Assembly (NCBI GenBank): GCA_964532525.1
Contig: CAZHIM010000003.1
Span: 4,819-68,818, forward strand
Length of the DNA stretch: 64,000 nucleotides
Reading direction: 5' to 3'
Source: an uncultured Bifidobacteriaceae bacterium
GTDB lineage: Bacteria > Verrucomicrobiota > Verrucomicrobiia > Limisphaerales > UBA11358
Shown: in pieces, positions 1 to 64,000 of the stretch
Position numbering within the stretch: position 1 is the first letter of the stretch
Layout: every line of letters begins with the position of its first letter
Position numbers and translations under genes: made by a program
Notes under the pieces: model-generated
Database searches by the model: none
What the model saw: the letters and a program-made list of their open reading frames with translations, nothing else
Told to the model about the DNA's origin: nothing

Positions 1-970
1 CCATCTGCCCGCCATACACCGCCACCAGCCGCGCGAGATTGCTCGGATGCCCCACATTCATGGCGTTGGACAGCGAATTGCGCGAGGGCGAAATCTTCCG
101 ATACTCGCCGGTGGCCAGGAATTTCGGGAACGCGTCGTTGTCGTTCACCGGCGCGATGAGCTTGCGCACCGGCAACCCCATCTGCCGCGCCACCACCGAG
201 CCCATCATGTCGCCAAAATTCCCGCTCGGGATCGAGAAGACGATCGGCTCGCCCGGTTGCGCCACGCGGGATGCCGCGTAGAAATAATACACGCTCTGCG
301 GCAGGAGCCGGCCGATGTTGATGGAGTTGGCCGACGACAGCGGAATGTGCCGCAGCGCCGGGTCGGCGAACGCCTGCTTCACCATCGCCTGGCAGTCGTC
401 GAACTTGCCGTCAATCGCCACCGTGCGGATGTTGTCGCGCAGCGTCGTCATGAGCTTGCGCTGGCTGTCGCTGATTTCCAAAACCGGAAACAGCACGATC
501 ACGCGCACGCCCGGAATTTTGTGGAACGCATGCGCCACGGCCGAGCCGGTGTCGCCGCTGGTGGCCGTGAGAATCGTCACGCGCCGGCCGTCTTCGCGCA
601 GGAACCGCCCGACCAGCCGCGCCATCATCTGCGCCGCAAAATCCTTGAACGACGCCGTGGGCCCCTGGTCCAGCCGCATCAGGTGCACGCGGTCATAAAT
701 CTTTTCCAGCGGGATGCTGAAACGGTATGCGTCCCGGCACATGTCGGCGAGGTCGGCGTCCGGCACGATGTCCGCGGTGAACTTCGAGAGCACGCGGAAG
801 GCCACTTCATGATACGGCAGCCCGGCGAGGGCGGCGATTTCGGCCGGCGTCAGGCGGGGGAAGGTTTCCGGAAAATACAAGCCCCGGTCCGGCGCCTGGC
901 CCCGCAGGAGTGCTTCCCGCAGGCTGACGGCGGGCGACTGGCGGTTCGTGCTGTGAAATAGCAGTGGCAT
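1..970 (-). CDS. thrC: Threonine synthase; start codon inside the window, 3' end runs off the window start
   Basis: Absent from the ORF track because it is open at the window edge. Reverse-complement translation from ATG at 970-968 reads MPLLFHSTNRQSPAVSLREALLRGQAPDRGLYFPE... and contains the PLP-lysine motif GPTASFKDFA and TATSGDTGSA. It lies directly downstream of hom on the same strand. Confidence 0.85.
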   Translation of the reverse strand, partial: MPLLFHSTNRQSPAVSLREALLRGQAPDRGLYFPETFPRLTPAEIAALAGLPYHEVAFRVLSKFTADIVPDADLADMCRDAYRFSIPLEKIYDRVHLMRLDQGPTASFKDFAAQMMARLVGRFLREDGRRVTILTATSGDTGSAVAHAFHKIPGVRVIVLFPVLEISDSQRKLMTTLRDNIRTVAIDGKFDDCQAMVKQAFADPALRHIPLSSANSINIGRLLPQSVYYFYAASRVAQPGEPIVFSIPSGNFGDMMGSVVARQMGLPVRKLIAPVNDNDAFPKFLATGEYRKISPSRNSLSNAMNVGHPSNLARLVAVYGGQM

Positions 971-1026
971 GACCATTTGAAATCAACGCAATCCTTCCCC
1001 TCGCGGCAAGATAATTTCCTTTGGCG

Positions 1027-2343
1027 CTATTTCAGGTTTTCCACCCGGAACATCACGGGCTTGGCCTTCACGATGGGCAGTTGGGCGATCTTGGCCAGCG
1101 CCTTGCGCATCGCCGCGTTGGGCGCCTCGTGGATCATCAGGATCAGCGGCACGCTCTCGCCCTCGTGGCCCTCGGGCTGGATGACCGACGCGATGCCGAT
1201 CTTGGCCGCCGCAAAAATCGTGGAAATTTTCGCCAGCACGCCCGGTTGGTCCACCACGCTGAAGCGCAGGTAATATTGGGAAGTGACTTCGTCCAGCGGC
1301 GCCACGCGCGCTTTCTTGGCGTGCGCCACAAACGGCGGCACGCGCACCTTGGTGCCGTTTTTCAAGTCCAGCGCGGCATCGGCCACGTCGCTCAAAACGG
1401 CGCTGGCCGTGGCGTCCTTGCCCGCCCCGCGCCCGTAGAACAGTGTGTCGCCCACCACGTCGCCCCGCACAAACACCGCGTTGTACACGTCGTTCACGTT
1501 CGCCAGCACGTGGCCGCTCGGAATCAGCGCCGGATACACCGATACCTGGATGGCCGGCGGCTGGCCGCCCGCCGGCGTCCGCTGCTTCACGATGCCCAGC
1601 AGCTTGATCGTGTAGCCCAGCTTGGCCGCAAATTCCATGTCTATCTTGGACACTTCCCGGATGCCCTCGGTGTGGATCTGCTCGTGCTCCACCCAGAAAC
1701 CGTGCGCGAGCGAGGCCAGGATGCCCGTCTTGTGCTGCGCGTCAAAACCGTCAATGTCCAGGTCCGGCGGCGTCTCGGCGTACCCCTGCTTCTGCGCGTC
1801 GGCCAGCACCGCCGCAAAGTCCGCCCCCTCCGCTTTCATGCGCGACAAAATATAGTTGCAGGTGCCGTTGACGATGCCGTAGATGGCGGGAAACTGGTTC
1901 GCCACGAAGCCCTCGCGCAGCGACTTGATGATGGGAATTCCGCCGCACACGCTCGCCTCGTAATAAAGATTCGCGCCGCTTTTCGCCGCCGCGGCAAACA
2001 GTTCCGGCCCGTGCGCCGAAAGCAGCGCCTTGTTCGCGGTCACCACCGTCTTTCCCGCCGCCAGCGCCGCCAGGATCATCGTCTTGGCGATGCCGCAGCC
2101 GCCCACCAGCTCGATGACGATCTGGATCTCCGGATCGTTCACGACTTCGTGCCAGTCGGTGGTCAGCAGCTCGCGGACGATGGGATACGGACGCGGCTCG
2201 TCGAAGGCCTTCACCGAGACCTTGCGAAAATTGATTTTGACGCCCAGGCGCGCGGCCAGGAGATCGCCATTTTTCTGCCACGCGTGGAACACGCCGCTGC
2301 CCACGGTGCCGCCGCCAATCATGCCGAGATTCACTTGCTGCAT
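1027..2343 (-). CDS. hom: Homoserine dehydrogenase
   Basis: ORF 1027..2517(-). Start trimmed to the internal ATG at 2343, giving MQQVNLGMIGGGTVGSG (Rossmann GxGxxG). Also GCGIAKTMILAALAAGKTVVTANKALL, EASVCGGIPII and a C-terminal ACT-like region. Confidence 0.9.
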   Translation of the reverse strand: MQQVNLGMIGGGTVGSGVFHAWQKNGDLLAARLGVKINFRKVSVKAFDEPRPYPIVRELLTTDWHEVVNDPEIQIVIELVGGCGIAKTMILAALAAGKTVVTANKALLSAHGPELFAAAAKSGANLYYEASVCGGIPIIKSLREGFVANQFPAIYGIVNGTCNYILSRMKAEGADFAAVLADAQKQGYAETPPDLDIDGFDAQHKTGILASLAHGFWVEHEQIHTEGIREVSKIDMEFAAKLGYTIKLLGIVKQRTPAGGQPPAIQVSVYPALIPSGHVLANVNDVYNAVFVRGDVVGDTLFYGRGAGKDATASAVLSDVADAALDLKNGTKVRVPPFVAHAKKARVAPLDEVTSQYYLRFSVVDQPGVLAKISTIFAAAKIGIASVIQPEGHEGESVPLILMIHEAPNAAMRKALAKIAQLPIVKAKPVMFRVENLK

Positions 2344-2564
2344 AGGAACGCAAAGTCTGCCGGGAAACGGGGCAGGGGACAATGCTATTTTGGATTTGCC
2401 TGCGAAAGCAGACGCATCGAGCCGCCGGCGTTCTTCGACCTTGTTAAGGGATAAAGGGAATTGTCGCGGAGCAACATTGGATATTAGCCAGCTACGAGGT
2501 GGCTGGTCTTGCGCCAAACGAATTCATGCGTCTTGAAGGGACGCCGGACTTCCCCGTCCCGTCA

Positions 2565-3797
2565 CTAGGGTTTCGCCACACTTTTGTCGGCCCGCAACAC
2601 CAGCCCTGCGCCCAACAGAAACAGCGCCGCGCTATAACTAAACGCCGCCGTCGTGCCAAAGGCCGTCCACAGCACGCCCACCACACAGCTCGAAAGAAAA
2701 TCGCCCATGCCGTTGACCGTCGCCAGCACGCCGAACGCCGTGCCGTGCTGTTCTTCGCCCACCAATTCGGCGCAAAACGAATCCTCCAGCGTGTCGGTGA
2801 TGGCCACAAAGACGCCCGCGAGCATGAACACCAGGCCGAGCGTCCACGGGTTCAGCGGCGCCAAGATGATGACCAAAGCCATCGCCGCCGCCAAGGCGTA
2901 GCCGGAGGCCAGCACGAATTTCTTGGCGAAACGGTCCGCCAGCCAGCCCGCCATGGGCGCGCAGGCCGCATTGAAAACATTTCGCAACAGATAAAATCCC
3001 ACGGCGAAGCTCGCCGCCCGGGCCGGGCCGAAGGCGGGCGTCAATTTTTGGGTGGCGAGCAGAATCAACAGGGTGGGCGCAAAGTCTCCCGCGCCAAAAA
3101 ATCCAACCCCCAGCAGGAATCGCCGGTACGGCGCCGGCAACGCGCGCAGCCGCTCCGCGAAGGAAATGTGGGCCACGCGCCGGCGTTCCTGCTCCTTGAC
3201 GAAAAAGGTGATGACCGCTGCGGCAAGCAGGCCGGGAACCAGCGTGGCCAGAAACACGCGGCGGTAATCGTGCGCGAAAAGTGCCAGCAGCAGCAGCGCC
3301 GTTGCCGGGCCCGCGATGGCGCCCAGCGTGTCCATCATCCGCTCAAAACCGAAGGCGCGTCCGTAGGTTTCCGGGGTCACCGCGGCCGCGAGCAGCGCCT
3401 TGCGCACCGGCGTGCGCACGCCGCGCCCCAGCCAGGCCAGCGAGCGTGACAGCAGGATTTGCCACGCCGCCGTGGCCAGCCCAAACGACGCCGTGCCCAG
3501 CGCGGTGACCAGATAACCGGCGATGGCGATGGGTTTGCGCCGGCGCAGCTTGTCGGTGTAAAACCCGGACGCCAGCTTGGCAAAGCTGGACAACCCGTCA
3601 GCCGTGCCCTCGATGAGCCCCAGCCACGCCGCCGGGGCGCCCAGGCTGGCCAGAAACGCCGGCAACACCGTCGTGGCCGCTTCATGCGCCCAGTCGCTGA
3701 ACAGCGACGCCAACCCCACGCCCACCACCGTGCGGTTGAGCCAGGGGAATTTCTTCCCGCCCGGGCCGGTGGTGTCGGATGCCGTCACGGGGATCAA
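2565..3797 (-). CDS. MFS-type transporter, 410 aa, substrate unknown
   Basis: ORF 2565..3797(-). About 12 hydrophobic segments; N-terminal half carries the MFS-like loop GFYTDKLRRRKPIAIAG. Confidence 0.7.
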   Translation of the reverse strand: MIPVTASDTTGPGGKKFPWLNRTVVGVGLASLFSDWAHEAATTVLPAFLASLGAPAAWLGLIEGTADGLSSFAKLASGFYTDKLRRRKPIAIAGYLVTALGTASFGLATAAWQILLSRSLAWLGRGVRTPVRKALLAAAVTPETYGRAFGFERMMDTLGAIAGPATALLLLALFAHDYRRVFLATLVPGLLAAAVITFFVKEQERRRVAHISFAERLRALPAPYRRFLLGVGFFGAGDFAPTLLILLATQKLTPAFGPARAASFAVGFYLLRNVFNAACAPMAGWLADRFAKKFVLASGYALAAAMALVIILAPLNPWTLGLVFMLAGVFVAITDTLEDSFCAELVGEEQHGTAFGVLATVNGMGDFLSSCVVGVLWTAFGTTAAFSYSAALFLLGAGLVLRADKSVAKP

Positions 3798-4222
3798 GCC
3801 GTCAGCGCGGCCGCCACCGAATTTGCGATGTCCTGCAACGCGTTGATTTCCGTCGCCGAATATTCATATTCCCGCGCGGTGCCGATGCCAAACGTGCCCA
3901 CGATTTTGCCGCCGCTGCGAATCGGCACGCACACCGCCCCGCCCACGCCGGTTTGTTTCGCGCCCGGCCGGGCCACCCCGCTGGTGTCGGTCTGCAGGTT
4001 GCAGATCGTCACCGGCCGGTTCTTGGCCACTGTTTCCCCGGCGATGCCTTTGCCCACGGGAATGGTCGTGATCACGTCAAGCAACTGCGGCGGCAGGCCG
4101 GCCTGCGCCCGGAGATGCAGCAATTGCGCCGGCTCATCGAGCTGGTGGATCGTGCCGGTTTCCGAATGGAATCGGGCCAGGGTGTCGCGCAGGATTTGGT
4201 CAAGCGAAGGGTTCATGGGCAT
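3794..4222 (-). CDS. Stand-alone GAF-domain protein, 142 aa
   Basis: ORF 3794..4222(-). GAF-like core IPVGKGIAGETVAKNRPVTICNLQTD...AVCVPIRSGGKIVGTFGIG. Its stop overlaps the MFS start by 4 nt (ATGA), suggesting co-translation. Confidence 0.6.
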   Translation of the reverse strand: MPMNPSLDQILRDTLARFHSETGTIHQLDEPAQLLHLRAQAGLPPQLLDVITTIPVGKGIAGETVAKNRPVTICNLQTDTSGVARPGAKQTGVGGAVCVPIRSGGKIVGTFGIGTAREYEYSATEINALQDIANSVAAALTA

Positions 4223-4352
4223 TGGAATCTGGACATTGGCAGTGACATTTAAATCTCTTCCCTCGAACTTTAGCGTGCCGGCCGCGCTTTTTCCAGCGGT
4301 ACGTGGTGTGTTAGGTTGGAAAGTGACAAAAAAGGTTTGAACCCCTGGCCAG

Positions 4353-5573
4353 TCAGTGTTTGCTCCGTGCCGTTGGTCTGGAGGTTACAGGGGGACTCTG
4401 CATAAGGGAATTTTGGATATTTGCCCGCATTTGTTTCCGATATTGGCCAGGCGTTTGTTCGTATAATCGTTTGAATACCACACTCATATATTCCGGATGT
4501 TCAAAACCGGAAAGTTCGGAAATCCGTTCCAAAGTAAAATTAGTGTCGGTGAGCAATTGTTTGACGCGACTGCCCTGGACCCGGCGAATTTCCGCCTGCG
4601 GCGAACGTTTTAGGTGCTGGCGGAATCTCCGTTCGAGATAGCTGCGCGAGGCCCGGACGAACTGGACGACGTCAGTAACCGAGCAGCCATGAAGGGCCTG
4701 CTCGTTGATGAATCTGATCGCGGCAGCCACCGTTCGATCCTTGATGGCAAGCGTATCCGACGAGCGGCGAGTCACCACGCGAAGCGGTTCAATCAGAATC
4801 CGCTGACGGGGGGCGGATTGCCCCGACATAAGCTGATCCAGCAATTCCGCCGCCTGATAGCCGATGCGTTCTGCATCAGGAGCCACGCTGGATAGCGGCG
4901 GGTTGCACAGTTCGCAGAAGATTTCCTCGTTGTCCACGCCGACGACCGCAACTTCCTCCGGCACAAGGATGCCGGCTTGGTGGCAAGCATCCAGCAGGTG
5001 CAAGGCCCGGGCATCGTTACACGCCATGACACCAATCGGCTTGGGCAGTTCTTTAAGCCATCGCCCGAGGTGTTGTATTTCAAGGTCCCATCGGGACACG
5101 GCCGAACCTCGCCAAGGAGACTCGTAAACCGGAATGAGCGGGTTTTCTTTCTCAACGACCGCCCGGAAACCATCGCGCCGTTGCGCCGCCCACAGCTCAT
5201 TGCTGAATCCACAAAAGGCGAAGTTCCGGAACCCCCGCTCCACAAAATGATTGGCACCAAGACAGCCAATTGCCCGGTGATTCGAGCCCACCCACGGCAA
5301 TTTCAAATCTTCATGAAGATCGTTCAAATCCACGACCGGCACCTTCATGCGCCGAAAGCGACGCGCGAGGGCCGGGTCGGTGGGGCGGCAGAGAATTCCA
5401 TCCCAGTGGCTGAAAGGGAGCCAAGTTGGTGGGGCGGTTCCCAGTTCGTGCTGTTCGAAATACACGGACCAGCGGTAATGAGAAGACATGTAGCGGGCAA
5501 TGCCCTGGAGAATACTACGCCCATAGCTAACCGATGATTCAATGATCAACGCGACTTGAGGCGGCCTTTTCAT
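4353..5573 (-). CDS. XylR-like regulator: LacI/periplasmic-binding-type sugar sensor domain fused to a C-terminal AraC-type HTH
   Basis: ORF 4353..5765(-), start trimmed to ATG at 5573 (MKRPPQVALIIESSVSYGRSILQGIARY). C-terminus carries an AraC HTH (LERISELSGFEHPEYMSVVFKRLYEQTPGQYRK). Divergent from the LamG giant at 6026. Confidence 0.7.
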   Translation of the reverse strand: MKRPPQVALIIESSVSYGRSILQGIARYMSSHYRWSVYFEQHELGTAPPTWLPFSHWDGILCRPTDPALARRFRRMKVPVVDLNDLHEDLKLPWVGSNHRAIGCLGANHFVERGFRNFAFCGFSNELWAAQRRDGFRAVVEKENPLIPVYESPWRGSAVSRWDLEIQHLGRWLKELPKPIGVMACNDARALHLLDACHQAGILVPEEVAVVGVDNEEIFCELCNPPLSSVAPDAERIGYQAAELLDQLMSGQSAPRQRILIEPLRVVTRRSSDTLAIKDRTVAAAIRFINEQALHGCSVTDVVQFVRASRSYLERRFRQHLKRSPQAEIRRVQGSRVKQLLTDTNFTLERISELSGFEHPEYMSVVFKRLYEQTPGQYRKQMRANIQNSLMQSPPVTSRPTARSKH

Positions 5574-6025
5574 TGGAAATCTGCTGGCACATTGCTTCGA
5601 GCATACGCTTTCGCCGGCGTGAAACCAGTCTTTAAATAATAATTCGAAAGAATTGAATTTGTCCAACCCGGTGAGGCTCAGTGTATTCGACGCACCCGTA
5701 ATCACAGGGGCAAAGTCCGGTACTGGCGACGAGGGTTCTTCGGTTGATTGTGTAAAGGATCTCAAAAGCGCAGCCGCGAAAGCTCATGGATAAGCGGGGT
5801 TCGATGCATGAGAATGGACGCATGCAACCAGCCGAGTTCACAGGGCAGCCGTTCTGTGGTGTTATTGCCGTGCACGTGTGTGCCCGGTTTCCACGAACTG
5901 GAATACGGAGCCGAGGGTGGGGCGCTGGAAGCTGTCGGCCTCGCGCCAGTCGGGGCGGAGCACATTAATTCAAAACTTACGCAACCTGCATTTACCGTAA
6001 ACCATAACAGAATACCACAAAACCT

Positions 6026-9000
6026 ATGAGTCCTCACAAGAGCACGCCGCCAATTAAAAACGGGATAATTTCGCCACATGGGTTGAGCCAGGCAGCGTCC
6101 AATTATCTGTTTGCCCTGACGCTGCTATTCGCGGGCCTGGCAGGTGTTGTTTCGGCACAGACCCTTCAGCATGAATGGTCATTCAATGAAAGCGGTGGCA
6201 CCACAGCCTCTGATGCGGTTGCCGGCGCCAATATCACGCTTTATGGCAACACGTCGCTGGGAGGTGGAGTTCTGACGCTGCCGGGAAACAGCGGCGACTA
6301 CGCGCAGTTCCCCAATGGAATACTTTCCACCAACAACTCAATTACGATCGAAACGTGGCTGACCGATACGGGGGGAAGAACCTGGGCACGTGCCTGGTCG
6401 TTTGGCGGCAGCACCACCGGGCCGAATAATAACTTTATTCAGAACAACTACATTGATTTGATTCCGACCGCCGGTAATGGCACTTTTTGGACTGAATTTA
6501 ATCAGAACGCCGCCGTAGATGCCGAGGCAAACGCCCCCTTGCCAACCGGGACGGAGGAATACACGGTGATGACCTATGATCTGCCGAGTAAAACCATCAG
6601 GCTTTATCTCAACGGCGTTCAGGTGGCGACCGCGACGGACGTCACCACGCCCGCCAGCTTGGGTTTCACGTATAATAATTATATTGGACTGGACCAGTGG
6701 AACGATGCGCCTTTCGAGGGCAGCATAGATGAAATGCGAATCTGGAGCGCCCCGGTTTCACAACGGTATCTCGCTGCCAGCGCGGTGGCCGGTCCGAGTG
6801 TCGTGATCAACAACCTGACCCCCACTTCGGTCAGCGTCGCGGCCGGTCCCGGCGTGGTTATTAGTGAAATCAAACAAGCCACCGTGACCGTAACGCTGCC
6901 GCAAACCGGGGCAAGTGTTCTGCCGGCAACGAGCGACGCCACCAACTGGGTCAGCGGCAACCCGAACGTTCTCCGGGTGAGCAGCAGCGGTTTGATTACC
7001 GGGGTTGGGGCTGGCACCACCACGGTCAGCGCCACGGTGGGCGGAGTCACCGGCACCAGCAGCAGCATCACGGTCACCCCGCAAGCCCTGCTACATCGTT
7101 ACAGTTTCGCCAGCGATGCCTCGGATTCGGTTGGAGGCCCCGCTTGGAATGGAACACTGGTGGCGCCCAATGGCGGAGCCGCCGCCACCATAGCCGATGG
7201 CCTTATCCTGCCGGGAAATACTGTTGGCGGAAAAGGTTATTCAGGTTATGTATCTCTGCCCAACGGCATACTGACCAACACCACCTCGGTGACGGTTGAA
7301 TGCTGGATGACCCAGAATCAGGGGACCACGTGGGCGGAGGTTTGGGACTTTGGCGTAAATAACAACGTTAACTTCTCCCTGATTCCAACCCCGCCGGGCA
7401 ATAACAACAACGGCAATATGGAAGTGGCCGACAATCCCAATAATAACGATATTTACACCGCGTCGGCGGTGGCATTTCCGAACGGTGCAAGTCCAACGCA
7501 ATACGTTAGCTTTATCTTCAACGATTCCACCCTCACGGGCAATCTCTATACCAACGGAGCCCTGGTTGCCACGCAGGCATATCCCGATCATACTTACACT
7601 CCCGGCAATATTGGGGGCGCCGGCGGCACAACCCAGAATTATTTGGGAAATGACGTGTATGGTGACTGGCAGTTTGACGGCACCATCTACGAGTTTCGGA
7701 TCTGGAATGGCGCGGTTTCACCGTTGTATTTGGCGGCCAGCACGGTGGGCGGTCCTAGTATCGTGGTGACCAACACCACCCCGCAATCGCTTAGCGTCTC
7801 GGTGAACACGAGCATGGTGGGCTCACAAACCCAACAGGCGACGGTCAGTGGTAACTTCTTGCAGGTTTCCGGTGTCCCGCTGACGACTTATGTCACGAAC
7901 TGGGCCAGCAGTGCCGCGAACGTTCTCACGGTGAACAGCAGCGGTTTGATTACGGCGCAATCCGGTGGCAGTGCCAGGGTCAGCGCGACGGTCGCCGGCG
8001 TCACTCAATCAAGTGCGCTCATCAGCGTCTCGGACACTGCGCCAACTATTTTAAATGGACCCGCGAATCAGAGCGCGATTGTGGGTGATAAAGCCACCTT
8101 TAGCGTTCAGGCTCTCGGTGGAAATCTGAGCTATGCTTGGAGTTTTAATGGCACGCCGATTCCGGGCGCGACCAATGCCACGCTCACTTTGCCCAGTGTT
8201 GCTTTTACGGCGGCTGGAACATATAGCGTGGTGGTTTCAAACAATATCTCAACCGCAAACGTCTCCGCGGTGTTGACGGTTAGTTCGCCGATTTTGCAGC
8301 ACGAATGGTCGTTTAATGAAAGCGGCGGCTCCACGGCCTACGATTCGATTGCAGGCTCCAACATCACGCTTTATGGGAGCACGAGCCTCGGGGGCGGGGT
8401 TCTGAATTTGCCGGGAGGCGGTGGCAATTATGCGCAACTGCCCAATGGTATCGTCTCAAGCTACAGCAATTCGATAACCATTGAAACCTGGCTGACGGAT
8501 AATGCGGGCCAGACTTGGGCGCGCGCCTGGTCCTTCGGTGGCGGCACCAACGGTCCCAATAATAATTTTATTCAGAATAATTACATTGACTTGATTCCGA
8601 CCGCAGGAGGTTCAGGTGGCTTGTGGACAGAATTCAAAGAGAACGGCAACGTTCAGGACGTGATTGATGGCGGCAACGTGCCCCTGGCAACGGGTGGGGA
8701 GCAATACATTACCGTAACCTACAATGCCGGCAGTCAAACCTGCATCGTGTATTCCAACGGCGTCCAGGTGGCAGTTGGGACGGGCATCGCCACCACGCCG
8801 GCCAGCTTGGGATTCACGTATAATAATTATATCGGACTCGACCAGTGGAACGATCCAACCTTCAACGGCACCTTTGATGAGATGCGCATTTGGGACGGAG
8901 CTGTTTCACAACTGTATCTCACCGCCAGCACGGTGGCCGGGCCAGGCGTGGTAATTACCAGCCTGACGCCCACGTCGGCCACCCTTACGGCGGGTCCGGG

Positions 9001-17127: not shown

Positions 17128-19608
17128 ATGAGTGATCGAACCAGTTTGATAACAAGGGCAATCGTTTTGGCGGGAAGTCTCAGCGCGCTTACGGCGGCCG
17201 GTCAGGCACAAAGTGCCAGCCTCATTGTTGATGCCGGTCAAGTGCTTCACACAAACACGCCTTATCTGACCGGGGCGTGCCTTGAGGATGTGAACCACGA
17301 AATTTATGGCGGGATTGACAGCCAGATGATCTTTGGCGAGAGCTTTGCGGAACCCGCAGTGCAATTGCCGTTACGATCATTTAAAGCATACGAGGGCAGC
17401 TGGACGCCCCTGGGTGATGGCAGTGTTCAAGGAGTGGGCGGCGAGGGTGCAAAAATCATCTGGGATGGCCCCGGCTTTTCCACCGGGGAAGCCAGCGTGG
17501 ATGTCATGTTGACCGAAGCGGGTGGCGGTAACGGAGGTTTGATTTTCAAAGTCAAAGATCCCGGCAAGGGGGCGGATGCCTTCACCGGCTACGAAGTGTC
17601 GCTCGAAAGGCCCGGGTTTTTGGTGCTTGGACGCCATCGTCAGAACTGGGAACCGATCAAACGTGTTCCCTGCGACGTGCCGGTCCATCAGTGGATTAAC
17701 TTGGCCGTCCGTTGGGATGCAAAGTCAGTGGCAGTGTTCGTCAACGGCAAAAGCATCACGCGATATGAAGACGGCGAGCATCCGCTTGAGTCCGGGGCGG
17801 TGGGTTTGCGGGTCTGGCAGTGCAAGGTTTTATTCCGCAACTTTTCCGCCGGCAGGGCAGGGGTGGGGCAAATCATTCCGTTTGCCTGTGACTCCCGGAC
17901 TAATTTGGCCGGCGAGGTGAGTGGCATGTGGAATGCCATCCAACGGGGAACGGCGGCGGGCAAGTTTTCGCTGGAGAGTCAAACCGCATTTTCCGGCGGG
18001 CAAAGCCAGACTATTTCCTTCACGAGTGGCAGCGGGGAAGTGGGGATCGCGAATCAAAGTCTCAACCGTTGGGGCATGAATTTCGTCAAAGGCAAGCCAT
18101 ACGAGGGCTATCTTTGGGCGCGGGCCGAGTCGCCCACGGAAGCGTTCGTTGCGCTGGAAGGCAAGGATGGCGCAGTCTATGCGGAGAAATCCATGAAGCT
18201 GGAAGCCGGTGGCTGGCAGCGCCTTGACTTCAGGCTTGAGCCAAACGCGGCAGACATGGACGGCCAATTTGCGATCAAGCTCAAACAGCCTGGCACGATC
18301 GCGGTGGGTTACGCGTTTCTACAGGCCGGTTCGTGGGGGCGCTTCAAAGATTTGCCGGTGCGCAAGGATGTGGCCGGGGCGTTGATCGGCCAGGGAGTGA
18401 CGCTGCTGCGTTACGGTGGCAGCATGGTCAATAACCCCGAATATCGCTGGAAGAAAATGATCGGACCGCGCCCGCACCGCCCGCCGTATGCAGGGCATTG
18501 GCATCCGTATTCCTCCGATGGCTGGGGTATTTTTGATTTTCTGAACTTCTGCGAGGCCGCTGGATTCGTCGGCATTCCTGACCTCGACATTAATGAATCG
18601 CCGCAGGACATGGCTGATTTGATGGACTACCTCGACAGCGCTCCGAATAGCGAATGGGGGAGCAAACGCGCGGCTGACGGTCACGCTGCGCCATATCACT
18701 TGAAGTACATCGAGCTGGGCAACGAAGAACGCGTTGATGACAACTACTTTGAAAAGTTCAAAGCCATAGCGGAGGTGATCTGGGCGAAAGACCCTTCCCT
18801 CATTTTGATCGTGGGCGATTTTTCCTATCATCAGGTAATCACCGACCCGTTCAACTTCACCGGCGCAGACAGCGGCATCACAACCCTCGCTGCGCAGCGG
18901 AAGATTCTGGATTTGGCCAGACAAGACGATCGCGAAGTATGGTTTGACCTGCACGTTTGGACCGACGGTCCCCGGCCGGACAGCAGCCTGCCAGCGATGT
19001 TCTCCTATATTGACGCGATGGACAAAATTGCTGGCGGCGCGAAACACAGAGTGCTGGTTTTCGAGTTGAATGCCAACAACCACTCCCAGCGCCGGGCCTT
19101 GGCAAACGCGCTGGCTCTCAATGCGATCCAGCGGGATGGTCGCCTCCCGATTGTCTGTTCGGCAAATTGCCTCCAACCCGACGGCCAGAACGACAACGGC
19201 TGGGATCAGGGCTTGCTGTTCCTGAATCCATCGCAAGTCTGGCTACAACCGCCAGGTTTTGTAACCCAGATGATTTCGCGGAACTACGAGCCTCTGGTGG
19301 TGAAGAGTGAAAGTCTGGCGCGCGACCTCGACGTGAGCGCGACGAAGAGCGAGGACGGGAAAACGCTGGTGCTCCAAGTCGTGAACGTCGGAGGCGAAGC
19401 CCTGACGGTTCCACTGATAATCTCCGGCTTCGTTCCCGCAAAATCTGTGGCGCACGTGTTGGCGCTAAAAGGTCCCTTGGATGAGCAAAACACGGCAATG
19501 GCGATCGGGGGCATCAAACCAGTGGCGATTGAATGGAAACATGGTTTGGAAAATGGCAAAACCATGGTGACTTTTCCCGCGCACTCATTCACGGTCATCC
19601 GGCTATGA
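17128..19608 (+). CDS. Secreted GH51-like hydrolase, paralog of 13709..17101 without the C-terminal LamG/FYRI module, ~826 aa
   Basis: ORF 16936..19608(+), start trimmed to ATG 17128 (MSDRTSLITRAIVLAGSLSALTAAGQAQS signal). Colinear with its neighbour: GACLEDVNHEIYGGIDSQMIFGESFAEP, LRYGGSMVNNPEYRWKKMIGPR, YIELGNEE, VLVFELNANNHSQRRALANALALNAIQRDG. Confidence 0.6.
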   Translation: MSDRTSLITRAIVLAGSLSALTAAGQAQSASLIVDAGQVLHTNTPYLTGACLEDVNHEIYGGIDSQMIFGESFAEPAVQLPLRSFKAYEGSWTPLGDGSVQGVGGEGAKIIWDGPGFSTGEASVDVMLTEAGGGNGGLIFKVKDPGKGADAFTGYEVSLERPGFLVLGRHRQNWEPIKRVPCDVPVHQWINLAVRWDAKSVAVFVNGKSITRYEDGEHPLESGAVGLRVWQCKVLFRNFSAGRAGVGQIIPFACDSRTNLAGEVSGMWNAIQRGTAAGKFSLESQTAFSGGQSQTISFTSGSGEVGIANQSLNRWGMNFVKGKPYEGYLWARAESPTEAFVALEGKDGAVYAEKSMKLEAGGWQRLDFRLEPNAADMDGQFAIKLKQPGTIAVGYAFLQAGSWGRFKDLPVRKDVAGALIGQGVTLLRYGGSMVNNPEYRWKKMIGPRPHRPPYAGHWHPYSSDGWGIFDFLNFCEAAGFVGIPDLDINESPQDMADLMDYLDSAPNSEWGSKRAADGHAAPYHLKYIELGNEERVDDNYFEKFKAIAEVIWAKDPSLILIVGDFSYHQVITDPFNFTGADSGITTLAAQRKILDLARQDDREVWFDLHVWTDGPRPDSSLPAMFSYIDAMDKIAGGAKHRVLVFELNANNHSQRRALANALALNAIQRDGRLPIVCSANCLQPDGQNDNGWDQGLLFLNPSQVWLQPPGFVTQMISRNYEPLVVKSESLARDLDVSATKSEDGKTLVLQVVNVGGEALTVPLIISGFVPAKSVAHVLALKGPLDEQNTAMAIGGIKPVAIEWKHGLENGKTMVTFPAHSFTVIRL

Positions 19609-19879
19609 AATTTTCATCGGCCCCACGCGCTGACTTCGCCCGGAGTTTTGCCGCCGCCGGCCAGCCTCCCAGAGGATGCCGGGGAAATCGCCCAAGCCCG
19701 TGCCAGATGTGAATCGAGGGCTTGTGCCGTTGGCGGAGCCACGGGAGCAACCTCAGTATCGCTCAGCCCGGATTACCTTGCGATAAAGCGGCATTGTTAC
19801 CAGAATAATCCGGTTAATCCGATAAGAGAGCCGTCTGGCCCGCCCCCGACCCGATCATATTGCAGATTAGCTTGACGCC

Positions 19880-20761
19880 ATGCCGATTTTGAACCAGAAA
19901 ATTCTCGCCGCGCTGGATCTCAAAGTGTTGACAATCCAGCGGACGGTGGCGGGACGGTGGTGGAATTTCAGGAACGTGCTGAGTCCATATTCCCGGCTCT
20001 GGCTTGTACTGGATGGCCACGGGGTAGTGCGGCATCACGGGCGCGAATTCAAGCTTGAAGCTGGCCAGCTCCACCTCGTGCCACCGTTTACGCCCCATGA
20101 CTGTTCGTGCTCCCGCCGGCTCGACCATTATCATCTGCATTTTATATCGCGCCTGCCGACCGGCATAGACTTGTTCTCACTGCTCGATTTTGAATATCAG
20201 ATCCCAGCACCTGTGGATGCCCTGAAGTCCTTCCGGCGGCTGGAGGCCATTTATCCGGATCGCAAATTGCCGTGCTTTGATCCGGCCCGGGATGAATATC
20301 GTCGGTTGCCAGCCCTGCTGCCCGAGACTTTGCAGAATATTGCGCCAACAGACTGGTTTGAGGCGAACGCGCTGCTCGCGCTTTTATTGCCGCCGTTTTT
20401 GAATACCGCACAAGAACATCAGGGAATGCACGCTCGTGCGACCCGCCTGTTCCAGTCGGTGCAAGGGTTTATTCACGCCCATATGCATGAGACGATTCTG
20501 CTGGGCGATCTTGCGCGGGTGGCCAAATTGCACCCGACCTATTTCTCCGACCATTTTCTGGAACTTGTCGGGGTGCGTCCGCTGGAATATCTCATGTGCC
20601 GCCGGATTGAACGGGCGCAGTATCTTTTGCTCGCGAGCAAGGCTTCCGTAAAGGAGATTGCTGCGGCCGTCGGCATTTCCGATCCGACTTACTTCAGCCG
20701 GGTATTCACCCGGCGGTGCCGAATGTCTCCCAAAAAATACCGCGCGACCCACTCGGCATAA
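19880..20761 (+). CDS. AraC-family transcriptional regulator (cupin-like sensor plus HTH)
   Basis: ORF 19880..20761(+). C-terminal AraC HTH LGDLARVAKLHPTYFSDHFLELVGVRPLEYLMCRRIERAQYLLLASKASVKEIAAAVGISDPTYFSRVFTRRCRMSPKKYR. Immediately upstream of fucI. Confidence 0.8.
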   Translation: MPILNQKILAALDLKVLTIQRTVAGRWWNFRNVLSPYSRLWLVLDGHGVVRHHGREFKLEAGQLHLVPPFTPHDCSCSRRLDHYHLHFISRLPTGIDLFSLLDFEYQIPAPVDALKSFRRLEAIYPDRKLPCFDPARDEYRRLPALLPETLQNIAPTDWFEANALLALLLPPFLNTAQEHQGMHARATRLFQSVQGFIHAHMHETILLGDLARVAKLHPTYFSDHFLELVGVRPLEYLMCRRIERAQYLLLASKASVKEIAAAVGISDPTYFSRVFTRRCRMSPKKYRATHSA

Positions 20762-20881
20762 ATGTCTGGCGGCCAAACCTGTGTTTGGTACAAGTATTCC
20801 CGGTTCCCGTCCAAGTAAATATCCCGCCGGCCGGCCACCGGTGTGCCATCATGGAAGCCACAGCAAATCACGGAATACATT

Positions 20882-22666
20882 ATGAAACTTTCCATCTTCA
20901 ACGGTTCTCTTCCCAAGATTGGCATCCGGCCCGTGATCGACGGCCGGCTTGGCGGCGTGCGCGAGTCGCTCGAAAAGCAGACCATGGAAATGGCGACGTC
21001 CGCCGGGAAGCTGATTTCCACCAGCCTGCGCTACCCGAACGGCGAACCGGTCCAATCAGTCATCGCCGACACTTGCATCGGTGGCGTGGCGGAGGCGGCG
21101 GCGTGCGCGGAGAAGTTTGCCCAAGCCGGCGTTGGTTTGACACTGACCGTCACCCCGTGCTGGTGCTATGGCAGCGAAACGATGGACATGAATCCCCTGA
21201 TTCCGAAGGCAGTCTGGGGCTTCAACGGCACCGAACGGCCCGGCGCGGTCTATCTGGCCGCCGTGCTGGCCGGCCATGCGCAAAAGGGCCGGCCCGCCTT
21301 CGGCATATATGGCCGTGACGTGCAGGACGGCACCGATCGGACGATACCCGCCGACGTGCAGGAAAAAATTCTCCGGTTTGCGCGCGCCGGCCTGGCGGTG
21401 GCGTTGATACACGGCAAGTCGTATCTCAGCATGGGCGGCGTGGCCATGGGCATCGCCGGCTCGATTGTGGACCAGCCGTTCTTCGAGGATTATCTCGGCA
21501 TGAGAGTCGAGGCGATTGACTTGACGGAATTTCTCCGCCGCATGGACCAGGGCATTTTCGACCCGGCCGAACACAAGCAGGCGCTGAAGTGGGTGAAGGA
21601 AAACTGCAAGGAAGGCAAGGATTACAATTCCCCCAGGACCACCCGCTCCCGTGCGCAGTTGGACACGGAATGGGAAAAATCCGTGAAGATGGCGATTATC
21701 GCGCGCGACCTGATGGTGGGCAATCCCAAGCTCGCCGAAATGGGTTTCAACGAGGCGGCGCACGGACACAACGCCATTTTGGCCGGCTTCCAAGGGCAGC
21801 GCCAATGGACGGATTACCAGCCCAACGGCGATTTTCTGGAAGCCATCCTGAACACCTCGTTCGACTGGAACGGCCTCCGCGCGCCGTACATCGTCGCCAC
21901 CGAGAATGACTCGCTCAACGGCGCGACGATGCTGTTCAGCCACCTGCTCACCAACACCGCGCAAATTTTTGCCGACGTGCGGACGTATTGGAGTCCGGAA
22001 TCGGTGAAGCGCGTGACCGGCCATACGCTGGACGGTGCGGCGGCGGGCGGTATTCTGCATCTCATCAATTCCGGCGCCGCGACGCTCGACGGCAGCGGCC
22101 AGCAATCCCGCGACGGCCAGCCCGTGATGAAGCCGTTCTGGGAAATCACCACGGAAGAGGTGCGGAAATGTCTCCGCGCCACGACCTGGCATCCGAGCAT
22201 CACGGAATACTTCCCCGGCGGCGGCTGGAGTTCGCGCTTCCTCACGCGCGGCGGCATGCCCGCGACGATGTGCCGTTTGAATCTCGTCAAAGGCCTGGGG
22301 CCCGTGTTGCAAATTGCCGAAGGCAGCACCGTTGATTTGCCGGAAAAGGTCCACAACATTCTGGATCAACGAACGAACCCCACGTGGCCCACCACGTGGT
22401 TCGCACCGAACCTGACCGGCCATGGCGCGTTCCGCGATGCCTATACCGTGATGAACAACTGGGGCGCAAACCATGGTGCCATCAGTTGCGGCCATATCGG
22501 CGCGGATTTGATTTCACTGGCGGCGATGCTGCGAATTCCGGTTTTCATGCACAACGTGGCGGAGGAAAAGATTTTCCGGCCCAGCGCGTGGTCCGCCTTC
22601 GGGACGCAATGCCTGGAAGGTGCCGACTATCGCGCCTGCCAGAATTTCGGCGCTCTATACGCATAA
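20882..22666 (+). CDS. fucI: L-fucose isomerase
   Basis: ORF 20843..22666(+), start trimmed to ATG 20882 ([38 protein letters not shown], the classic FucI N-terminus). ~594 aa; ends [15 protein letters not shown]. Confidence 0.92.
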
Positions 22667-22687
22667 AGCAGACAAGCCTTTAAATTT

Positions 22688-22813
22688 ATGCTCAAAGGAA
22701 TTTCGTCCCGCATCAGCCCGGGTCTTTTGAAAGTCCTCGCTGAGATGGGGCACGGCGGCGAGTGGGTGCTTGCTGACGCGCATTTCCCAGGCCACTCGGC
22801 AACATTCTCTTGA
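22688..22813 (+). pseudogene. fucU: Truncated L-fucose mutarotase (RbsD/FucU family): only the first 41 codons, then a stop
   Basis: Below the ORF-track size cutoff. ATG 22688 gives [41 protein letters not shown]-stop. This matches the FucU N-terminus ([30 protein letters not shown]). Full-length FucU is ~140 aa, and no continuation is seen in any frame before fucP. Confidence 0.75.
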
Positions 22814-22901
22814 AGAAAGGCGCCACTCCTGTTTGCTGCGATGTTTTCGCGGCCATTTGAACAGAGGTTAAAGAACCTTAATCCGAAATCACAACCAGAT
22901 C

Positions 22902-24173
22902 ATGATCACCCCGGTTCAAACTGCCGCCGCTTCCCGAGCCAGGGCCGGCATCTTCCGCACGCCCGACGGCAGAAATCTTTTTGTCACCTTTGCGTTGGTC
23001 ACCCTGCTGTTCCTGCTGTGGGGGTTTTGCAACGGCATGATTGACATTCTCAACAAGCACTTCCAAAACACGCTTCACATCAACAAATTTCAATCGGGCT
23101 TCGTGCAGTTCGCCAATTATATCGCCTACTTTCTCATGGCGATTCCGGCCGGCATCATTGCGCGGAAGTTCGGTTACAAGGGTGGCATCATCGCCGGCCT
23201 CGTGCTGATTGCGGCGGGCGCGTTCTGGTTCATTCCGGCGACCAGCATCGGGGCCTATTGGGCGTTTTTGACCGGCCTCTTCATCCTCGCGGCGGGGATG
23301 GCCTGCCTGGAAACCATCGCCAATCCCTACACCACCGTGCTGGGACCGGCGGAAAGTGGTGCGACGCGCATCAACATCGCCCAAAGCTGCAATGGCATCG
23401 GCTGGATTTTGGGCCCGATTGTCGGTGGCCATTTCGTGTTTAGCGGCGGCACCATGGCGGACGCGAATGCCGGGCTTTACATTCCCTACCTTGGCGTCGG
23501 GATTGTGGTGGTGGTTTTGATGGTGGTGTTCGTTCTCGCTCAGGTGCCGAATCTGCACGCGGAGGAAGAGGTGCCGTCGGAGGCAGAGGGCAAGGGGCGG
23601 AAACCGCTGTGGCGACGCTGGCATTTCACCTTTGGCGTGGCCGCGCAATTTCTTTACGTCGCGGCGCAGACGGGCATCTTCAGCTTTTTCATCAACTATG
23701 TCGTGGAAAATGACCATAGCGTGACCGAACAAAAAGCTTCCTATTGGTTGGGAGCCATCGGCTTCATGCTGTTTCTAACTGGACGCGTGTGTGGCAGCGC
23801 GGTTATCAGCCAGTTCAAACCGCAGCGTGTGCTGACCACTTATGCGATCCTGTGTGCGGTGCTGACGGCGATGGCGATGGGCGGCGGCAAGCCGGGCTTG
23901 TATGGGATCTTTGGCACGTTCTTCTTCATGTCCATCATGTTCCCGACGATTTTTGCGCTCGGCATCCGCGGGCTGGGTGAACACACCAAGCTGGCGTCGT
24001 CGCTCATCGTGATGTCCATTGTGGGTGGCGCGATTGCCCCGCCGTTGATGGGCTACATCGCCGACCATTCCTCAATGCGCGCGGGTTTTGCGCTGCCGCT
24101 GATCTGTTTTGTATTCATCGCTGGTTATGGCCTGGTCTGGCAGAAGCTGGAGAACCAAGACCGCGAAGCCTGA
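22902..24173 (+). CDS. fucP: L-fucose:H+ symporter permease (MFS)
   Basis: ORF 22902..24173(+). FALVTLLFLLWGFCNGMIDILNKHFQNTLHINKFQSGFVQFANYIAYFLMAIPAG is the FucP signature region. 423 aa. Confidence 0.9.
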   Translation: MITPVQTAAASRARAGIFRTPDGRNLFVTFALVTLLFLLWGFCNGMIDILNKHFQNTLHINKFQSGFVQFANYIAYFLMAIPAGIIARKFGYKGGIIAGLVLIAAGAFWFIPATSIGAYWAFLTGLFILAAGMACLETIANPYTTVLGPAESGATRINIAQSCNGIGWILGPIVGGHFVFSGGTMADANAGLYIPYLGVGIVVVVLMVVFVLAQVPNLHAEEEVPSEAEGKGRKPLWRRWHFTFGVAAQFLYVAAQTGIFSFFINYVVENDHSVTEQKASYWLGAIGFMLFLTGRVCGSAVISQFKPQRVLTTYAILCAVLTAMAMGGGKPGLYGIFGTFFFMSIMFPTIFALGIRGLGEHTKLASSLIVMSIVGGAIAPPLMGYIADHSSMRAGFALPLICFVFIAGYGLVWQKLENQDREA

Positions 24174-24227
24174 AAGTTTCAGCGTCTGCATCGGGGCGCA
24201 AGATTTTATCGCTGGAATAGTTTTTTT

Positions 24228-24326
24228 ATGTCACAGAAAGTTTATCTCGCCGTGGACCTGGGCGCGGAAAGCGGTCGCCTCATCGCCGGCCGGTGGAACG
24301 CCGCAGGCCGTTTTGCCGAATTATAA
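24228..24326 (+). pseudogene. N-terminal stub (32 codons) of an FGGY-family sugar kinase (rhamnulokinase/fuculokinase-like)
   Basis: ATG 24228 gives MSQKVYLAVDLGAESGRLIAGRWNAAGRFAEL-stop. The AVDLGA(S/E)SGR phosphate-1 motif is typical of rhamnulokinase/FGGY N-termini. No continuation was recognised in the other frames up to lutA. Confidence 0.55.
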
Positions 24327-24612
24327 CGCAGCCGAAACCTCTTCAGGTCAACATCCGGCAGGAAGGGATCAAGATCATCGTTGAGAACGCCAATTTCAGG
24401 CCGGTACCTCGAGGTGCGAACGGACAGTCAAATGGGCGTTTGAAATGAGGTTTATCCTATGCAAGTCCGCGATCAAAACCGTCAATGGCGGCGCAGACAC
24501 TGTCATTGATGAGTTTCTTGATTCGTGCTCTCGAAGCTCGAAGCTATGAGCCTTGACCGGTTCTCGAATGTATGGCATCAGGAGGGCGTGCATCCACTTG
24601 GGTAAGCAAATC

Positions 24613-25329
24613 ATGACGATTACCTTGTTCATACCGTGCTTCGTTGACCTGATGTATCCCGAAGTGGGCATCAGCATTGTTCGAATTTTTGAGAAGCTCG
24701 GGCACCAGGTGGTTGTGCCTCCCGCCCCGGCCTGTTGCGGTCAACCGGCGTTTAATTCCGGCTATTGGGATGAGGCCCGATCCACGGCGGTGAAGGTTCT
24801 GGAACAACTGCAATTCGCCGAGACCGTCGTTGTTCCCAGCGGCTCCTGCGGCGCGATGTTGAAGGTCTTCTATCGGGAGCTGTTCGCCGGCACGCCTCAC
24901 GCAGGCACCGCCCAAAAGCTCGCGGCCAAAACGCACGAGTTTTCCTCGTTCCTGGTCAACCAGCTCGGCGTGACCGACCTTGGCGCGAATTTTCCGCATA
25001 AAGTCACGTTCCATGACGGCTGCCACGGCCTGCGTGAATTGAACAACAAACTGCCGCCCCGCCAGTTGCTGGCCAAAGTGCGCGGATTGGAGTTGGTGGA
25101 GATGTCGCCGCCGGAAACGTGCTGCGGTTTTGGCGGCACGTTTTCCGCCAAGTTTCCAGCCATCGCCACCGCCATGGGCGAAGGCAAATGCGCCAGCATC
25201 CTGGACACCCAGGCCGACTATGTGGTCTCCTGCGATTCCAGTTGCCTGATGCAGATCCAGGGTCTGGCCAGCCGGCGGCAGATGCCGGTTAAAACCATCC
25301 ATCTCGCCCAAGTCCTGGCTGCGTCATGA
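24613..25329 (+). CDS. lutA: Lactate utilization protein A (CCG-domain Fe-S oxidoreductase subunit)
   Basis: ORF 24553..25329(+), start trimmed to ATG 24613 (MTITLFIPCFVDLMYPEVGISIVRIFEKLGHQVVVPPAPACCGQPAFNSGY). Second CCG motif ETCCGFGGTFS. Confidence 0.85.
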   Translation: MTITLFIPCFVDLMYPEVGISIVRIFEKLGHQVVVPPAPACCGQPAFNSGYWDEARSTAVKVLEQLQFAETVVVPSGSCGAMLKVFYRELFAGTPHAGTAQKLAAKTHEFSSFLVNQLGVTDLGANFPHKVTFHDGCHGLRELNNKLPPRQLLAKVRGLELVEMSPPETCCGFGGTFSAKFPAIATAMGEGKCASILDTQADYVVSCDSSCLMQIQGLASRRQMPVKTIHLAQVLAAS

Positions 25330-26720
25330 CTGCGCCCGCCGCCCAATTTAAGGCCGATGCCGGCCGGCTCTCTGCCGATCTGCGGCAGCGCGGTATTATC
25401 CAGACGGCGATGGGTAAATATGAAGTCGTGCGGGACCAGCGCAAGGCGGGTTTTCAAGACTGGCAAGGCGCGCGCGAACTGGCGGCGCGCACGAAATTCC
25501 AGGCGGTCAATCATCTCGGCCAATACTTGGAGGATTTGGCCTCCAAGCTCGAGGCGCGCGGCACCAAAGTCCATTGGGCCGGCACTGGCGCGCAGGCGCG
25601 CGAAATCATTTTAGCCATCTTGCGCGAGAAGCAGGCGCGCGTCGTGGTCAAATCCAAATCCATGACTTCCGAGGAAATTCACCTCAACGGCGCGCTGGAG
25701 GGGGCCGGCTATGAGGTGGTGGAATCCGATTTGGGTGAATTCATCATGCAACTGCGCGGGGAGCCGCCCTATCACTTGGTCTTCCCGTCCATGCACCTCA
25801 CCCGCGGCGAAATCCGGGACCTGTTCGCTGAAAAGTTGCACGACGCGCCTTCGGACAATCCCGAAGATCTGACGATGGTGGCGCGCCGGGTGTTGCGCCA
25901 AAAATATCTGCAAGCCGATATTGGCATTACGGGCGCGAATTTTGCCATTGCCGAAACCGGCATGATTTCCATCACGGAGAACGAGGGCAATGCCCGGCTC
26001 ACCGCCGCGCTGCCCAAGACGATGATCACGCTGGTCGGCATCGAAAAGATTCTGCCCCGCCTCGCCGATTTGGGCTTGTTCCTGCCCATGCTTGCCGTGA
26101 TGGGCGCCGGGCAGTTGTTGACGGGCTACAACACACTTTATGGCGGACCGCGCCAGCCGGGCGAGCCTGACGGACCGGAGGAATTCCACGTGGTCTTCCT
26201 GGACAATCAGCGAACCGCGCTGTTGGCCGACGCCGAGCAGCGCGATGCGCTGGGCTGTATCCGGTGCGGCGCCTGTCTGAACGTCTGCCCCATTTTCCGC
26301 AACGTCGGCGGCCACACTTACGGCACCACCTATGGCGGGCCGATCGGGTCGGTGATCACCCCGCACCTGCGTGGCTTGGCCGAGTGGAAACATCTGAGCG
26401 ACGCCTCGTCGCTTTGCGGCGCCTGCAGTGAAACTTGTCCGGTGAAGATTGAGCTGCACCATCATTTGCTGCAAAACCGCCGCAACGGAGCGCAAGCCAA
26501 ACCCAGTTGGTTCCAAAAAACTGCTTTCAAAATTTTCGCGGCGGTGGCGAACAATGCCCGGTGGTGGTCGCTCGTCACCAAGCTGGCCCGCGTGGGGCAG
26601 GTGTTTCAGAAACCGGTCAAAGGCACGGCGCTCGATCCGGCGTCTGTCTGGACCAAAACCCGGGATTTGCCGCCCGTGGCGAAAGAGAGTTTTCGCGAGT
26701 GGTGGAAAGGACGAAAATGA
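25326..26720 (+). CDS. lutB: Lactate utilization protein B (LUD domain plus 2 x 4Fe-4S)
   Basis: ORF 25326..26720(+). Start overlaps the lutA stop (ATGA). CIRCGACLNVCP and CGACSETCP cluster motifs. LUD-type TGANFAIAETGMISITENEGNARL. Confidence 0.85.
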   Translation: MTAPAAQFKADAGRLSADLRQRGIIQTAMGKYEVVRDQRKAGFQDWQGARELAARTKFQAVNHLGQYLEDLASKLEARGTKVHWAGTGAQAREIILAILREKQARVVVKSKSMTSEEIHLNGALEGAGYEVVESDLGEFIMQLRGEPPYHLVFPSMHLTRGEIRDLFAEKLHDAPSDNPEDLTMVARRVLRQKYLQADIGITGANFAIAETGMISITENEGNARLTAALPKTMITLVGIEKILPRLADLGLFLPMLAVMGAGQLLTGYNTLYGGPRQPGEPDGPEEFHVVFLDNQRTALLADAEQRDALGCIRCGACLNVCPIFRNVGGHTYGTTYGGPIGSVITPHLRGLAEWKHLSDASSLCGACSETCPVKIELHHHLLQNRRNGAQAKPSWFQKTAFKIFAAVANNARWWSLVTKLARVGQVFQKPVKGTALDPASVWTKTRDLPPVAKESFREWWKGRK

Positions 26721-27376
26721 GCGAACGGGAAGCCAGCTTTGCGCGCATTCGCGAAGCCTTGTCGGTGAAGGCCGTTGGGCATGACGGTGGTTTGCCAAGC
26801 GTGATCGAGCAGCGCGGCGTGTTGCCGGCCGTGGGTTCCGCGGATGAAGAGCGGTTGGCCCAATTCCGCAAAAATGCCGCCGATTTGCGGGCGGATTTTC
26901 AACAGTTTCCCAGTGAAGGCGACTTGATGGCCAGAGTGCGCGAGCTCTGCCAGGTCGAAGGCTGGAAAAAGATTGCCACCCACAATGGCAAGCTGGCCCA
27001 TGCGGTGGCGCAATCCCTGGGCGTGCCGGTGTTGAACACCACGGAGGGTTACGACAAACACGAATTGGCGGCCTGTGACGCCGGCATGACCGAATGCGAT
27101 GCCTTGGTGGCACAAACCGGAAGCGTGCTGGTGACCACCCTCAGTGCGGGCGGCCGGGCGTTGTCCTGCCTGCCCCCGCATCATATTGTTGTCGCGCGGC
27201 GGGAGCAATTGGTGCCCGATTTGCCCGCCGCCTTGGAACTATTGCAGCAGAAATACGGGACGAATTATCCCAGCATGATTTCCTTCATCACCGGCCCCAG
27301 CCGCACCGGAGACATCGAGCGTATTCTGGTCCTCGGCGCGCATGGACCGAAGAAGCTGACGATTCTGATGCTTTAG
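26717..27376 (+). CDS. lutC: Lactate utilization protein C (LUD domain)
   Basis: ORF 26507..27376(+), start trimmed to ATG 26717, which overlaps the lutB stop (ATGA): MSEREASFARIREAL... AGMTECDALVAQTGSVLV; SFITGPSRTGDIERILVLGAHGPKKLTILM. Confidence 0.8.
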   Translation: MSEREASFARIREALSVKAVGHDGGLPSVIEQRGVLPAVGSADEERLAQFRKNAADLRADFQQFPSEGDLMARVRELCQVEGWKKIATHNGKLAHAVAQSLGVPVLNTTEGYDKHELAACDAGMTECDALVAQTGSVLVTTLSAGGRALSCLPPHHIVVARREQLVPDLPAALELLQQKYGTNYPSMISFITGPSRTGDIERILVLGAHGPKKLTILML

Positions 27377-27599
27377 CCAAGGCAAGGCCTGAATGACTCA
27401 CAGGAAGACACGAAGACGCGAAAGGACCCTGTTGAATACGGAACAGAGAACTATCATTAACGCGGGGACGCCAAAACGCAAAGGTTGGCCGTCTCATTGC
27501 CGCAGAAGTTCGCGCGGAGAGCATTTCATTTGTTGGGGAGATGGTTGATTTGGAGTTGCAATCTGATCGGAAAAATGGAATTGGTTTGATACTGAACGT

Positions 27600-27785
27600 A
27601 TGAGCGCCAAAGAAATTCTCCTGGAGCTGGCGGAAAAGCTGCCAGCTGATGCCACCTTGACGGACGCGATCTACGAACTCGAATTGCGCCAAGCGGTGGA
27701 GCAAGGTTTGGCCGAGTTGGACCGTGGCGAAGGTGTTCCCATTGAACAGGTCAAAGCGCAAATCGCTTCATGGGCTGGCAAGTGA
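27600..27785 (+). CDS. Type II antitoxin (ParD/RelB-like small addiction-module component), 61 aa
   Basis: ORF 27600..27785(+). Small and helical; LRQAVEQGLAELDRGEGVPIEQVKAQI is typical of ParD-like C-termini. Overlaps the downstream toxin gene by 16 nt. Confidence 0.6.
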   Translation: MSAKEILLELAEKLPADATLTDAIYELELRQAVEQGLAELDRGEGVPIEQVKAQIASWAGK

Positions 27786-28057
27786 TCATTGCCCCGTCGG
27801 CCCGATCCGACTTGGCCGGCATCGTCCACTACATTGCCCAGCACAACTCCGACGCAGCCGCGAGGCCCGGTTATGAATTGATCACCCGTGCCGAAAGTTT
27901 GACACAATTTCCCGAAAGCGGCCGCATGGTGTCGGAATTTCGTCAGCCCGATTTACGCGAAATCATCTACCGGCTAAAACGCGAGGACAACCAGATTCAA
28001 ATCATCCGTTTCTGGCACGGGGCACGCGGCTTTCCGCACATTCCCAGCACTGGCTAA
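27770..28057 (+). CDS. Type II toxin, ParE/RelE superfamily, 95 aa
   Basis: ORF 27770..28057(+). W.VIIAPSARSDLAGIVHYIAQHNSDAA...FPESGRMVSEFRQPDLREIIYR...IQIIRFWHGAR is the plasmid-stabilisation ParE pattern. Confidence 0.75.
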   Translation: MGWQVIIAPSARSDLAGIVHYIAQHNSDAAARPGYELITRAESLTQFPESGRMVSEFRQPDLREIIYRLKREDNQIQIIRFWHGARGFPHIPSTG

Positions 28058-28127
28058 AATCGCAGCGGCCCAGTCCCAAAGAACATTCCTCACCCGCCGT
28101 CCCGTGTCCGCCATCCGGCTGGCTTTG

Positions 28128-28679
28128 TCAAACCACTTCGCGGTACACATCCGGATGCGGCCGGGAAATCACCGCGCTGTTCACCAGCACACCCGCCTCC
28201 GCCAGCACGGCCCGCCCGGCGTTGACGCCCGCCAGCACCGAGGACACATCGCCGGTCATGGTGCAAAACGCCTTGCCTCCCATGGCCATGGCCAGGCGAA
28301 CTTCCAATAATTGCACGTCCGATGTCTTGGCCACCGTGTCGGCTGCTTGAATCAAGGTCGCCACATTGAACGATTCGATGATGCCCAGGGCGCCGGTCGG
28401 TTCCGCCGTTTGCGTGCGCCCCAGCGCCGCATAAACGTCCGGATGCAGGTTGGCGATGACAAAACTATCGATCAGGCAGCCCCCGGCGGCGTCCACGCCG
28501 GCTTGGACGGCGCCGTCCACGGCCGCCGTCTCGCCGCCGATCAGCACCATGTATTTCCCGGAACAAATCGAGCGCGATAAAATCAGCCGCACGTCCCCCG
28601 CCTTGAGCATTGTGTCCGCCACGACGAAACCGGCGGCAATGCTCGACAATTCAATCAAGCCAACGGATTTTTCGGCCAT
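28128..28679 (-). CDS. BMC-T shell protein (tandem BMC domains), PduT-like with a conserved pore cysteine
   Basis: ORF 28128..28679(-), 183 aa. Two BMC repeats (VGLIELSSIAAGFVVADTMLKAGDV... and LGIIESFNVATLIQAADTVAKTSDV...). SRSICSGKYM aligns with PduT SKTICPGKFL (Fe-S ligand Cys). Confidence 0.85.
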   Translation of the reverse strand: MAEKSVGLIELSSIAAGFVVADTMLKAGDVRLILSRSICSGKYMVLIGGETAAVDGAVQAGVDAAGGCLIDSFVIANLHPDVYAALGRTQTAEPTGALGIIESFNVATLIQAADTVAKTSDVQLLEVRLAMAMGGKAFCTMTGDVSSVLAGVNAGRAVLAEAGVLVNSAVISRPHPDVYREVV

Positions 28680-28683
28680 AATA

Positions 28684-29997
28684 TTATTTCTCCAAAATGA
28701 TTTGTCGGTCGTTCACCTCGCGCACCGTGCCGCTCATCGGCGCGTGCAGAATCGCGCCGAGCGCATGGGGCGCCGGCTCGCCGATGATCTGGCCGGCGCT
28801 CACGCGGTCCCCGGCTTTCACTTTCGCCAGGCACGGAGTTCCCGCGCTTTGCTTGAGCGGCAGCACGAGCCGGCTGGGGGAAATTTCCCGCCGCAGATAA
28901 GGCGCGGGCAAATCGTAGTCGAGCACGTGCAATTTCTTCGCCAGCGTCTTGATCGGCACCCGGCGGCCGTCCGCCATGGCGTGGACCTTGGGAGTCATCG
29001 GTCCGGTCCACTTGATCGCCTGGGCGCGCATGACGGCCTTGGCGTCATCGCAGGCTTCCTTGGGAAACAATTCCTCCGGGCAGGCATAGAGGGTGCACAG
29101 CCCGCACGAGCAGCACATGGCCGCCCATTGGCTGTAATATTCCGCGCCCGTGCCGGTAAACGCCAGCGTGCGCATGACTTGATGCGGTTCCACGGCGTAG
29201 CCGAGCAGGAAACGCGGGCAAAATTCCGTGCAATAGCGGCATTGGTCGCAGGCGGACTTGCCGATGGATGCCTGCTGCTTGGCGGGCTTGAGCTTCCGTT
29301 CGATGACATGGTGCGAGCGCGGCAAAATGATGACGCCGGTGGAAGTCTTCGTGACCGGCGCGTCGAGATCGTCAGTCGTGGTGCCCATCATCAGGCCGCC
29401 AACGCACAACACCGGATCATCCGTCGTGAGGCCACCGGCAAAGGCAATGCATTCGCGGAACGAGGTGCCAATGGGCGCGCGCAGGGTGCACGGCGATTTG
29501 ACGGCACCGGCAATGGTGAGCATTTTGTGCGTGAGTGGTTTGCCGTCGTGCGCCGCGGCAATGTTCACGAAGGTTTCGACGTTATTGACGACCGCGCCGA
29601 CGGCAATGGGAATGCCTCCGGGCGGAATCAATTTGCCGGTGACGTTGTAAACCAGATCGTATTCATCGCCGGCTGGATAATAATCACCCAGCAATTGCAC
29701 GCGGACCGGGGTGTTTTTGCACGCGGCTTGCGCGGCCGCCACGGCGGGCTTTTTCTTGGCTTTGATGCCAATCACGCCTTCCCGGGCGCCGACCGCTTCC
29801 ATGGCCAGTTGCATGCCCCGCACCATTTCGACGGCGTTTTCTTCCATCGTCACAGCATCCTTGTGCAACAGGGGTTCGCATTCCGCTCCATTGGCGATGA
29901 CGACCTCCGCCTGGGCGCCGAGCTTGACGTGGGTGGGAAATCCGCCGCCGCCCGCGCCGACGACGCCGGCCAGCCTGACTTGTTCTGCGATCTTCAT
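28684..29997 (-). CDS. PduS/RnfC-like flavo-iron-sulfur electron-transfer protein, 437 aa
   Basis: ORF 28684..29997(-). GVVGAGGGGFPTHVKL (NADH/FMN-binding 51K-like). Two ferredoxin motifs, CDQCRYCTEFCP and CCSCGLCTLYACP. The C-terminal VLPLKQSAGTPCLAKVKAGDRVSAGQIIGE...ILHAPMSGTVREV resembles the RnfC barrel-sandwich domain. Confidence 0.8.
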   Translation of the reverse strand: MKIAEQVRLAGVVGAGGGGFPTHVKLGAQAEVVIANGAECEPLLHKDAVTMEENAVEMVRGMQLAMEAVGAREGVIGIKAKKKPAVAAAQAACKNTPVRVQLLGDYYPAGDEYDLVYNVTGKLIPPGGIPIAVGAVVNNVETFVNIAAAHDGKPLTHKMLTIAGAVKSPCTLRAPIGTSFRECIAFAGGLTTDDPVLCVGGLMMGTTTDDLDAPVTKTSTGVIILPRSHHVIERKLKPAKQQASIGKSACDQCRYCTEFCPRFLLGYAVEPHQVMRTLAFTGTGAEYYSQWAAMCCSCGLCTLYACPEELFPKEACDDAKAVMRAQAIKWTGPMTPKVHAMADGRRVPIKTLAKKLHVLDYDLPAPYLRREISPSRLVLPLKQSAGTPCLAKVKAGDRVSAGQIIGEPAPHALGAILHAPMSGTVREVNDRQIILEK

Positions 29998-30000
29998 TGA

Positions 30001-30795
30001 CTAGGTTTTTTCGTTCGCCGCGCCGGTGGATGCCGGCGCCGGCGCCACCACAACTTCAACGCCGCGCTCGCGCAAGCCAGCCACCAAATCTTGCGGCGCT
30101 TCGCTATCCGTGACCACGGTGTCGATCACGTCCAGTCCGCAAAGCGGCAAAACGGATTGGCGGCCAAATTTCGTATGGTCGAGACAGAAAACAACCTTGT
30201 GGGCCGCTTTGAGCATTGCGTGTTGGATGTCAATCAGCAGTGCGTGCGAATTCGTAATGCCTTCCAGCGTGATGCCGCCGGCGCTCATGATCGCCACGTC
30301 CGCGCGCATTTTTGAAAACGCCTCGACCGTCATCGGGCCAACCAGCACCTCCAGTCGCGGATAAATCACGCCTCCGGCCAAAATCACTTCCACCTTGTTT
30401 GCCGACGCATAAAGATTCGCGATTGGCAGCGAGTTGGTCACGATCTGCGGTGCTTTGTCCTCAAGATGGCACGCGACGTGATACACCGTCGAGCCGGCGT
30501 CCAGAATCAGGCTTTGATTGGCGCCAATGAGTTCCGCGCAGGCTTTGCCGATCAACTCTTTTTCCGAAAGCTGTTTGGCGCCCCGCGCCGTGAAGGCAAA
30601 TTCATCCGACTTCGGCGTCACGATGCGCGCGCCGCCATGCGTGCGCCGCAAATTGCCCTCCGGTTCCAAGGCCGACAAATCCCGTCGCACCGTGGAAATC
30701 GACGCTTCCACGTGCTGGGAAAGTTCCTCCAATGAAGCGAATTCCACGCGTTGGAGATACTCTTCGATGCGATGTTTGCGTTCTTCCGCCGTCAT
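30001..30795 (-). CDS. DeoR-family transcriptional regulator
   Basis: ORF 30001..30795(-). RIEEYLQRVEFASLEELSQHVEASISTVRRDLSALE HTH plus a DeoR C-terminal sugar-phosphate sensor domain. Divergent from the BMC structural operon. Confidence 0.85.
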   Translation of the reverse strand: MTAEERKHRIEEYLQRVEFASLEELSQHVEASISTVRRDLSALEPEGNLRRTHGGARIVTPKSDEFAFTARGAKQLSEKELIGKACAELIGANQSLILDAGSTVYHVACHLEDKAPQIVTNSLPIANLYASANKVEVILAGGVIYPRLEVLVGPMTVEAFSKMRADVAIMSAGGITLEGITNSHALLIDIQHAMLKAAHKVVFCLDHTKFGRQSVLPLCGLDVIDTVVTDSEAPQDLVAGLRERGVEVVVAPAPASTGAANEKT

Positions 30796-30979
30796 ATGTT
30801 GGGTAATCCATCAGATCATCTTTGGGTTGTCCGGCACGCATGGTGCGCACCGCGGTGAGTCAAACTGCACAAAAATGACCGATATTGACCAGAACGTTCT
30901 AGCAGATAACAGAAATTGACACATTTTGCAAGATAATTATTGACATTGATTAAATATCTATCAAACTAGTGCAAAATCT
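30796..30979. promoter_or_regulatory. Divergent control region between deoR-pduS-pduT(-) and the pduL...aldolase(+) operon
   Basis: 184-bp intergenic region whose right half is strongly AT-rich in a GC-rich genome. ATTGACA occurs twice as a direct repeat (30915-30921 and 30939-30945, 24-bp spacing); each contains a TTGACA -35-like hexamer. Confidence 0.5.
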
Positions 30980-31657
30980 ATGACAGCGGTTGCGTTAGCA
31001 CCTCATCGTGCCGTGGTTGAACACCTCGTTCGGCAGGCGGTTTATGCGCGTTTGGGCAGACCGTTGCCGCGCTCGGTAAGCGCACCGAATCCCTTGGTGG
31101 TCAATGTCAGCGCGCGTCACTGTCACCTTACCGAAGCGGCGGTTGAAATCCTGTTTGGCAAAGGCCACAAATTGACCGTTCACAAATGGCTCTATCAAGA
31201 CGGGCAGTTTGCAGCAAAGGAAACGGTTACCTTGATCGGACCGCGCAGCCGGGTGATATCCAATTTGCGCATCTTGGGGCCGTGCCGGAATTTCACCCAA
31301 GTCGAGCTGGCGTACACCGATTCCATCGCGCTGGGATTCGACATTCCGTTGCGTCCTTCCGGCAGCATCAAGGACACGCCCGGCTGCATGTTGATGGGGC
31401 CGGCGGGATTCTTTGAGATGAACGAAGGGGTCATTCGGGCGCTTAGGCATGTGCATATGAGCCCAACCGACGCGGATTTTTACGGTGTGAAACCCGGCGA
31501 TTGGATGAAGCTCAGGATCGGCGGTGACTGCGGGCTCACGCTGGACAGGATGTTCTGCCGCGTGGACAAGAGTTTCAAATTGGAGGTCCACATCGACACC
31601 GACGAGGGGAACGCCTGCAACCTGCAGCCCGACACGCCGGTGGGATTGACCGCATAA
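30980..31657 (+). CDS. pduL: Phosphotransacylase PduL with an N-terminal encapsulation-peptide-like helix
   Basis: ORF 30980..31657(+). VNVSARHCHLTEAAVEILFG, RILGPCRNFTQVELAYTDSIALG, IRALRHVHMSPTDADFYGV, EVHIDTDEGNA are the two PduL repeats. The N-terminal AVVEHLVRQAVYARLG is amphipathic. Confidence 0.88.
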   Translation: MTAVALAPHRAVVEHLVRQAVYARLGRPLPRSVSAPNPLVVNVSARHCHLTEAAVEILFGKGHKLTVHKWLYQDGQFAAKETVTLIGPRSRVISNLRILGPCRNFTQVELAYTDSIALGFDIPLRPSGSIKDTPGCMLMGPAGFFEMNEGVIRALRHVHMSPTDADFYGVKPGDWMKLRIGGDCGLTLDRMFCRVDKSFKLEVHIDTDEGNACNLQPDTPVGLTA

Positions 31658-31693
31658 ATTACTCAACTATCAACTAACAACCAAAGCAAGTAT

Positions 31694-31984
31694 ATGAGCG
31701 AAGCAATAGGAATGATCGAAACCAAGGGCTACGTGGGCAGTGTGGAAGCGAGCGATGCCATGGTGAAGGCGGCCAATGTCACCCTGCTCAAAACCGTGCT
31801 CATTGGCGGCGGTCTCATCACGGTCATCGCCAGGGGGGACGTGGGGAGCATCAAAGCCGCCGTGGATGCGGGGGCGAAAGCGGCTGCCAAGATAGGCGAG
31901 CTCGTGGGCTCACACGTCATCGCCCGGCCGCACGAAGAACTGCTGGCAGCCTTCATTGGCAGCGCTGCCGGAGCGAAGAAATGA
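31694..31984 (+). CDS. BMC-H shell protein (PduA/CcmK type), 96 aa
   Basis: MSEAIGMIETKGYVGSVEASDAMVKAANVTLL...VIARGDVGSIKAAVDAGAKAAAKIGELVGSHVIARPHEE. Confidence 0.92.
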   Translation: MSEAIGMIETKGYVGSVEASDAMVKAANVTLLKTVLIGGGLITVIARGDVGSIKAAVDAGAKAAAKIGELVGSHVIARPHEELLAAFIGSAAGAKK

Positions 31985-32016
31985 CCCACAACCCAAACCT
32001 TTAGCCATTAATTGAT

Positions 32017-32295
32017 ATGTCAAAAGAAGCTGTTGGAATGATTGAAACCAAAGGTTTCTGCGCCGCCATGGAGGGTGCGGATGCCGCGCTGAAATCGGCG
32101 AATGTGCGGATCACCGGCTGGGAAAAGGTTGGCAGCGGTTATGTCACGGTGTTCTTCCGGGGCGATGTGGCTGCCGTCAAGGCCGCGACGGATGCCGGGG
32201 CCGCGGCCGCCGCACAAATCGGTTCGGTCGTCAGCGTCCAGGTGATTCCCCGTCCGCACGACAGTCTGAGCGGCTTGGGCAAGTGGCTCGAATAA
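32017..32295 (+). CDS. BMC-H shell protein, 92 aa
   Basis: [81 protein letters not shown]. Confidence 0.9.
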
Positions 32296-32369
32296 GAGCG
32301 GCATGCGGAGTGCCGAGTGGGGCATGAGTCTGCTCGCGCCCGGCCATTCCCCGTGCGGTTCCGAATTTG

Positions 32370-33560
32370 ATGAAAATTCTCGTCGCCAATATTGGATCAA
32401 CTTCGCTGAAGTGGCGGTTGTTTGATTTTTCGAACAACGCCGAGCGACTTTTGCACAAGGGCGGCTTCGAGCGGGTGACGGATTATCCGCAGGCGATTGA
32501 AGATTGTCTGCATGCATTGATTGCCGCCAAGGCGATCACGAGTGAAAGCGAGCTGGATGCGGTGGGGTTCAAGACGATCATTGCCAAGAACATCACGGGT
32601 TGCGTGCGGGTGGAAGCGAGCGTATTGCAGGCCATGGAAGAATTTAACGGGCTCGCACCGGCGCATAATCCGCCCTACATCATGGGAATCAAGCTCTTTG
32701 CCCGGCGGGTGCCCACCGTCCCGCTCATCACACTGTTTGAAACCTCCTTTCATCAATTTGCGCCCGAGGCGTCGCAACGCTACGCGGTGCCGGCGGCGTG
32801 GGCGGACCTCGGGGTGCGCCGCTGGGGATTTCACGGGGCGAGCCACAAGTTCATTGCGGAACGCTCGGCCGAATTGCTTTGCCGGTCGGACGTGGCCGAG
32901 CGGGCGCGCCAGCTGTATGTAAACCTGGGCGCCACCCCGGTTTCCGGCCCGCCGCTGCGCGTGATTTCCTGCCACCTCGGCGGCAGTTCGAGCGTCACCG
33001 GCATCCTGAACGGCGCCTCCATTGGCACGAGCATGGGCATGAGCCCGCAATCCGGGTTGCCGCAAAACAACCGGGTGGGCGACCTCGATGCGGAGGCGCT
33101 GCCCTACGTGGTCAAGACGCTGGGAATCTCGATTGAAGAAGCGCAAAAGCAGCTCACCCAACAGTCCGGCTTGCTCGGTCTGAGCGGTGTTTCAAACGAC
33201 GTCCGCGACATCGCGGCGGCGGCCGCCCAAGGCAACCCCCGGGCGAAGCTCGCGCTGGAAGTTCTGGCCGCCAGTGCGCGGCACTGGATCGGAAGTTATT
33301 TTTTCGAATTGAACGGGGCGGACGCGATTGTGTTCACGGCCGGCACGGGTGAAAATTCGCCCGAGGTGCGGGCGGCCATCTGCGCGAATTTGGAGAACCT
33401 CGGCATCCGGCTGGATCCGGCGAGAAACCAAGCGGCCCGGGGGGCCGAAGCCATCATCAGCGCCGCCGATTCCCCGGTGAAGCTGTTGGTGATTCCCACG
33501 AATGAGGAACTCGTCGTGGCGCGGGAAGCGAAGCGATTTTTGGAAACGAAGAAAAATTAA
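32370..33560 (+). CDS. ackA: Acetate (acyl-phosphate) kinase
   Basis: ORF 32367..33560(+), which opens TTG then ATG; ATG 32370 preferred. [79 protein letters not shown]. Confidence 0.9.
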
Positions 33561-33597
33561 TTTTACGAAAACTCCTGGTCCTAAACACAACCAAATT

Positions 33598-33879
33598 ATG
33601 CCTCAAGCCATTGGAATGATTGAAACGCGCGGACTCGTCGCCCTCGTCGAGGGGACGGACGCCATGCTCAAAGCCGCAAACGTCGAACTGGTCGGCCCGG
33701 TAACCCAGGTCGGCAACGCGCTGGTGACCGCCTGCGTCGTAGGCGATGTTGCCGCCGTCAAAGCCGCCACGGACGCCGGCGCGCAAGCCATCAAAGCCAT
33801 CAAAGGCGAATTGGTGAGCGTGCATGTCATCGCCCGCCCGCACAACGATGTCGAAGCCATTCTGCCGAAAAGGAAATAG
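33598..33879 (+). CDS. BMC-H shell protein, 93 aa
   Basis: ORF 33502..33879(+), start trimmed to ATG 33598: [33 protein letters not shown]...[36 protein letters not shown]. Confidence 0.9.
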
Positions 33880-33960
33880 TCTGACGCCGCGGAGCGAGCG
33901 CGAATGCGGCCCGGGTTTTCCGGGGCCCATCCGGGTTCCATCCCTGGCGGAAAGGAAACC

Positions 33961-34272
33961 ATGTTTCTAGGCAAAGTTGAAGGCACCGTGGTCGCCACCA
34001 AAAAAGATCCGGCCATGAACGGGCGCAAGCTGCTGCTGGTGCGGCCGCAACTCGTGGATGAAAAAGACCCGACGAAATTTCGGCCGGGCGTGAACACGAT
34101 CGTGGCGGTGGATAGCGTCGGCTGCGGCGAAGGCGAAATGATTCTCTTCTGCCAAGGCAGCAGCGCGCGGCTGGCGGGCGGCCTGAAGGAGGCGCCGGTG
34201 GATGCCGTGGTGATCGGCATCGTGGACAGCGTGGATGTGTTCGGGAAACAAATCTTCAGTGCGAGAAGCTAG
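33961..34272 (+). CDS. BMC-P vertex protein (EutN/CcmL family), 103 aa
   Basis: ORF 33904..34272(+), start trimmed to ATG 33961: MFLGKVEGTVVATKKDPAMNGRKLLLVRP...VAVDSVGCGEGEMILFCQGSSAR...VDAVVIGIVDSVD. Confidence 0.85.
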   Translation: MFLGKVEGTVVATKKDPAMNGRKLLLVRPQLVDEKDPTKFRPGVNTIVAVDSVGCGEGEMILFCQGSSARLAGGLKEAPVDAVVIGIVDSVDVFGKQIFSARS

Positions 34273-34284
34273 CAACAGACTGGT

Positions 34285-35790
34285 ATGAATGCCGTGAACG
34301 AGACTTTGATCCGAGACGTGGTGGCCGAAGTGCTTGGCAAGCTGGGCGGCGCCACCGCCACCGCCACAATATCGGCTCCGGCAGCCGCCCCCGCACCCCG
34401 GACAGAGCCTTGCGCGGGCAGCGTGAAACGATCCACCGGCGCGCCCGCGCTGCGCGGCAAGTTTGGCGTGTTTGCGACGGCGGACGAAGCTTGTGAAGCG
34501 GCGCAGGAAGCGTTTTTGCAATTGAAGGAAAAGGGCGTCGCGGCCCGCCGCAAGATCGAGAACATCGTCAAGACGATGGCGGAAAAGAACGCCGGGGCGT
34601 GGGGCAAGCTCGAATTGGACGAAACCCGGCTCGGCCGCCTCGACCACAAGATCGCCAAGCTTCAAATCCTCAAGCTTGTTCCCGGCGTGGACTGGTTGCG
34701 GCCCGATGCGCGCAGCGGCGACTTCGGCATTACGCTGGAGGAATACACTCCCTTCGGCGTGGTCGGCGCGATCACGCCCAGCACGCACTCGATTCCCACG
34801 ATGAGCGGCAACGTCGTGAGCATCACCGCCGCGGGAAATTCGGTGGTGTTCAATGCTCATCCCAGCGCGGCCCGGTGCGCAGCGGTGGCGGTGCGCGCCT
34901 ACAACGAGGCGATTTACCGTGAAACTGGCATCGAAAACGTCGCGTGCATCATCGAGAAACCGACGCTGGAATCGTTCAATGCGCTGTGCAAAAATGAATT
35001 CGTCCGCCTGCTGCTGGTCACCGGCGGCCCGGCCGTGGTCAAGGCGGCGATGCAGACGGGCAAGCGCGCGATTTGCGCCGGCCCGGGGAATCCTCCCGTG
35101 CTGGTGGATGACACCTGTTGTCCAACGCGCGCGGCCAAGGGGATCATCGCCGGCGCGGCCTTCGACAACAACCTCCTGTGCGTCGGCGAGAAACAGGTTT
35201 TCGTGCTCGACCAGGTTGCTGACAAGCTGATGCAGAAGCTTGCGGAAAACGGCGCGGTGAAGCTCAATTCCGCGCAGTTGGAAAAGCTCACGAAGGCGGC
35301 CTTTACCTTCAAGGAAGGGCAGGGGGGCGGTTGCGCCCACGCCAGCGTGAACAAGGATTTCATCGGCAAAGATCCCGGCGTTCTGGCGCAAGCCGCGGGC
35401 CTCAACCTGCCCGCCGGCACGCAGTTGCTTTTCGCCGAAACGGACGCGATGCATCCGTTCGTGCAGGAAGAACAGATGATGCCGTTCCTGCCGATCGTGC
35501 GTGTCAGAGATGTCGAGGAAGGCATCGCCTGCTCGCTGCAATCGGAACACAATTACAAACACACCGCCATCATTCACTCGCATGATGTCGAGCACATGAC
35601 GGCCATGGCGCGCGCGTTGGACACGACGCTGTTCGTGAAGAACGGCGCCTCTTCCACCGGTCTGGGGCTGGGCGGCGAGGGCTACCTGAGCTATTCGATC
35701 GCCACGCCCACGGGCGAAGGCATCACGAATCCGCGCACCTTCACCCGCGTCCGCCGCTGCGTGATGGTGGACAACCTGAGGATTTACTAG
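34285..35790 (+). CDS. CoA-acylating aldehyde dehydrogenase (PduP/EutE-like) with an N-terminal encapsulation peptide
   Basis: ORF 34285..35790(+). N-terminal amphipathic ETLIRDVVAEVLGKL followed by an Ala/Pro linker. ITPSTHSIPT, FDNNLLCVGEK (catalytic Cys), HSHDVEHM. Confidence 0.88.
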   Translation: MNAVNETLIRDVVAEVLGKLGGATATATISAPAAAPAPRTEPCAGSVKRSTGAPALRGKFGVFATADEACEAAQEAFLQLKEKGVAARRKIENIVKTMAEKNAGAWGKLELDETRLGRLDHKIAKLQILKLVPGVDWLRPDARSGDFGITLEEYTPFGVVGAITPSTHSIPTMSGNVVSITAAGNSVVFNAHPSAARCAAVAVRAYNEAIYRETGIENVACIIEKPTLESFNALCKNEFVRLLLVTGGPAVVKAAMQTGKRAICAGPGNPPVLVDDTCCPTRAAKGIIAGAAFDNNLLCVGEKQVFVLDQVADKLMQKLAENGAVKLNSAQLEKLTKAAFTFKEGQGGGCAHASVNKDFIGKDPGVLAQAAGLNLPAGTQLLFAETDAMHPFVQEEQMMPFLPIVRVRDVEEGIACSLQSEHNYKHTAIIHSHDVEHMTAMARALDTTLFVKNGASSTGLGLGGEGYLSYSIATPTGEGITNPRTFTRVRRCVMVDNLRIY

Positions 35791-35792
35791 GC

Positions 35793-36071
35793 ATGCAACT
35801 GGCGCGCGTCGAAGGCAACCTGGTGGCGACCCGGAAGCATCCGAGTTACGACGGGTGGCGGCTGGTGATTTGCCAGCCGATTGGCAACGCCGGCGAGTCT
35901 GAGGGGGCGCCGATCATTGCGATTGATTCGCACGGAGCGGGCATGCACCAGCATGTGATCATCTCGTCCGACGGCAAGGCGGCCCGCAAGGCCGTGGGGA
36001 TTGACCGCAGCCCGGTGCGCTGGCTGGTGATTGGCATCGTGGACGAAGCCAAGCCGGGCGAACGAATTTGA
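35793..36071 (+). CDS. BMC-P vertex protein, 92 aa
   Basis: MQLARVEGNLVATRKHPSYDGWRLVICQPIG...IAIDSHGAGMHQHVIISSDG...VRWLVIGIVDE. Confidence 0.85.
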   Translation: MQLARVEGNLVATRKHPSYDGWRLVICQPIGNAGESEGAPIIAIDSHGAGMHQHVIISSDGKAARKAVGIDRSPVRWLVIGIVDEAKPGERI

Positions 36072-36074
36072 AGT

Positions 36075-36380
36075 GTGAAACTAGGAACCGTCATTGGCCG
36101 CGTGACCTTGAGCCGGAGCGAGAAAGCGCTCACCGGCGGGCGTTTCCTCATCGTCAGCCCCTTCAGCCGGGAACAATACCATCAAGGGCTCTCGGCTGAG
36201 ACGGGCATGGGCACCGACCCCAGCCTGATCGTGTATGACGACTTGGGCGGTGGCGCGGGCGACGTGATCGGCTACGAAGAAGGCGGGGAGGCCGCCCAGC
36301 CGTTTCCGCAGCCCACGCCGGTGGACGCTTACAACTGTGCTTTGGTGGACGAGATATTTTACCGCCGCTGGAAGGGCTGA
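36075..36380 (+). CDS. BMC-P vertex protein, 101 aa, GTG start
   Basis: MKLGTVIGRVTLSRSEKALTGGRFLIVSPFS...LIVYDDLGGGAGDVIGYEEGGEAAQPF...VDAYNCALVDEI. Third EutN/CcmL paralog in the operon. Confidence 0.8.
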   Translation: MKLGTVIGRVTLSRSEKALTGGRFLIVSPFSREQYHQGLSAETGMGTDPSLIVYDDLGGGAGDVIGYEEGGEAAQPFPQPTPVDAYNCALVDEIFYRRWKG

Positions 36381-36400
36381 TTTAAATTTGAGCGTATTTT

Positions 36401-37492
36401 ATGAACCGAGTTATCAGTGTTCGTGACATTCAGGAAATGGTCCGCAATGGCCAGGCCGTCGTCATCCCGGACGACGCGCTCGTGACGCCGGCGGCGCGCG
36501 ATTTGATGGGCGAATTGGAAACGAATGGCCATTTGAAGCCAGCGGCATCCGCGAGCCCGGGCGCCTCTTCCGCAAACGGGGCCGGCCATGGCGCCGCCAA
36601 AAATGGCGAACCCTTGGCGCCGCCGGAGAAAAAGTATTCGTCGAAATCGTCCAAGGCGGAGCTGGAGGCCTATTTCAATTCCCCCTACGTGCACAGTCTC
36701 AAGCTGCAAATTTGTGAAATGGGCCGCCACCTGTGGGAACGGGAATACGTGGACGGCAACGGCGGCAACATGGCGATTCGCGTGGGCGAGGACATCGCCG
36801 TTTGCACTCCGACGCTGGTCAGCAAAGGGTCGCTCAAGCCTGAAGACATGTGCCTGGTGGATTTCGACGGGAATCAAATTCTCGGCCCGAAGAAACGCAC
36901 CAGCGAAATCTTGATGCATTTGCAGATTATGAAACGCCAGCCCAAGGCGGTGGCCACGTGCCATTGCCACCCGCCCTATGCCACGGCGTTCGCGGTGGTT
37001 GGCCAGGCGCCGCCCACCTGCATGCTGCCGGAATACGAGGTGTTCTGCTCGGTGGGGGTGGCACCTTATCGCACACCCGGTTCACCGGACATGGGCAAGC
37101 TGGTGGCTGATTTGAGCGACCAATACAACACCATTCTCATGTCGAATCACGGAGTGGTCACTTGGAGCCATAATACCATTGAGGAAGCCTACTGGCGCAT
37201 GGAGATCGTGGAGGCGTACTGTCGTACGATTGTGGTGGCGGGACAGCTCGGCAAGCCCATCAACACTTTCACCGGCCCGCAGATGAAGGAAATTCTCAAT
37301 ATCAAGCAGAGCCTGGGTTTCGTGGACCCGCGTTTTGGCATGAAGGAATGTGAGTTGTGCGACAGCGGGGAATGGCGTCCCGGCGTGACTTGCCCAACGG
37401 AGGCGGAACCGGCGGCCGGTCTCGATCCCGAGGCGGAAGCGATGGTCAAAGCGATTACGGACCAGATTCTGTGCCAGATTAACCCCGTCTAA
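36401..37492 (+). CDS. Class II aldolase (L-fuculose-/L-rhamnulose-1-phosphate aldolase type) with an N-terminal extra domain and a C-terminal amphipathic tail
   Basis: ORF 36401..37492(+). Aldolase core GNGGNMAIRVGEDIAVCTPTLVSKG...TSEILMHLQIMKRQPKAVATCHCHPPYATAF...LMSNHGVVTW. Residues 1-40 (VISVRDIQEMVRNGQAVVIPDDALVTPAARDLMGE) plus a ~60-aa Ala/Pro/Ser/Gly/Lys linker precede it. C-terminal tail EAEAMVKAITDQILCQINPV. Confidence 0.85.
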   Translation: MNRVISVRDIQEMVRNGQAVVIPDDALVTPAARDLMGELETNGHLKPAASASPGASSANGAGHGAAKNGEPLAPPEKKYSSKSSKAELEAYFNSPYVHSLKLQICEMGRHLWEREYVDGNGGNMAIRVGEDIAVCTPTLVSKGSLKPEDMCLVDFDGNQILGPKKRTSEILMHLQIMKRQPKAVATCHCHPPYATAFAVVGQAPPTCMLPEYEVFCSVGVAPYRTPGSPDMGKLVADLSDQYNTILMSNHGVVTWSHNTIEEAYWRMEIVEAYCRTIVVAGQLGKPINTFTGPQMKEILNIKQSLGFVDPRFGMKECELCDSGEWRPGVTCPTEAEPAAGLDPEAEAMVKAITDQILCQINPV

Positions 37493-37663
37493 GTCCTCCA
37501 CCTTTGCTGGAGAAACTTCCGAAGTTTGACAGCTCCGGGAGTGTTTGAGGAGTCTGCCTTTGGGGCACCGTTCAAAGTTTACGAAAGGACAGACAGTGCA
37601 AACGCCGGCCACCCGATGCCTTTTATCCGATCAGTGCCGAGGGGTGACTGAAGCCTAAAAACG

Positions 37664-37846
37664 ATGATGGATCTGACCTCCAATGAAGAAGAGTGGGGCC
37701 TATTGTTGTGGGGTAAAGTGTATGATACGAAGCTGGCGGATTGGTGCGCAATCAGCACTGGCACATTCGGATTTGATCCGGTAAATTTTGACGACACGAA
37801 CGCACTTGATTTGCCCCAGCGTTTTTATCGTATCGTTTGCCACTAA
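37664..37846 (+). pseudogene. Orphan 60-codon ORF resembling only the C-terminal FYRI-type domain of the large secreted proteins; a possible gene remnant
   Basis: ORF 37664..37846(+) ends ...WCAISTGTFGFDPVNFDDTNALDLPQRFYRIVCH. Compare the termini QQAFYRIVK (17101), QMFFRIQTQ (40853), NQFFRLLVSP (10354), ATFFRLVYP (56941). An in-frame TGA lies 15 nt upstream and there is no signal peptide. Confidence 0.35.
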
Positions 37847-37880
37847 TGGACCTGGGCAGACAGTTGCCGGCGTGAGAAAG

Positions 37881-40853
37881 ATGAAGATGAGTTTTAAAAA
37901 AATATCGTGGTTCGTGGCCGGCCTGCTGGTCTCGCTCCAATGGGCGGCCTGCGCGCCGCGGGCATCAGCAACCACGGCGATGATTTTTTGCAATGGCGAC
38001 ATGGGCACCGCGGCTGGTCTGACCTCTTCGCAAATCAGCGGTTTTCGCGCCTCGGGCCTCACCACCATGGTGCTGTTCGCGATGAGCATTTCGACGAATG
38101 GCACCTTTACTTATGGCGGCCAGACGATTTGCACCAACGGGGTGTATGTAGGGCCGTCCAACTGGGGGTCACTCCTCAGCCAGTGCCTGACGGCGCCATC
38201 GAGCGTGACCCGGATCGAGATGTGCGTCGGCGGCTGGGGCGACACGAGCTGGACCAGCATCAAGAACCTCATCGCCGCCAACGGCACCAGCTCCAGCACC
38301 GTGCTTTACCAAAACCTGAGCGCCTTGAAAAATGCCCTGGGAATCGCCGCCATCGACAGCGATGACGAGGGCACCTACGACTCGGGTTCGGCGATCAGCT
38401 TTGGCCAGATGTGCGCGGCCCTGGGCCTGAAATTGACGCTCTGTCCCTATACGGATTCCGGCTATTGGGCCGCGGTGAAAGCCGGTTTGGGCAGCGAGGT
38501 GGATTACACGTATCTCCAATGCTACTCCGGCGGCGCGGGCAACGATCCGGCGGCTTGGGCGAGCGCCATGGGAGTTCCCGTGTCGCAGATCACCCCGGGT
38601 TATTGGGACTCCGAGCGCGACACCACGTTTTTGACCAACATGCTGACGTGGGCAGGCGAAGGATGCACGGGAGGATTTCTCTGGCCGTCCTGCTCTGGCT
38701 GCACTCCCCCGGCCGGGCCCAGTGAAATGCTCCAATATGCGCAGTGGATAGATCAGGCCTTCTACATCTTCGAGCCGGTGGTGACGCCGGCCAACGGTTT
38801 TGCCGGCGTGGCGGCCTACAACCTTCAAGCCTTGCCCGCGAGCACGCTGTTCACCCTTTCAAACTCCGGTGCCAGCACACTTTCTTGGAGCGTAATCAAC
38901 ACTTCAAGCTGGCTGAATGTCTCAAGTTCCTCGGGCACCCTGGCCACCGGGGTGACGACGTCCGTGACCGTGAGCTTGAACACGGCCGTGGCGACCAATC
39001 TGACGCAAAGCGTTTATGCCGCCAGCATCGTTTTCAGCAACCAGACCGTCGCGGTGGCGGTGGCGCGCAATTTCACGTTGGACACTGCCATCGCCAACTG
39101 GCCCGTTGCGTTGACCGGACTCAACGCGGCGTTGCTCGCGAGTAATTCAGCCACGGCGGGCAGTCCGGGGGCCACGGCGTTTGATATTCCCAATGATTAT
39201 TGCTTTTACCAGCAGGGTTTGAGCGGCGGCACGCAAGGCCTGCCTTTAAGCGGCAATTTTCCCAGCCAGTGCGACAGCACGACGGTGTTTCAACTCGGAC
39301 CGTACGGGGCCGCCGATGCGTTGATCATGGGCGACACCCATGCCTCATCCGGCACGCTGGCGCTGGCCAGTCCGGCGGCGTTTAACTCCCTGGCCATCCT
39401 CGCCGCCTCGGCCAATGGCGGCGGTCAGGGGACATTTGTGCTGAACTTCACCAACGGCACCCATAGTCCGGTGTTTGCGTTCAATTGCCAGGACTGGTTT
39501 TACACGGTCACCAACGTGGCCATTCAAGGATTCGGGCGGCTGCAACTCTCGGGCTGGACAATCCAGAACAACGGCAGTTCCAATCCGAATCTTTATGAGA
39601 CCGTGGTCAATCTGGCCGCGCTCGGTCTGGCGCAGCCGATTTCTTCCATCACGTTTTCCAATCCGGTCGGTGCCGGTGGCTCGCAAAGCACGGCCATTTT
39701 TGCCATCAGCGGGATGCCTGCGAGCATTCCGGTGCAAACGCCCACTGGCTTGACGGCGATGCCCGGCAGCAACGCGACGGTGCAATTGTCTTGGCGTGCC
39801 TCAACGGGCGCGACGAACTACAACGTCAAACAGTCCGCGGTCAGCGGCAACTCGTATGTCACGGTCGCCGGAGTGCCCGGCACCAGCTACACGGCCACCG
39901 GTTTGGGCAACGGCTCGATTTATTACTACGTTGTGTCAGCGGTCGGCGTGGCCAACGAAAGCACGAACTCCAGCCAGGTCAGCGCCATGCCCGGCTCATA
40001 TTTAAGCTGGGCTTTGGCCGCGAACCCGGTTGCCTATTGGCCGCTGAATGAATCCTCCGGGACCCTCGCGTATGACCTGGTTCAAGGCAGCAACGGCATT
40101 TACGCCGGCGGTTACACCTTGACGACGGGCGGTTTCGTGGGCGCCGGATTCAACAATCCACACCGGATCGTGGTTTACAACGGTTCGAGCGGCGACACCC
40201 AGATTCCACGGCTGATCGGCAGCACCAATTTCTCGATCGTCTTTTGGGTCAAGACCGGCGCCACCGGCGGCAGTCCGAACTGGTATAACGGGATGGGCTT
40301 GGTGGACGGCGATGTTTCCGGCGTGGCCAACGATTTTGGTGTGGCGCTGGTCGGGGGCAAAGTTGGTTTTGGCATCGGCAATCCGGACACCACGTTGTCT
40401 TCCGTCAAGGCCATCAACAACAATGTCTGGCATCAGGTGGCCGTCACGCACGATGCGGGCAGCGGCGCGATGGACATTTATATTGATGGCGCGTTTGACA
40501 GCAGCCTGACCGGCCCCACCGGCGCGCACACCGCGCCGCCCGATCTGATGCTCGGCAGAATCCAAAGCGGCGGCGGATATTTCAACGGCAGCCTGTCCGA
40601 CGTGAGCATGTATCAGCAGGTGCTCTCGACGAATCAGATTGCCACGCTTTACCGGGCCGCCACCGGGCTGTTTTACAACGTGACGCTCACCAACCTGATC
40701 ACCGGAGGCAATCTCGTTTTGAGCTGGCCAGGCAATGGAAAATTGCTTGCCGCAACCAATCTGGCCGGACCGTGGGCAACCAATGTATCCAGCTCACCAG
40801 TTACCATGATGCCAACTCAGACGCAGATGTTTTTCCGCATACAAACGCAATAG
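37881..40853 (+). CDS. Secreted multidomain protein: GH18-like TIM barrel, Ig/BACON-like region, FN3, LamG, C-terminal FFRI-type domain; ~990 aa
   Basis: ORF 37788..40853(+), start trimmed to ATG 37881 (MKMSFKKISWFVAGLLVSLQWAACA). CVGGWGD...LGIAAIDSDDEG fits the GH18 DxDxE catalytic pattern. FN3-like PTGLTAMPGSNATVQLSWRASTGATNYNVKQS...YYYVVSAV. LamG opening VAYWPLNESSGTLAYD. Ends LVLSWPGNGKLLAATNLAGPWAT...QMFFRIQTQ. Confidence 0.6.
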   Translation: MKMSFKKISWFVAGLLVSLQWAACAPRASATTAMIFCNGDMGTAAGLTSSQISGFRASGLTTMVLFAMSISTNGTFTYGGQTICTNGVYVGPSNWGSLLSQCLTAPSSVTRIEMCVGGWGDTSWTSIKNLIAANGTSSSTVLYQNLSALKNALGIAAIDSDDEGTYDSGSAISFGQMCAALGLKLTLCPYTDSGYWAAVKAGLGSEVDYTYLQCYSGGAGNDPAAWASAMGVPVSQITPGYWDSERDTTFLTNMLTWAGEGCTGGFLWPSCSGCTPPAGPSEMLQYAQWIDQAFYIFEPVVTPANGFAGVAAYNLQALPASTLFTLSNSGASTLSWSVINTSSWLNVSSSSGTLATGVTTSVTVSLNTAVATNLTQSVYAASIVFSNQTVAVAVARNFTLDTAIANWPVALTGLNAALLASNSATAGSPGATAFDIPNDYCFYQQGLSGGTQGLPLSGNFPSQCDSTTVFQLGPYGAADALIMGDTHASSGTLALASPAAFNSLAILAASANGGGQGTFVLNFTNGTHSPVFAFNCQDWFYTVTNVAIQGFGRLQLSGWTIQNNGSSNPNLYETVVNLAALGLAQPISSITFSNPVGAGGSQSTAIFAISGMPASIPVQTPTGLTAMPGSNATVQLSWRASTGATNYNVKQSAVSGNSYVTVAGVPGTSYTATGLGNGSIYYYVVSAVGVANESTNSSQVSAMPGSYLSWALAANPVAYWPLNESSGTLAYDLVQGSNGIYAGGYTLTTGGFVGAGFNNPHRIVVYNGSSGDTQIPRLIGSTNFSIVFWVKTGATGGSPNWYNGMGLVDGDVSGVANDFGVALVGGKVGFGIGNPDTTLSSVKAINNNVWHQVAVTHDAGSGAMDIYIDGAFDSSLTGPTGAHTAPPDLMLGRIQSGGGYFNGSLSDVSMYQQVLSTNQIATLYRAATGLFYNVTLTNLITGGNLVLSWPGNGKLLAATNLAGPWATNVSSSPVTMMPTQTQMFFRIQTQ

Positions 40854-41214
40854 CCCTTGCGGATTTTTAAGGAGCCGCCTGATTTCCGCCGGTGAACGGT
40901 TGCTCAAGCGGCGCCGAAAGCCGGCGCGAATGATGAGATCAGTGTCGGAATTGGGTCGTAAGGCGACTCATCGCTTTGGACTATCGACGCCGGATCGCCG
41001 TTGCGGATAGCCTTTATAAAAATAGCTTGATCCAATGCCGCCCCGGCGGCGGGGAAAATCCGGGAACAGTGAATCGCGTTCGCCCCGGATAGCATTGGAC
41101 GAAAGAAACCAACACACCAACCATTTTGCCACGGACAAACCTGCGCCAACGATTCACCGGGCGGCACCGTTTTGGCCATTCACGCATCATTTACCATTGA
41201 ATCATTCAGATCCA

Positions 41215-42663
41215 ATGAAATCATCCTTTTTTAAAGCCGCCGCTGGCGTCCTCTGGCTGGCGGTTGGCTGGGCGTTCTGCTCCTTCGCGGCGCCAACGGC
41301 CCCGCAGCCCAATTATGTGATTATCCTGGCTGACGATTGCACTTTCAACGATTTGGACCTCTACGGCGGCCAGAATGCCCATACGCCAAATTTGGATTCA
41401 TTGGCTTCCCAGGGTTTGGTCTTCAATCATGCTTATCTGGCGATGGCCATCTGCCAGCCGTGCCGCTCGGAGCTGTACACGGGACAATTTCCCCTCCGCA
41501 ACGGCTGTGTCTGGAATCATGCAGCCTGCCGTCCCACCACCCGCAGCCTGCCACAGCACCTGGGCGCGCTGGGCTATCGGGTCGGCATCGCCGGCAAAAT
41601 TGATGTTTATCCCGAGAAATGTTTTCCCTTTGAAGAGGTGCCCGGCTTTGATCGCAATTGTGTGGATAATCCCACGAAGCCGCACACGCTCGGCGGGGTT
41701 CGCGAATTCATCACGCGCAAGGCGGAGCAACCCTTCTGTCTGGTCGTGGGCCTGGTGGAACCGCACGTGCCCTGGGTGATGGGTGATCCGTCCAAGTATC
41801 CTCCGGACCAGGTTAAACTCCCTCCGAACATTGCCGATACGCAGCGAACCCGCAGCGATTTTGGCCGCTACTTGGCTGAAATCACCTACATGGATGGCCA
41901 GGTGGGAGACATTCTGGCCACGCTGGAGGCCACCGGTTTGCAGAGCAACACGCTGGTGTTGTATTCCAGCGAACAGGGCTCGCAATTCCCGGGCAACAAG
42001 TGGACCTGCTGGGACACGGGGTTGCACACCGGCTTGATCGCCCGCTGGCCCGGCCGGGTGCCCGCAGGCAAACGCACCGATGCGATCGTGCATTATGCGG
42101 ACGTGGCGCCAACGTTGGTCGAACTGGCCGGCGGAAATCCAGCGGATAAGAACTACGAGTTTGACGGCCGCAGTTTTGCGGGCGTCTTGTCCGGCAGGCA
42201 GCAGACCCTCCGGAATTATGCCTATGGCATTCACGACAACGTTCCTGAAGGGTCGGCATATCCAAGCCGGACGGTGACCGACGGCCAGTGGCGCTTGATC
42301 CGTAACCTGACCCCCAACGAGCTTTATATCCAGAAGTATGTCATGGGGGCCCAGGGAAACAATGAACTCAACAACCCGTACTGGGGCACCTGGCTCTTCG
42401 TCTCGCCGGATCATCCAAAGACTTATCGCCTGATCAAGCGCTATATGATGCGGCCGTCGGAGGAATTGTATAACACCGCGAGGGACCCGTACGAGCTGAC
42501 CAACCTGATCGGAGACGCGCAATACACAGAGGTGAAAAACCACCTGGGCGCCGAACTGGACCGGTGGCTGGCGTCGCAGGGCGATCCCGGTGTGAACGTG
42601 GACACGTACCGGGTGCTCGGCGAGGCCAGGCGCGGCGTGTTTAACTTCGCTCCGCCGCCATAA
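41215..42663 (+). CDS. Sulfatase (Cys-type, formylglycine-dependent), secreted, ~482 aa
   Basis: ORF 41035..42663(+), start trimmed to ATG 41215 ([25 protein letters not shown] signal). [20 protein letters not shown]...HTPNLDSLA. CxPxR motif C-Q-P-C-R at 41452-41466. Confidence 0.85.
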
Positions 42664-42880
42664 TTGCCGCGGGCGGGGGCGGGTCTTGAGGCAAGGCGGG
42701 GGAGCCGTGCAGTGGGAGCGCGTTCGATGTTTGGTGGCGCACAGAAATCCGGCAATCGTGGGCATCTCCGTGCGTGCCGGCATAACCCGCGTGGTGGCGG
42801 AGATTGATGGCAAACCGCCGGTCGTCATCGCTTTGGACGATGGACATCAAGTTAAGGCTGGCCTAGTTTCTAAAGTAGGC

Positions 42881-43678
42881 ATGAAACACCATATCTGCCA
42901 CAGAAGGCGCGGTTTTACATTGATTGAGTTGCTGGTAGTCATCGCCATTATCGCCATTTTGGCGGCGCTGCTTTTGCCTGCGTTGTCGAGAGCCAAGGAG
43001 TCCGGCAAACGCGCCGTCTGCAAATCAAACATGCGGCAGATTGCCATGGGCGTGCTCATGTATGCAAATGACTATCAAAACAGTTTCCCCCCGGCGGAAT
43101 CGCATTTGGCCTGGGTGCAGATCTATGTCTATCAATACTTGACCACCACAGTGCGGATGTCCACGAACTCACTTGAGTGCCCCGACTATGCGAATTTTAT
43201 TGATCCGTCGTTTGCCGGCAGTCCCGGGATGGTTTATGTGGACACGTCGGTGAATCCGCCCGTGCGCGCAAGGCTTGGCTATTACTCGCTCTGGGGGTTG
43301 AACACCACCACAGATTTGCGGCCAAGAGATTTGAGTTACGGCACGCAGCCCGCCCCATGGGATTCGCCGAGAAAAACCACCGACCAGTTAACGCCGTATA
43401 TGGTGCTGATGGCGGATTTGAGCGAGCAGGGCAGTGGCACCGGCACTCCCTATGGCCGCACCCCGCACACCAAGGCTGGATTGAAGATAAGCAATCTGGG
43501 CTCAATGACCACGCCAACAGCGCTCGGCATGGAAGGGAATAATATCGCGTTGCCGGATGGTTCAATAACGTGGAAAAAAGCCATCACCGCGCTGCCCCAC
43601 ACCGTCAGTCCGTTTGGCGACCCGGTGAACACCCACCAAAGTGATTTCCTCCAAACCACCATCCTGGGCTATTGGTGA
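42881..43678 (+). CDS. Prepilin-type N-terminal cleavage/methylation-domain protein (DUF1559-like pseudopilin-like protein), ~265 aa
   Basis: ORF 42686..43678(+), start trimmed to ATG 42881: [55 protein letters not shown]-terminal [13 protein letters not shown] fits the H-X9-DG-type ending. Confidence 0.8.
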
Positions 43679-43713
43679 CTTATCGTGCGAACTTTTTTCA
43701 GTCTGTAAAACCT

Positions 43714-46700
43714 ATGCGGATATGCACCTTCCTTGGGAGCGCGTTTCTTTTCTGCCTGGCCTTGCCGCCGGTCCAGGCTGCCACCAGGACTTGGTCTGGA
43801 GCGGGAGCTGACGCCTACTGGACGACCGCCGCCAACTGGGGGGGCACCGCGCCGGCGACCAACGACAGCCTGGTTTTCACTGGCACCACCCAGCCGGACA
43901 ACACGAACAACTACTCCAACCTGACGAACAACTGGGTGACCTTCAACAACGGAGGCTTCACCCTCAACGGCAATCTGCTGACGCTGAATGGCGGGTCCGG
44001 CCAGCTCACCAACGCGGCCGGAACCAGCGTCATCAGCCTGTCGTTGCAAATCGCGGGTGGAAATAACAATGCGGTCTGGAACATCGCCGCCGGCTCGGAA
44101 TTGCAGATAGCTGGTCTGGTGACCAACGCCTCCAGCGCCAACCCGCTGGCCAACCTGATCGGTGGCGGCACGTTGCATTTCGTGAGCAATACGGTGAGTT
44201 CGACCCGCATGATAACAACCTACAACGGGGTGTTGCTGGATGATGGCGCAAATGTGGTTATCGCCAATGACGGATTCCGGCTCAGTCCCACGAACGCCTC
44301 GGCGACGGCGGCGGCGGTCATCACCAACAACGGTTTCATCCAAATCGGGGGCAGCTCCAGTTTGCGGATGGGGCAATTGCAAAGCGGCTTGGCGGCCGGG
44401 AATGCGACGGTCAACGTCAGCTCGGGAGAGATTCTGCTGCAGCCGTCGGGGGACAACGGCGCACCCTCTTATGGCGGCTGCATCACGCTGGGCGAAAACC
44501 CGGGCGTGACGGCCACGATCACGCAGAGCGGGGGGCTGGTGTGGTTGAATCCGCTGGCGGGCGTGTCCAGCGATTTGAGCTGTGGCAATCTGATTTATGG
44601 CGGCAATGCGACGGGGAACGGCACCTACAATTTGAACGGCGGCATTTTGATGTTGCGTTCAATCACCAACGCCCACGCGGGCGGCGCGGCTGTGTTCAAC
44701 TTCAACGGCGGCACGCTCAAGCCGGTGGCCAGTTCGACGGTTTTCCTGCCCAACCTGATCACGGCGAACGTGCAGAGCGGCGGCGCGATCATTGACACGA
44801 CCAATTTCAACATCACCATCGCCCAGAATCTGGGCGGTAGCGGCGCGCTAACTTTACTCGGCAGTGGCGTGCTGACGCTGAGTGGAACGGATGGCTACTC
44901 TGGCGGAACGGTGATCAGCAATGGCATGTTAAATGTGACGGGCAGTCTGACGGGTGGCGGCGCTTTGATTGTGGCTGGCGGGACCTTGTCCGGTTCGGGC
45001 GTGATCGCGGGAGCGGTGAATGTCCTGCCGGGCGGTGGCGTGTCACCCAGCGGCGCCGGTGGTGTGCCCACGACTTTGACCTGCCAGAATAATTTCACCC
45101 TTGCGGGCAACCTGGCGATCCAAGTCAACAAGGCACAGTCAGTTTCGAATGACCTGGTGCTGGTCAATGGCGTATTGGCGGGCACTGCCACCGCCACCCT
45201 GACCATGGACAACGCCGGGACATACACGCCCGGAGATACTTTCAAGATATTCAACCAGCCATTGCTCAACGGCGCCGCGATTGCCATAAGTCCCGGCACA
45301 CCCGGCTTGGACCAAACCTGGACCAACCGTCTGGCCATTGATGGCACCATCGGCGTGGTGGGTCAAACTTCCAGCACGGCAGCCAACCTGGCGAACTTGA
45401 CCTTGAGCGTTGGAACGCTTAATCCCGCGTTTAGCTCAAACCTTGTGAGCTACACGGCGAGCGTGGCCTACAGCAATAATTCGGTCACGCTGACCGCCGT
45501 CAGCGCCAACCCGGGGGCGACCATCAAAATCATCAGCGCCGGGACGACCAATCCCGTGGCTTCCGGCTCTCCGAGCAGTCCGATTGCGCTCAACCCCGGA
45601 GTCAACCTGATTGATGTCCAGGTAACCGCCGCCGACGCTTCGACCACGGAGGATTACCTCATCAATCTGACGCGCACGCCGCCCAATGTCATCCTGATCC
45701 TGGCGGACGACCAGGGATTCTCAGACTGGAGCTGTTACGGCAGCGAAATTCACACCCCCAACCTGGACAGCTTGGCGGCCACCGGTCTGCGATTTCGCAA
45801 TTACCACAATGCGGCGCGCTGCAGTCCGACTCGCTGCGCCATTTTGACGGGGTTATATACCCAACAAGCGGCGGTAACCCCGTCGGCTTCGCTGCCGCCG
45901 TTGCGGACGGATAATAACGTGACGATTGCCGAGGTGTTGGGCGCCGCGGGCTACCACACCTATATGGCTGGGAAATGGCATCTGGGCAGCCTGGCCGATC
46001 AGGCCCCGGAACACCGGGGATTTCAGGAAGTATTCACTTACATTAATGGCACGGATGATCACGAAGATGAATGGACGCCTTCGGATTACCGCTTTGCGAC
46101 GACGGACGGGGAGACCACCAACATCACGTATAACTCGACAAATTTCTATCAGCCTGACGCGATTGGCGATTATTGCCTGCAATTTCTGGGCAACCAGTTT
46201 AACCGCCACACCAACTCGCCCTTTTTCATGTATGTGCCCTTCGGTTCGTCGCATTTCTGGATCCAGGCCCCGCAGGCGATGGGGGACACAAATGTGGCGC
46301 TGTATTCAAACGGCTGGGATTTTGTGCGCTCGCAACGTTACACCAACATGCTGGCAAAGGCGGTGCTTGATCCAAGTTATGCCTTATCGCCGAATGAGGG
46401 CACGGCCCCCTGGAGCAGTGTGCTGGCGGAGGCGATTCCCTCCTGGAGCGCCATCAGCACAGCCACGCAAGGCGACCTGACCCGGCGCATGGCTCTTTAT
46501 GCCGCCATGATACAAAAAATGGATGCCAACGTGGGGCGGATTGTTCAATACCTTCAACAGAATAACCAGTTGGACAACACGCTGATCATCGCGCTTTCCG
46601 ACAACGGCGGAAACTATGAGGGCGGGGTCTATGGTTTGACCGGCAGCACGTCGGACGCGCCGCTCAATTCCCCGCTGACGGGCACGGCGCTGGAAAGCAT

Positions 46701-48495
46701 GGGGCAGCCCGGCCAGCCTTACATTTATGTGGGGGGTGGTTGGGCGCATGTGAGCAATACGCCGTTCCGCTGGTTCAAGCATTTTGATCACTTTGGGGGC
46801 ACCGGCACACCCTGCATCATCCATTGGCCGCAAGGCCTTAGCCGAACCAACCAATGGGAAAACGAACAGGGACACATCATTGACGTGATGTCCACGATTG
46901 TGAATGTGACGGGCGCCAGTTACCCGTCACATTGGACCAATGTCATTGACGGCACCAATTATACCGTCCTGCCAATGCAAGGTATCAGCCTGAAACCGTG
47001 GTTCACCACCAATCTAGCGGCCGTGCCCCGCGGTTTGGGATTTGAACACGAAGGAAACCGGGCATACATCAGCAACAACTGGAATCTAGTGACGAAGAAT
47101 TTCACGTCCGTGAACGGCAGCTACTTTGCCAATGAACTTGAGCTTTACGACCTGAGCAAAGATCCGTCCCAAGTCACCAACCTGGCCTACACCAACTTGA
47201 CCGTGCTGGCCCAGATGGTGACAAACTGGAATAACTGGTGCAACTATGTGGGCGATCCAAGCAGTCTGTTGATTACCGCGGTCACCAACCCGCCGCCGAT
47301 TGTCAATATTGACCCGGCGCCCCTGGCGAACGATTTGTTCGTCGACACATTTGACCGCTCAGACGACGGCGCCGTCGCCAACATTCAAGCTAGCGCGACC
47401 GGGATGTGGGGCAGCCTGGTGCCCCCCTTGGGCGCAGACGCGGCGTATTATGAAGGGTACGACGCCCAGTATCTGGAACTGCTCAACAATACGCTGTATA
47501 AGATCCCCGGCGGCATGGTGGAGAGCGGCCTCATGAATAATTTTGTGGGGGCGGACATTCTTACCGCCGGCGGTTTTAGCGTGGAGCTGAATATCTTGGC
47601 CATCAACAGCACCACCGCCGACTCTTCCAACCGCTATGCGGGCTTTGGTGTGGGATTGACGCAAGCGCAGGCCGCCTCCGGGGGCGACATCTACAACCCG
47701 CTGTCTGCCGGGCAAGTCACGTTTCGCGGTCCGGTGGGCGGGGGCGGCAACACGGGGGTGAGTCCGTTCTTCGTGGATTTGGACATGAACGGCAACCTTC
47801 ACGTGTGGACCAACGGGGTGCTGGTGAATACGATTCCGGTCGGCGCCGCCAACGGTATTTTGACCGCCAGCTTTGCCTGCACGGGATTCATGACCAACAA
47901 TCCGGTGGTGGCAAATGTCTTTTTCAACGGTCAGTTGATCAACATCAATCCGTCCGGAACCGATTCCACCGGCATCACTTTTTATTGGCAAACCAACAAT
48001 AACAACTATGTGGGGCTGAGTGCGCGGGCGTCTAATTACAACCAAATGGATAATCTGGCCATTCGCAAATTGCCGCTGGCCAACGAACTCGTGGCTGACT
48101 ACGCCATGGAATTCGGTTTGACGGGCACCAACGCAGCTCCCAATGCTGATCCGGACGGCGATGGCGTGAGCAATTTTGGCGAATGGGCGTTTGGCGGAAA
48201 TCCAATCGTGCCGGATTCCTTCATTGCGGGCTTCAGCGGCTTTCAGGCGCTCGCGGGGAATGATTTCCAGTTTATCTTCCAGCGGTATCGCTACTATTCC
48301 GCCGCGGGCTTGCAATATTATTTTCAGTACTCCCGGGATTTGCGGAATTGGTCTGATTTCACCCCGAATGTGATTTCCGCCAGTGTGAACGAGGACAACA
48401 CCGACTATGAAGTGATGACCATGGGCCTGCCATCCGCCCTTGCCACCGGACAGCAGGCGTTGTTTTTGAGAATCCTGGTCCAGGCCGCAAACTAA
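43714..48495 (+). CDS. Giant secreted fusion: autotransporter-associated beta-strand repeats, cadherin-like beta-sandwich, Cys-type sulfatase, LamG-like region, TSP3-like Ca-binding loop, C-terminal domain; ~1593 aa
   Basis: ORF 43672..48495(+), start trimmed to ATG 43714 (MRICTFLGSAFLFCLALPPVQA). TWSGAGADAYWTTAANWGGTAP, then repeated GGTL...G.G.LTLSG units. ANLTLSVGTLNPAFSSNLVSYTASV (cadherin-like). [32 protein letters not shown] and C-S-P-T-R at 45820-45834. DPDGDGVSNFGEWAFGGNP. Confidence 0.8.
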   Translation: MRICTFLGSAFLFCLALPPVQAATRTWSGAGADAYWTTAANWGGTAPATNDSLVFTGTTQPDNTNNYSNLTNNWVTFNNGGFTLNGNLLTLNGGSGQLTNAAGTSVISLSLQIAGGNNNAVWNIAAGSELQIAGLVTNASSANPLANLIGGGTLHFVSNTVSSTRMITTYNGVLLDDGANVVIANDGFRLSPTNASATAAAVITNNGFIQIGGSSSLRMGQLQSGLAAGNATVNVSSGEILLQPSGDNGAPSYGGCITLGENPGVTATITQSGGLVWLNPLAGVSSDLSCGNLIYGGNATGNGTYNLNGGILMLRSITNAHAGGAAVFNFNGGTLKPVASSTVFLPNLITANVQSGGAIIDTTNFNITIAQNLGGSGALTLLGSGVLTLSGTDGYSGGTVISNGMLNVTGSLTGGGALIVAGGTLSGSGVIAGAVNVLPGGGVSPSGAGGVPTTLTCQNNFTLAGNLAIQVNKAQSVSNDLVLVNGVLAGTATATLTMDNAGTYTPGDTFKIFNQPLLNGAAIAISPGTPGLDQTWTNRLAIDGTIGVVGQTSSTAANLANLTLSVGTLNPAFSSNLVSYTASVAYSNNSVTLTAVSANPGATIKIISAGTTNPVASGSPSSPIALNPGVNLIDVQVTAADASTTEDYLINLTRTPPNVILILADDQGFSDWSCYGSEIHTPNLDSLAATGLRFRNYHNAARCSPTRCAILTGLYTQQAAVTPSASLPPLRTDNNVTIAEVLGAAGYHTYMAGKWHLGSLADQAPEHRGFQEVFTYINGTDDHEDEWTPSDYRFATTDGETTNITYNSTNFYQPDAIGDYCLQFLGNQFNRHTNSPFFMYVPFGSSHFWIQAPQAMGDTNVALYSNGWDFVRSQRYTNMLAKAVLDPSYALSPNEGTAPWSSVLAEAIPSWSAISTATQGDLTRRMALYAAMIQKMDANVGRIVQYLQQNNQLDNTLIIALSDNGGNYEGGVYGLTGSTSDAPLNSPLTGTALESMGQPGQPYIYVGGGWAHVSNTPFRWFKHFDHFGGTGTPCIIHWPQGLSRTNQWENEQGHIIDVMSTIVNVTGASYPSHWTNVIDGTNYTVLPMQGISLKPWFTTNLAAVPRGLGFEHEGNRAYISNNWNLVTKNFTSVNGSYFANELELYDLSKDPSQVTNLAYTNLTVLAQMVTNWNNWCNYVGDPSSLLITAVTNPPPIVNIDPAPLANDLFVDTFDRSDDGAVANIQASATGMWGSLVPPLGADAAYYEGYDAQYLELLNNTLYKIPGGMVESGLMNNFVGADILTAGGFSVELNILAINSTTADSSNRYAGFGVGLTQAQAASGGDIYNPLSAGQVTFRGPVGGGGNTGVSPFFVDLDMNGNLHVWTNGVLVNTIPVGAANGILTASFACTGFMTNNPVVANVFFNGQLININPSGTDSTGITFYWQTNNNNYVGLSARASNYNQMDNLAIRKLPLANELVADYAMEFGLTGTNAAPNADPDGDGVSNFGEWAFGGNPIVPDSFIAGFSGFQALAGNDFQFIFQRYRYYSAAGLQYYFQYSRDLRNWSDFTPNVISASVNEDNTDYEVMTMGLPSALATGQQALFLRILVQAAN

Positions 48496-48555
48496 CTGCC
48501 AAAGCGTGGGCTGCTGGACGGTCCGCCAAACGCCCGGCGGTTCGTGCGGCCCCTT

Positions 48556-51500
48556 TCAGGTATTTGTCAACGGTGCATGAAACGTCACGGCCGTCCCGTG
48601 GCCGACGGTGCTTTCCCATTCCGCATGTCCGCCGATATGTTCAAGCCGGCGCTTCATGTTGACGACGCCATTACTGAAAGCGGAACTGTTTTGAAGCTCA
48701 ACCCCGCGACCGTTATCTCTGACGCTGATGGCCAGTTCGGTTGATGTTATTGCCACGCGCAAATCCACTTGGGTGGCGCCGGAATGTCGCGCGGCGTTAT
48801 TCAGGGCTTCCTTGAACGCAAGGAACAGGTGATGTCGCGTTTCGGCGGTGAGCAGGACGGCGGGCAGGTCCGGGGGCAGATCGAGGCGCAGGCGGATGCC
48901 GCTCGGGCGGAAGAATTCCTCGGCAAAATGGCCGAGATAATTGACGAGTCCGGCCAGCGTGTCGTTTTTGGGATTGACGGCCCAGACGATTTCGTCCAAC
49001 GCAATGACCACTTCACGGGCGCGGTTCCGCACATCCTGGATCAACTCTTTGGTCTCGCTTGGCGGCGTGTTCTCGCGGTTGGCCAGCGCGCTCAACAGGC
49101 TGATTTGCGTGAGGCTGGTGCCGAGGTCGTCGTGCAAATCCCGCGCAATGCGTGCGCGTTCCTCCTCCATCTCGCGCTGGCGCTCGGCGTGTTCGAGCCG
49201 GCGACGATAACGGTAGCGTTGGATCATGGCTGCTGCGGCGGCAAACGAAAGCAAAGTGAGCAGCGCCAGTCCGGCGCGAAACCACCAGGTTTCGTGGAAG
49301 TAAGGCAGGATGGTGAACAGGAGCGTGTCGCCGTTCTCGTTCCAGATGCCGTCGTCGTTGCAGGCCAGCACCCGGAAGCGATAGTCGCCGGGGGCGAGCG
49401 GACCGTAGCCGATCTCCCGGCGCGGGCCGATGTCCTGCCATTTGGCATCGCCGCCTTCGAGCTCCACCCGGAAGCGGACTCCATCGGGTGCGGTGAAATT
49501 CAAGCCAGTGAACCGGACCTGAACGTAATGCCGGCCGGCGGGAATTTTCAGCGGTGAAACCGGGCCCACGCTCCGCAGCGGCACGCCGATGCGCGGCGGA
49601 AAGGCCATCGGCTTGCCATCCACGAGCATGTCCTCAATGATGACCGTGGGAGGAACCCGGTTGGAAATCGTTCGCGAGGGGTCCACGGAGGCGACGCCGT
49701 TGGCGGTGGAGAACCAGAGATGGCCGTCCGCTGAGCGCCAGCAGGAAGGTTGAAAGCCGCTGGAGCATTGCAACGCAGGCAAGCCGTCCGACTCGCCATA
49801 AACCCGACACGGCAAGCTCGTGGCCGTTCCATCAGCGACGGCGGCCAAATCGGATTTGGCAACGCGAAAAATTCCAGCGTAGGTGCCGCCCCACAAAAAC
49901 CCGTCGCGACTGTCGAGCAGTTGCGAAATGTTATTGTTGGGCAGTCCATCGCTGGCCAGGACGCGGGTGAACCGGCCGTCGCGAAATCGCAACAGGCCGC
50001 CGCCCAGCGTGCCGATCCACACGACGTGGTTCGTATCCGGCAGCACCGCGGCGAAACGGACCGCCGGCCATTCTGCCGGCGGCGTGAAGCGGGAAAACTT
50101 TCCGCCGGCAAAACTCCACAATTCGCCGGGGCCGCTGCCGATCCAGATCGTGCCATCAGCCGCTTCGGCAATCGCGCCCACGGCATGGGAATCCACAAAA
50201 CCATTCTCGCTGTCATAAGTTTTGTAGCCGCCGTTTGTAAAACAGCACAAGTCCACCAACCCCCCGGCCCACATACGGTCTTGACTGTCGCCAAACAACA
50301 CCCGGACCGTGCCCCAGGGTGCGGGCGGATGGGTAATGGTATTGCTGCCATAGTTTGCCAACCCGTGGTTGAGTGACCCCACCCAAAGCGTACCGTCGCG
50401 CGCGGGGAAAACGGTTATGCTCTCATTCGGGTCATTTGCCGAAGCCCCCAGCGACACCGTCTCAAATTGTTCGTTTTTATTCTGCCAGCGCGCCAGGGCG
50501 CCAGACATCGTACCCACCCAGAGGACGCCGTTGGCATCCACGCAGGTGGAACTCACCACCTTGTCGCGCAAGCCGTTGGCGGGGCCAAACACCTGGAAAA
50601 GCCGCTCGCGAATGCGCGCGAGGCCGCCGTCGTGCATTCCCACCCAGACATTGCCCTCGAAATCCTGAAACCAGCAGGTGATGAACCGGCTGGGCAGACC
50701 GGTCTGTTCGTTGAGCAAATGGCTGGAGCCGTCGGATTTGCAATGCCACAAGCCGCGTCCGTACACTATCAGCCAAACATTGCCCTGGATGTCGCCGTGC
50801 AGCGTGACGCTGCCGGGCAGGGGGTTTTTCGGCAGGTCGTCGGAATTGATTTCCGTCACCCACCGCCCGTTGATGGCTTTCCGGAGCCGGTTTTTTTCCA
50901 GCACCCACAGCCCGCCGTCGCCGCTGAAGGCGATTTGTGAAATATTTTCCGGCGGAGGGCCATTGGTCGGCGTGTGATCCAAAAAGTTTTCTCCCTCCCG
51001 CACGATGAGAAGTCGCGACGTTGCAATCCATGGCTTTCCCGCCGCGTCCAAAGCCAGCGCGGAGACATCTGTGTCGTAAAGGGCGTTGGGGACAAGGTTG
51101 AAGTTGGTCCTCGAAAAACATCCAAGCCGATGACCCTCGGTGACGAACCACACAGTGTTGCTTTCATCCTGGCAGAAAGTTCGCGGGTCCGGTCTGATGA
51201 GGGGGCGCGGGTCAAACACCGACCATTGGTTGCCGCCTGGCATATTCAGGAGGGCGAGACAAGGGGACTCTCCGGCAAATAAAACGGAATTCGATTGGAC
51301 ATTCAAAACATGGTCCAAGCGGGCGTGTGGTTCGCTCCGGGGGGGGCGAAACAATTCGAAACGGCCGTCGTAAAACGTACTGACGGATTCATTGCCCATG
51401 AAAATCCAAAGCCGTCCGGTTCGATCCACGCTCAAGTGTTCCACCTGCACGTCTTTCAGCTGCGGCGTGTCGAGCTGGTTGAATGGTGAAAATCGCACGC

Positions 51501-51720
51501 CGTCAAAGCGGGCCAATCCGCCGTAGCGCGTGCCCACCCACAAATAACCATCGGGCGTCTGGGCGATGCTGGAAACCCAGTCGTGTGGCAGGCCCTTGTC
51601 TGTCTGCCATGCCTGCACCAAATAATAGCGTGGTGTGCCCGCTGCCGGAAAATCAGCCGCCGAAGCGTTGGAGAAAATGCCGCAGGCAAGCAAACCGACG
51701 ATGGCTCGAAGATTGGGCAT
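48556..51720 (-). CDS. Sensor histidine kinase: periplasmic two-component-regulator beta-propeller/Y_Y_Y sensor, TM segment, HisKA_3, HATPase
   Basis: ORF 48556..51873(-), start trimmed to ATG 51720 (MPNLRAIVGLLACGIFSNASA). Repeated propeller blades (DGYLWVGTRYGGLARFDG, GNVWVGMHDGGLARI, VVWIGTLGGGLLRFRDG). TM WWFRAGLALLTLLSFAAAAAMI. ARIARDLHDDLGTSLTQI (HisKA_3, NarL-type). ISVRDNGRGV. Confidence 0.8.
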   Translation of the reverse strand: MPNLRAIVGLLACGIFSNASAADFPAAGTPRYYLVQAWQTDKGLPHDWVSSIAQTPDGYLWVGTRYGGLARFDGVRFSPFNQLDTPQLKDVQVEHLSVDRTGRLWIFMGNESVSTFYDGRFELFRPPRSEPHARLDHVLNVQSNSVLFAGESPCLALLNMPGGNQWSVFDPRPLIRPDPRTFCQDESNTVWFVTEGHRLGCFSRTNFNLVPNALYDTDVSALALDAAGKPWIATSRLLIVREGENFLDHTPTNGPPPENISQIAFSGDGGLWVLEKNRLRKAINGRWVTEINSDDLPKNPLPGSVTLHGDIQGNVWLIVYGRGLWHCKSDGSSHLLNEQTGLPSRFITCWFQDFEGNVWVGMHDGGLARIRERLFQVFGPANGLRDKVVSSTCVDANGVLWVGTMSGALARWQNKNEQFETVSLGASANDPNESITVFPARDGTLWVGSLNHGLANYGSNTITHPPAPWGTVRVLFGDSQDRMWAGGLVDLCCFTNGGYKTYDSENGFVDSHAVGAIAEAADGTIWIGSGPGELWSFAGGKFSRFTPPAEWPAVRFAAVLPDTNHVVWIGTLGGGLLRFRDGRFTRVLASDGLPNNNISQLLDSRDGFLWGGTYAGIFRVAKSDLAAVADGTATSLPCRVYGESDGLPALQCSSGFQPSCWRSADGHLWFSTANGVASVDPSRTISNRVPPTVIIEDMLVDGKPMAFPPRIGVPLRSVGPVSPLKIPAGRHYVQVRFTGLNFTAPDGVRFRVELEGGDAKWQDIGPRREIGYGPLAPGDYRFRVLACNDDGIWNENGDTLLFTILPYFHETWWFRAGLALLTLLSFAAAAAMIQRYRYRRRLEHAERQREMEEERARIARDLHDDLGTSLTQISLLSALANRENTPPSETKELIQDVRNRAREVVIALDEIVWAVNPKNDTLAGLVNYLGHFAEEFFRPSGIRLRLDLPPDLPAVLLTAETRHHLFLAFKEALNNAARHSGATQVDLRVAITSTELAISVRDNGRGVELQNSSAFSNGVVNMKRRLEHIGGHAEWESTVGHGTAVTFHAPLTNT

Positions 51721-51955
51721 GAAAATCAAGCGTGTAAGCCGTGTGACGCCAACCTGCAGGGCAAAGCCGCCCGCGTCAATAACGAATTTGCCATCATCAC
51801 TTTGGTTTATCAGGGTCTGCATCATCCCTTCGGACGATTCCCAAAGCGACGCTTTTGGACGATAATCGGCCATACCTTGATTTTACCAGCATTTGTGCCA
51901 GGCACAGAGGGGCAACTGGCTCGGAGAGAAACAGAGATGAATTTACCATCCACAC

Positions 51956-51993
51956 AACCTAAAACTATGAAACGAACCTAAAACTATGAAACG
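51956..51993 (+). repeat. Perfect 19-bp tandem duplication spanning the start codon of the 51986 gene
   Basis: AACCTAAAACTATGAAACG occurs at 51956-51974 and again at 51975-51993. Copy 1 creates a 4-codon mini-ORF (ATG AAA CGA ACC TAA, 51967-51981) ending 4 nt before the main ATG at 51986. Confidence 0.9.
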
Positions 51994-54900
51994 TTCCAAT
52001 GCCATTCGCGTTTTCGTTGCCATAACCGCCATGAGTTTTTCCCTGCTCCAGGCGGATGCCGCCATCCGCACCTGGTCCGGAGCGGGAGCTGACGCCAACT
52101 GGGCGACCGCCGCCAACTGGGGCGGCACCGCGCCGGTGAACGCGGACGTCACCCTGTTCAGCGGCACCACGCAGCAGAACAACACCAACAATATTTCCAG
52201 CCTGTCGTTGAACGGGCTGTCGTTCGCGAACGGTGGTTTTACGCTGAACGGGAATTTGCTGTCGTTGAACGGCCCGATCACCAACTCGGGGGGGACAAAC
52301 ATCCTCTGGCAGGGCGTGAACTCCATCGTTTCGAATCCAACATGGAACCTCGCCGCCGGATCCGAATTGCGCATCGCGGGACAGTTCACGAACAACACGC
52401 TCGCCAATCCGCTCGCCACTTTGGGTTCCGGCGGCGCGTTGCGCATCACCAGCACCAACTGTCTGCCGAACCGCTTTTTCACGCTGACCAGCGGCGTGGT
52501 GATCATTGACGGGGGGACGGTTTCCACCGGCGACGGTTTCCGCTTGCAGCCGCCGAGCGGCAGCACCGCCGTTTTTCAATTGACCAACAACGGCAGCTTG
52601 TCGCTGAACGTTGGCGCCAATTTGCGCTTGTGCCAGACAGCCACGGGGGGCTCGAGCCGGGTGGACATGTCGTCCGGCATTTTGAATTTGGATATCACCA
52701 GCGGCGGGGGCGCCGGTGATTTGTATGTCGGCGAAGCGGCGAACACCACCACGGTGTTCAATCAGAATGGCGGCCTGGTGGAATTTACCGGCAACGGGGA
52801 CAACCGGGTGGCGTTTGCGAATGCCTCGGCCAGCGCGAATGGCACTTACAATTTGAACGGCGGCACGTTGTGGACGGCGCAGATCGCGCAGATCACGGCG
52901 GGTTCGCCGGGCGGCACGTTTAACTTCAACGGCGGGACGCTGAAACCTTTGGTGAGTTCCACGACGTTCTTCCAAGGCGTCCAGTCGGCGAATATTTTGA
53001 GCGGCGGCGCGATCATTGACACGACGAACTTAAGTGTCACGATCGGCGAATCGCTGTCGGGTGCGGGCGGGTTGACCGAACTCGGCTCCGGCACGCTGAC
53101 CTTGACCGGCAACAACACTTACACGGGCGTAACGCTGGTCAATGGCGGGACGCTGGTGACCACGGCGGCATCGTTTCTTGGCAACGGCGCGATCACTGTG
53201 GCCAGCAATGCCATCTTGAGCGTGGCCTTCTCCGGCACGCCGCTGGCCGCCTCCGCCCTGAATTTGGGATCGAGCGTCACCAACACCGTCTCGATAAACC
53301 TGGGCAGTTCGCCCTCGCCGGGCGGCAGTCCGGTGTTCGCGGTGACGAGTCTGAACGGCACCGGGACCGCAATCTTCAACATCAGCGGTTCAAGTTTTGT
53401 TCCGGGAACTTATCCGCTGGTTGCCTACGCCAGCGTGACCGGGGCAAGTTCCTTCAAACTGGGCAGCCTGCCGCTGGGGGTGTCGGGCACGCTGACCCTG
53501 TCGGGAAATGCTTTGAATCTGGTGGTGGCCTATGTGCCGAAGAATTTGGCGTGGAGCGGCGCGGTCAACGCCAATTGGGACACCACTTCTCTCGACTGGT
53601 ATGACTTGAACAATGGGAACAACGCGACCAACTACGCGCAGTCCGGCGGCAGCGGAGATGCCGTGACGTTTGATGACAACGGCGCCGCGAATCCCAACGT
53701 CAACATCGGCATCACGGTGACGCCCTCCCAGGTGACGTTCAACAATAACGCGGAGGCTTACGATCTCTCGGGAACTGGCGCCATCAACGGCGGCACCAGT
53801 CTCACGATGAACGGATTCCAATCCGTGACGCTGGGAACGGTCAATGGCTATTCAGGCGGCACGATCTTAAACGCGGGACCGGTTTATGTAGCCGGCAGCC
53901 AGGCGCTGGGCACCGGTCCCGTAACGATGAATCTGGGCGAGTTGGCCAGCGCCAGCACCGCGGCGGAAACCATTCCGAATACCGTGATTCAGAACGCCAC
54001 CAACGGTGTGATTCTGGGCGACACGGTGAACACCGGCACGCTGAATTTGACCGGTGGATTGAATTTGGGCGGCGGCGCGAGGATATTGGATTTCAACAGC
54101 GACGTGGTGGTGAGCGGCGCGCTGACCAACGGCGGCATCGCGACGAAAACCGGGCCGGGCCAGTTGATTGTCACGGGCCAAGGTTCGATCAACGCACAGG
54201 CAACGCAGACCGGAGGCAACACCATTATCAACGGCGGCAAGCTGGTGCAAACCGGCGATGGCTGGCGCATGCAGGACACGGTTCCCGGCACCATCATGGA
54301 CTTTGCGGTGACGAATGGAGGGTCATTCTTCATGACAAACTTGGTGACCGGGAATTTCCGGCTGGGACTCGCCGGCGAAGACACTTCCACCTCCTACATT
54401 TTGGATGTGGCGGGCAGAACCGTGGTCTATGCCGCGGGCAATCCTGCCGGGGTGGGCAACGTGTATCTGGGTATCGCGGCGCAAAAGGCCACGGTCAATT
54501 TATGGCCGGGCGGCACCCTGATTTGCGGGCAGGTGACTTCGGGTGGCACCTCCGATTCGGAAGTGGATTTCTACGGCGGCACGCTCACGCCCACGTTCAG
54601 CAGCACGGCGTTTTTCCAGGGTCTGACCAATGCCTTTGTGCAAAATGGCGGCGTGACGGTGGACACCACCAACCTGAATATCACCATTGCGCAGCCGCTG
54701 CTGGCGGCCGGCAGCGGCGGCTTGACGAAGCTCGGCGCGGGCACCTTGACTTTGACCGGAGCCAACACCTACACGGGCCCGACCATCGTCAATGCCGGCA
54801 AGCTTGTTTTCGGTCCGGCTCACGCCTCGCCCGGCTCAATCACGGTGAATGCCAACTCGATCCTGGCGTTCCTGCAATCCTCGGCTGGCACCGTGAACGT

Positions 54901-56941
54901 GCCGGGGGTGACCATCGGTGGCGGGACAAATTCCGCGCTGGAGGACGACTTTTCGACCACCAACACTCCGGCCGGCATCATCACCAATCTGGTTTTGAAT
55001 GGTTCGGTGGCCGTTAACGCCAGCGGGCCGGTGTCGGTGGGAGAATTTCCGCTCTTTGGCTACGGCACGATCAGCGGGCCGGGTGGATTGACCCTCGGGC
55101 AGTTGCCGCTGGGCACCGTGGCCAGGCTGGTCACCAACACGGCCGCACACACCATTGACCTGTTGGTGACCGGTATCTCCGAAGCCACTTGGGTGGGCAA
55201 CGTCAGCGGCAATTGGGACACGGTGACCACCAACTGGTTGATGAACGGCACGCCGGTGACCTTTGCCACCGCTGCCAACGTGTTGTTCAACGATGCCGCC
55301 AGCAATGCGGCGGTGAACTTGATCAGCAATTTGTATCCGAGCAGTGTGGTGGTGAGCAATTCCGCGTTGAACTATTCGTTCTCCGGTTCCGGCAGCCTGG
55401 CCGGCAACCTGATTTTGACGAAGAGCGGAACGAACAGCCTGGCGATCAACACGGCCAACACTTTCAGCGGCAACGTGACCGTCAGTGGCGGCGATCTCCG
55501 GCTGGGCAACGCCACCGCGCTGGGGGCGGCGGCGAATCCCGTTTACATCACGAATGGCGCGACCCTGGATATCAACGGGAACGGCCTGGGATTGCAGCCG
55601 GTGGTCGTTTCCGGGGCGGGTGTCAACGGCGCGGGTGCGCTGATCAATTCCGGCGCCGATCAGAACAATGCCTGTCGCAACGTGACGTTGACTGCCGATA
55701 CGACCGTCGGCGGCACCGGTTTGATCGGTTTGCGCACCATGGCGGATTCGGATCCGGGACTGGTTTCGAACGGCCATAACTTGATCAAGGTGGGCACCGG
55801 TGAATTCAACCTCAACGGTGGCACCACGGTCGCCGGCTTGACCAATGTCTGGGCCACCGACCTTGGCAACGTGGATGTGAAGCAGGGAATCCTTTCGTTT
55901 GAACGGCGTTGTGCCTTGGGCCTCACCGGTAACACGCTTACGGTTGAGCCCGGCGCCACGCTCCAACTCTACAGTCTCAATCAAACTCTGCCGGTGCCGG
56001 CGAACCATATTGTCATGACCAATGGGACGCTTCAGGGCACCGGTGCCACGGCGGGTGATGTCAACACCTTGGACGGGACGATCACTCTCAACGGCGCCAG
56101 CAATGCGATCCTGTCCTCGGCCAGCACCGTGCTGGACCTCGATGGCCCCGTTGTTGGCACGGGCGGAGTGACGTTCGGAACCGTCACCCTCGCGGGCACG
56201 AACACTTATACGGGGGCGACGACAATCGCCAGCGGCACCCTCACGCTGGCGTCCGGCGCCCTCTTGACCGGCAGCGTCAGTCTCACCCTCGAGACCAACT
56301 GCGTGCTGGATGTTTCGGCCATTTCGCCCTGGACATTGGGCGCCAACCAGACGCTTGGCGGCATCGGCTCGGTGAATGGCAGCGTCACCGCCAATGGCAC
56401 GCTGGCTCCGGGCGACGGCACCGGCACCCTCACGGTCAACGGCAACCTGACTCTGAACGGCAACGTGCTGGTCGAAGTGAACAAGTTGCTCGCACAGTCC
56501 AATGACCTGGTATCGGTGTCCGGCAGTTTGAACAACACCGGTTCGGGCACCTTGCTGGTGACGAATCTCGGTCCGGCGCTGGCCGTTGGCGACACCTTTA
56601 CGCTCTTCAGCCAACCCGTCACAGGTGGCGGCACGATGAGCGTGCTGGGCGGGGGGGCGAATTGGACGAATAACCTCGCTGTGGACGGCAGCATCTCGGT
56701 GTTGTCCATCATCCCGGCGGGCCCGACTCATCCGGAACCGATTACGGTCACCTCCACCAACGGCGGCCTGAAATTGAATTGGCCGACCATCGGCTGGCGC
56801 TTGGAAGTGCAGACCAACACGCTCGCAAAGGGATTGTACACCAACTGGGCAAATTGGACCGGCGCCACCACGACGAATAATGTGAATATCCCGATCAATC
56901 CGACCAACCCGGCGACATTCTTCCGTTTGGTTTATCCGTAA
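51986..56941 (+). CDS. Giant secreted autotransporter-associated beta-strand-repeat protein with a C-terminal FFRL-type domain, 1651 aa
   Basis: ORF 51986..56941(+). Signal MKRSNAIRVFVAITAMSFSLLQADA. TWSGAGADANWATAANWGGTAP. Many units of the type GGTL.L.G.NTYTG.T.VN.G.L. Ends LKLNWPTIGWRLEVQTNTL...ATFFRLVYP. Confidence 0.8.
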   Translation: MKRSNAIRVFVAITAMSFSLLQADAAIRTWSGAGADANWATAANWGGTAPVNADVTLFSGTTQQNNTNNISSLSLNGLSFANGGFTLNGNLLSLNGPITNSGGTNILWQGVNSIVSNPTWNLAAGSELRIAGQFTNNTLANPLATLGSGGALRITSTNCLPNRFFTLTSGVVIIDGGTVSTGDGFRLQPPSGSTAVFQLTNNGSLSLNVGANLRLCQTATGGSSRVDMSSGILNLDITSGGGAGDLYVGEAANTTTVFNQNGGLVEFTGNGDNRVAFANASASANGTYNLNGGTLWTAQIAQITAGSPGGTFNFNGGTLKPLVSSTTFFQGVQSANILSGGAIIDTTNLSVTIGESLSGAGGLTELGSGTLTLTGNNTYTGVTLVNGGTLVTTAASFLGNGAITVASNAILSVAFSGTPLAASALNLGSSVTNTVSINLGSSPSPGGSPVFAVTSLNGTGTAIFNISGSSFVPGTYPLVAYASVTGASSFKLGSLPLGVSGTLTLSGNALNLVVAYVPKNLAWSGAVNANWDTTSLDWYDLNNGNNATNYAQSGGSGDAVTFDDNGAANPNVNIGITVTPSQVTFNNNAEAYDLSGTGAINGGTSLTMNGFQSVTLGTVNGYSGGTILNAGPVYVAGSQALGTGPVTMNLGELASASTAAETIPNTVIQNATNGVILGDTVNTGTLNLTGGLNLGGGARILDFNSDVVVSGALTNGGIATKTGPGQLIVTGQGSINAQATQTGGNTIINGGKLVQTGDGWRMQDTVPGTIMDFAVTNGGSFFMTNLVTGNFRLGLAGEDTSTSYILDVAGRTVVYAAGNPAGVGNVYLGIAAQKATVNLWPGGTLICGQVTSGGTSDSEVDFYGGTLTPTFSSTAFFQGLTNAFVQNGGVTVDTTNLNITIAQPLLAAGSGGLTKLGAGTLTLTGANTYTGPTIVNAGKLVFGPAHASPGSITVNANSILAFLQSSAGTVNVPGVTIGGGTNSALEDDFSTTNTPAGIITNLVLNGSVAVNASGPVSVGEFPLFGYGTISGPGGLTLGQLPLGTVARLVTNTAAHTIDLLVTGISEATWVGNVSGNWDTVTTNWLMNGTPVTFATAANVLFNDAASNAAVNLISNLYPSSVVVSNSALNYSFSGSGSLAGNLILTKSGTNSLAINTANTFSGNVTVSGGDLRLGNATALGAAANPVYITNGATLDINGNGLGLQPVVVSGAGVNGAGALINSGADQNNACRNVTLTADTTVGGTGLIGLRTMADSDPGLVSNGHNLIKVGTGEFNLNGGTTVAGLTNVWATDLGNVDVKQGILSFERRCALGLTGNTLTVEPGATLQLYSLNQTLPVPANHIVMTNGTLQGTGATAGDVNTLDGTITLNGASNAILSSASTVLDLDGPVVGTGGVTFGTVTLAGTNTYTGATTIASGTLTLASGALLTGSVSLTLETNCVLDVSAISPWTLGANQTLGGIGSVNGSVTANGTLAPGDGTGTLTVNGNLTLNGNVLVEVNKLLAQSNDLVSVSGSLNNTGSGTLLVTNLGPALAVGDTFTLFSQPVTGGGTMSVLGGGANWTNNLAVDGSISVLSIIPAGPTHPEPITVTSTNGGLKLNWPTIGWRLEVQTNTLAKGLYTNWANWTGATTTNNVNIPINPTNPATFFRLVYP

Positions 56942-56970
56942 CCTCGAGCTTTGGGCAACGGGTTGGTTGA

Positions 56971-57002
56971 AACGCGCAGCCGGCACCGGCTGCGCGTTTT
57001 TT
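56971..57002 (+). terminator. Rho-independent terminator between the convergent genes 51986..56941(+) and 57081..57704(-)
   Basis: CGCGCAGCCG (56973-56982) pairs perfectly with CGGCTGCGCG (56987-56996) around the loop GCAC, and is followed by TTTTTT (56997-57002). It is preceded by AA, so it may act partly in both directions. Confidence 0.8.
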
Positions 57003-57080
57003 GGGTGAACGGATTCCCCGCCACTGAAAAAAGAGTGGATCGAAGCGGCTCGGTTCCGGCCGGCGCGCGCGCGCGGCGGG

Positions 57081-57704
57081 TCATTTCAAGTATTTGACAA
57101 TGGCTTCGGAACGAGAACGGACGTGGAGCTTTTCGTAGATGTGGTGCAAATGCGTTCGCACGGTGGGCACGCTGATCTGCAATTTATCGGCCAATTCCTT
57201 GTTGGCGAAACCTTGGGAGAGAAATGTCAGTATCTCCTTTTCCCGATCGGTCAAGGCCGTGGTGTCAAGCCCCTTGGGCGCCGGCTCATGAAACGAGCGC
57301 ACGACTTGGTAAGCCACCTGGCTGCTCATGGGCGCGCCGCCTTCGCAGGCATTCCGGATCGCCTCGAGGACCTCGTCGGGTTCCGCTCGTTTCAACAGAT
57401 ATCCGCTGGCACCAGCCTTCAAGGCACGGAATATATGTTCGCTGTCCTCATAAACGGTCAGCACGATGATTTGGGTTGCGGGCAGAAGTTCCTTCAACCG
57501 GAGAATGCATTCCGTGCCGGGCATTTGCGGAAGATTCAAGTCCATGAGCACGACTTGCGGCTGGAGTGACGGGAGCTTTTGCAATGCTTCTTCGCCCGTG
57601 GCGCAGGCCGCCAGACATTGCATGTTTTTGGTGTTGCCAACCAGCCGGGCGAGGGATTTGCGCAGGACGGCATCATCTTCGACGATTCCAACGGTCACGT
57701 TCAT
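57081..57704 (-). CDS. Response regulator, NarL/LuxR family (REC plus HTH)
   Basis: ORF 57081..57704(-). VGIVEDDAVLRKSL...VVLMDLNLPQMPG (REC). LTDREKEILTFLSQGFANKELADKLQISVPTVRTHLHHIYEKL (LuxR HTH). Confidence 0.9.
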   Translation of the reverse strand: MNVTVGIVEDDAVLRKSLARLVGNTKNMQCLAACATGEEALQKLPSLQPQVVLMDLNLPQMPGTECILRLKELLPATQIIVLTVYEDSEHIFRALKAGASGYLLKRAEPDEVLEAIRNACEGGAPMSSQVAYQVVRSFHEPAPKGLDTTALTDREKEILTFLSQGFANKELADKLQISVPTVRTHLHHIYEKLHVRSRSEAIVKYLK

Positions 57705-57804
57705 GGCAGGCAGGTTGGCGTTTCAATGAATCCATGCCGCGTCGTTTGCAAAGCATGGTGCAGGGACCGGACGGCAAATGTTGCGGTGCCAAGGCTGATT
57801 TTGC

Positions 57805-59544
57805 CTAGTCATCAGAATACGCAGTTCGCCTTTCGTCGCCGTGCCCCTTGATGGTTGGACGCACATGCGGAAGGGTGTCGAACGGGATGATATTGCAACG
57901 TTTGGCCCAGGCATCATATAAATCAGACAGCTCTTTTACCTTCTCCGGGTGTGTGGCTGCAAGATTGTTTTGTTCGGTGCGGTCGGCTTCCGTGTCATAG
58001 AGTTCCCACGGCTGTCTGTTGCGCGCGACCAGTTTCCACTCCTGTAGTCGCACAGCGCGGTTGCCTTCATGCTCCCAGAAAGTGGGGGTGGTATCCGGGC
58101 GGGTCATTCCTTTGAAAATCGGGAGCAGGCTTCTGCCCTCAAGGGGCAGGATGGCGTGGCCGGCGTAATGATCCGGGTGTTTTGTTCGGGCAACCTCCAC
58201 CAGGGTGGGCAGGATATCGGTGACATGGGCGAACTGCGCGGACAGTGTGCCGGGATTTTGAATGACGGCCGGCCAATGCACAATAAACGGCGATGCGATG
58301 CCGCCTTCATGCGTGAAGTGCTTGTAGAGCAGGAAGGGCGTGTCGCTCACATTGGCCCAAGGCACACCGTAGCTTTGCCAGACATCCTCCGGCCCGGCGA
58401 AGGCCTTGCTGTTGCCAACTTGAATCTTTCGGCCGTCACGGGTCCGGCTGGGGACATCGTACCACGCCGGTTGAATGACTTCAGCACATCCGCCATTGTC
58501 AGAAAAGAAGATCACCAGCGTGTTTTTCTCGATGCCCCGGTTTTTGAGGGCCTCCAGGACTTTACCCACGCCGCGGTCGAGATGCTCCACCATGGCGGCA
58601 TAGGTGGCCATCCGGTTTGCCTCCCAATTTTTGTTGTGCGCTTCCTCCCATGGCGGCACCCGCGGGTCGCGCGGCGATAACGGCCAGTTTTTGTCAATGA
58701 TTCCCATCGCAATCTGGCGTTGATAACGGTTGGTTCGTGTGACATCCCAGCCGGCGCGATAAATCCGGCGGTATTTGGCAATGTCCTCCTCCGGCGCCTG
58801 CAACGGCCAATGCGGCGCGGTGTAGGCCAAATAGAGAAAGAACGGCTTGGCGCCTCCGGCCAGACGATTGATGCCGGCGACGGCCTTTTCTGTGAGGACA
58901 TCGGTGTAATAAAAATTGGTGCCTGCCGGGCTGACCGGCGTGTTGCCGCATACCAGCGAGAACGGGTCGTAGTAACTGGTCACGCCGTGGATGGTGCCGA
59001 AGTAATCGTCAAAGCCGCGCTGAAGCGGCCAGCTATTTTTATCATCCCAAAACGGCTCGTCAGACTCGTGATTTAATTGCTTTTTGCCGTCGAAATAGAT
59101 GTGGGACAGGTGCCACTTGCCAACCATGGATGTGTGATAGTTTGCCAGGCGCAATTCTTCCGCAATCGTGAGGCAGTGTTGATTCAGCTCGCCGCGGTAG
59201 CCGGGAAGCCCTTGATCTTCCATCATGTTGCCGATGCCAGCCTGCTGCGGGTACAGTCCGGTGAGGAGCGCTGCCCGGGACGGACAGCAGCGCGGCGTGG
59301 TGTAGAATTGTGTCAGCCGCAGGCCTTCAGATGCCAGGTGATCGAGGTTGGGAGTCGAGATTTCCGAGCCAAAACAGCCCACGTCTGAGAAACCAAGGTC
59401 ATCCGCCAATATCAAAACGATGTTCGGAAGCGGATTCGTGTCCGCCGCCTGGCATTTCACGGCCAGCGGGCTCAAGCAGAACAATACCAAAAAACATTTT
59501 CCAAGGAACCCAATACCAGCCAAGGGCTTGCAAATCATAGACAT
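57805..59544 (-). CDS. Sulfatase (Cys-type), secreted, ~579 aa
   Basis: ORF 57805..59622(-), start trimmed to ATG 59544 (MSMICKPLAGIGFLGKCFLVLFCLSPLAVKCQA). PNIVLILADDLGFSDVGCFGSEISTPNLDHLA. TTPRCCPSRAALLTGLY (CxPxR). Confidence 0.88.
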   Translation of the reverse strand: MSMICKPLAGIGFLGKCFLVLFCLSPLAVKCQAADTNPLPNIVLILADDLGFSDVGCFGSEISTPNLDHLASEGLRLTQFYTTPRCCPSRAALLTGLYPQQAGIGNMMEDQGLPGYRGELNQHCLTIAEELRLANYHTSMVGKWHLSHIYFDGKKQLNHESDEPFWDDKNSWPLQRGFDDYFGTIHGVTSYYDPFSLVCGNTPVSPAGTNFYYTDVLTEKAVAGINRLAGGAKPFFLYLAYTAPHWPLQAPEEDIAKYRRIYRAGWDVTRTNRYQRQIAMGIIDKNWPLSPRDPRVPPWEEAHNKNWEANRMATYAAMVEHLDRGVGKVLEALKNRGIEKNTLVIFFSDNGGCAEVIQPAWYDVPSRTRDGRKIQVGNSKAFAGPEDVWQSYGVPWANVSDTPFLLYKHFTHEGGIASPFIVHWPAVIQNPGTLSAQFAHVTDILPTLVEVARTKHPDHYAGHAILPLEGRSLLPIFKGMTRPDTTPTFWEHEGNRAVRLQEWKLVARNRQPWELYDTEADRTEQNNLAATHPEKVKELSDLYDAWAKRCNIIPFDTLPHVRPTIKGHGDERRTAYSDD

Positions 59545-59737
59545 CGAATCAAAGCGGTGTGGCATCAGAGTAAAATGCACGTTGCCGCGCAGCAATCGTC
59601 CAAACCGATGATGGAAGCCCACTCAACGAAATCAAAATTTGGGCGTGCACTTTGCTCCGACCGGTATCATCCTCATGGACGATATGATTAGATTTCGATC
59701 CGGGCATAATGTGTTTATGCCTCTGCGTTCCACAAAT

Positions 59738-62323
59738 ATGATTTTTAGAAGCCGCTTAAACCGCCGGGCCGTTGTCGTAGTCGGTGCCATGCTGCTTTCG
59801 GTCTTGACCGCGCTGGGCGCTGAAACCTTCCGCCCGCCGGCGGTTCCGTTGGTGGCCTGCGACCCGTATTTCAGCCTCTGGTCGGCGGCGGACAAATTGA
59901 CCGACGCCGACACAACGCACTGGACCGGCAAGGCCCGCCAGTTGACCGGGCTGGTGAAGATTGACGGGAAGAATTTTCGGGTCATGGGCGTGGAGCCGGC
60001 GAACGTCCCGGCCTTGCCCCAGACCAAGCTGGACGTCCTGCCCACACGGACGATCTATGCCTTTGAGACCAACGGCGTGCGCCTCACGCTCACCTTCATG
60101 ACCCCGATGTTGCCGGATGATTTGGATGTGCTGTCCCGTCCCGTCACTTACCTGACCTGGGAAGCTCGTTCAACGGACGGCAAAGACCACCGGGTTTCCG
60201 CTTATTTGGACGCACGGGGGGCGATGGCCTGTAATACACCCGACCAGGCCGTCAATTTCGAACCGGCTGACTCGGCAAAAATCAAAGCTTGGCGCGTCGG
60301 CACGGTGGAACAACCCATCCTGCAAAAACGCGGCGACGACCTGCGGATTGATTGGGGGTATTTCTACCTGGCCCTGGCGGAAGCGGCGAACGGGCAATTG
60401 ACGGCCAACACCGCCGACGCAACCCGGGCCGCGTTTTTGGGCGATGGCCCGCTGCCCGCTCCCGCCGCGGCGGCAGTGCTGCAGAACAACGGCCGCAACG
60501 ATACCGTAATCGCTTGCACTTTGAAATTGGATGCGTTGGGCGGATTGGCTGGATCGAACTGGTTGATGCTCGCCTACGACGACTTGTATTCCATTCAGTA
60601 TATGCGGAAGAACCTGCGGCCGTATTGGCGCCGCCAGGGCTGGGAGGCGGCCGATCTGTTAAGGGCATCGGCGCAGGATTACAGCTCTCTGCAAAACCGC
60701 TGCGCGTCATTTGATGAAGAATTGCTGACGGATCTGCGGAAGGCCGGCGGCGAAAATTATGCGCTGCTGGGCGCGCTCTCCTATCGCCAGTGTTTCGCGG
60801 CCGGAAAGATCGTGGCGGATGCCAACGGCCGGCCGCTCCAGTTCTGCAAGGAAAATCATTCCAACGGGTGCATTGGCACGTCGGATGTATTTTACCCGTC
60901 CTCGCCGCAGTTTCTATTGTTCAACCCCACGCTGGCGAAGGCGTTTATGGTGCCCTTCATGAATTACGCGGCGAGCGACCGCTGGAAGTTTCCTTTTGCC
61001 CCGCACGACTTGGGGACTTATCCCAAGGCCAACGGCCAAGTCTATGGTGACGGGGAGCACGGCATCAACAACCAGATGCCGGTGGAGGAATCGGGGAATT
61101 TGTTATGCCTGTTTGCCGCCGTCGCGAACGTGGACGGTAACGCGGATTTTGCGGGTTTATATTGGAAACAGCTTGAGCAGTGGGCGAATTACCTGAAGGA
61201 AAAGGGCTTTGACCCGGAAAACCAGCTTTGCACGGATGACTTCGCCGGACACCTTGCGCACAACGTCAATTTGAGCGCAAAAGCGATTTGCGGGCTCGGT
61301 TCGTTTGCCAAGTTGTGCGAAATGCGTGGCGACCAGGCAAAAGCCGAGGAATACCACCAACTCGCTGCGGGCTTCGCCCTGCGCTGGGTGAAAGAGGCCG
61401 AGGATGGCGACCATTACCGGCTGGCGTTCGACAAGCCCGGCTCATGGAGCCAGAAATACAATCTGGTCTGGGACCGGGTTCTCGGTTTGAACTTGTTTCC
61501 GCCCAGTGTCACGCGCAAGGAAATGGACTTTTACAAGAAGACACAAAACGAGTTTGGCCTGCCGCTCGACAATCGCAAAGACTACACCAAACTCGACTGG
61601 ATCACCTGGACGGCATCGCTTACGGACAATCGCGAGGATTTTGAGTCGCTGGTCGCGCCGGTGGTTCATTTCATCGATCAGACGCCGGATCGCTCGCCGC
61701 TGACGGACTGGTACCAGACCAAGACCGCCAGGAAAGTCGGATTTACCGCGCGGTCGGTCGTGGGCGGCGTGTTTATGCGGATGCTTTACGATCAACAGGT
61801 CTGGCAGAAATATGCGAAACGCGACAAAACCAAGGCGGCGGGTTGGGCTCCCATGCCCAAACCTCCGGGCTTTGTGCCGGTGGTGGCGGCGGCGGATACG
61901 AAACCCGCGGTTTGGAGCTATACCACCACCCGGCCGGCGGACAACTGGTATGCCGTGACGTTCGCTGCGTCAAACTGGCAGGTGGGACAGGGTGGCTTCG
62001 GCAGAACCCAGAATTCCACCGCTGTGGTCAACACCGTCTGGACCACGGACGACATCTGGCTCCGCCGCGAAGTTGAGTTAAACGGAAGCGCGTGGGATGA
62101 GCTGCTTGGCTGGATGAATCATGACGATGACGCGGAAGTCTATATTAACGGAGTATTGGCCATCAGCGCCCAGGGGGCCACTTCCACCTATGAAGATTTC
62201 TCGTTTTCTCCCCGCGGACGCCGGGCCATCAAACCGGGCAAAAATCTGATCGCCATCCATTGCCGGAACACCGGCGGTGAGCAATACATTGATTTTGGAG
62301 TCGTCAGATCCAAGGCTAACTGA
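59738..62323 (+). CDS. Glutaminase-A-like glycoside-hydrolase-fold protein (DUF5127/DUF4965/DUF1793-type architecture) with a C-terminal galactose-binding-like domain, ~861 aa
   Basis: ORF 59639..62323(+), start trimmed to ATG 59738 (MIFRSRLNRRAVVVVGAMLLSVLTALGA). FRPPAVPLVACDPYFSLWSAADKLTDADTTHWTGK...GLVKIDGKNFRVMG is the characteristic N-terminus of this family. C-terminal ...WLRREVEL...DDDAEVYINGVLA. Confidence 0.65.
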   Translation: MIFRSRLNRRAVVVVGAMLLSVLTALGAETFRPPAVPLVACDPYFSLWSAADKLTDADTTHWTGKARQLTGLVKIDGKNFRVMGVEPANVPALPQTKLDVLPTRTIYAFETNGVRLTLTFMTPMLPDDLDVLSRPVTYLTWEARSTDGKDHRVSAYLDARGAMACNTPDQAVNFEPADSAKIKAWRVGTVEQPILQKRGDDLRIDWGYFYLALAEAANGQLTANTADATRAAFLGDGPLPAPAAAAVLQNNGRNDTVIACTLKLDALGGLAGSNWLMLAYDDLYSIQYMRKNLRPYWRRQGWEAADLLRASAQDYSSLQNRCASFDEELLTDLRKAGGENYALLGALSYRQCFAAGKIVADANGRPLQFCKENHSNGCIGTSDVFYPSSPQFLLFNPTLAKAFMVPFMNYAASDRWKFPFAPHDLGTYPKANGQVYGDGEHGINNQMPVEESGNLLCLFAAVANVDGNADFAGLYWKQLEQWANYLKEKGFDPENQLCTDDFAGHLAHNVNLSAKAICGLGSFAKLCEMRGDQAKAEEYHQLAAGFALRWVKEAEDGDHYRLAFDKPGSWSQKYNLVWDRVLGLNLFPPSVTRKEMDFYKKTQNEFGLPLDNRKDYTKLDWITWTASLTDNREDFESLVAPVVHFIDQTPDRSPLTDWYQTKTARKVGFTARSVVGGVFMRMLYDQQVWQKYAKRDKTKAAGWAPMPKPPGFVPVVAAADTKPAVWSYTTTRPADNWYAVTFAASNWQVGQGGFGRTQNSTAVVNTVWTTDDIWLRREVELNGSAWDELLGWMNHDDDAEVYINGVLAISAQGATSTYEDFSFSPRGRRAIKPGKNLIAIHCRNTGGEQYIDFGVVRSKAN

Positions 62324-62345
62324 GACCTGCCCCAAATCAGGCAAC

Positions 62346-64000
62346 ATGCAGCAAACCGCCTCTTTCCTGCGCTGGGTGGTTTTTTCCGCCTGCTTCGCAC
62401 TCGTCGGAACGCTGGGCGCCGGCCCGGCCGCCCCCCGGCCGAATATCGTGCTGATTCTCGCCGATGATTTGGGGTATTCGGATTTCGGTTGTTTTGGCTC
62501 TGAAATTGCCACACCCAACATTGATCATCTGGCGGCCGGCGGCGTGGCGTTGACGCAGTTTTATAACCAAGCCCGCTGTTGCCCCACGCGCGCAGCCCTG
62601 CTTACCGGGCGCTATCAACATCAGGTGGGCGTTGGCGAGATGATTGATGACTATGCTGCCGCGGCCCGCAAGGCCGCCGCCAGCCCGGCTTATCAGGATC
62701 ACCTGAGCACCAACAGTCCGACCTTGGCCGAACTCCTGCGCGCCGCCGGTTACCAGACGCTGATGTCCGGGAAGTGGCATCTGGGCAGGCAGCCCAACGA
62801 ATGGCCGGTGCGGCGCGGGTTTGATCACTCATTCGTACAGGTGGATGGGGCGATGAATTATTTCGGCGGCAATTCCGGCGAGGGTCCGCGCGCCCGCATG
62901 GCCCTGGATGACCAGCCCTATGTGCCGCCGCACGACGGGTTTTACTCAACCGACGCGTTCGCGGATCACGCCATTCAATTCCTTGACGAGGCGGTGAAGC
63001 AGCCGCGGGGCAAGCCCTTCTTCCTGTATCTAGCCTTTAACGCCTCGCACTGGCCCTTGCAGGCTCCGGCAGAAGAGATTGCCAAGTACCAGGGCGCCTA
63101 TGACCAGGGCTGGCAGGCCACCCGGGCCCGGCGGCTGGTCAAAATGAAGCAACTGGGCATCGTAGCCCAGGCCCAGACCATGGCCCCCATGGACCGGGGC
63201 AAGGTGAAGCCCTGGGACGAACTGACCGATGACGAGAGAAAACAATGGGCACGCAGGATGGAGGTTTATGCCGCGCAAACCGAGCACATGGACCGCGAAA
63301 TCGGCAGACTCACCGCTGAACTTCAACGGCTGGGGGTGGCCAGCAACACGCTGGTCGTTGTGCTTTCAGACAATGGCGGCGCGGCGGAGGATCCCAACGG
63401 CGGGGATCATTCGGTGCCCATCGGTGACCGTGATTCCTTTCGCGGTTACGACCGGCCATGGGCGACGGTGAGCAACACCCCCTGGCGTTTGCATAAGACC
63501 ACCGCCTTTGAAGGGGGCATCAGCACGGCGCTCATTGCCAACTGGCCAGCCGGCATTCCGAATCAAAAGTGCGGCACATTGGTTCGCGAGCCGGCAGATG
63601 TCATTGACCTGCTGCCCACGTTTTTGAGTCTGGCGGGCGCAAAGTACCCGGCCGCCCACAACCTTAAACCAGAGGGGCTGGATATCACCGCCATGCTGAA
63701 AGGGGACCGCGGCGACACCAACCGCGTGTTCTGCTGGGAACACGAAGGCAACCGTGCCATCCGGGCCGGCGATTGGAAACTCGTCGCCCCTCCGTCGAAA
63801 AAAGCCTGGCAGCTTTACAACCTCGCCACCGATCGGGTTGAGTCTCATGACTCCGCCAACGAACATCCTGAAATCGTCACCCGGTTGAGCGCGGAATACG
63901 ATGCGTGGGCCGCACGCTGCGGTGTCATTCCCTATTCCACGATCCGGGAACGGATGCAAGCCAACCATGCGTCGCTCAAACCCGCCTTTGAGGATGAGTA
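62346..64000 (+). CDS. Sulfatase (Cys-type arylsulfatase-like), secreted; 3' end runs off the window
   Basis: Absent from the ORF track (no stop inside the window). ATG 62346 gives MQQTASFLRWVVFSACFALVGTLGAGPAAPRPNIVLILADDLGYSDFGCFGSEIATPNIDHLA...QARCCPTRAALLTGRY. The frame stays open to 64000 (...RMQANHASLKPAFEDE). Confidence 0.85.
   Translation, partial: MQQTASFLRWVVFSACFALVGTLGAGPAAPRPNIVLILADDLGYSDFGCFGSEIATPNIDHLAAGGVALTQFYNQARCCPTRAALLTGRYQHQVGVGEMIDDYAAAARKAAASPAYQDHLSTNSPTLAELLRAAGYQTLMSGKWHLGRQPNEWPVRRGFDHSFVQVDGAMNYFGGNSGEGPRARMALDDQPYVPPHDGFYSTDAFADHAIQFLDEAVKQPRGKPFFLYLAFNASHWPLQAPAEEIAKYQGAYDQGWQATRARRLVKMKQLGIVAQAQTMAPMDRGKVKPWDELTDDERKQWARRMEVYAAQTEHMDREIGRLTAELQRLGVASNTLVVVLSDNGGAAEDPNGGDHSVPIGDRDSFRGYDRPWATVSNTPWRLHKTTAFEGGISTALIANWPAGIPNQKCGTLVREPADVIDLLPTFLSLAGAKYPAAHNLKPEGLDITAMLKGDRGDTNRVFCWEHEGNRAIRAGDWKLVAPPSKKAWQLYNLATDRVESHDSANEHPEIVTRLSAEYDAWAARCGVIPYSTIRERMQANHASLKPAFEDE

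Follow-up and report, generated by a model that had tools for sequence, protein, structure and literature searches.

A PVM bacterial microcompartment locus of a Limisphaerales-like verrucomicrobium, with a proposed fucose pathway and putative MNdh-type NAD+ recycling

The window analysed here is a stretch of DNA of 64,000 nucleotides (64 kb), in which positions 28128-37492 hold 13 genes, all of them intact and with strong family matches (ORF calls, Pfam and NCBIfam; Table 1). The JGI gene calls of an identical public contig return the same gene set, and contigs identical to the one which carries the locus are already public from several metagenomes. On the plus strand the core order is, from 5' to 3', PduL, BMC-H, BMC-H, acetate kinase, BMC-H, BMC-P, aldehyde dehydrogenase, BMC-P, BMC-P and aldolase. 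The genes are tightly packed, and a divergent operon on the minus strand encodes a DeoR regulator, a PduS-like protein and a BMC-T protein. The first-pass annotation had listed these 13 genes in this order and orientation, which is borne out by the ORFs and by the Pfam and NCBIfam matches. Three starts had to be moved. The first BMC-P gene is real, yet it does not begin at 33904; its start was set at 33961, the point from which 60 orthologues show conservation. The genes for the third BMC-H and the acetate kinase likewise stand, with starts corrected to 33598 and 32370 according to the JGI gene calls.

Table 1. Features of the locus and of its upstream neighbours, with positions in the window
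Feature	Position	Strand	Evidence
L-fucose isomerase (FucI)	20843-22666	+	Fucose_iso N1/N2/C domains, E down to 3e-91
FucP permease	22902-24173	+	TIGR00885, 305 bits vs cut-off 280
LutABC lactate oxidation	24553-27376	+	CCG and LUD domains, LutB_C
BMC-T (tandem BMC domains), PduT-like = BMC-T^SE	28128-28679	-	two PF00936 domains, E 1.2e-41
PduS-like flavo-iron-sulfur protein = MNdh (metabolosome NADH dehydrogenase)	28684-29997	-	PF01512 E 9e-45, SLBB, Fer4_17, C-terminal RnfC_N (PF13375)
DeoR-family regulator	30001-30795	-	HTH_DeoR and DeoRC, E 5.5e-42
Divergent intergenic region, candidate operator	30796-30979	.	ATTTTGCAAGAT then inverted TGCAAAAT
PduL-type phosphotransacylase (PvmB equivalent)	30980-31657	+	PF06130, E 1.6e-69; NF011652, 236 bits vs cut-off 209
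BMC-H hexamer (PvmD position)	31694-31984	+	PF00936, E 5.4e-26; KAAN and ARPH interface motifs in sequence
BMC-H hexamer (PvmE position)	32017-32295	+	PF00936, E 5e-28
Acetate/propionate-family kinase (PvmG equivalent)	32370-33560	+	PF00871, E 1.5e-92; TIGR00016, 313 bits vs cut-off 293
Third BMC-H hexamer	33598-33879	+	PF00936, E 4.7e-22
BMC-P pentamer, most canonical of three (PvmH position)	33961-34272	+	PF03319, E 4.2e-28
CoA-acylating aldehyde dehydrogenase (PvmJ equivalent)	34285-35790	+	NCBIfam NF011927, 584 bits vs cut-off 403
BMC-P pentamer, divergent paralogue 1 (PvmK position)	35793-36071	+	PF03319, E 7.5e-26
BMC-P pentamer, divergent paralogue 2 (PvmM position)	36075-36380	+	PF03319, E 3.7e-14
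Class II aldolase, signature enzyme (PvmN equivalent)	36401-37492	+	PF00596, E 3.3e-42

PVM loci are characterised by a BMC-P triplet and at least two BMC-H proteins, and here the triplet is accompanied by three BMC-H proteins. The one at the PvmE position shares 53-55% identity with the other two, and no related locus covering this part lacks the third BMC-H (87-98% identity). The triplet is made up of one standard and two divergent paralogues with mutual identities of 22-38%, and their likeness to solved pentamers falls from 70 over 49 to 24.5 bits. Best-matching BMC-P structure in the PDB for the first of them is 4JW0. The pentamer at the PvmK position is 38% identical to the first one, and the grey-clade reference MSM0273 is absent among its PDB matches. 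The last one, at the PvmM position, has 22-27% identity to the other two.

Both PVM core enzymes, the CoA-acylating aldehyde dehydrogenase (PF00171) and the PduL-type phosphotransacylase, carry an N-terminal encapsulation peptide. In PduL it covers residues 9-25, and 48 sequences keep HRAVVEHxVRQxVY in front of the PTAC domain. In the dehydrogenase it covers residues 5-20 and is followed by an Ala/Pro/Thr linker; the 64 sequences compared share NETLIRDVVxEVLG and differ in the linker. The aldolase starts at its N-terminus with a conserved domain of about 45 aa, which a variable linker connects to the catalytic domain (residues 98-299); then follow a conserved Cys-containing segment, a second variable linker and a C-terminal encapsulation peptide, for which a helix is modelled at 343-358 and the segment DxEAExxVKAITDQIL is conserved. 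Peptides on just these three enzymes had been claimed before, and they are indeed conserved hydrophobic-pair/polar-pair helices outside the catalytic domains, joined to them in the dehydrogenase and the aldolase via poorly conserved linkers. Their positions agree with those described for these families. The kinase domain of the acetate kinase begins directly at the N-terminus, and because the protein is without a terminal extension it is probably cytosolic.

PVM microcompartments are protein-shelled organelles of Verrucomicrobia and Planctomycetes which serve the breakdown of fucose and rhamnose and contain the toxic intermediate lactaldehyde. The locus is a PVM locus proper, because gene content, gene order, pentamer triplet, aldolase signature enzyme and taxon all match the definition of Axen 2014 / Sutter 2021. 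The core order is colinear with the published Pvm names in alphabetical sequence (B, D, E, G, H, J, K, M, N). DeoR and acetate kinase, both PVM ancillary genes according to Axen 2014, are in the locus, and the nearest genomes are verrucomicrobial. The first-pass annotation had based its assignment on three pentamer paralogs plus an aldolase, and this is supported by the three divergent PF03319 proteins and the PF00596 aldolase. Its label "PVM-like" is right as far as the organelle is concerned, but has to be dropped as a name, since PVM-like denotes a different type, found mostly in Firmicutes, with GRM5-related aldehyde dehydrogenase, PTAC and BMC-P and without the pentamer triplet (Axen 2014 / Sutter 2021). 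That type could be ruled out, the triplet being present and the taxon verrucomicrobial.

Adjacent to the regulator gene lies the PduS/PduT pair. The PduS-like protein comprises PF01512, SLBB, two 4Fe-4S motifs and a C-terminal PF13375 domain, as in the definition of MNdh, and relative to RnfC (7ZC6) it is circularly permuted; the same permutation was published for MNdh (Sutter et al., PNAS 2024). Across 19 sequences there is conservation of GAGGGGFP and of the two CxxCxxC...CP motifs. The best NCBIfam model for the BMC-T protein is PduT (TIGR02526, 127 bits, under its cut-off) and the best PDB matches are 3NWG and PduT 3N79/3PAC. A pore cysteine is found in SRSICSGKY; in the alignments it coincides with the pore Cys of 3NWG and with the equivalent position in PduT, and all 17 orthologues compared keep ICSGKY unchanged. 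Thus the BMC-T^S features, adjacency to MNdh and a pore cysteine, are present, the latter in a CSGK variant of the published CP(G/S)K with Pro replaced by Ser. The pair corresponds to the MNdh/BMC-T^SE module described for NADH re-oxidation inside the shell. That module likewise has the PF01512-SLBB-2x[4Fe-4S]-C-terminal PF13375 architecture, lies next to a tandem-BMC trimer whose pore bears a cysteine, and occurs together with an aldehyde dehydrogenase in loci devoid of an alcohol dehydrogenase. It was reported in PVM loci and in 361 BMCs without alcohol dehydrogenase, and the experiments which showed electron transfer from NADH to the BMC-T cluster concern a single homologue, from Clostridium (Sutter et al., PNAS 2024). 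The PVM cases reported by Sutter et al. (PNAS 2024) were mostly, in 18 of 20, on satellite loci, whereas here it adjoins the main locus, as it does in 12 of the 27 fully covered subdivision 3 relatives.

The DeoR gene has the same position in every related locus that reaches this point, and since the gaps are just 3-4 nt it is probably co-transcribed with the PduS-like and BMC-T genes. In the divergent intergenic region ATTTTGCAAGAT, with the inverted TGCAAAAT behind it, may act as an operator; of 35 intergenic regions from orthologous loci, 19 contain the 9-mer TTTGCAAGA. A promoter scan found sites no more numerous than in shuffled sequence.

Relatives of the aldolase are encoded in 264 species-representative genomes. 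The best 80 of these 264 nearly all carry the label Verrucomicrobia subdivision 3, Limisphaerales or Pedosphaera, and the few records with other taxon labels and identical synteny are probably mis-binned. Those of the 80 with a sufficiently long contig all share one core order, apart from three exceptions without acetate kinase. The proteins of the locus share 56-98% identity with their orthologues, which argues for purifying selection; the aldolase identity to any species-representative genome is at most 80%. Near-identical gene content is already found in dozens of genomes, and subdivision 3 Verrucomicrobia commonly share the PduS/PduT arrangement of this locus. The locus is an ordinary, intact copy of a well-described BMC type and nothing functionally distinct.

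The type PVM is pvmA-O of Planctopirus (Planctomyces) limnophila (Erbilgin et al. 2014; Axen 2014 cluster 4.1; Sutter 2021, 285 loci), which was compared by gene content and order from the published descriptions. Shared are the C-terminally peptide-tagged class II aldolase, the CoA-acylating aldehyde dehydrogenase, PduL, acetate kinase, DeoR, the BMC-P triplet and BMC-H. In contrast to P. limnophila, the present locus has a third BMC-H, a contiguous PduS/PduT pair and neither PvmO (lactate/malate dehydrogenase family, Ldh) nor PvmL (PF02441 flavoprotein). Both are absent from the locus and from the scanned window ORFs of at least 180 aa, and the intergenic gaps in the locus are too small for either. 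A PvmO-like gene follows the aldolase in four relatives (L035, L059, L062 and L080); PvmO is therefore accessory and not universal. In L035 it occurs together with the MNdh pair, hence the two are not strict alternatives. It had been remarked that the accessory content departs from the canonical locus; such differences are already described, the PduS/PduT pair being the MNdh/BMC-T^SE module known from PVM. Similar too are the verrucomicrobial PVM loci (Ca. Fucivorax and Ca. Mariakkermansia MAGs, Limisphaera isolates), which as here combine three BMC-H and three BMC-P with aldolase and dehydrogenase in a fucose/rhamnose context beside sulfatases and glycosidases. The present copy comes from an uncultured relative of these. 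In Limisphaera, which belongs to the same order, electron microscopy of cells grown on rhamnose revealed BMCs. The ACI microcompartment of Acidobacteria likewise combines a BMC-P triplet with a class II aldolase whose C-terminus bears an encapsulation peptide, and aldolases labelled Terriglobia have the N-terminal TPxARD domain (about 45 aa) of the present aldolase; ACI differs by a hydroxyacid dehydrogenase, an aldehyde dehydrogenase on a satellite locus, other gene content and taxon.

FucI, FucP and LutABC are encoded directly upstream of the locus, LutABC adjoins the locus in five relatives and FucP in three, and an FGGY kinase adjoins some orthologous loci. This neighbourhood fits a route from fucose over lactaldehyde and lactate to pyruvate. 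Domain and family scans of the 64 kb window revealed no fuculokinase, no rhamnose genes and no lactaldehyde reductase, therefore the pathway is incomplete on this fragment; an NAD+-recycling alcohol or lactate-family dehydrogenase is also absent from the window. The description of the locus as complete thus holds for the shell and the core enzymes, but not for NAD+ recycling by a dehydrogenase or for the fuculokinase step. An inserted ParE toxin cassette lies next to the locus.

The catalytic part of the aldolase matches FucA-type PDB structures with 40-75 bits, and its Zn and acid residues (E169, H188, H190 and H250) show no variation. In comparison to curated NCBIfam models the protein stays below every cut-off; the best one is a 3-oxo-tetronate 4-phosphate decarboxylase model (105 bits) and not FucA, and the FucA and RhaD models score far under their cut-offs. 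The substrate assignment therefore rests on context and homologues. Class II aldolases are promiscuous (Axen 2014) and this one is just distant kin of FucA, so the same shell and core enzymes might act on a different sugar phosphate or aldehyde, for example from another deoxy-sugar or a tetronate-type substrate. We consider this unlikely, because FucI and the above-threshold FucP adjoin the locus, FGGY kinases and FucP adjoin orthologous loci, and PVM aldolases of the same family were linked experimentally to fucose and rhamnose, as was the PVM organelle to lactaldehyde.

The same window contains a glycyl radical enzyme and its activase at 10508-13704, 17 kb upstream of the locus, and the best structural relatives of the enzyme are B12-independent glycerol and diol dehydratases. 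GRM5 loci, mostly from Firmicutes, include a glycyl radical diol dehydratase and also carry aldolase, DeoR and PduS; PVM-like and GRM5 systems resemble the present one by a homologous class II aldolase with C-terminal encapsulation peptide, by DeoR and by fucose/rhamnose substrates. An anaerobic system of this kind, in which lactaldehyde is converted to 1,2-propanediol, the upstream enzyme dehydrates it and the shell holds propionaldehyde, is nevertheless very improbable. The radical enzyme belongs to a separate gene cluster among secreted LamG and glycosidase-like proteins and its family scores are far under the curated cut-offs, while the locus combines pentamer triplet, acetate kinase and PVM gene order in a verrucomicrobial host, and PVM-like and GRM5 systems are mostly from Firmicutes, the former without the triplet. 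A decaying or unexpressed remnant, to which the missing PvmO, PvmL and kinase and the ParE cassette could point, is hardly credible in view of 13 of 13 intact reading frames, kept catalytic residues, 56-98% identity to orthologues in dozens of species, tight packing and identical contigs from several metagenomes.

The region at 28128-37492 is very probably a PVM-type BMC locus of a subdivision 3 (Limisphaerales-like) verrucomicrobium with the proposed fucose pathway and MNdh-based NAD+ recycling. In this organism it is known from its genes; substrate, lactyl intermediates, electron export and regulation we infer from published homologues. L-fucose would be taken up via FucP, isomerized to L-fuculose by FucI and phosphorylated by a kinase encoded outside the window. 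Inside a shell of three BMC-H, one BMC-T and three BMC-P paralogues, to which aldolase, dehydrogenase and PduL would be directed by their short amphipathic encapsulation peptides, the aldolase would cleave the sugar phosphate to DHAP and L-lactaldehyde. The dehydrogenase would convert lactaldehyde to lactyl-CoA and NADH, PduL would recycle CoA under formation of lactyl-phosphate, the acetate-family kinase would yield lactate and ATP, and LutABC would oxidize lactate to pyruvate. The steps from lactaldehyde over lactyl-CoA and lactyl-P to lactate were likewise proposed for verrucomicrobial PVM. The PduS-like MNdh, in place of the PvmO of the type locus, would regenerate NAD+ in the lumen, and electrons would pass from its two 4Fe-4S clusters to a 4Fe-4S cluster at the pore cysteines of the PduT-like trimer and out of the shell. 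Both divergent operons would be controlled by DeoR.

The aldolase domain of about 45 aa (ISxRD...TPSARDxL) is common to Puniceicoccus aldolases and to aldolases labelled Terriglobia, and no description of it was found. It is a tentative and rather doubtful suggestion that in this Limisphaerales lineage the MNdh/BMC-T^SE pair became fixed in the operon of the regulator beside the PVM locus and PvmO was lost, and, separately, that this domain may be a second assembly or shell-binding module. If the former is true, the compartment would be fully oxidative, with all lactaldehyde converted to lactate and via LutABC to pyruvate and no propanediol as by-product. If the latter is true, the N-terminal domain would be an undescribed module for assembly or shell binding.

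The signature enzyme of PVM microcompartments is a class II aldolase, and the core also includes an acylating aldehyde dehydrogenase (AldDH) and PduL. According to the literature, acetate kinase and DeoR are ancillary, the shell is built from BMC-H proteins and a triplet of distinct BMC-P proteins, and the locus is confined to Planctomycetes and Verrucomicrobia; 285 PVM loci were catalogued by 2021. The type was characterised in P. limnophila, where it serves to degrade fucose and rhamnose aerobically and sequesters the intermediate lactaldehyde. Every gene that the first-pass annotation had named is present in the window (see the table), and the JGI gene calls on an identical public contig agree with this gene set. 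With the Pvm gene names taken from Sutter 2021 Supplementary Data 6, the plus-strand order is that of the type locus, i.e. PvmB (PTAC), PvmD/E (BMC-H), PvmG (kinase), PvmH (BMC-P), PvmJ (AldDH), PvmK and PvmM (special pentamers) and PvmN (aldolase). The locus is real and, as gene content and order match PVM, was correctly interpreted at first reading; only the label "PVM-like" should be "PVM".

Genes of the microcompartment locus (established from the ORF list for 24-42 kb and Pfam scans) and the glycyl radical pair
Feature	Position	Strand	Evidence
Glycyl radical enzyme activase and glycyl radical enzyme	10508-13704	plus	activase TIGR02494, above cut-off
BMC-T, tandem domains	28128-28679	minus	PF00936 x2, E 1.2e-41
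PduS-like protein	28684-29997	minus	PF01512 E 9e-45, SLBB, Fer4_17, C-terminal RnfC_N
DeoR regulator	30001-30795	minus	ORF list, Pfam
PduL	30980-31657	plus	NCBIfam NF011652, 236 bits (cut-off 209)
BMC-H, first	31694-31984	plus	ORF list, Pfam
BMC-H, second	32017-32295	plus	ORF list, Pfam
Acetate kinase	32370-33560	plus	AckA TIGR00016, 313 bits (cut-off 293)
BMC-H, third	33598-33879	plus	ORF list, Pfam
BMC-P, first	33961-34272	plus	ORF list, Pfam; start set by conservation in 60 orthologues
AldDH	34285-35790	plus	NCBIfam NF011927, 584 bits (cut-off 403)
BMC-P, second	35793-36071	plus	ORF list, Pfam
BMC-P, third	36075-36380	plus	ORF list, Pfam
Class II aldolase	36401-37492	plus	family scores under curated NCBIfam cut-offs

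The three hexamers share 53-56% mutual identity and carry KAAN/ARPH-type interface motifs. Mutual identity of the three pentamers is just 22-38%, and their similarity to solved pentamers in the PDB search falls from 70 to 49 and 24.5 bits. By this pattern the set is predicted to be one standard and two special paralogues; the PDB searches gave no assignment to the published colour clades.

The genes of the minus-strand trio are separated by gaps of just 3-4 nt. The locus lacks two genes of the type locus, PvmO (Ldh family) and PvmL (PF02441 flavoprotein), and has a PduS/PduT pair in addition, which bears out the earlier remark that the accessory content is unlike the canonical one. The PduS-like protein has the architecture of the metabolosome NADH dehydrogenase MNdh, with a C-terminal PF13375 domain, a permutation of the RnfC arrangement, and with the glycine-rich motif and two Fe-S motifs conserved. 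The trimer cysteine aligns with the pore cysteine of 3NWG and the equivalent PduT position, and 17 orthologues keep it without exception, although its motif is CSGK and the published one CP(G/S)K. MNdh/BMC-T pairs were shown to pass electrons from NADH to the cluster of the trimer, and lumenal NAD+ regeneration was proposed for them (Sutter et al. 2024). The same study reports 361 BMCs with the pair and without alcohol dehydrogenase, and lists PVM among the types carrying it, mostly on satellite loci (18/20). Of the 27 relatives with coverage of both flanks, 12 have the pair next to the main locus; a PvmO-like gene lies 3' of the aldolase in four relatives. The arrangement in the window is therefore a frequent variant in this clade and already explained.

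Encapsulation peptides had been proposed for PduL, AldDH and the aldolase. Hydrophobic-moment scoring did not discriminate such peptides, and conservation patterns were used in its place. PduL contains a conserved HRAVVEHxVRQxVY upstream of the PTAC domain, AldDH a conserved NETLIRDVVxEVLG followed by an Ala/Pro/Ser/Thr linker of variable length, and the aldolase C-terminus a conserved DxEAExxVKAITDQIL after a variable linker. Residues 343-358 of the aldolase form a helix in the AlphaFold model, which is poor (mean pLDDT 61). Positions and paired-hydrophobic pattern are as in the published survey, and together with the conservation this supports the proposal. Cysteine motifs were also seen outside the catalytic domains: the AldDH linker (34400-34440) has CGC in most orthologues and CAG in the window, and the aldolase a conserved MKECELCD...WRPG after its catalytic domain (37340-37370). 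They might serve in metal binding or redox sensing.

Residues 1-45 of the aldolase (36401-36540) comprise a conserved ISxRDxxxMxxxG...TPSARDxL and then a variable linker. Aldolases with as little as 31% identity keep this domain, among them those of Puniceicoccus vermicola and Terriglobia-labelled sequences. Searches of Pfam, NCBIfam and PDB gave no match, except for a weak one to the C-terminus of PduM (PF15953) in just 1 of about 16 diverse sequences (E 0.004-0.005); this likeness to PduM is a weak lead, not a finding. A local HMM built from the extension and run over 84 loci matched the aldolase alone. A fused PvmL domain was ruled out, because "HMM02441_01.PVM" is a 36-position model for the encapsulation peptide of the PF02441 flavoprotein, and because of the missing Pfam and NCBIfam matches.

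Directly upstream of the locus L-fucose isomerase, FucP (above threshold) and LutABC are encoded, and relatives have LutABC, FucP or an FGGY kinase beside the locus. This supports a fucose-to-pyruvate route, in which fucose would be converted via fuculose(-1-P) to DHAP and lactaldehyde, and the latter via lactyl-CoA, lactyl-P and lactate to pyruvate, with NAD+ recycled by MNdh/BMC-T^SE. The kinase step is not encoded within the window, and because the family scores of the aldolase lie under the cut-offs its substrate is one that we infer. It is possible that the same compartment acts on a different sugar, but the fucose gene context disfavours this. The flanks of the locus (37788-48495, 57805-59622) encode large secreted LamG/fn3 proteins, a prepilin-type N-methylation protein and three sulfatases, one of which is a 1607-aa fusion with cadherin-like and PATR repeats; such a neighbourhood suits the breakdown of sulfated glycans that contain fucose or rhamnose. 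A ParE toxin (PF05016) and an upstream 61-aa ORF, likely its antitoxin, lie between lutC and the BMC-T gene (27600-28057, plus strand); on the gene-order map the related loci L001 and L003 have nothing there.

An anaerobic, GRM5-like route through the glycyl radical enzyme (11467-13704) is unlikely: the gene of this enzyme belongs to another cluster, and the locus bears all PVM hallmarks. In the PDB this short, divergent protein (745 aa) is most closely related to B12-independent glycerol and diol dehydratases; its NCBIfam scores all fall far short of the cut-offs. The glycyl radical pair lies 17 kb upstream among secreted LamG, 3-keto-disaccharide-hydrolase-like and ASD1-domain proteins, unusual company for a polysaccharide-utilisation cluster.

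The divergent deoR-pduL intergenic region (184 bp in the window) contains a conserved TTTGCAAGA box in 19 of 35 loci. In the window the box forms an inverted pair, a candidate DeoR operator. A scan for promoters and terminators gave sites no more numerous than in shuffled sequence.

NCBI, JGI and ENA already contain an identical aldolase sequence, and more than 120 clusters reach 71% identity or more across its full length. Scanning one genome per species revealed a relative in 264 genomes; nearly all of the best 80 (69-80% identity) carry the label Verrucomicrobia subdivision 3, Limisphaerales or Pedosphaera. The window proteins were mapped by BLASTP onto the loci of these best 80 of 264 genomes, and every long-enough one has the order DeoR< PduL> H> H> Ack> H> P> AldDH> P> P> aldolase>, with the kinase missing from three. 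Given this constant core order and orthologue identities of 56-98%, the locus is intact, under selection and commonplace; that it is a decaying remnant is contradicted by its intact genes and strong conservation. Cultured Limisphaera, which belongs to the same taxonomic order, forms BMCs on rhamnose. Searching plasmids for annotated PVM loci yielded distant aldolases only.

Several contigs with the exact verrucomicrobial locus (L009, L011, L020, L039, L041, L057, L061, L077 and others) carry unrelated deposit names, including Bifidobacteriaceae, Sulfotelmatobacter, Pseudomonadales and Kapaibacterium, probably due to MAG mis-binning or mislabelling. Pedosphaera-like PVM loci encode a beta-carbonic anhydrase between acetate kinase and the third BMC-H (329 aa, PF00484, E 1.6e-53, L055:5122-6111; also L063, L073, L076), which is absent from the window. 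So is a 469-aa ORF without Pfam match directly 3' of the aldolase in 16 related loci (L039:10945-12354 and 15 others), which could be a conserved accessory gene or a spurious frame.

Organelle type, enzymes, targeting peptides and NAD+-recycling module are all already published, and dozens of genomes have near-identical loci; the CSGK pore motif, the frequent main-locus MNdh pair in the clade and the N-terminal aldolase domain are small loose ends. The locus is a further example of MNdh/BMC-T^SE apparently replacing an alcohol or lactate-family dehydrogenase. It also indicates that this uncultured verrucomicrobium has the equipment for consuming fucose and rhamnose set free from sulfated or plant polysaccharides, and the sulfatases, LamG proteins and fucose genes around it agree with this.

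Follow-up and report, generated by a model that had tools for sequence, protein, structure and literature searches.

Sulfatases are usually the limiting enzymes in the degradation of sulfated glycans, and to our knowledge nearly every one characterised so far has a single domain. In the 64-kb stretch of Verrucomicrobiota DNA analysed here (the window), a sulfatase is instead encoded in the middle of a single unbroken reading frame (43672-48495) that runs for 1593 residues from the ATG at 43714, and the original prediction was that its flanking regions display the enzyme on a long fibrous stalk. Is such a giant a real gene, is its sulfatase functional, and what do the parts around it do?

43714..48495, + strand: whole gene of a modular secreted S1 sulfatase, 1593 aa plus stop (reading frame and translation, orthologues, independent contigs)

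We found that the gene is covered by contigs from four sequencing runs, two of which span it in full with zero differences. The junctions at about 45.6 kb and 47.2 kb, where a mis-assembly would have been expected to show, are both bridged in contigs of a different wetland run and in those of a soil run that belongs to a separate study and represents a strain variant. Protein comparison yielded about 40 full-length, collinear orthologues on independent contigs (1557-1604 aa, 50-91% identity). The 1593-residue secreted sulfatase is a real, conserved gene of a wetland and soil Verrucomicrobium, with a conserved architecture and flanking domains that are modular and swapped between relatives. Scans for promoters and terminators around the gene performed no better than on shuffled sequence, and the gene was absent from the metatranscriptome (RNA) runs searched.

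45676..47253, + strand: S1 formylglycine-dependent sulfatase domain with both subdomains, residues 655-1180 (PF00884; alignment to PAS; Foldseek)
45820..45834, + strand: formylglycine motif C703-S-P-T-R707, aligned to the FGly51-R55 motif of PAS

The expectation of a complete Cys-type sulfatase inside a large multidomain exported protein was borne out. Pfam places Sulfatase PF00884 at residues 657-1067 (E 2.6e-53), the domain aligns end to end with the Pseudomonas aeruginosa sulfatase PAS (1HDH, E 6e-66), and Foldseek matches its AF2 model (pLDDT about 95) to PAS with a TM of 0.85 and to BT4683 (7ALL) with a TM of 0.83, the three methods agreeing on an alkaline-phosphatase-like alpha/beta/alpha fold with a C-terminal subdomain. 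The C-S-P-T-R motif lies exactly where it had been placed. In the alignment, D13/D14, FGly51 and R55 of PAS correspond to D665/D666, C703 and R707, K113, H115 and H211 to K754, H756 and H847, and D317/N318 and K375 to D963/N964 and K1022. Across 36 sequences C703, S704, T706 and R707 are invariant, and at the counterparts of the catalytic and metal-ligand residues conservation is complete or no lower than 90%, with none missing on full alignment; judged by these residues, the enzyme is almost certainly active.

These two lines of evidence make it vanishingly improbable that the gene is an assembly chimera, given the bridged junctions and collinear orthologues, or that it encodes a pseudo-enzyme, given the conservation of every catalytic residue. 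The sole short close homologue examined (P0018, 994 aa), considered as a natural sulfatase-only variant, was rejected as such: it is the same gene, broken in two in an assembly that also breaks the neighbouring kinase gene.

PAS, an S1_4 enzyme in SulfAtlas, and BT4683 are also the closest PDB matches, at E 1e-65 compared to 1e-28 or weaker for other subfamilies, a lead of about 40 orders of magnitude. Like PAS/AtsA and BT4683, the giant's catalytic domain is complete end to end and keeps every catalytic and metal residue, although each of those two consists of one domain, about 520-540 aa long. For BT4683, the S1_4 listing comes from PMC10154620, and PMC10154612 describes a 3S-Gal sulfatase that has an open cleft and acts in endo fashion. 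We provisionally call the domain S1_4-like, a placement drawn from top matches at 28-30% identity and not from a tree. Among the Pfam assignments of the window's genes there was no FGE or anSME maturase, and the sole radical-SAM gene (10508-11470) adjoins a glycyl-radical enzyme. FGE and anSME modify the short linear CxPxR motif on the unfolded chain prior to Sec export, so that the very large size of this export substrate, previously raised as a difficulty, should pose no special problem. The 1263-aa Amuc0953 has been characterised as a 3S-LacNAc/LNB sulfatase (PMC13524802).

We then considered the region ahead of the sulfatase, together with a paralogue of its N-terminal module encoded downstream.

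43714..43779, + strand: Sec-type signal peptide, residues 1-22, cleaved between VQA and A (read from sequence; N-terminal helix in the AF2 model)
43780..45357, + strand: PATR-like parallel beta-solenoid of about 525 aa, residues 23-548 (AF2; weak Foldseek matches; sub-threshold PATR)
45388..45675, + strand: Cadherin-like beta-sandwich, residues 559-654, joining the beta-helix to the sulfatase (PF12733, E 7.6e-15; Ig-like strands in AF2)
51986..56941, + strand: PATR beta-helix giant, 1651 aa, paralogue of the sulfatase giant's N-terminal module (PATR E 1.4e-19; BLASTP)

The signal peptide (MRICTFLGSAFLFCLALPPVQA, followed by A) is of the Sec type, with neither a lipobox nor a twin-arginine motif, and its region is poorly conserved across orthologues. 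Behind it, the AF2 model of residues 1-660 is an all-beta solenoid with short strands throughout (pLDDT 86.8), for which Foldseek returned only weak PDB matches (E about 0.01-0.05), all of them autotransporter passengers (Ssp, Ag43, EspP, Hap). The PATR label originally given to this region holds at the level of fold and through the orthologues, which carry PF12951, but misses the Pfam threshold in the protein itself, where a single repeat at residues 379-408 scores 22.7-23.7 bits and the cut-off is 27. BLASTP aligns the solenoid to the PATR giant at 51986, with 46% identity at the giant's N-terminus over 411 residues and 36% at its end. A phmmer search of residues 23-654 against PDB sequences gave zero matches, and the isolated beta-helix gave nothing useful in Pfam at E 10. 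The cadherin-like beta-sandwich expected after the repeats is clearly present, PF12733 reaching 55.6 bits where the cut-off lies at 24.2. The protein thus shares with classical type Va autotransporters (Ag43, EspP, Hap) a passenger-type N-terminal beta-solenoid with PATR matches among orthologues, but unlike them it has no C-terminal 12-stranded beta-barrel translocator: PF03797 found no match, and the high-confidence model ends in a seven-stranded sandwich of 85 aa. It is not an autotransporter.

Directly behind the sulfatase lies a second large beta domain.

47332..48078, + strand: beta-sandwich of jelly-roll type, residues 1207-1455, from a family that no database model covers (AF2; Foldseek against viral models)

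The AF2 model of the sulfatase and C-terminus (pLDDT 91.8) folds residues 1207-1452 as a sandwich of ~13 strands, with a pLDDT above 90 for the jelly-roll. Foldseek against viral models gave matches of 210-270 columns to entries such as 'LamG-like jellyroll' and 'ConA-like lectin' (E 1e-5 to 1e-6), which we placed on the jelly-roll by size and fold type, the table carrying no query coordinates; against the PDB, the model of the sulfatase and C-terminus retrieved only sulfatases among the matches listed. The earlier LamG label therefore survives as a ConA-like jelly-roll fold but not as a family assignment, as the domain had no match to Laminin_G_3/LamG (PF13385) or anything else in Pfam even at E 10, none in NCBIfam or among PDB sequences, and hhalign of the C-terminal profile with the Laminin_G_3 domain encoded elsewhere in the window reached a probability of 0.2. 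In Pfam at E 10, neither the separate 421-aa C-terminus nor the final 141 aa returned anything useful, and a 409-aa C-terminal profile searched against PDB sequences produced chance matches only (adenovirus fibre knob, E 0.01). Mean identity of the jelly-roll across orthologues is 66%, compared to 69% for the sulfatase, and six residues (D17, R21, N82, N237, R244 and D252, domain numbering) are invariant even in distant members. Elsewhere the domain accompanies Ig, LamG_3, F5/8-C, dockerin or PATR domains, or stands alone with a PEP-CTERM.

The same jelly-roll is exchanged for the beta-helix within the family. In one relative (P0014, on two independent contigs), which shares 80% identity across residues 556-1593, a jelly-roll stands where the giant has its beta-helix; cultured Verrucomicrobiaceae have this jelly-roll as their N-terminus, and in Luteolibacter and Haloferula the family's basic layout runs jelly-roll, sulfatase, jelly-roll, tail. 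L. luteus (P0059) has the domain duplicated at residues 14-265 and 894-1153, and most of the loci L015-L035 have an N-terminal duplicate. Cultured carriers of the family are Luteolibacter luteus, L. pohnpeiensis, Haloferula luteola and H. sargassicola.

These exchanges bear on the proposed stalk, a cell-anchored, rigid beta-helical spacer about 12 nm long that holds the sulfatase off the surface. The N-terminal 525 residues do form a long beta-solenoid resembling rod-like autotransporter passengers. However, because the beta-helix is N-terminal, behind a cleavable signal peptide of non-lipoprotein type, it forms the protein's free end; with no beta-barrel translocator and a C-terminal segment as the only anchor candidate, it would, if the protein is anchored at all, point away from the cell instead of spanning the gap to the enzyme. 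A compact jelly-roll replaces it in the 80%-identical relative and the wider family, and the equivalent domain of Amuc0953 binds mucin (PMC13524802). We consider a stalk highly unlikely. Because a close relative has a jelly-roll instead of the beta-helix, we read the N-terminus as an interchangeable module, most likely one that targets the enzyme to substrate, as the comparison with Amuc0953 would suggest.

The beta-helix fold is typical of polysaccharide lyases and GH28-type hydrolases, and the jelly-roll fold of GH16- and PL7-type enzymes, so either module might add a second catalytic activity and cleave the backbone beside the desulfated sugar. The invariant polar residues of the jelly-roll and the occurrence of stand-alone secreted jelly-rolls would fit such a bifunctional enzyme, as would the precedent of Formosa agariphila P36, a multimodular polysaccharide-utilisation protein in which an S1_25 sulfatase is fused to GH78 (PMC8511951). 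In P36, however, the partner is a recognised glycoside hydrolase, a rhamnosidase that performs the next pathway step, whereas neither module of the giant matches a CAZy-type Pfam family or any other catalytic family. The jelly-roll's partners elsewhere are binding and adhesion domains and not enzymes, it occurs in multiple copies per protein like carbohydrate-binding modules, and the Amuc0953 beta-helix showed no detectable activity towards pectins, xylans, glycosaminoglycans and gastric mucin (PMC13524802). A second catalytic activity is accordingly an unlikely reading, and we retain that of non-catalytic flanks.

Two further segments complete the protein.

48079..48234, + strand: short helical segment with the calcium-loop-like DPDGDGVSNFGEW at 48148-48186, residues 1456-1507 (helices in AF2)
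48235..48492, + strand: terminal beta-sandwich of ~85 aa, residues 1508-1593, candidate sorting or anchoring tail (seven strands in AF2)

A calcium loop followed by a terminal domain had been predicted here, and both have a counterpart: a calcium-loop-like sequence (DPDGDG) at residues 1479-1491, with D1479, P1480, D1481, D1483, N1487, E1490 and W1491 unchanged throughout the 36 sequences, and a seven-strand sandwich in the AF2 model. Other giants carry repeated copies of the calcium-loop segment (15 stretches in P0187), and segment and sandwich together have been transferred as one unit to other proteins, in every case at the very C-terminus. In stand-alone jelly-roll proteins, the only relatives to carry one, a PEP-CTERM occupies the exact position of the giant's tail, and because it takes the tail's place this hints at a surface-anchoring role by analogy. 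The tail itself matched neither the T9SS CTD (PF18962/TIGR04183) nor PEP-CTERM (TIGR02595) in Pfam or NCBIfam, showed no similarity to the 9S8X sequence of Amuc0953, and in hhalign the C-terminal profile reached a probability of 0.2 or below against the tail of the PATR giant. Kinship of the terminal sandwich with the window's four FFRL-type tails had seemed plausible by eye; hhalign paired the 'S.DL..W' strand with 'T.L..PW', but its probability of 0.19 does not establish such a relation.

The protein might alternatively be a released soluble exo-enzyme or a periplasmic one, with a tail that serves only structure or calcium stabilisation. That the tail matches no known sorting signal and is not significantly related to the FFRL tails would agree with this. 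Its invariable place at the extreme C-terminus, its transfer as a unit and its substitution for PEP-CTERM are positional arguments to the contrary, and Amuc0953, which has a comparable CTD, is active in cell-bound form (PMC13524802). We regard a soluble or periplasmic enzyme as rather unlikely, and surface retention as the more probable reading.

The closest known parallel is the cell-surface protein Amuc0953 (PDB 9S8X) of Akkermansia muciniphila, described in Nat Microbiol in 2026. It opens with a parallel beta-helix, shown by experiment to bind colonic mucin; a small beta domain links this to the S1 sulfatase, against which beta-sandwich domains abut, and a CTD closes the chain (PMC13524802). 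The giant comes from the same phylum and, comparing our AF2 and Pfam assignments with that description, has the same order of signal peptide, beta-helix, beta linker, S1 sulfatase, beta-sandwich and small CTD. Detectable homology is confined to the sulfatase domains (E 2e-16, residues 641-972 versus 467-806), with no sequence similarity among the accessory domains. Amuc0953 is an S1_20 sulfatase with an Akkermansia-restricted type of beta-helix, PA14 and Ig domains behind the sulfatase, and a gut habitat, whereas the giant is S1_4-like, has a PATR-type helix, a cadherin-like linker, a jelly-roll of ~250 aa and a DPDGDG calcium loop ahead of its tail, and comes from wetland and soil. The giant would thus resemble Amuc0953 in how it works without being a member of its family.

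Taken together, these data make it likely that the protein is a Sec-exported, formylglycine-dependent S1 sulfatase flanked by modules that gather enzyme and substrate. Acting outside the cytoplasm, the sulfatase would most likely strip sulfate esters from a glycan of polymeric or large oligomeric size, an early step for the surrounding glycan-utilisation locus. The PATR-type beta-helix with its cadherin-like domain on the N-terminal side, and the jelly-roll directly behind the sulfatase, would bring enzyme and substrate together, and the calcium-loop segment and small sandwich would probably retain or sort the protein at the cell surface. We infer glycan binding by beta-helix and jelly-roll and surface retention via the tail; the sulfatase may act in endo fashion, and the substrate may be a sulfated polymer containing galactose, fucose or arabinose.

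The design is already known from Akkermansia, and no principle of sulfatase biology is altered. Our findings suggest, though, that the 2026 arrangement of binding module, sulfatase and tail is a general Verrucomicrobial solution, taken up again in lineages of soil, wetland and freshwater, where the exchangeable targeting modules differ. Three modules with no or only a marginal database model (jelly-roll, calcium-loop tail and PATR head) are delimited here, and in the four cultured species named above their binding, specificity and surface sorting can be studied directly.

The neighbouring genes support the placement of the giant in a sulfated-glycan and fucose utilisation locus.

41035..42663, + strand: ordinary-size S1 sulfatase, two genes upstream (PF00884, E 1.5e-38)
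42881..43678, + strand: Prepilin-type N-methylation/DUF1559 gene, ending 35 nt upstream of the giant (PF07963 and PF07596)
48556..51873, - strand: convergent sensor kinase (Reg_prop, Y_Y_Y, HisKA_3, HATPase; Pfam)

The DUF1559 gene is the only one of its type in the window. It lies directly upstream in seven of nine PATR-type orthologous loci and in 0 of the family's non-PATR loci, so a pseudopilin as constant partner of the whole sulfatase family was rejected; in L049, L050 and L051 a jelly-roll gene takes its place. More speculatively, and with considerable doubt, the jelly-roll could be a new carbohydrate-binding or catalytic family for sulfated glycans that defines 'flanked' sulfatases throughout Verrucomicrobiota, and the calcium loop and sandwich a cargo tag equivalent to PEP-CTERM on an undescribed Verrucomicrobial surface-display route, which in the PATR clade may involve the co-conserved pseudopilin.

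The synteny of kinase, regulator and PATR giant is conserved. The kinase, likely the glycan sensor of the locus, remains adjacent to the sulfatase in L001, 3, 5, 6, 9, 10, 14, 30, 49 and 50, and the PATR giant is syntenic in L001, 3, 6, 9 and 30. The ordinary-size sulfatase upstream has a 77%-identical orthologue at the same position in L002. Beyond the giant, the locus as a whole encodes a further two sulfatases, glycosidase-like proteins (GH51-like and others), the Reg_prop/Y_Y_Y kinase with a NarL-type regulator, and the fucose/PVM-microcompartment route, and in the variant locus L050 a GH95 gene and an F5/8-C gene adjoin.

The 1593-residue modular sulfatase, hereafter the giant, is translated from an ATG at 43714 (+) within a single open frame (43672-48495), and its gene is not an assembly chimera, a possibility that had been allowed for in the original prediction. 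GC content is even along the whole gene, Logan contigs of 18.5 and 18.0 kb from two wetland metagenome runs cover all of it with zero differences, and the junctions are bridged by short contigs from a third wetland run (45401-46599 and 46888-47273) and by strain-variant contigs from a soil run of a different study (45444-46191 and 47043-47592). About 40 protein clusters of 1557-1604 aa (50-91% identity) align collinearly over ~100% of the giant. The source contigs, drawn from JGI, ENA, NCBI and Logan, carry the labels Verrucomicrobiota, Verrucomicrobiia or subdivision 3, which together with the wetland and soil contigs indicates that the host is an uncultured wetland or soil Verrucomicrobium; among species-representative genomes, the best match to the giant is just 60% identical. 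The N-terminus is a Sec-type signal peptide (MRICTFLGSAFLFCLALPPVQA, followed by A) in which we read neither a lipobox nor a twin-arginine motif.

The observation of a complete Cys-type sulfatase in mid-protein was confirmed. Pfam placed a PF00884-type Sulfatase domain at residues 657-1067 (E 2.6e-53) beside a weak SGSH_C match, NCBIfam returned sulfatase models only, every one far under its equivalog cut-off, and an AlphaFold2 model of residues 640-1593 (pLDDT 91.8, pTM 0.72) adopts a two-subdomain sulfatase fold as far as ~1180. The catalytic domain aligned end to end with P. aeruginosa arylsulfatase (PAS, 1HDH; E 6e-66, Foldseek TM 0.85) and with 7ALL (E 1.6e-65, TM 0.83), compared to ~1e-28 or worse for the remaining sulfatase subfamilies in the PDB. 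7ALL is BT4683, an endo-acting 3S-Gal sulfatase of subfamily S1_4 with an open cleft (PMC10154612, PMC10154620). From these alignments, S1_4 is the best available guess for the giant's subfamily. The loss of catalytic residues that the original prediction had also allowed for was not found: alignment to PAS recovered the metal ligands, the formylglycine motif and the catalytic Lys/His (D665/D666, D963/N964, C703-SPT-R707, K754, H756, H847, K1022), each invariant or at least 90% conserved in 36 orthologues, and the enzyme is therefore almost certainly active, as judged by residue conservation. Formylglycine maturases act on a short linear motif while the chain is still unfolded and not yet exported, which argues against the suggestion that modifying so large an export substrate poses a special problem.

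Residues 1-660, modelled by AlphaFold2 on a homologue alignment (pLDDT 86.8), form an unbroken short-strand solenoid from ~24 to ~550, then an Ig-like sandwich where Pfam places the predicted Cadherin-like domain (559-654, E 7.6e-15). Against the PDB, this model matched only autotransporter passengers (Ssp, Ag43, EspP and Hap) in fold, and those weakly (E 0.009-0.05). The AlphaFold2 models of the giant contain no beta-barrel, and the protein is thus not an autotransporter. The PATR label proposed for this region held only at the level of fold, with the single Pfam repeat falling below cut-off (22.7 bits versus 27). Residues 375-549 are 36% identical to the last solenoid turns of the PATR giant, a neighbouring 1651-aa beta-helix protein (51986-56941, +), and residues 13-421 are 46% identical to its N-terminus. 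A near-identical 64-nt island lies at the 5' ends of the two genes (43792-43855 and 52073-52136), where the same Logan contigs align a second time; given the protein identity over 411 residues, it would be a locally homogenised patch within true paralogues.

Behind the sulfatase, the model has a ~13-strand beta-sandwich at 1207-1452. The LamG label given to this region failed at the level of sequence, as the C-terminal region had no Pfam match even at E 10, its 35-sequence profile found nothing real among PDB sequences, and hhalign did not match it to the window's own Laminin_G_3 domain. At the level of fold, however, a ConA-like jelly-roll is plausible: ranked beneath a few viral sulfatases, a viral structure library returned 'LamG-like jellyroll', 'Concanavalin A-like lectin/glucanase', 'putative lectin' and phage tail proteins over 210-270 columns (E 1e-5 to 1e-6), matches that lack query coordinates and are tied to this domain by its size and type of fold. 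That a flanking module has a catalytic activity of its own has a precedent in Formosa P36, which combines S1_25 and GH78 (PMC8511951), and seems improbable here. Searched against 1.84 billion representative proteins, the C-terminal profile gave 5321 matches at E <=1e-3, 355 at <=1e-10 and 101 at <=1e-30, revealing separable modules. The jelly-roll (profile positions ~10-257), covered by none of the Pfam models, also occurs N-terminally in proteins with Ig, Laminin_G_3, F5/8 type C, dockerin or PATR domains. Proteins of ~290-315 aa (P0179, P0193, P0200, P0225, P0239 and others) consist of a signal peptide, the jelly-roll and PEP-CTERM, with TIGR02595 above cut-off in two of the five checked. 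Mean identity among orthologues is 0.69 for the sulfatase and 0.66 for the jelly-roll behind it, with the beta-helix (0.54) and terminal sandwich (0.47) varying more freely.

The giant ends in short helices at 1456-1505, bearing DPDGDGVSNFGEW (1479-1491), and a 7-strand sandwich at 1508-1591. Other proteins carry this calcium-loop and terminal-sandwich unit (profile positions ~265-393) alone at their C-terminus, and the calcium-loop segment is repeated up to 15 times in other giants. In the stand-alone proteins the last jelly-roll strand (DNL.I..IPEP) passes directly into PEP-CTERM, and in the giant the matching strand (MDNLAIRKLPL) passes into the calcium-loop and tail, which therefore occupy the site that a known sorting signal has in these relatives. 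It is unlikely, though less so than a second catalytic activity, that the enzyme is released or periplasmic and the tail merely structural. Four other exported giants in the window share a ~50-75-aa tail (L.L.WP ... L..W ... FFRL/FYRI), which the giant's terminal sandwich resembles at motif level only (hhalign probability 0.19):
10127-10351, FFRL/FYRI-type tail
16874-17098, FFRL/FYRI-type tail
40626-40850, FFRL/FYRI-type tail
56714-56938, FFRL/FYRI-type tail

Distant relatives (41-52% identity), including named proteins of Luteolibacter, Haloferula and Kiritimatiellales, align to ~650-1593 only, that is, to the sulfatase, jelly-roll and tail, and a second jelly-roll copy makes up the unannotated ~270 residues at their N-terminus. 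L. luteus P0059 carries copies at 14-265 (29% identity, E 1e-16) and 894-1153 (46%), and most of the related loci L015-L035 have the same doubling, some with several copies. The 1321-aa homologue P0014, on a 206-kb forest-soil contig and an independent Logan contig, shares 80% identity with residues 556-1593 of the giant, and it has a jelly-roll where the giant has its beta-helix. These jelly-roll heads, together with the likeness of the giant's N-terminus to the PATR giant, show that the window's clade swapped an N-terminal jelly-roll for a shortened PATR solenoid and cadherin-like domain. The giant belongs to a family of S1_4-like sulfatases found across the Verrucomicrobiota, in which the catalytic domain is flanked by a jelly-roll that lacks a database model; the giant's own head is a PATR beta-helix. 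The value of the finding lies in the newly delimited modules and in cultured relatives in which they are testable.

The closest known system is Amuc0953 of Akkermansia muciniphila (PDB 9S8X), which begins with a large parallel beta-helix that binds colonic mucin and shows no detectable enzymatic activity, continues with a small linker of beta structure, an S1_20 sulfatase and the abutting PA14 and Ig-like domains, and ends in a CTD resembling T9SS CTDs. No Amuc0953 activity is present in the medium, indicating that the enzyme is cell-bound (PMC13524802). Both proteins come from the same phylum and share the same order of parts, but homology is confined to the sulfatase domains, so the giant may work like Amuc0953 while standing outside its family. 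The original interpretation as a whole was partly supported, but its picture of the solenoid as a fibrous stalk agrees badly with the protein's topology. The beta-helix is a free N-terminal end, exchangeable for a compact lectin-like domain, and a role in targeting or capturing substrate is thus the better supported reading.

The giant lies in the following neighbourhood:
upstream, LamG/Ig giants, GH51-like proteins, L-fucose isomerase, a transporter, LutABC and an aldolase-type microcompartment
41035-42663, ordinary sulfatase ahead of the giant
prepilin-type/DUF1559 gene, stopping 35 nt upstream of the giant
43714-48495 (+), the giant
48556-51873 (-), Reg_prop/Y_Y_Y/HisKA_3 sensor kinase, convergent with the giant
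past the kinase, the PATR giant, a NarL-type regulator, another sulfatase (57805-59622, -) and a GtaA-like (alpha/alpha)6 protein

Ten related loci keep the kinase next to the giant, and five keep the PATR giant. The pseudopilin-like gene, the only one in the 64-kb window, directly precedes the giant in seven of nine PATR-type loci and does so in no non-PATR locus; L049-L051 have a jelly-roll gene instead. Taken together, the neighbourhood points to a sulfated glycan with fucose, galactose or arabinose as the putative substrate. In the variant locus L050, a GH95 gene and a small F5/8 type C protein (13279-16363) adjoin the jelly-roll-headed variant of the giant; GH95 is a family of alpha-L-fucosidases/galactosidases, and these neighbours fit a fucosylated or galactosylated substrate.

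By tblastn against related loci, a 605-aa sulfatase at 57805-59622 (-) shares ~37% identity with the catalytic domain of the giant's orthologues, making it a putative second PAS/S1_4-like paralogue of the locus, and in several related loci a 42-45%-identical copy adjoins the giant. In the ENA contig L049 (5235-9985 and 817-3839) two ORFs take the place of the giant, one of 569 aa with the PATR part and one of 994 aa with the sulfatase, and the kinase gene is broken up too; this looks like assembly frameshift noise, so that some 'short' homologues (P0018) are artefacts. Two CAZKMR01 contigs (L014, L022), from a MAG titled 'uncultured Bifidobacterium sp.', encode an orthologue of 52% identity, flanked by the same kinase and regulator, and a further member of the family; the MAG is almost certainly a Verrucomicrobium that was misbinned or misnamed. 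Within the window, at 10508-19608, a glycyl-radical enzyme and its activase lie beside two large proteins with DUF1080 (3-keto-disaccharide hydrolase-like) and GH51-like (arabinofuranosidase) domains; as ORFs 13709-17101 and 16936-19608 share 166 nt, the true start of the second is probably further downstream.
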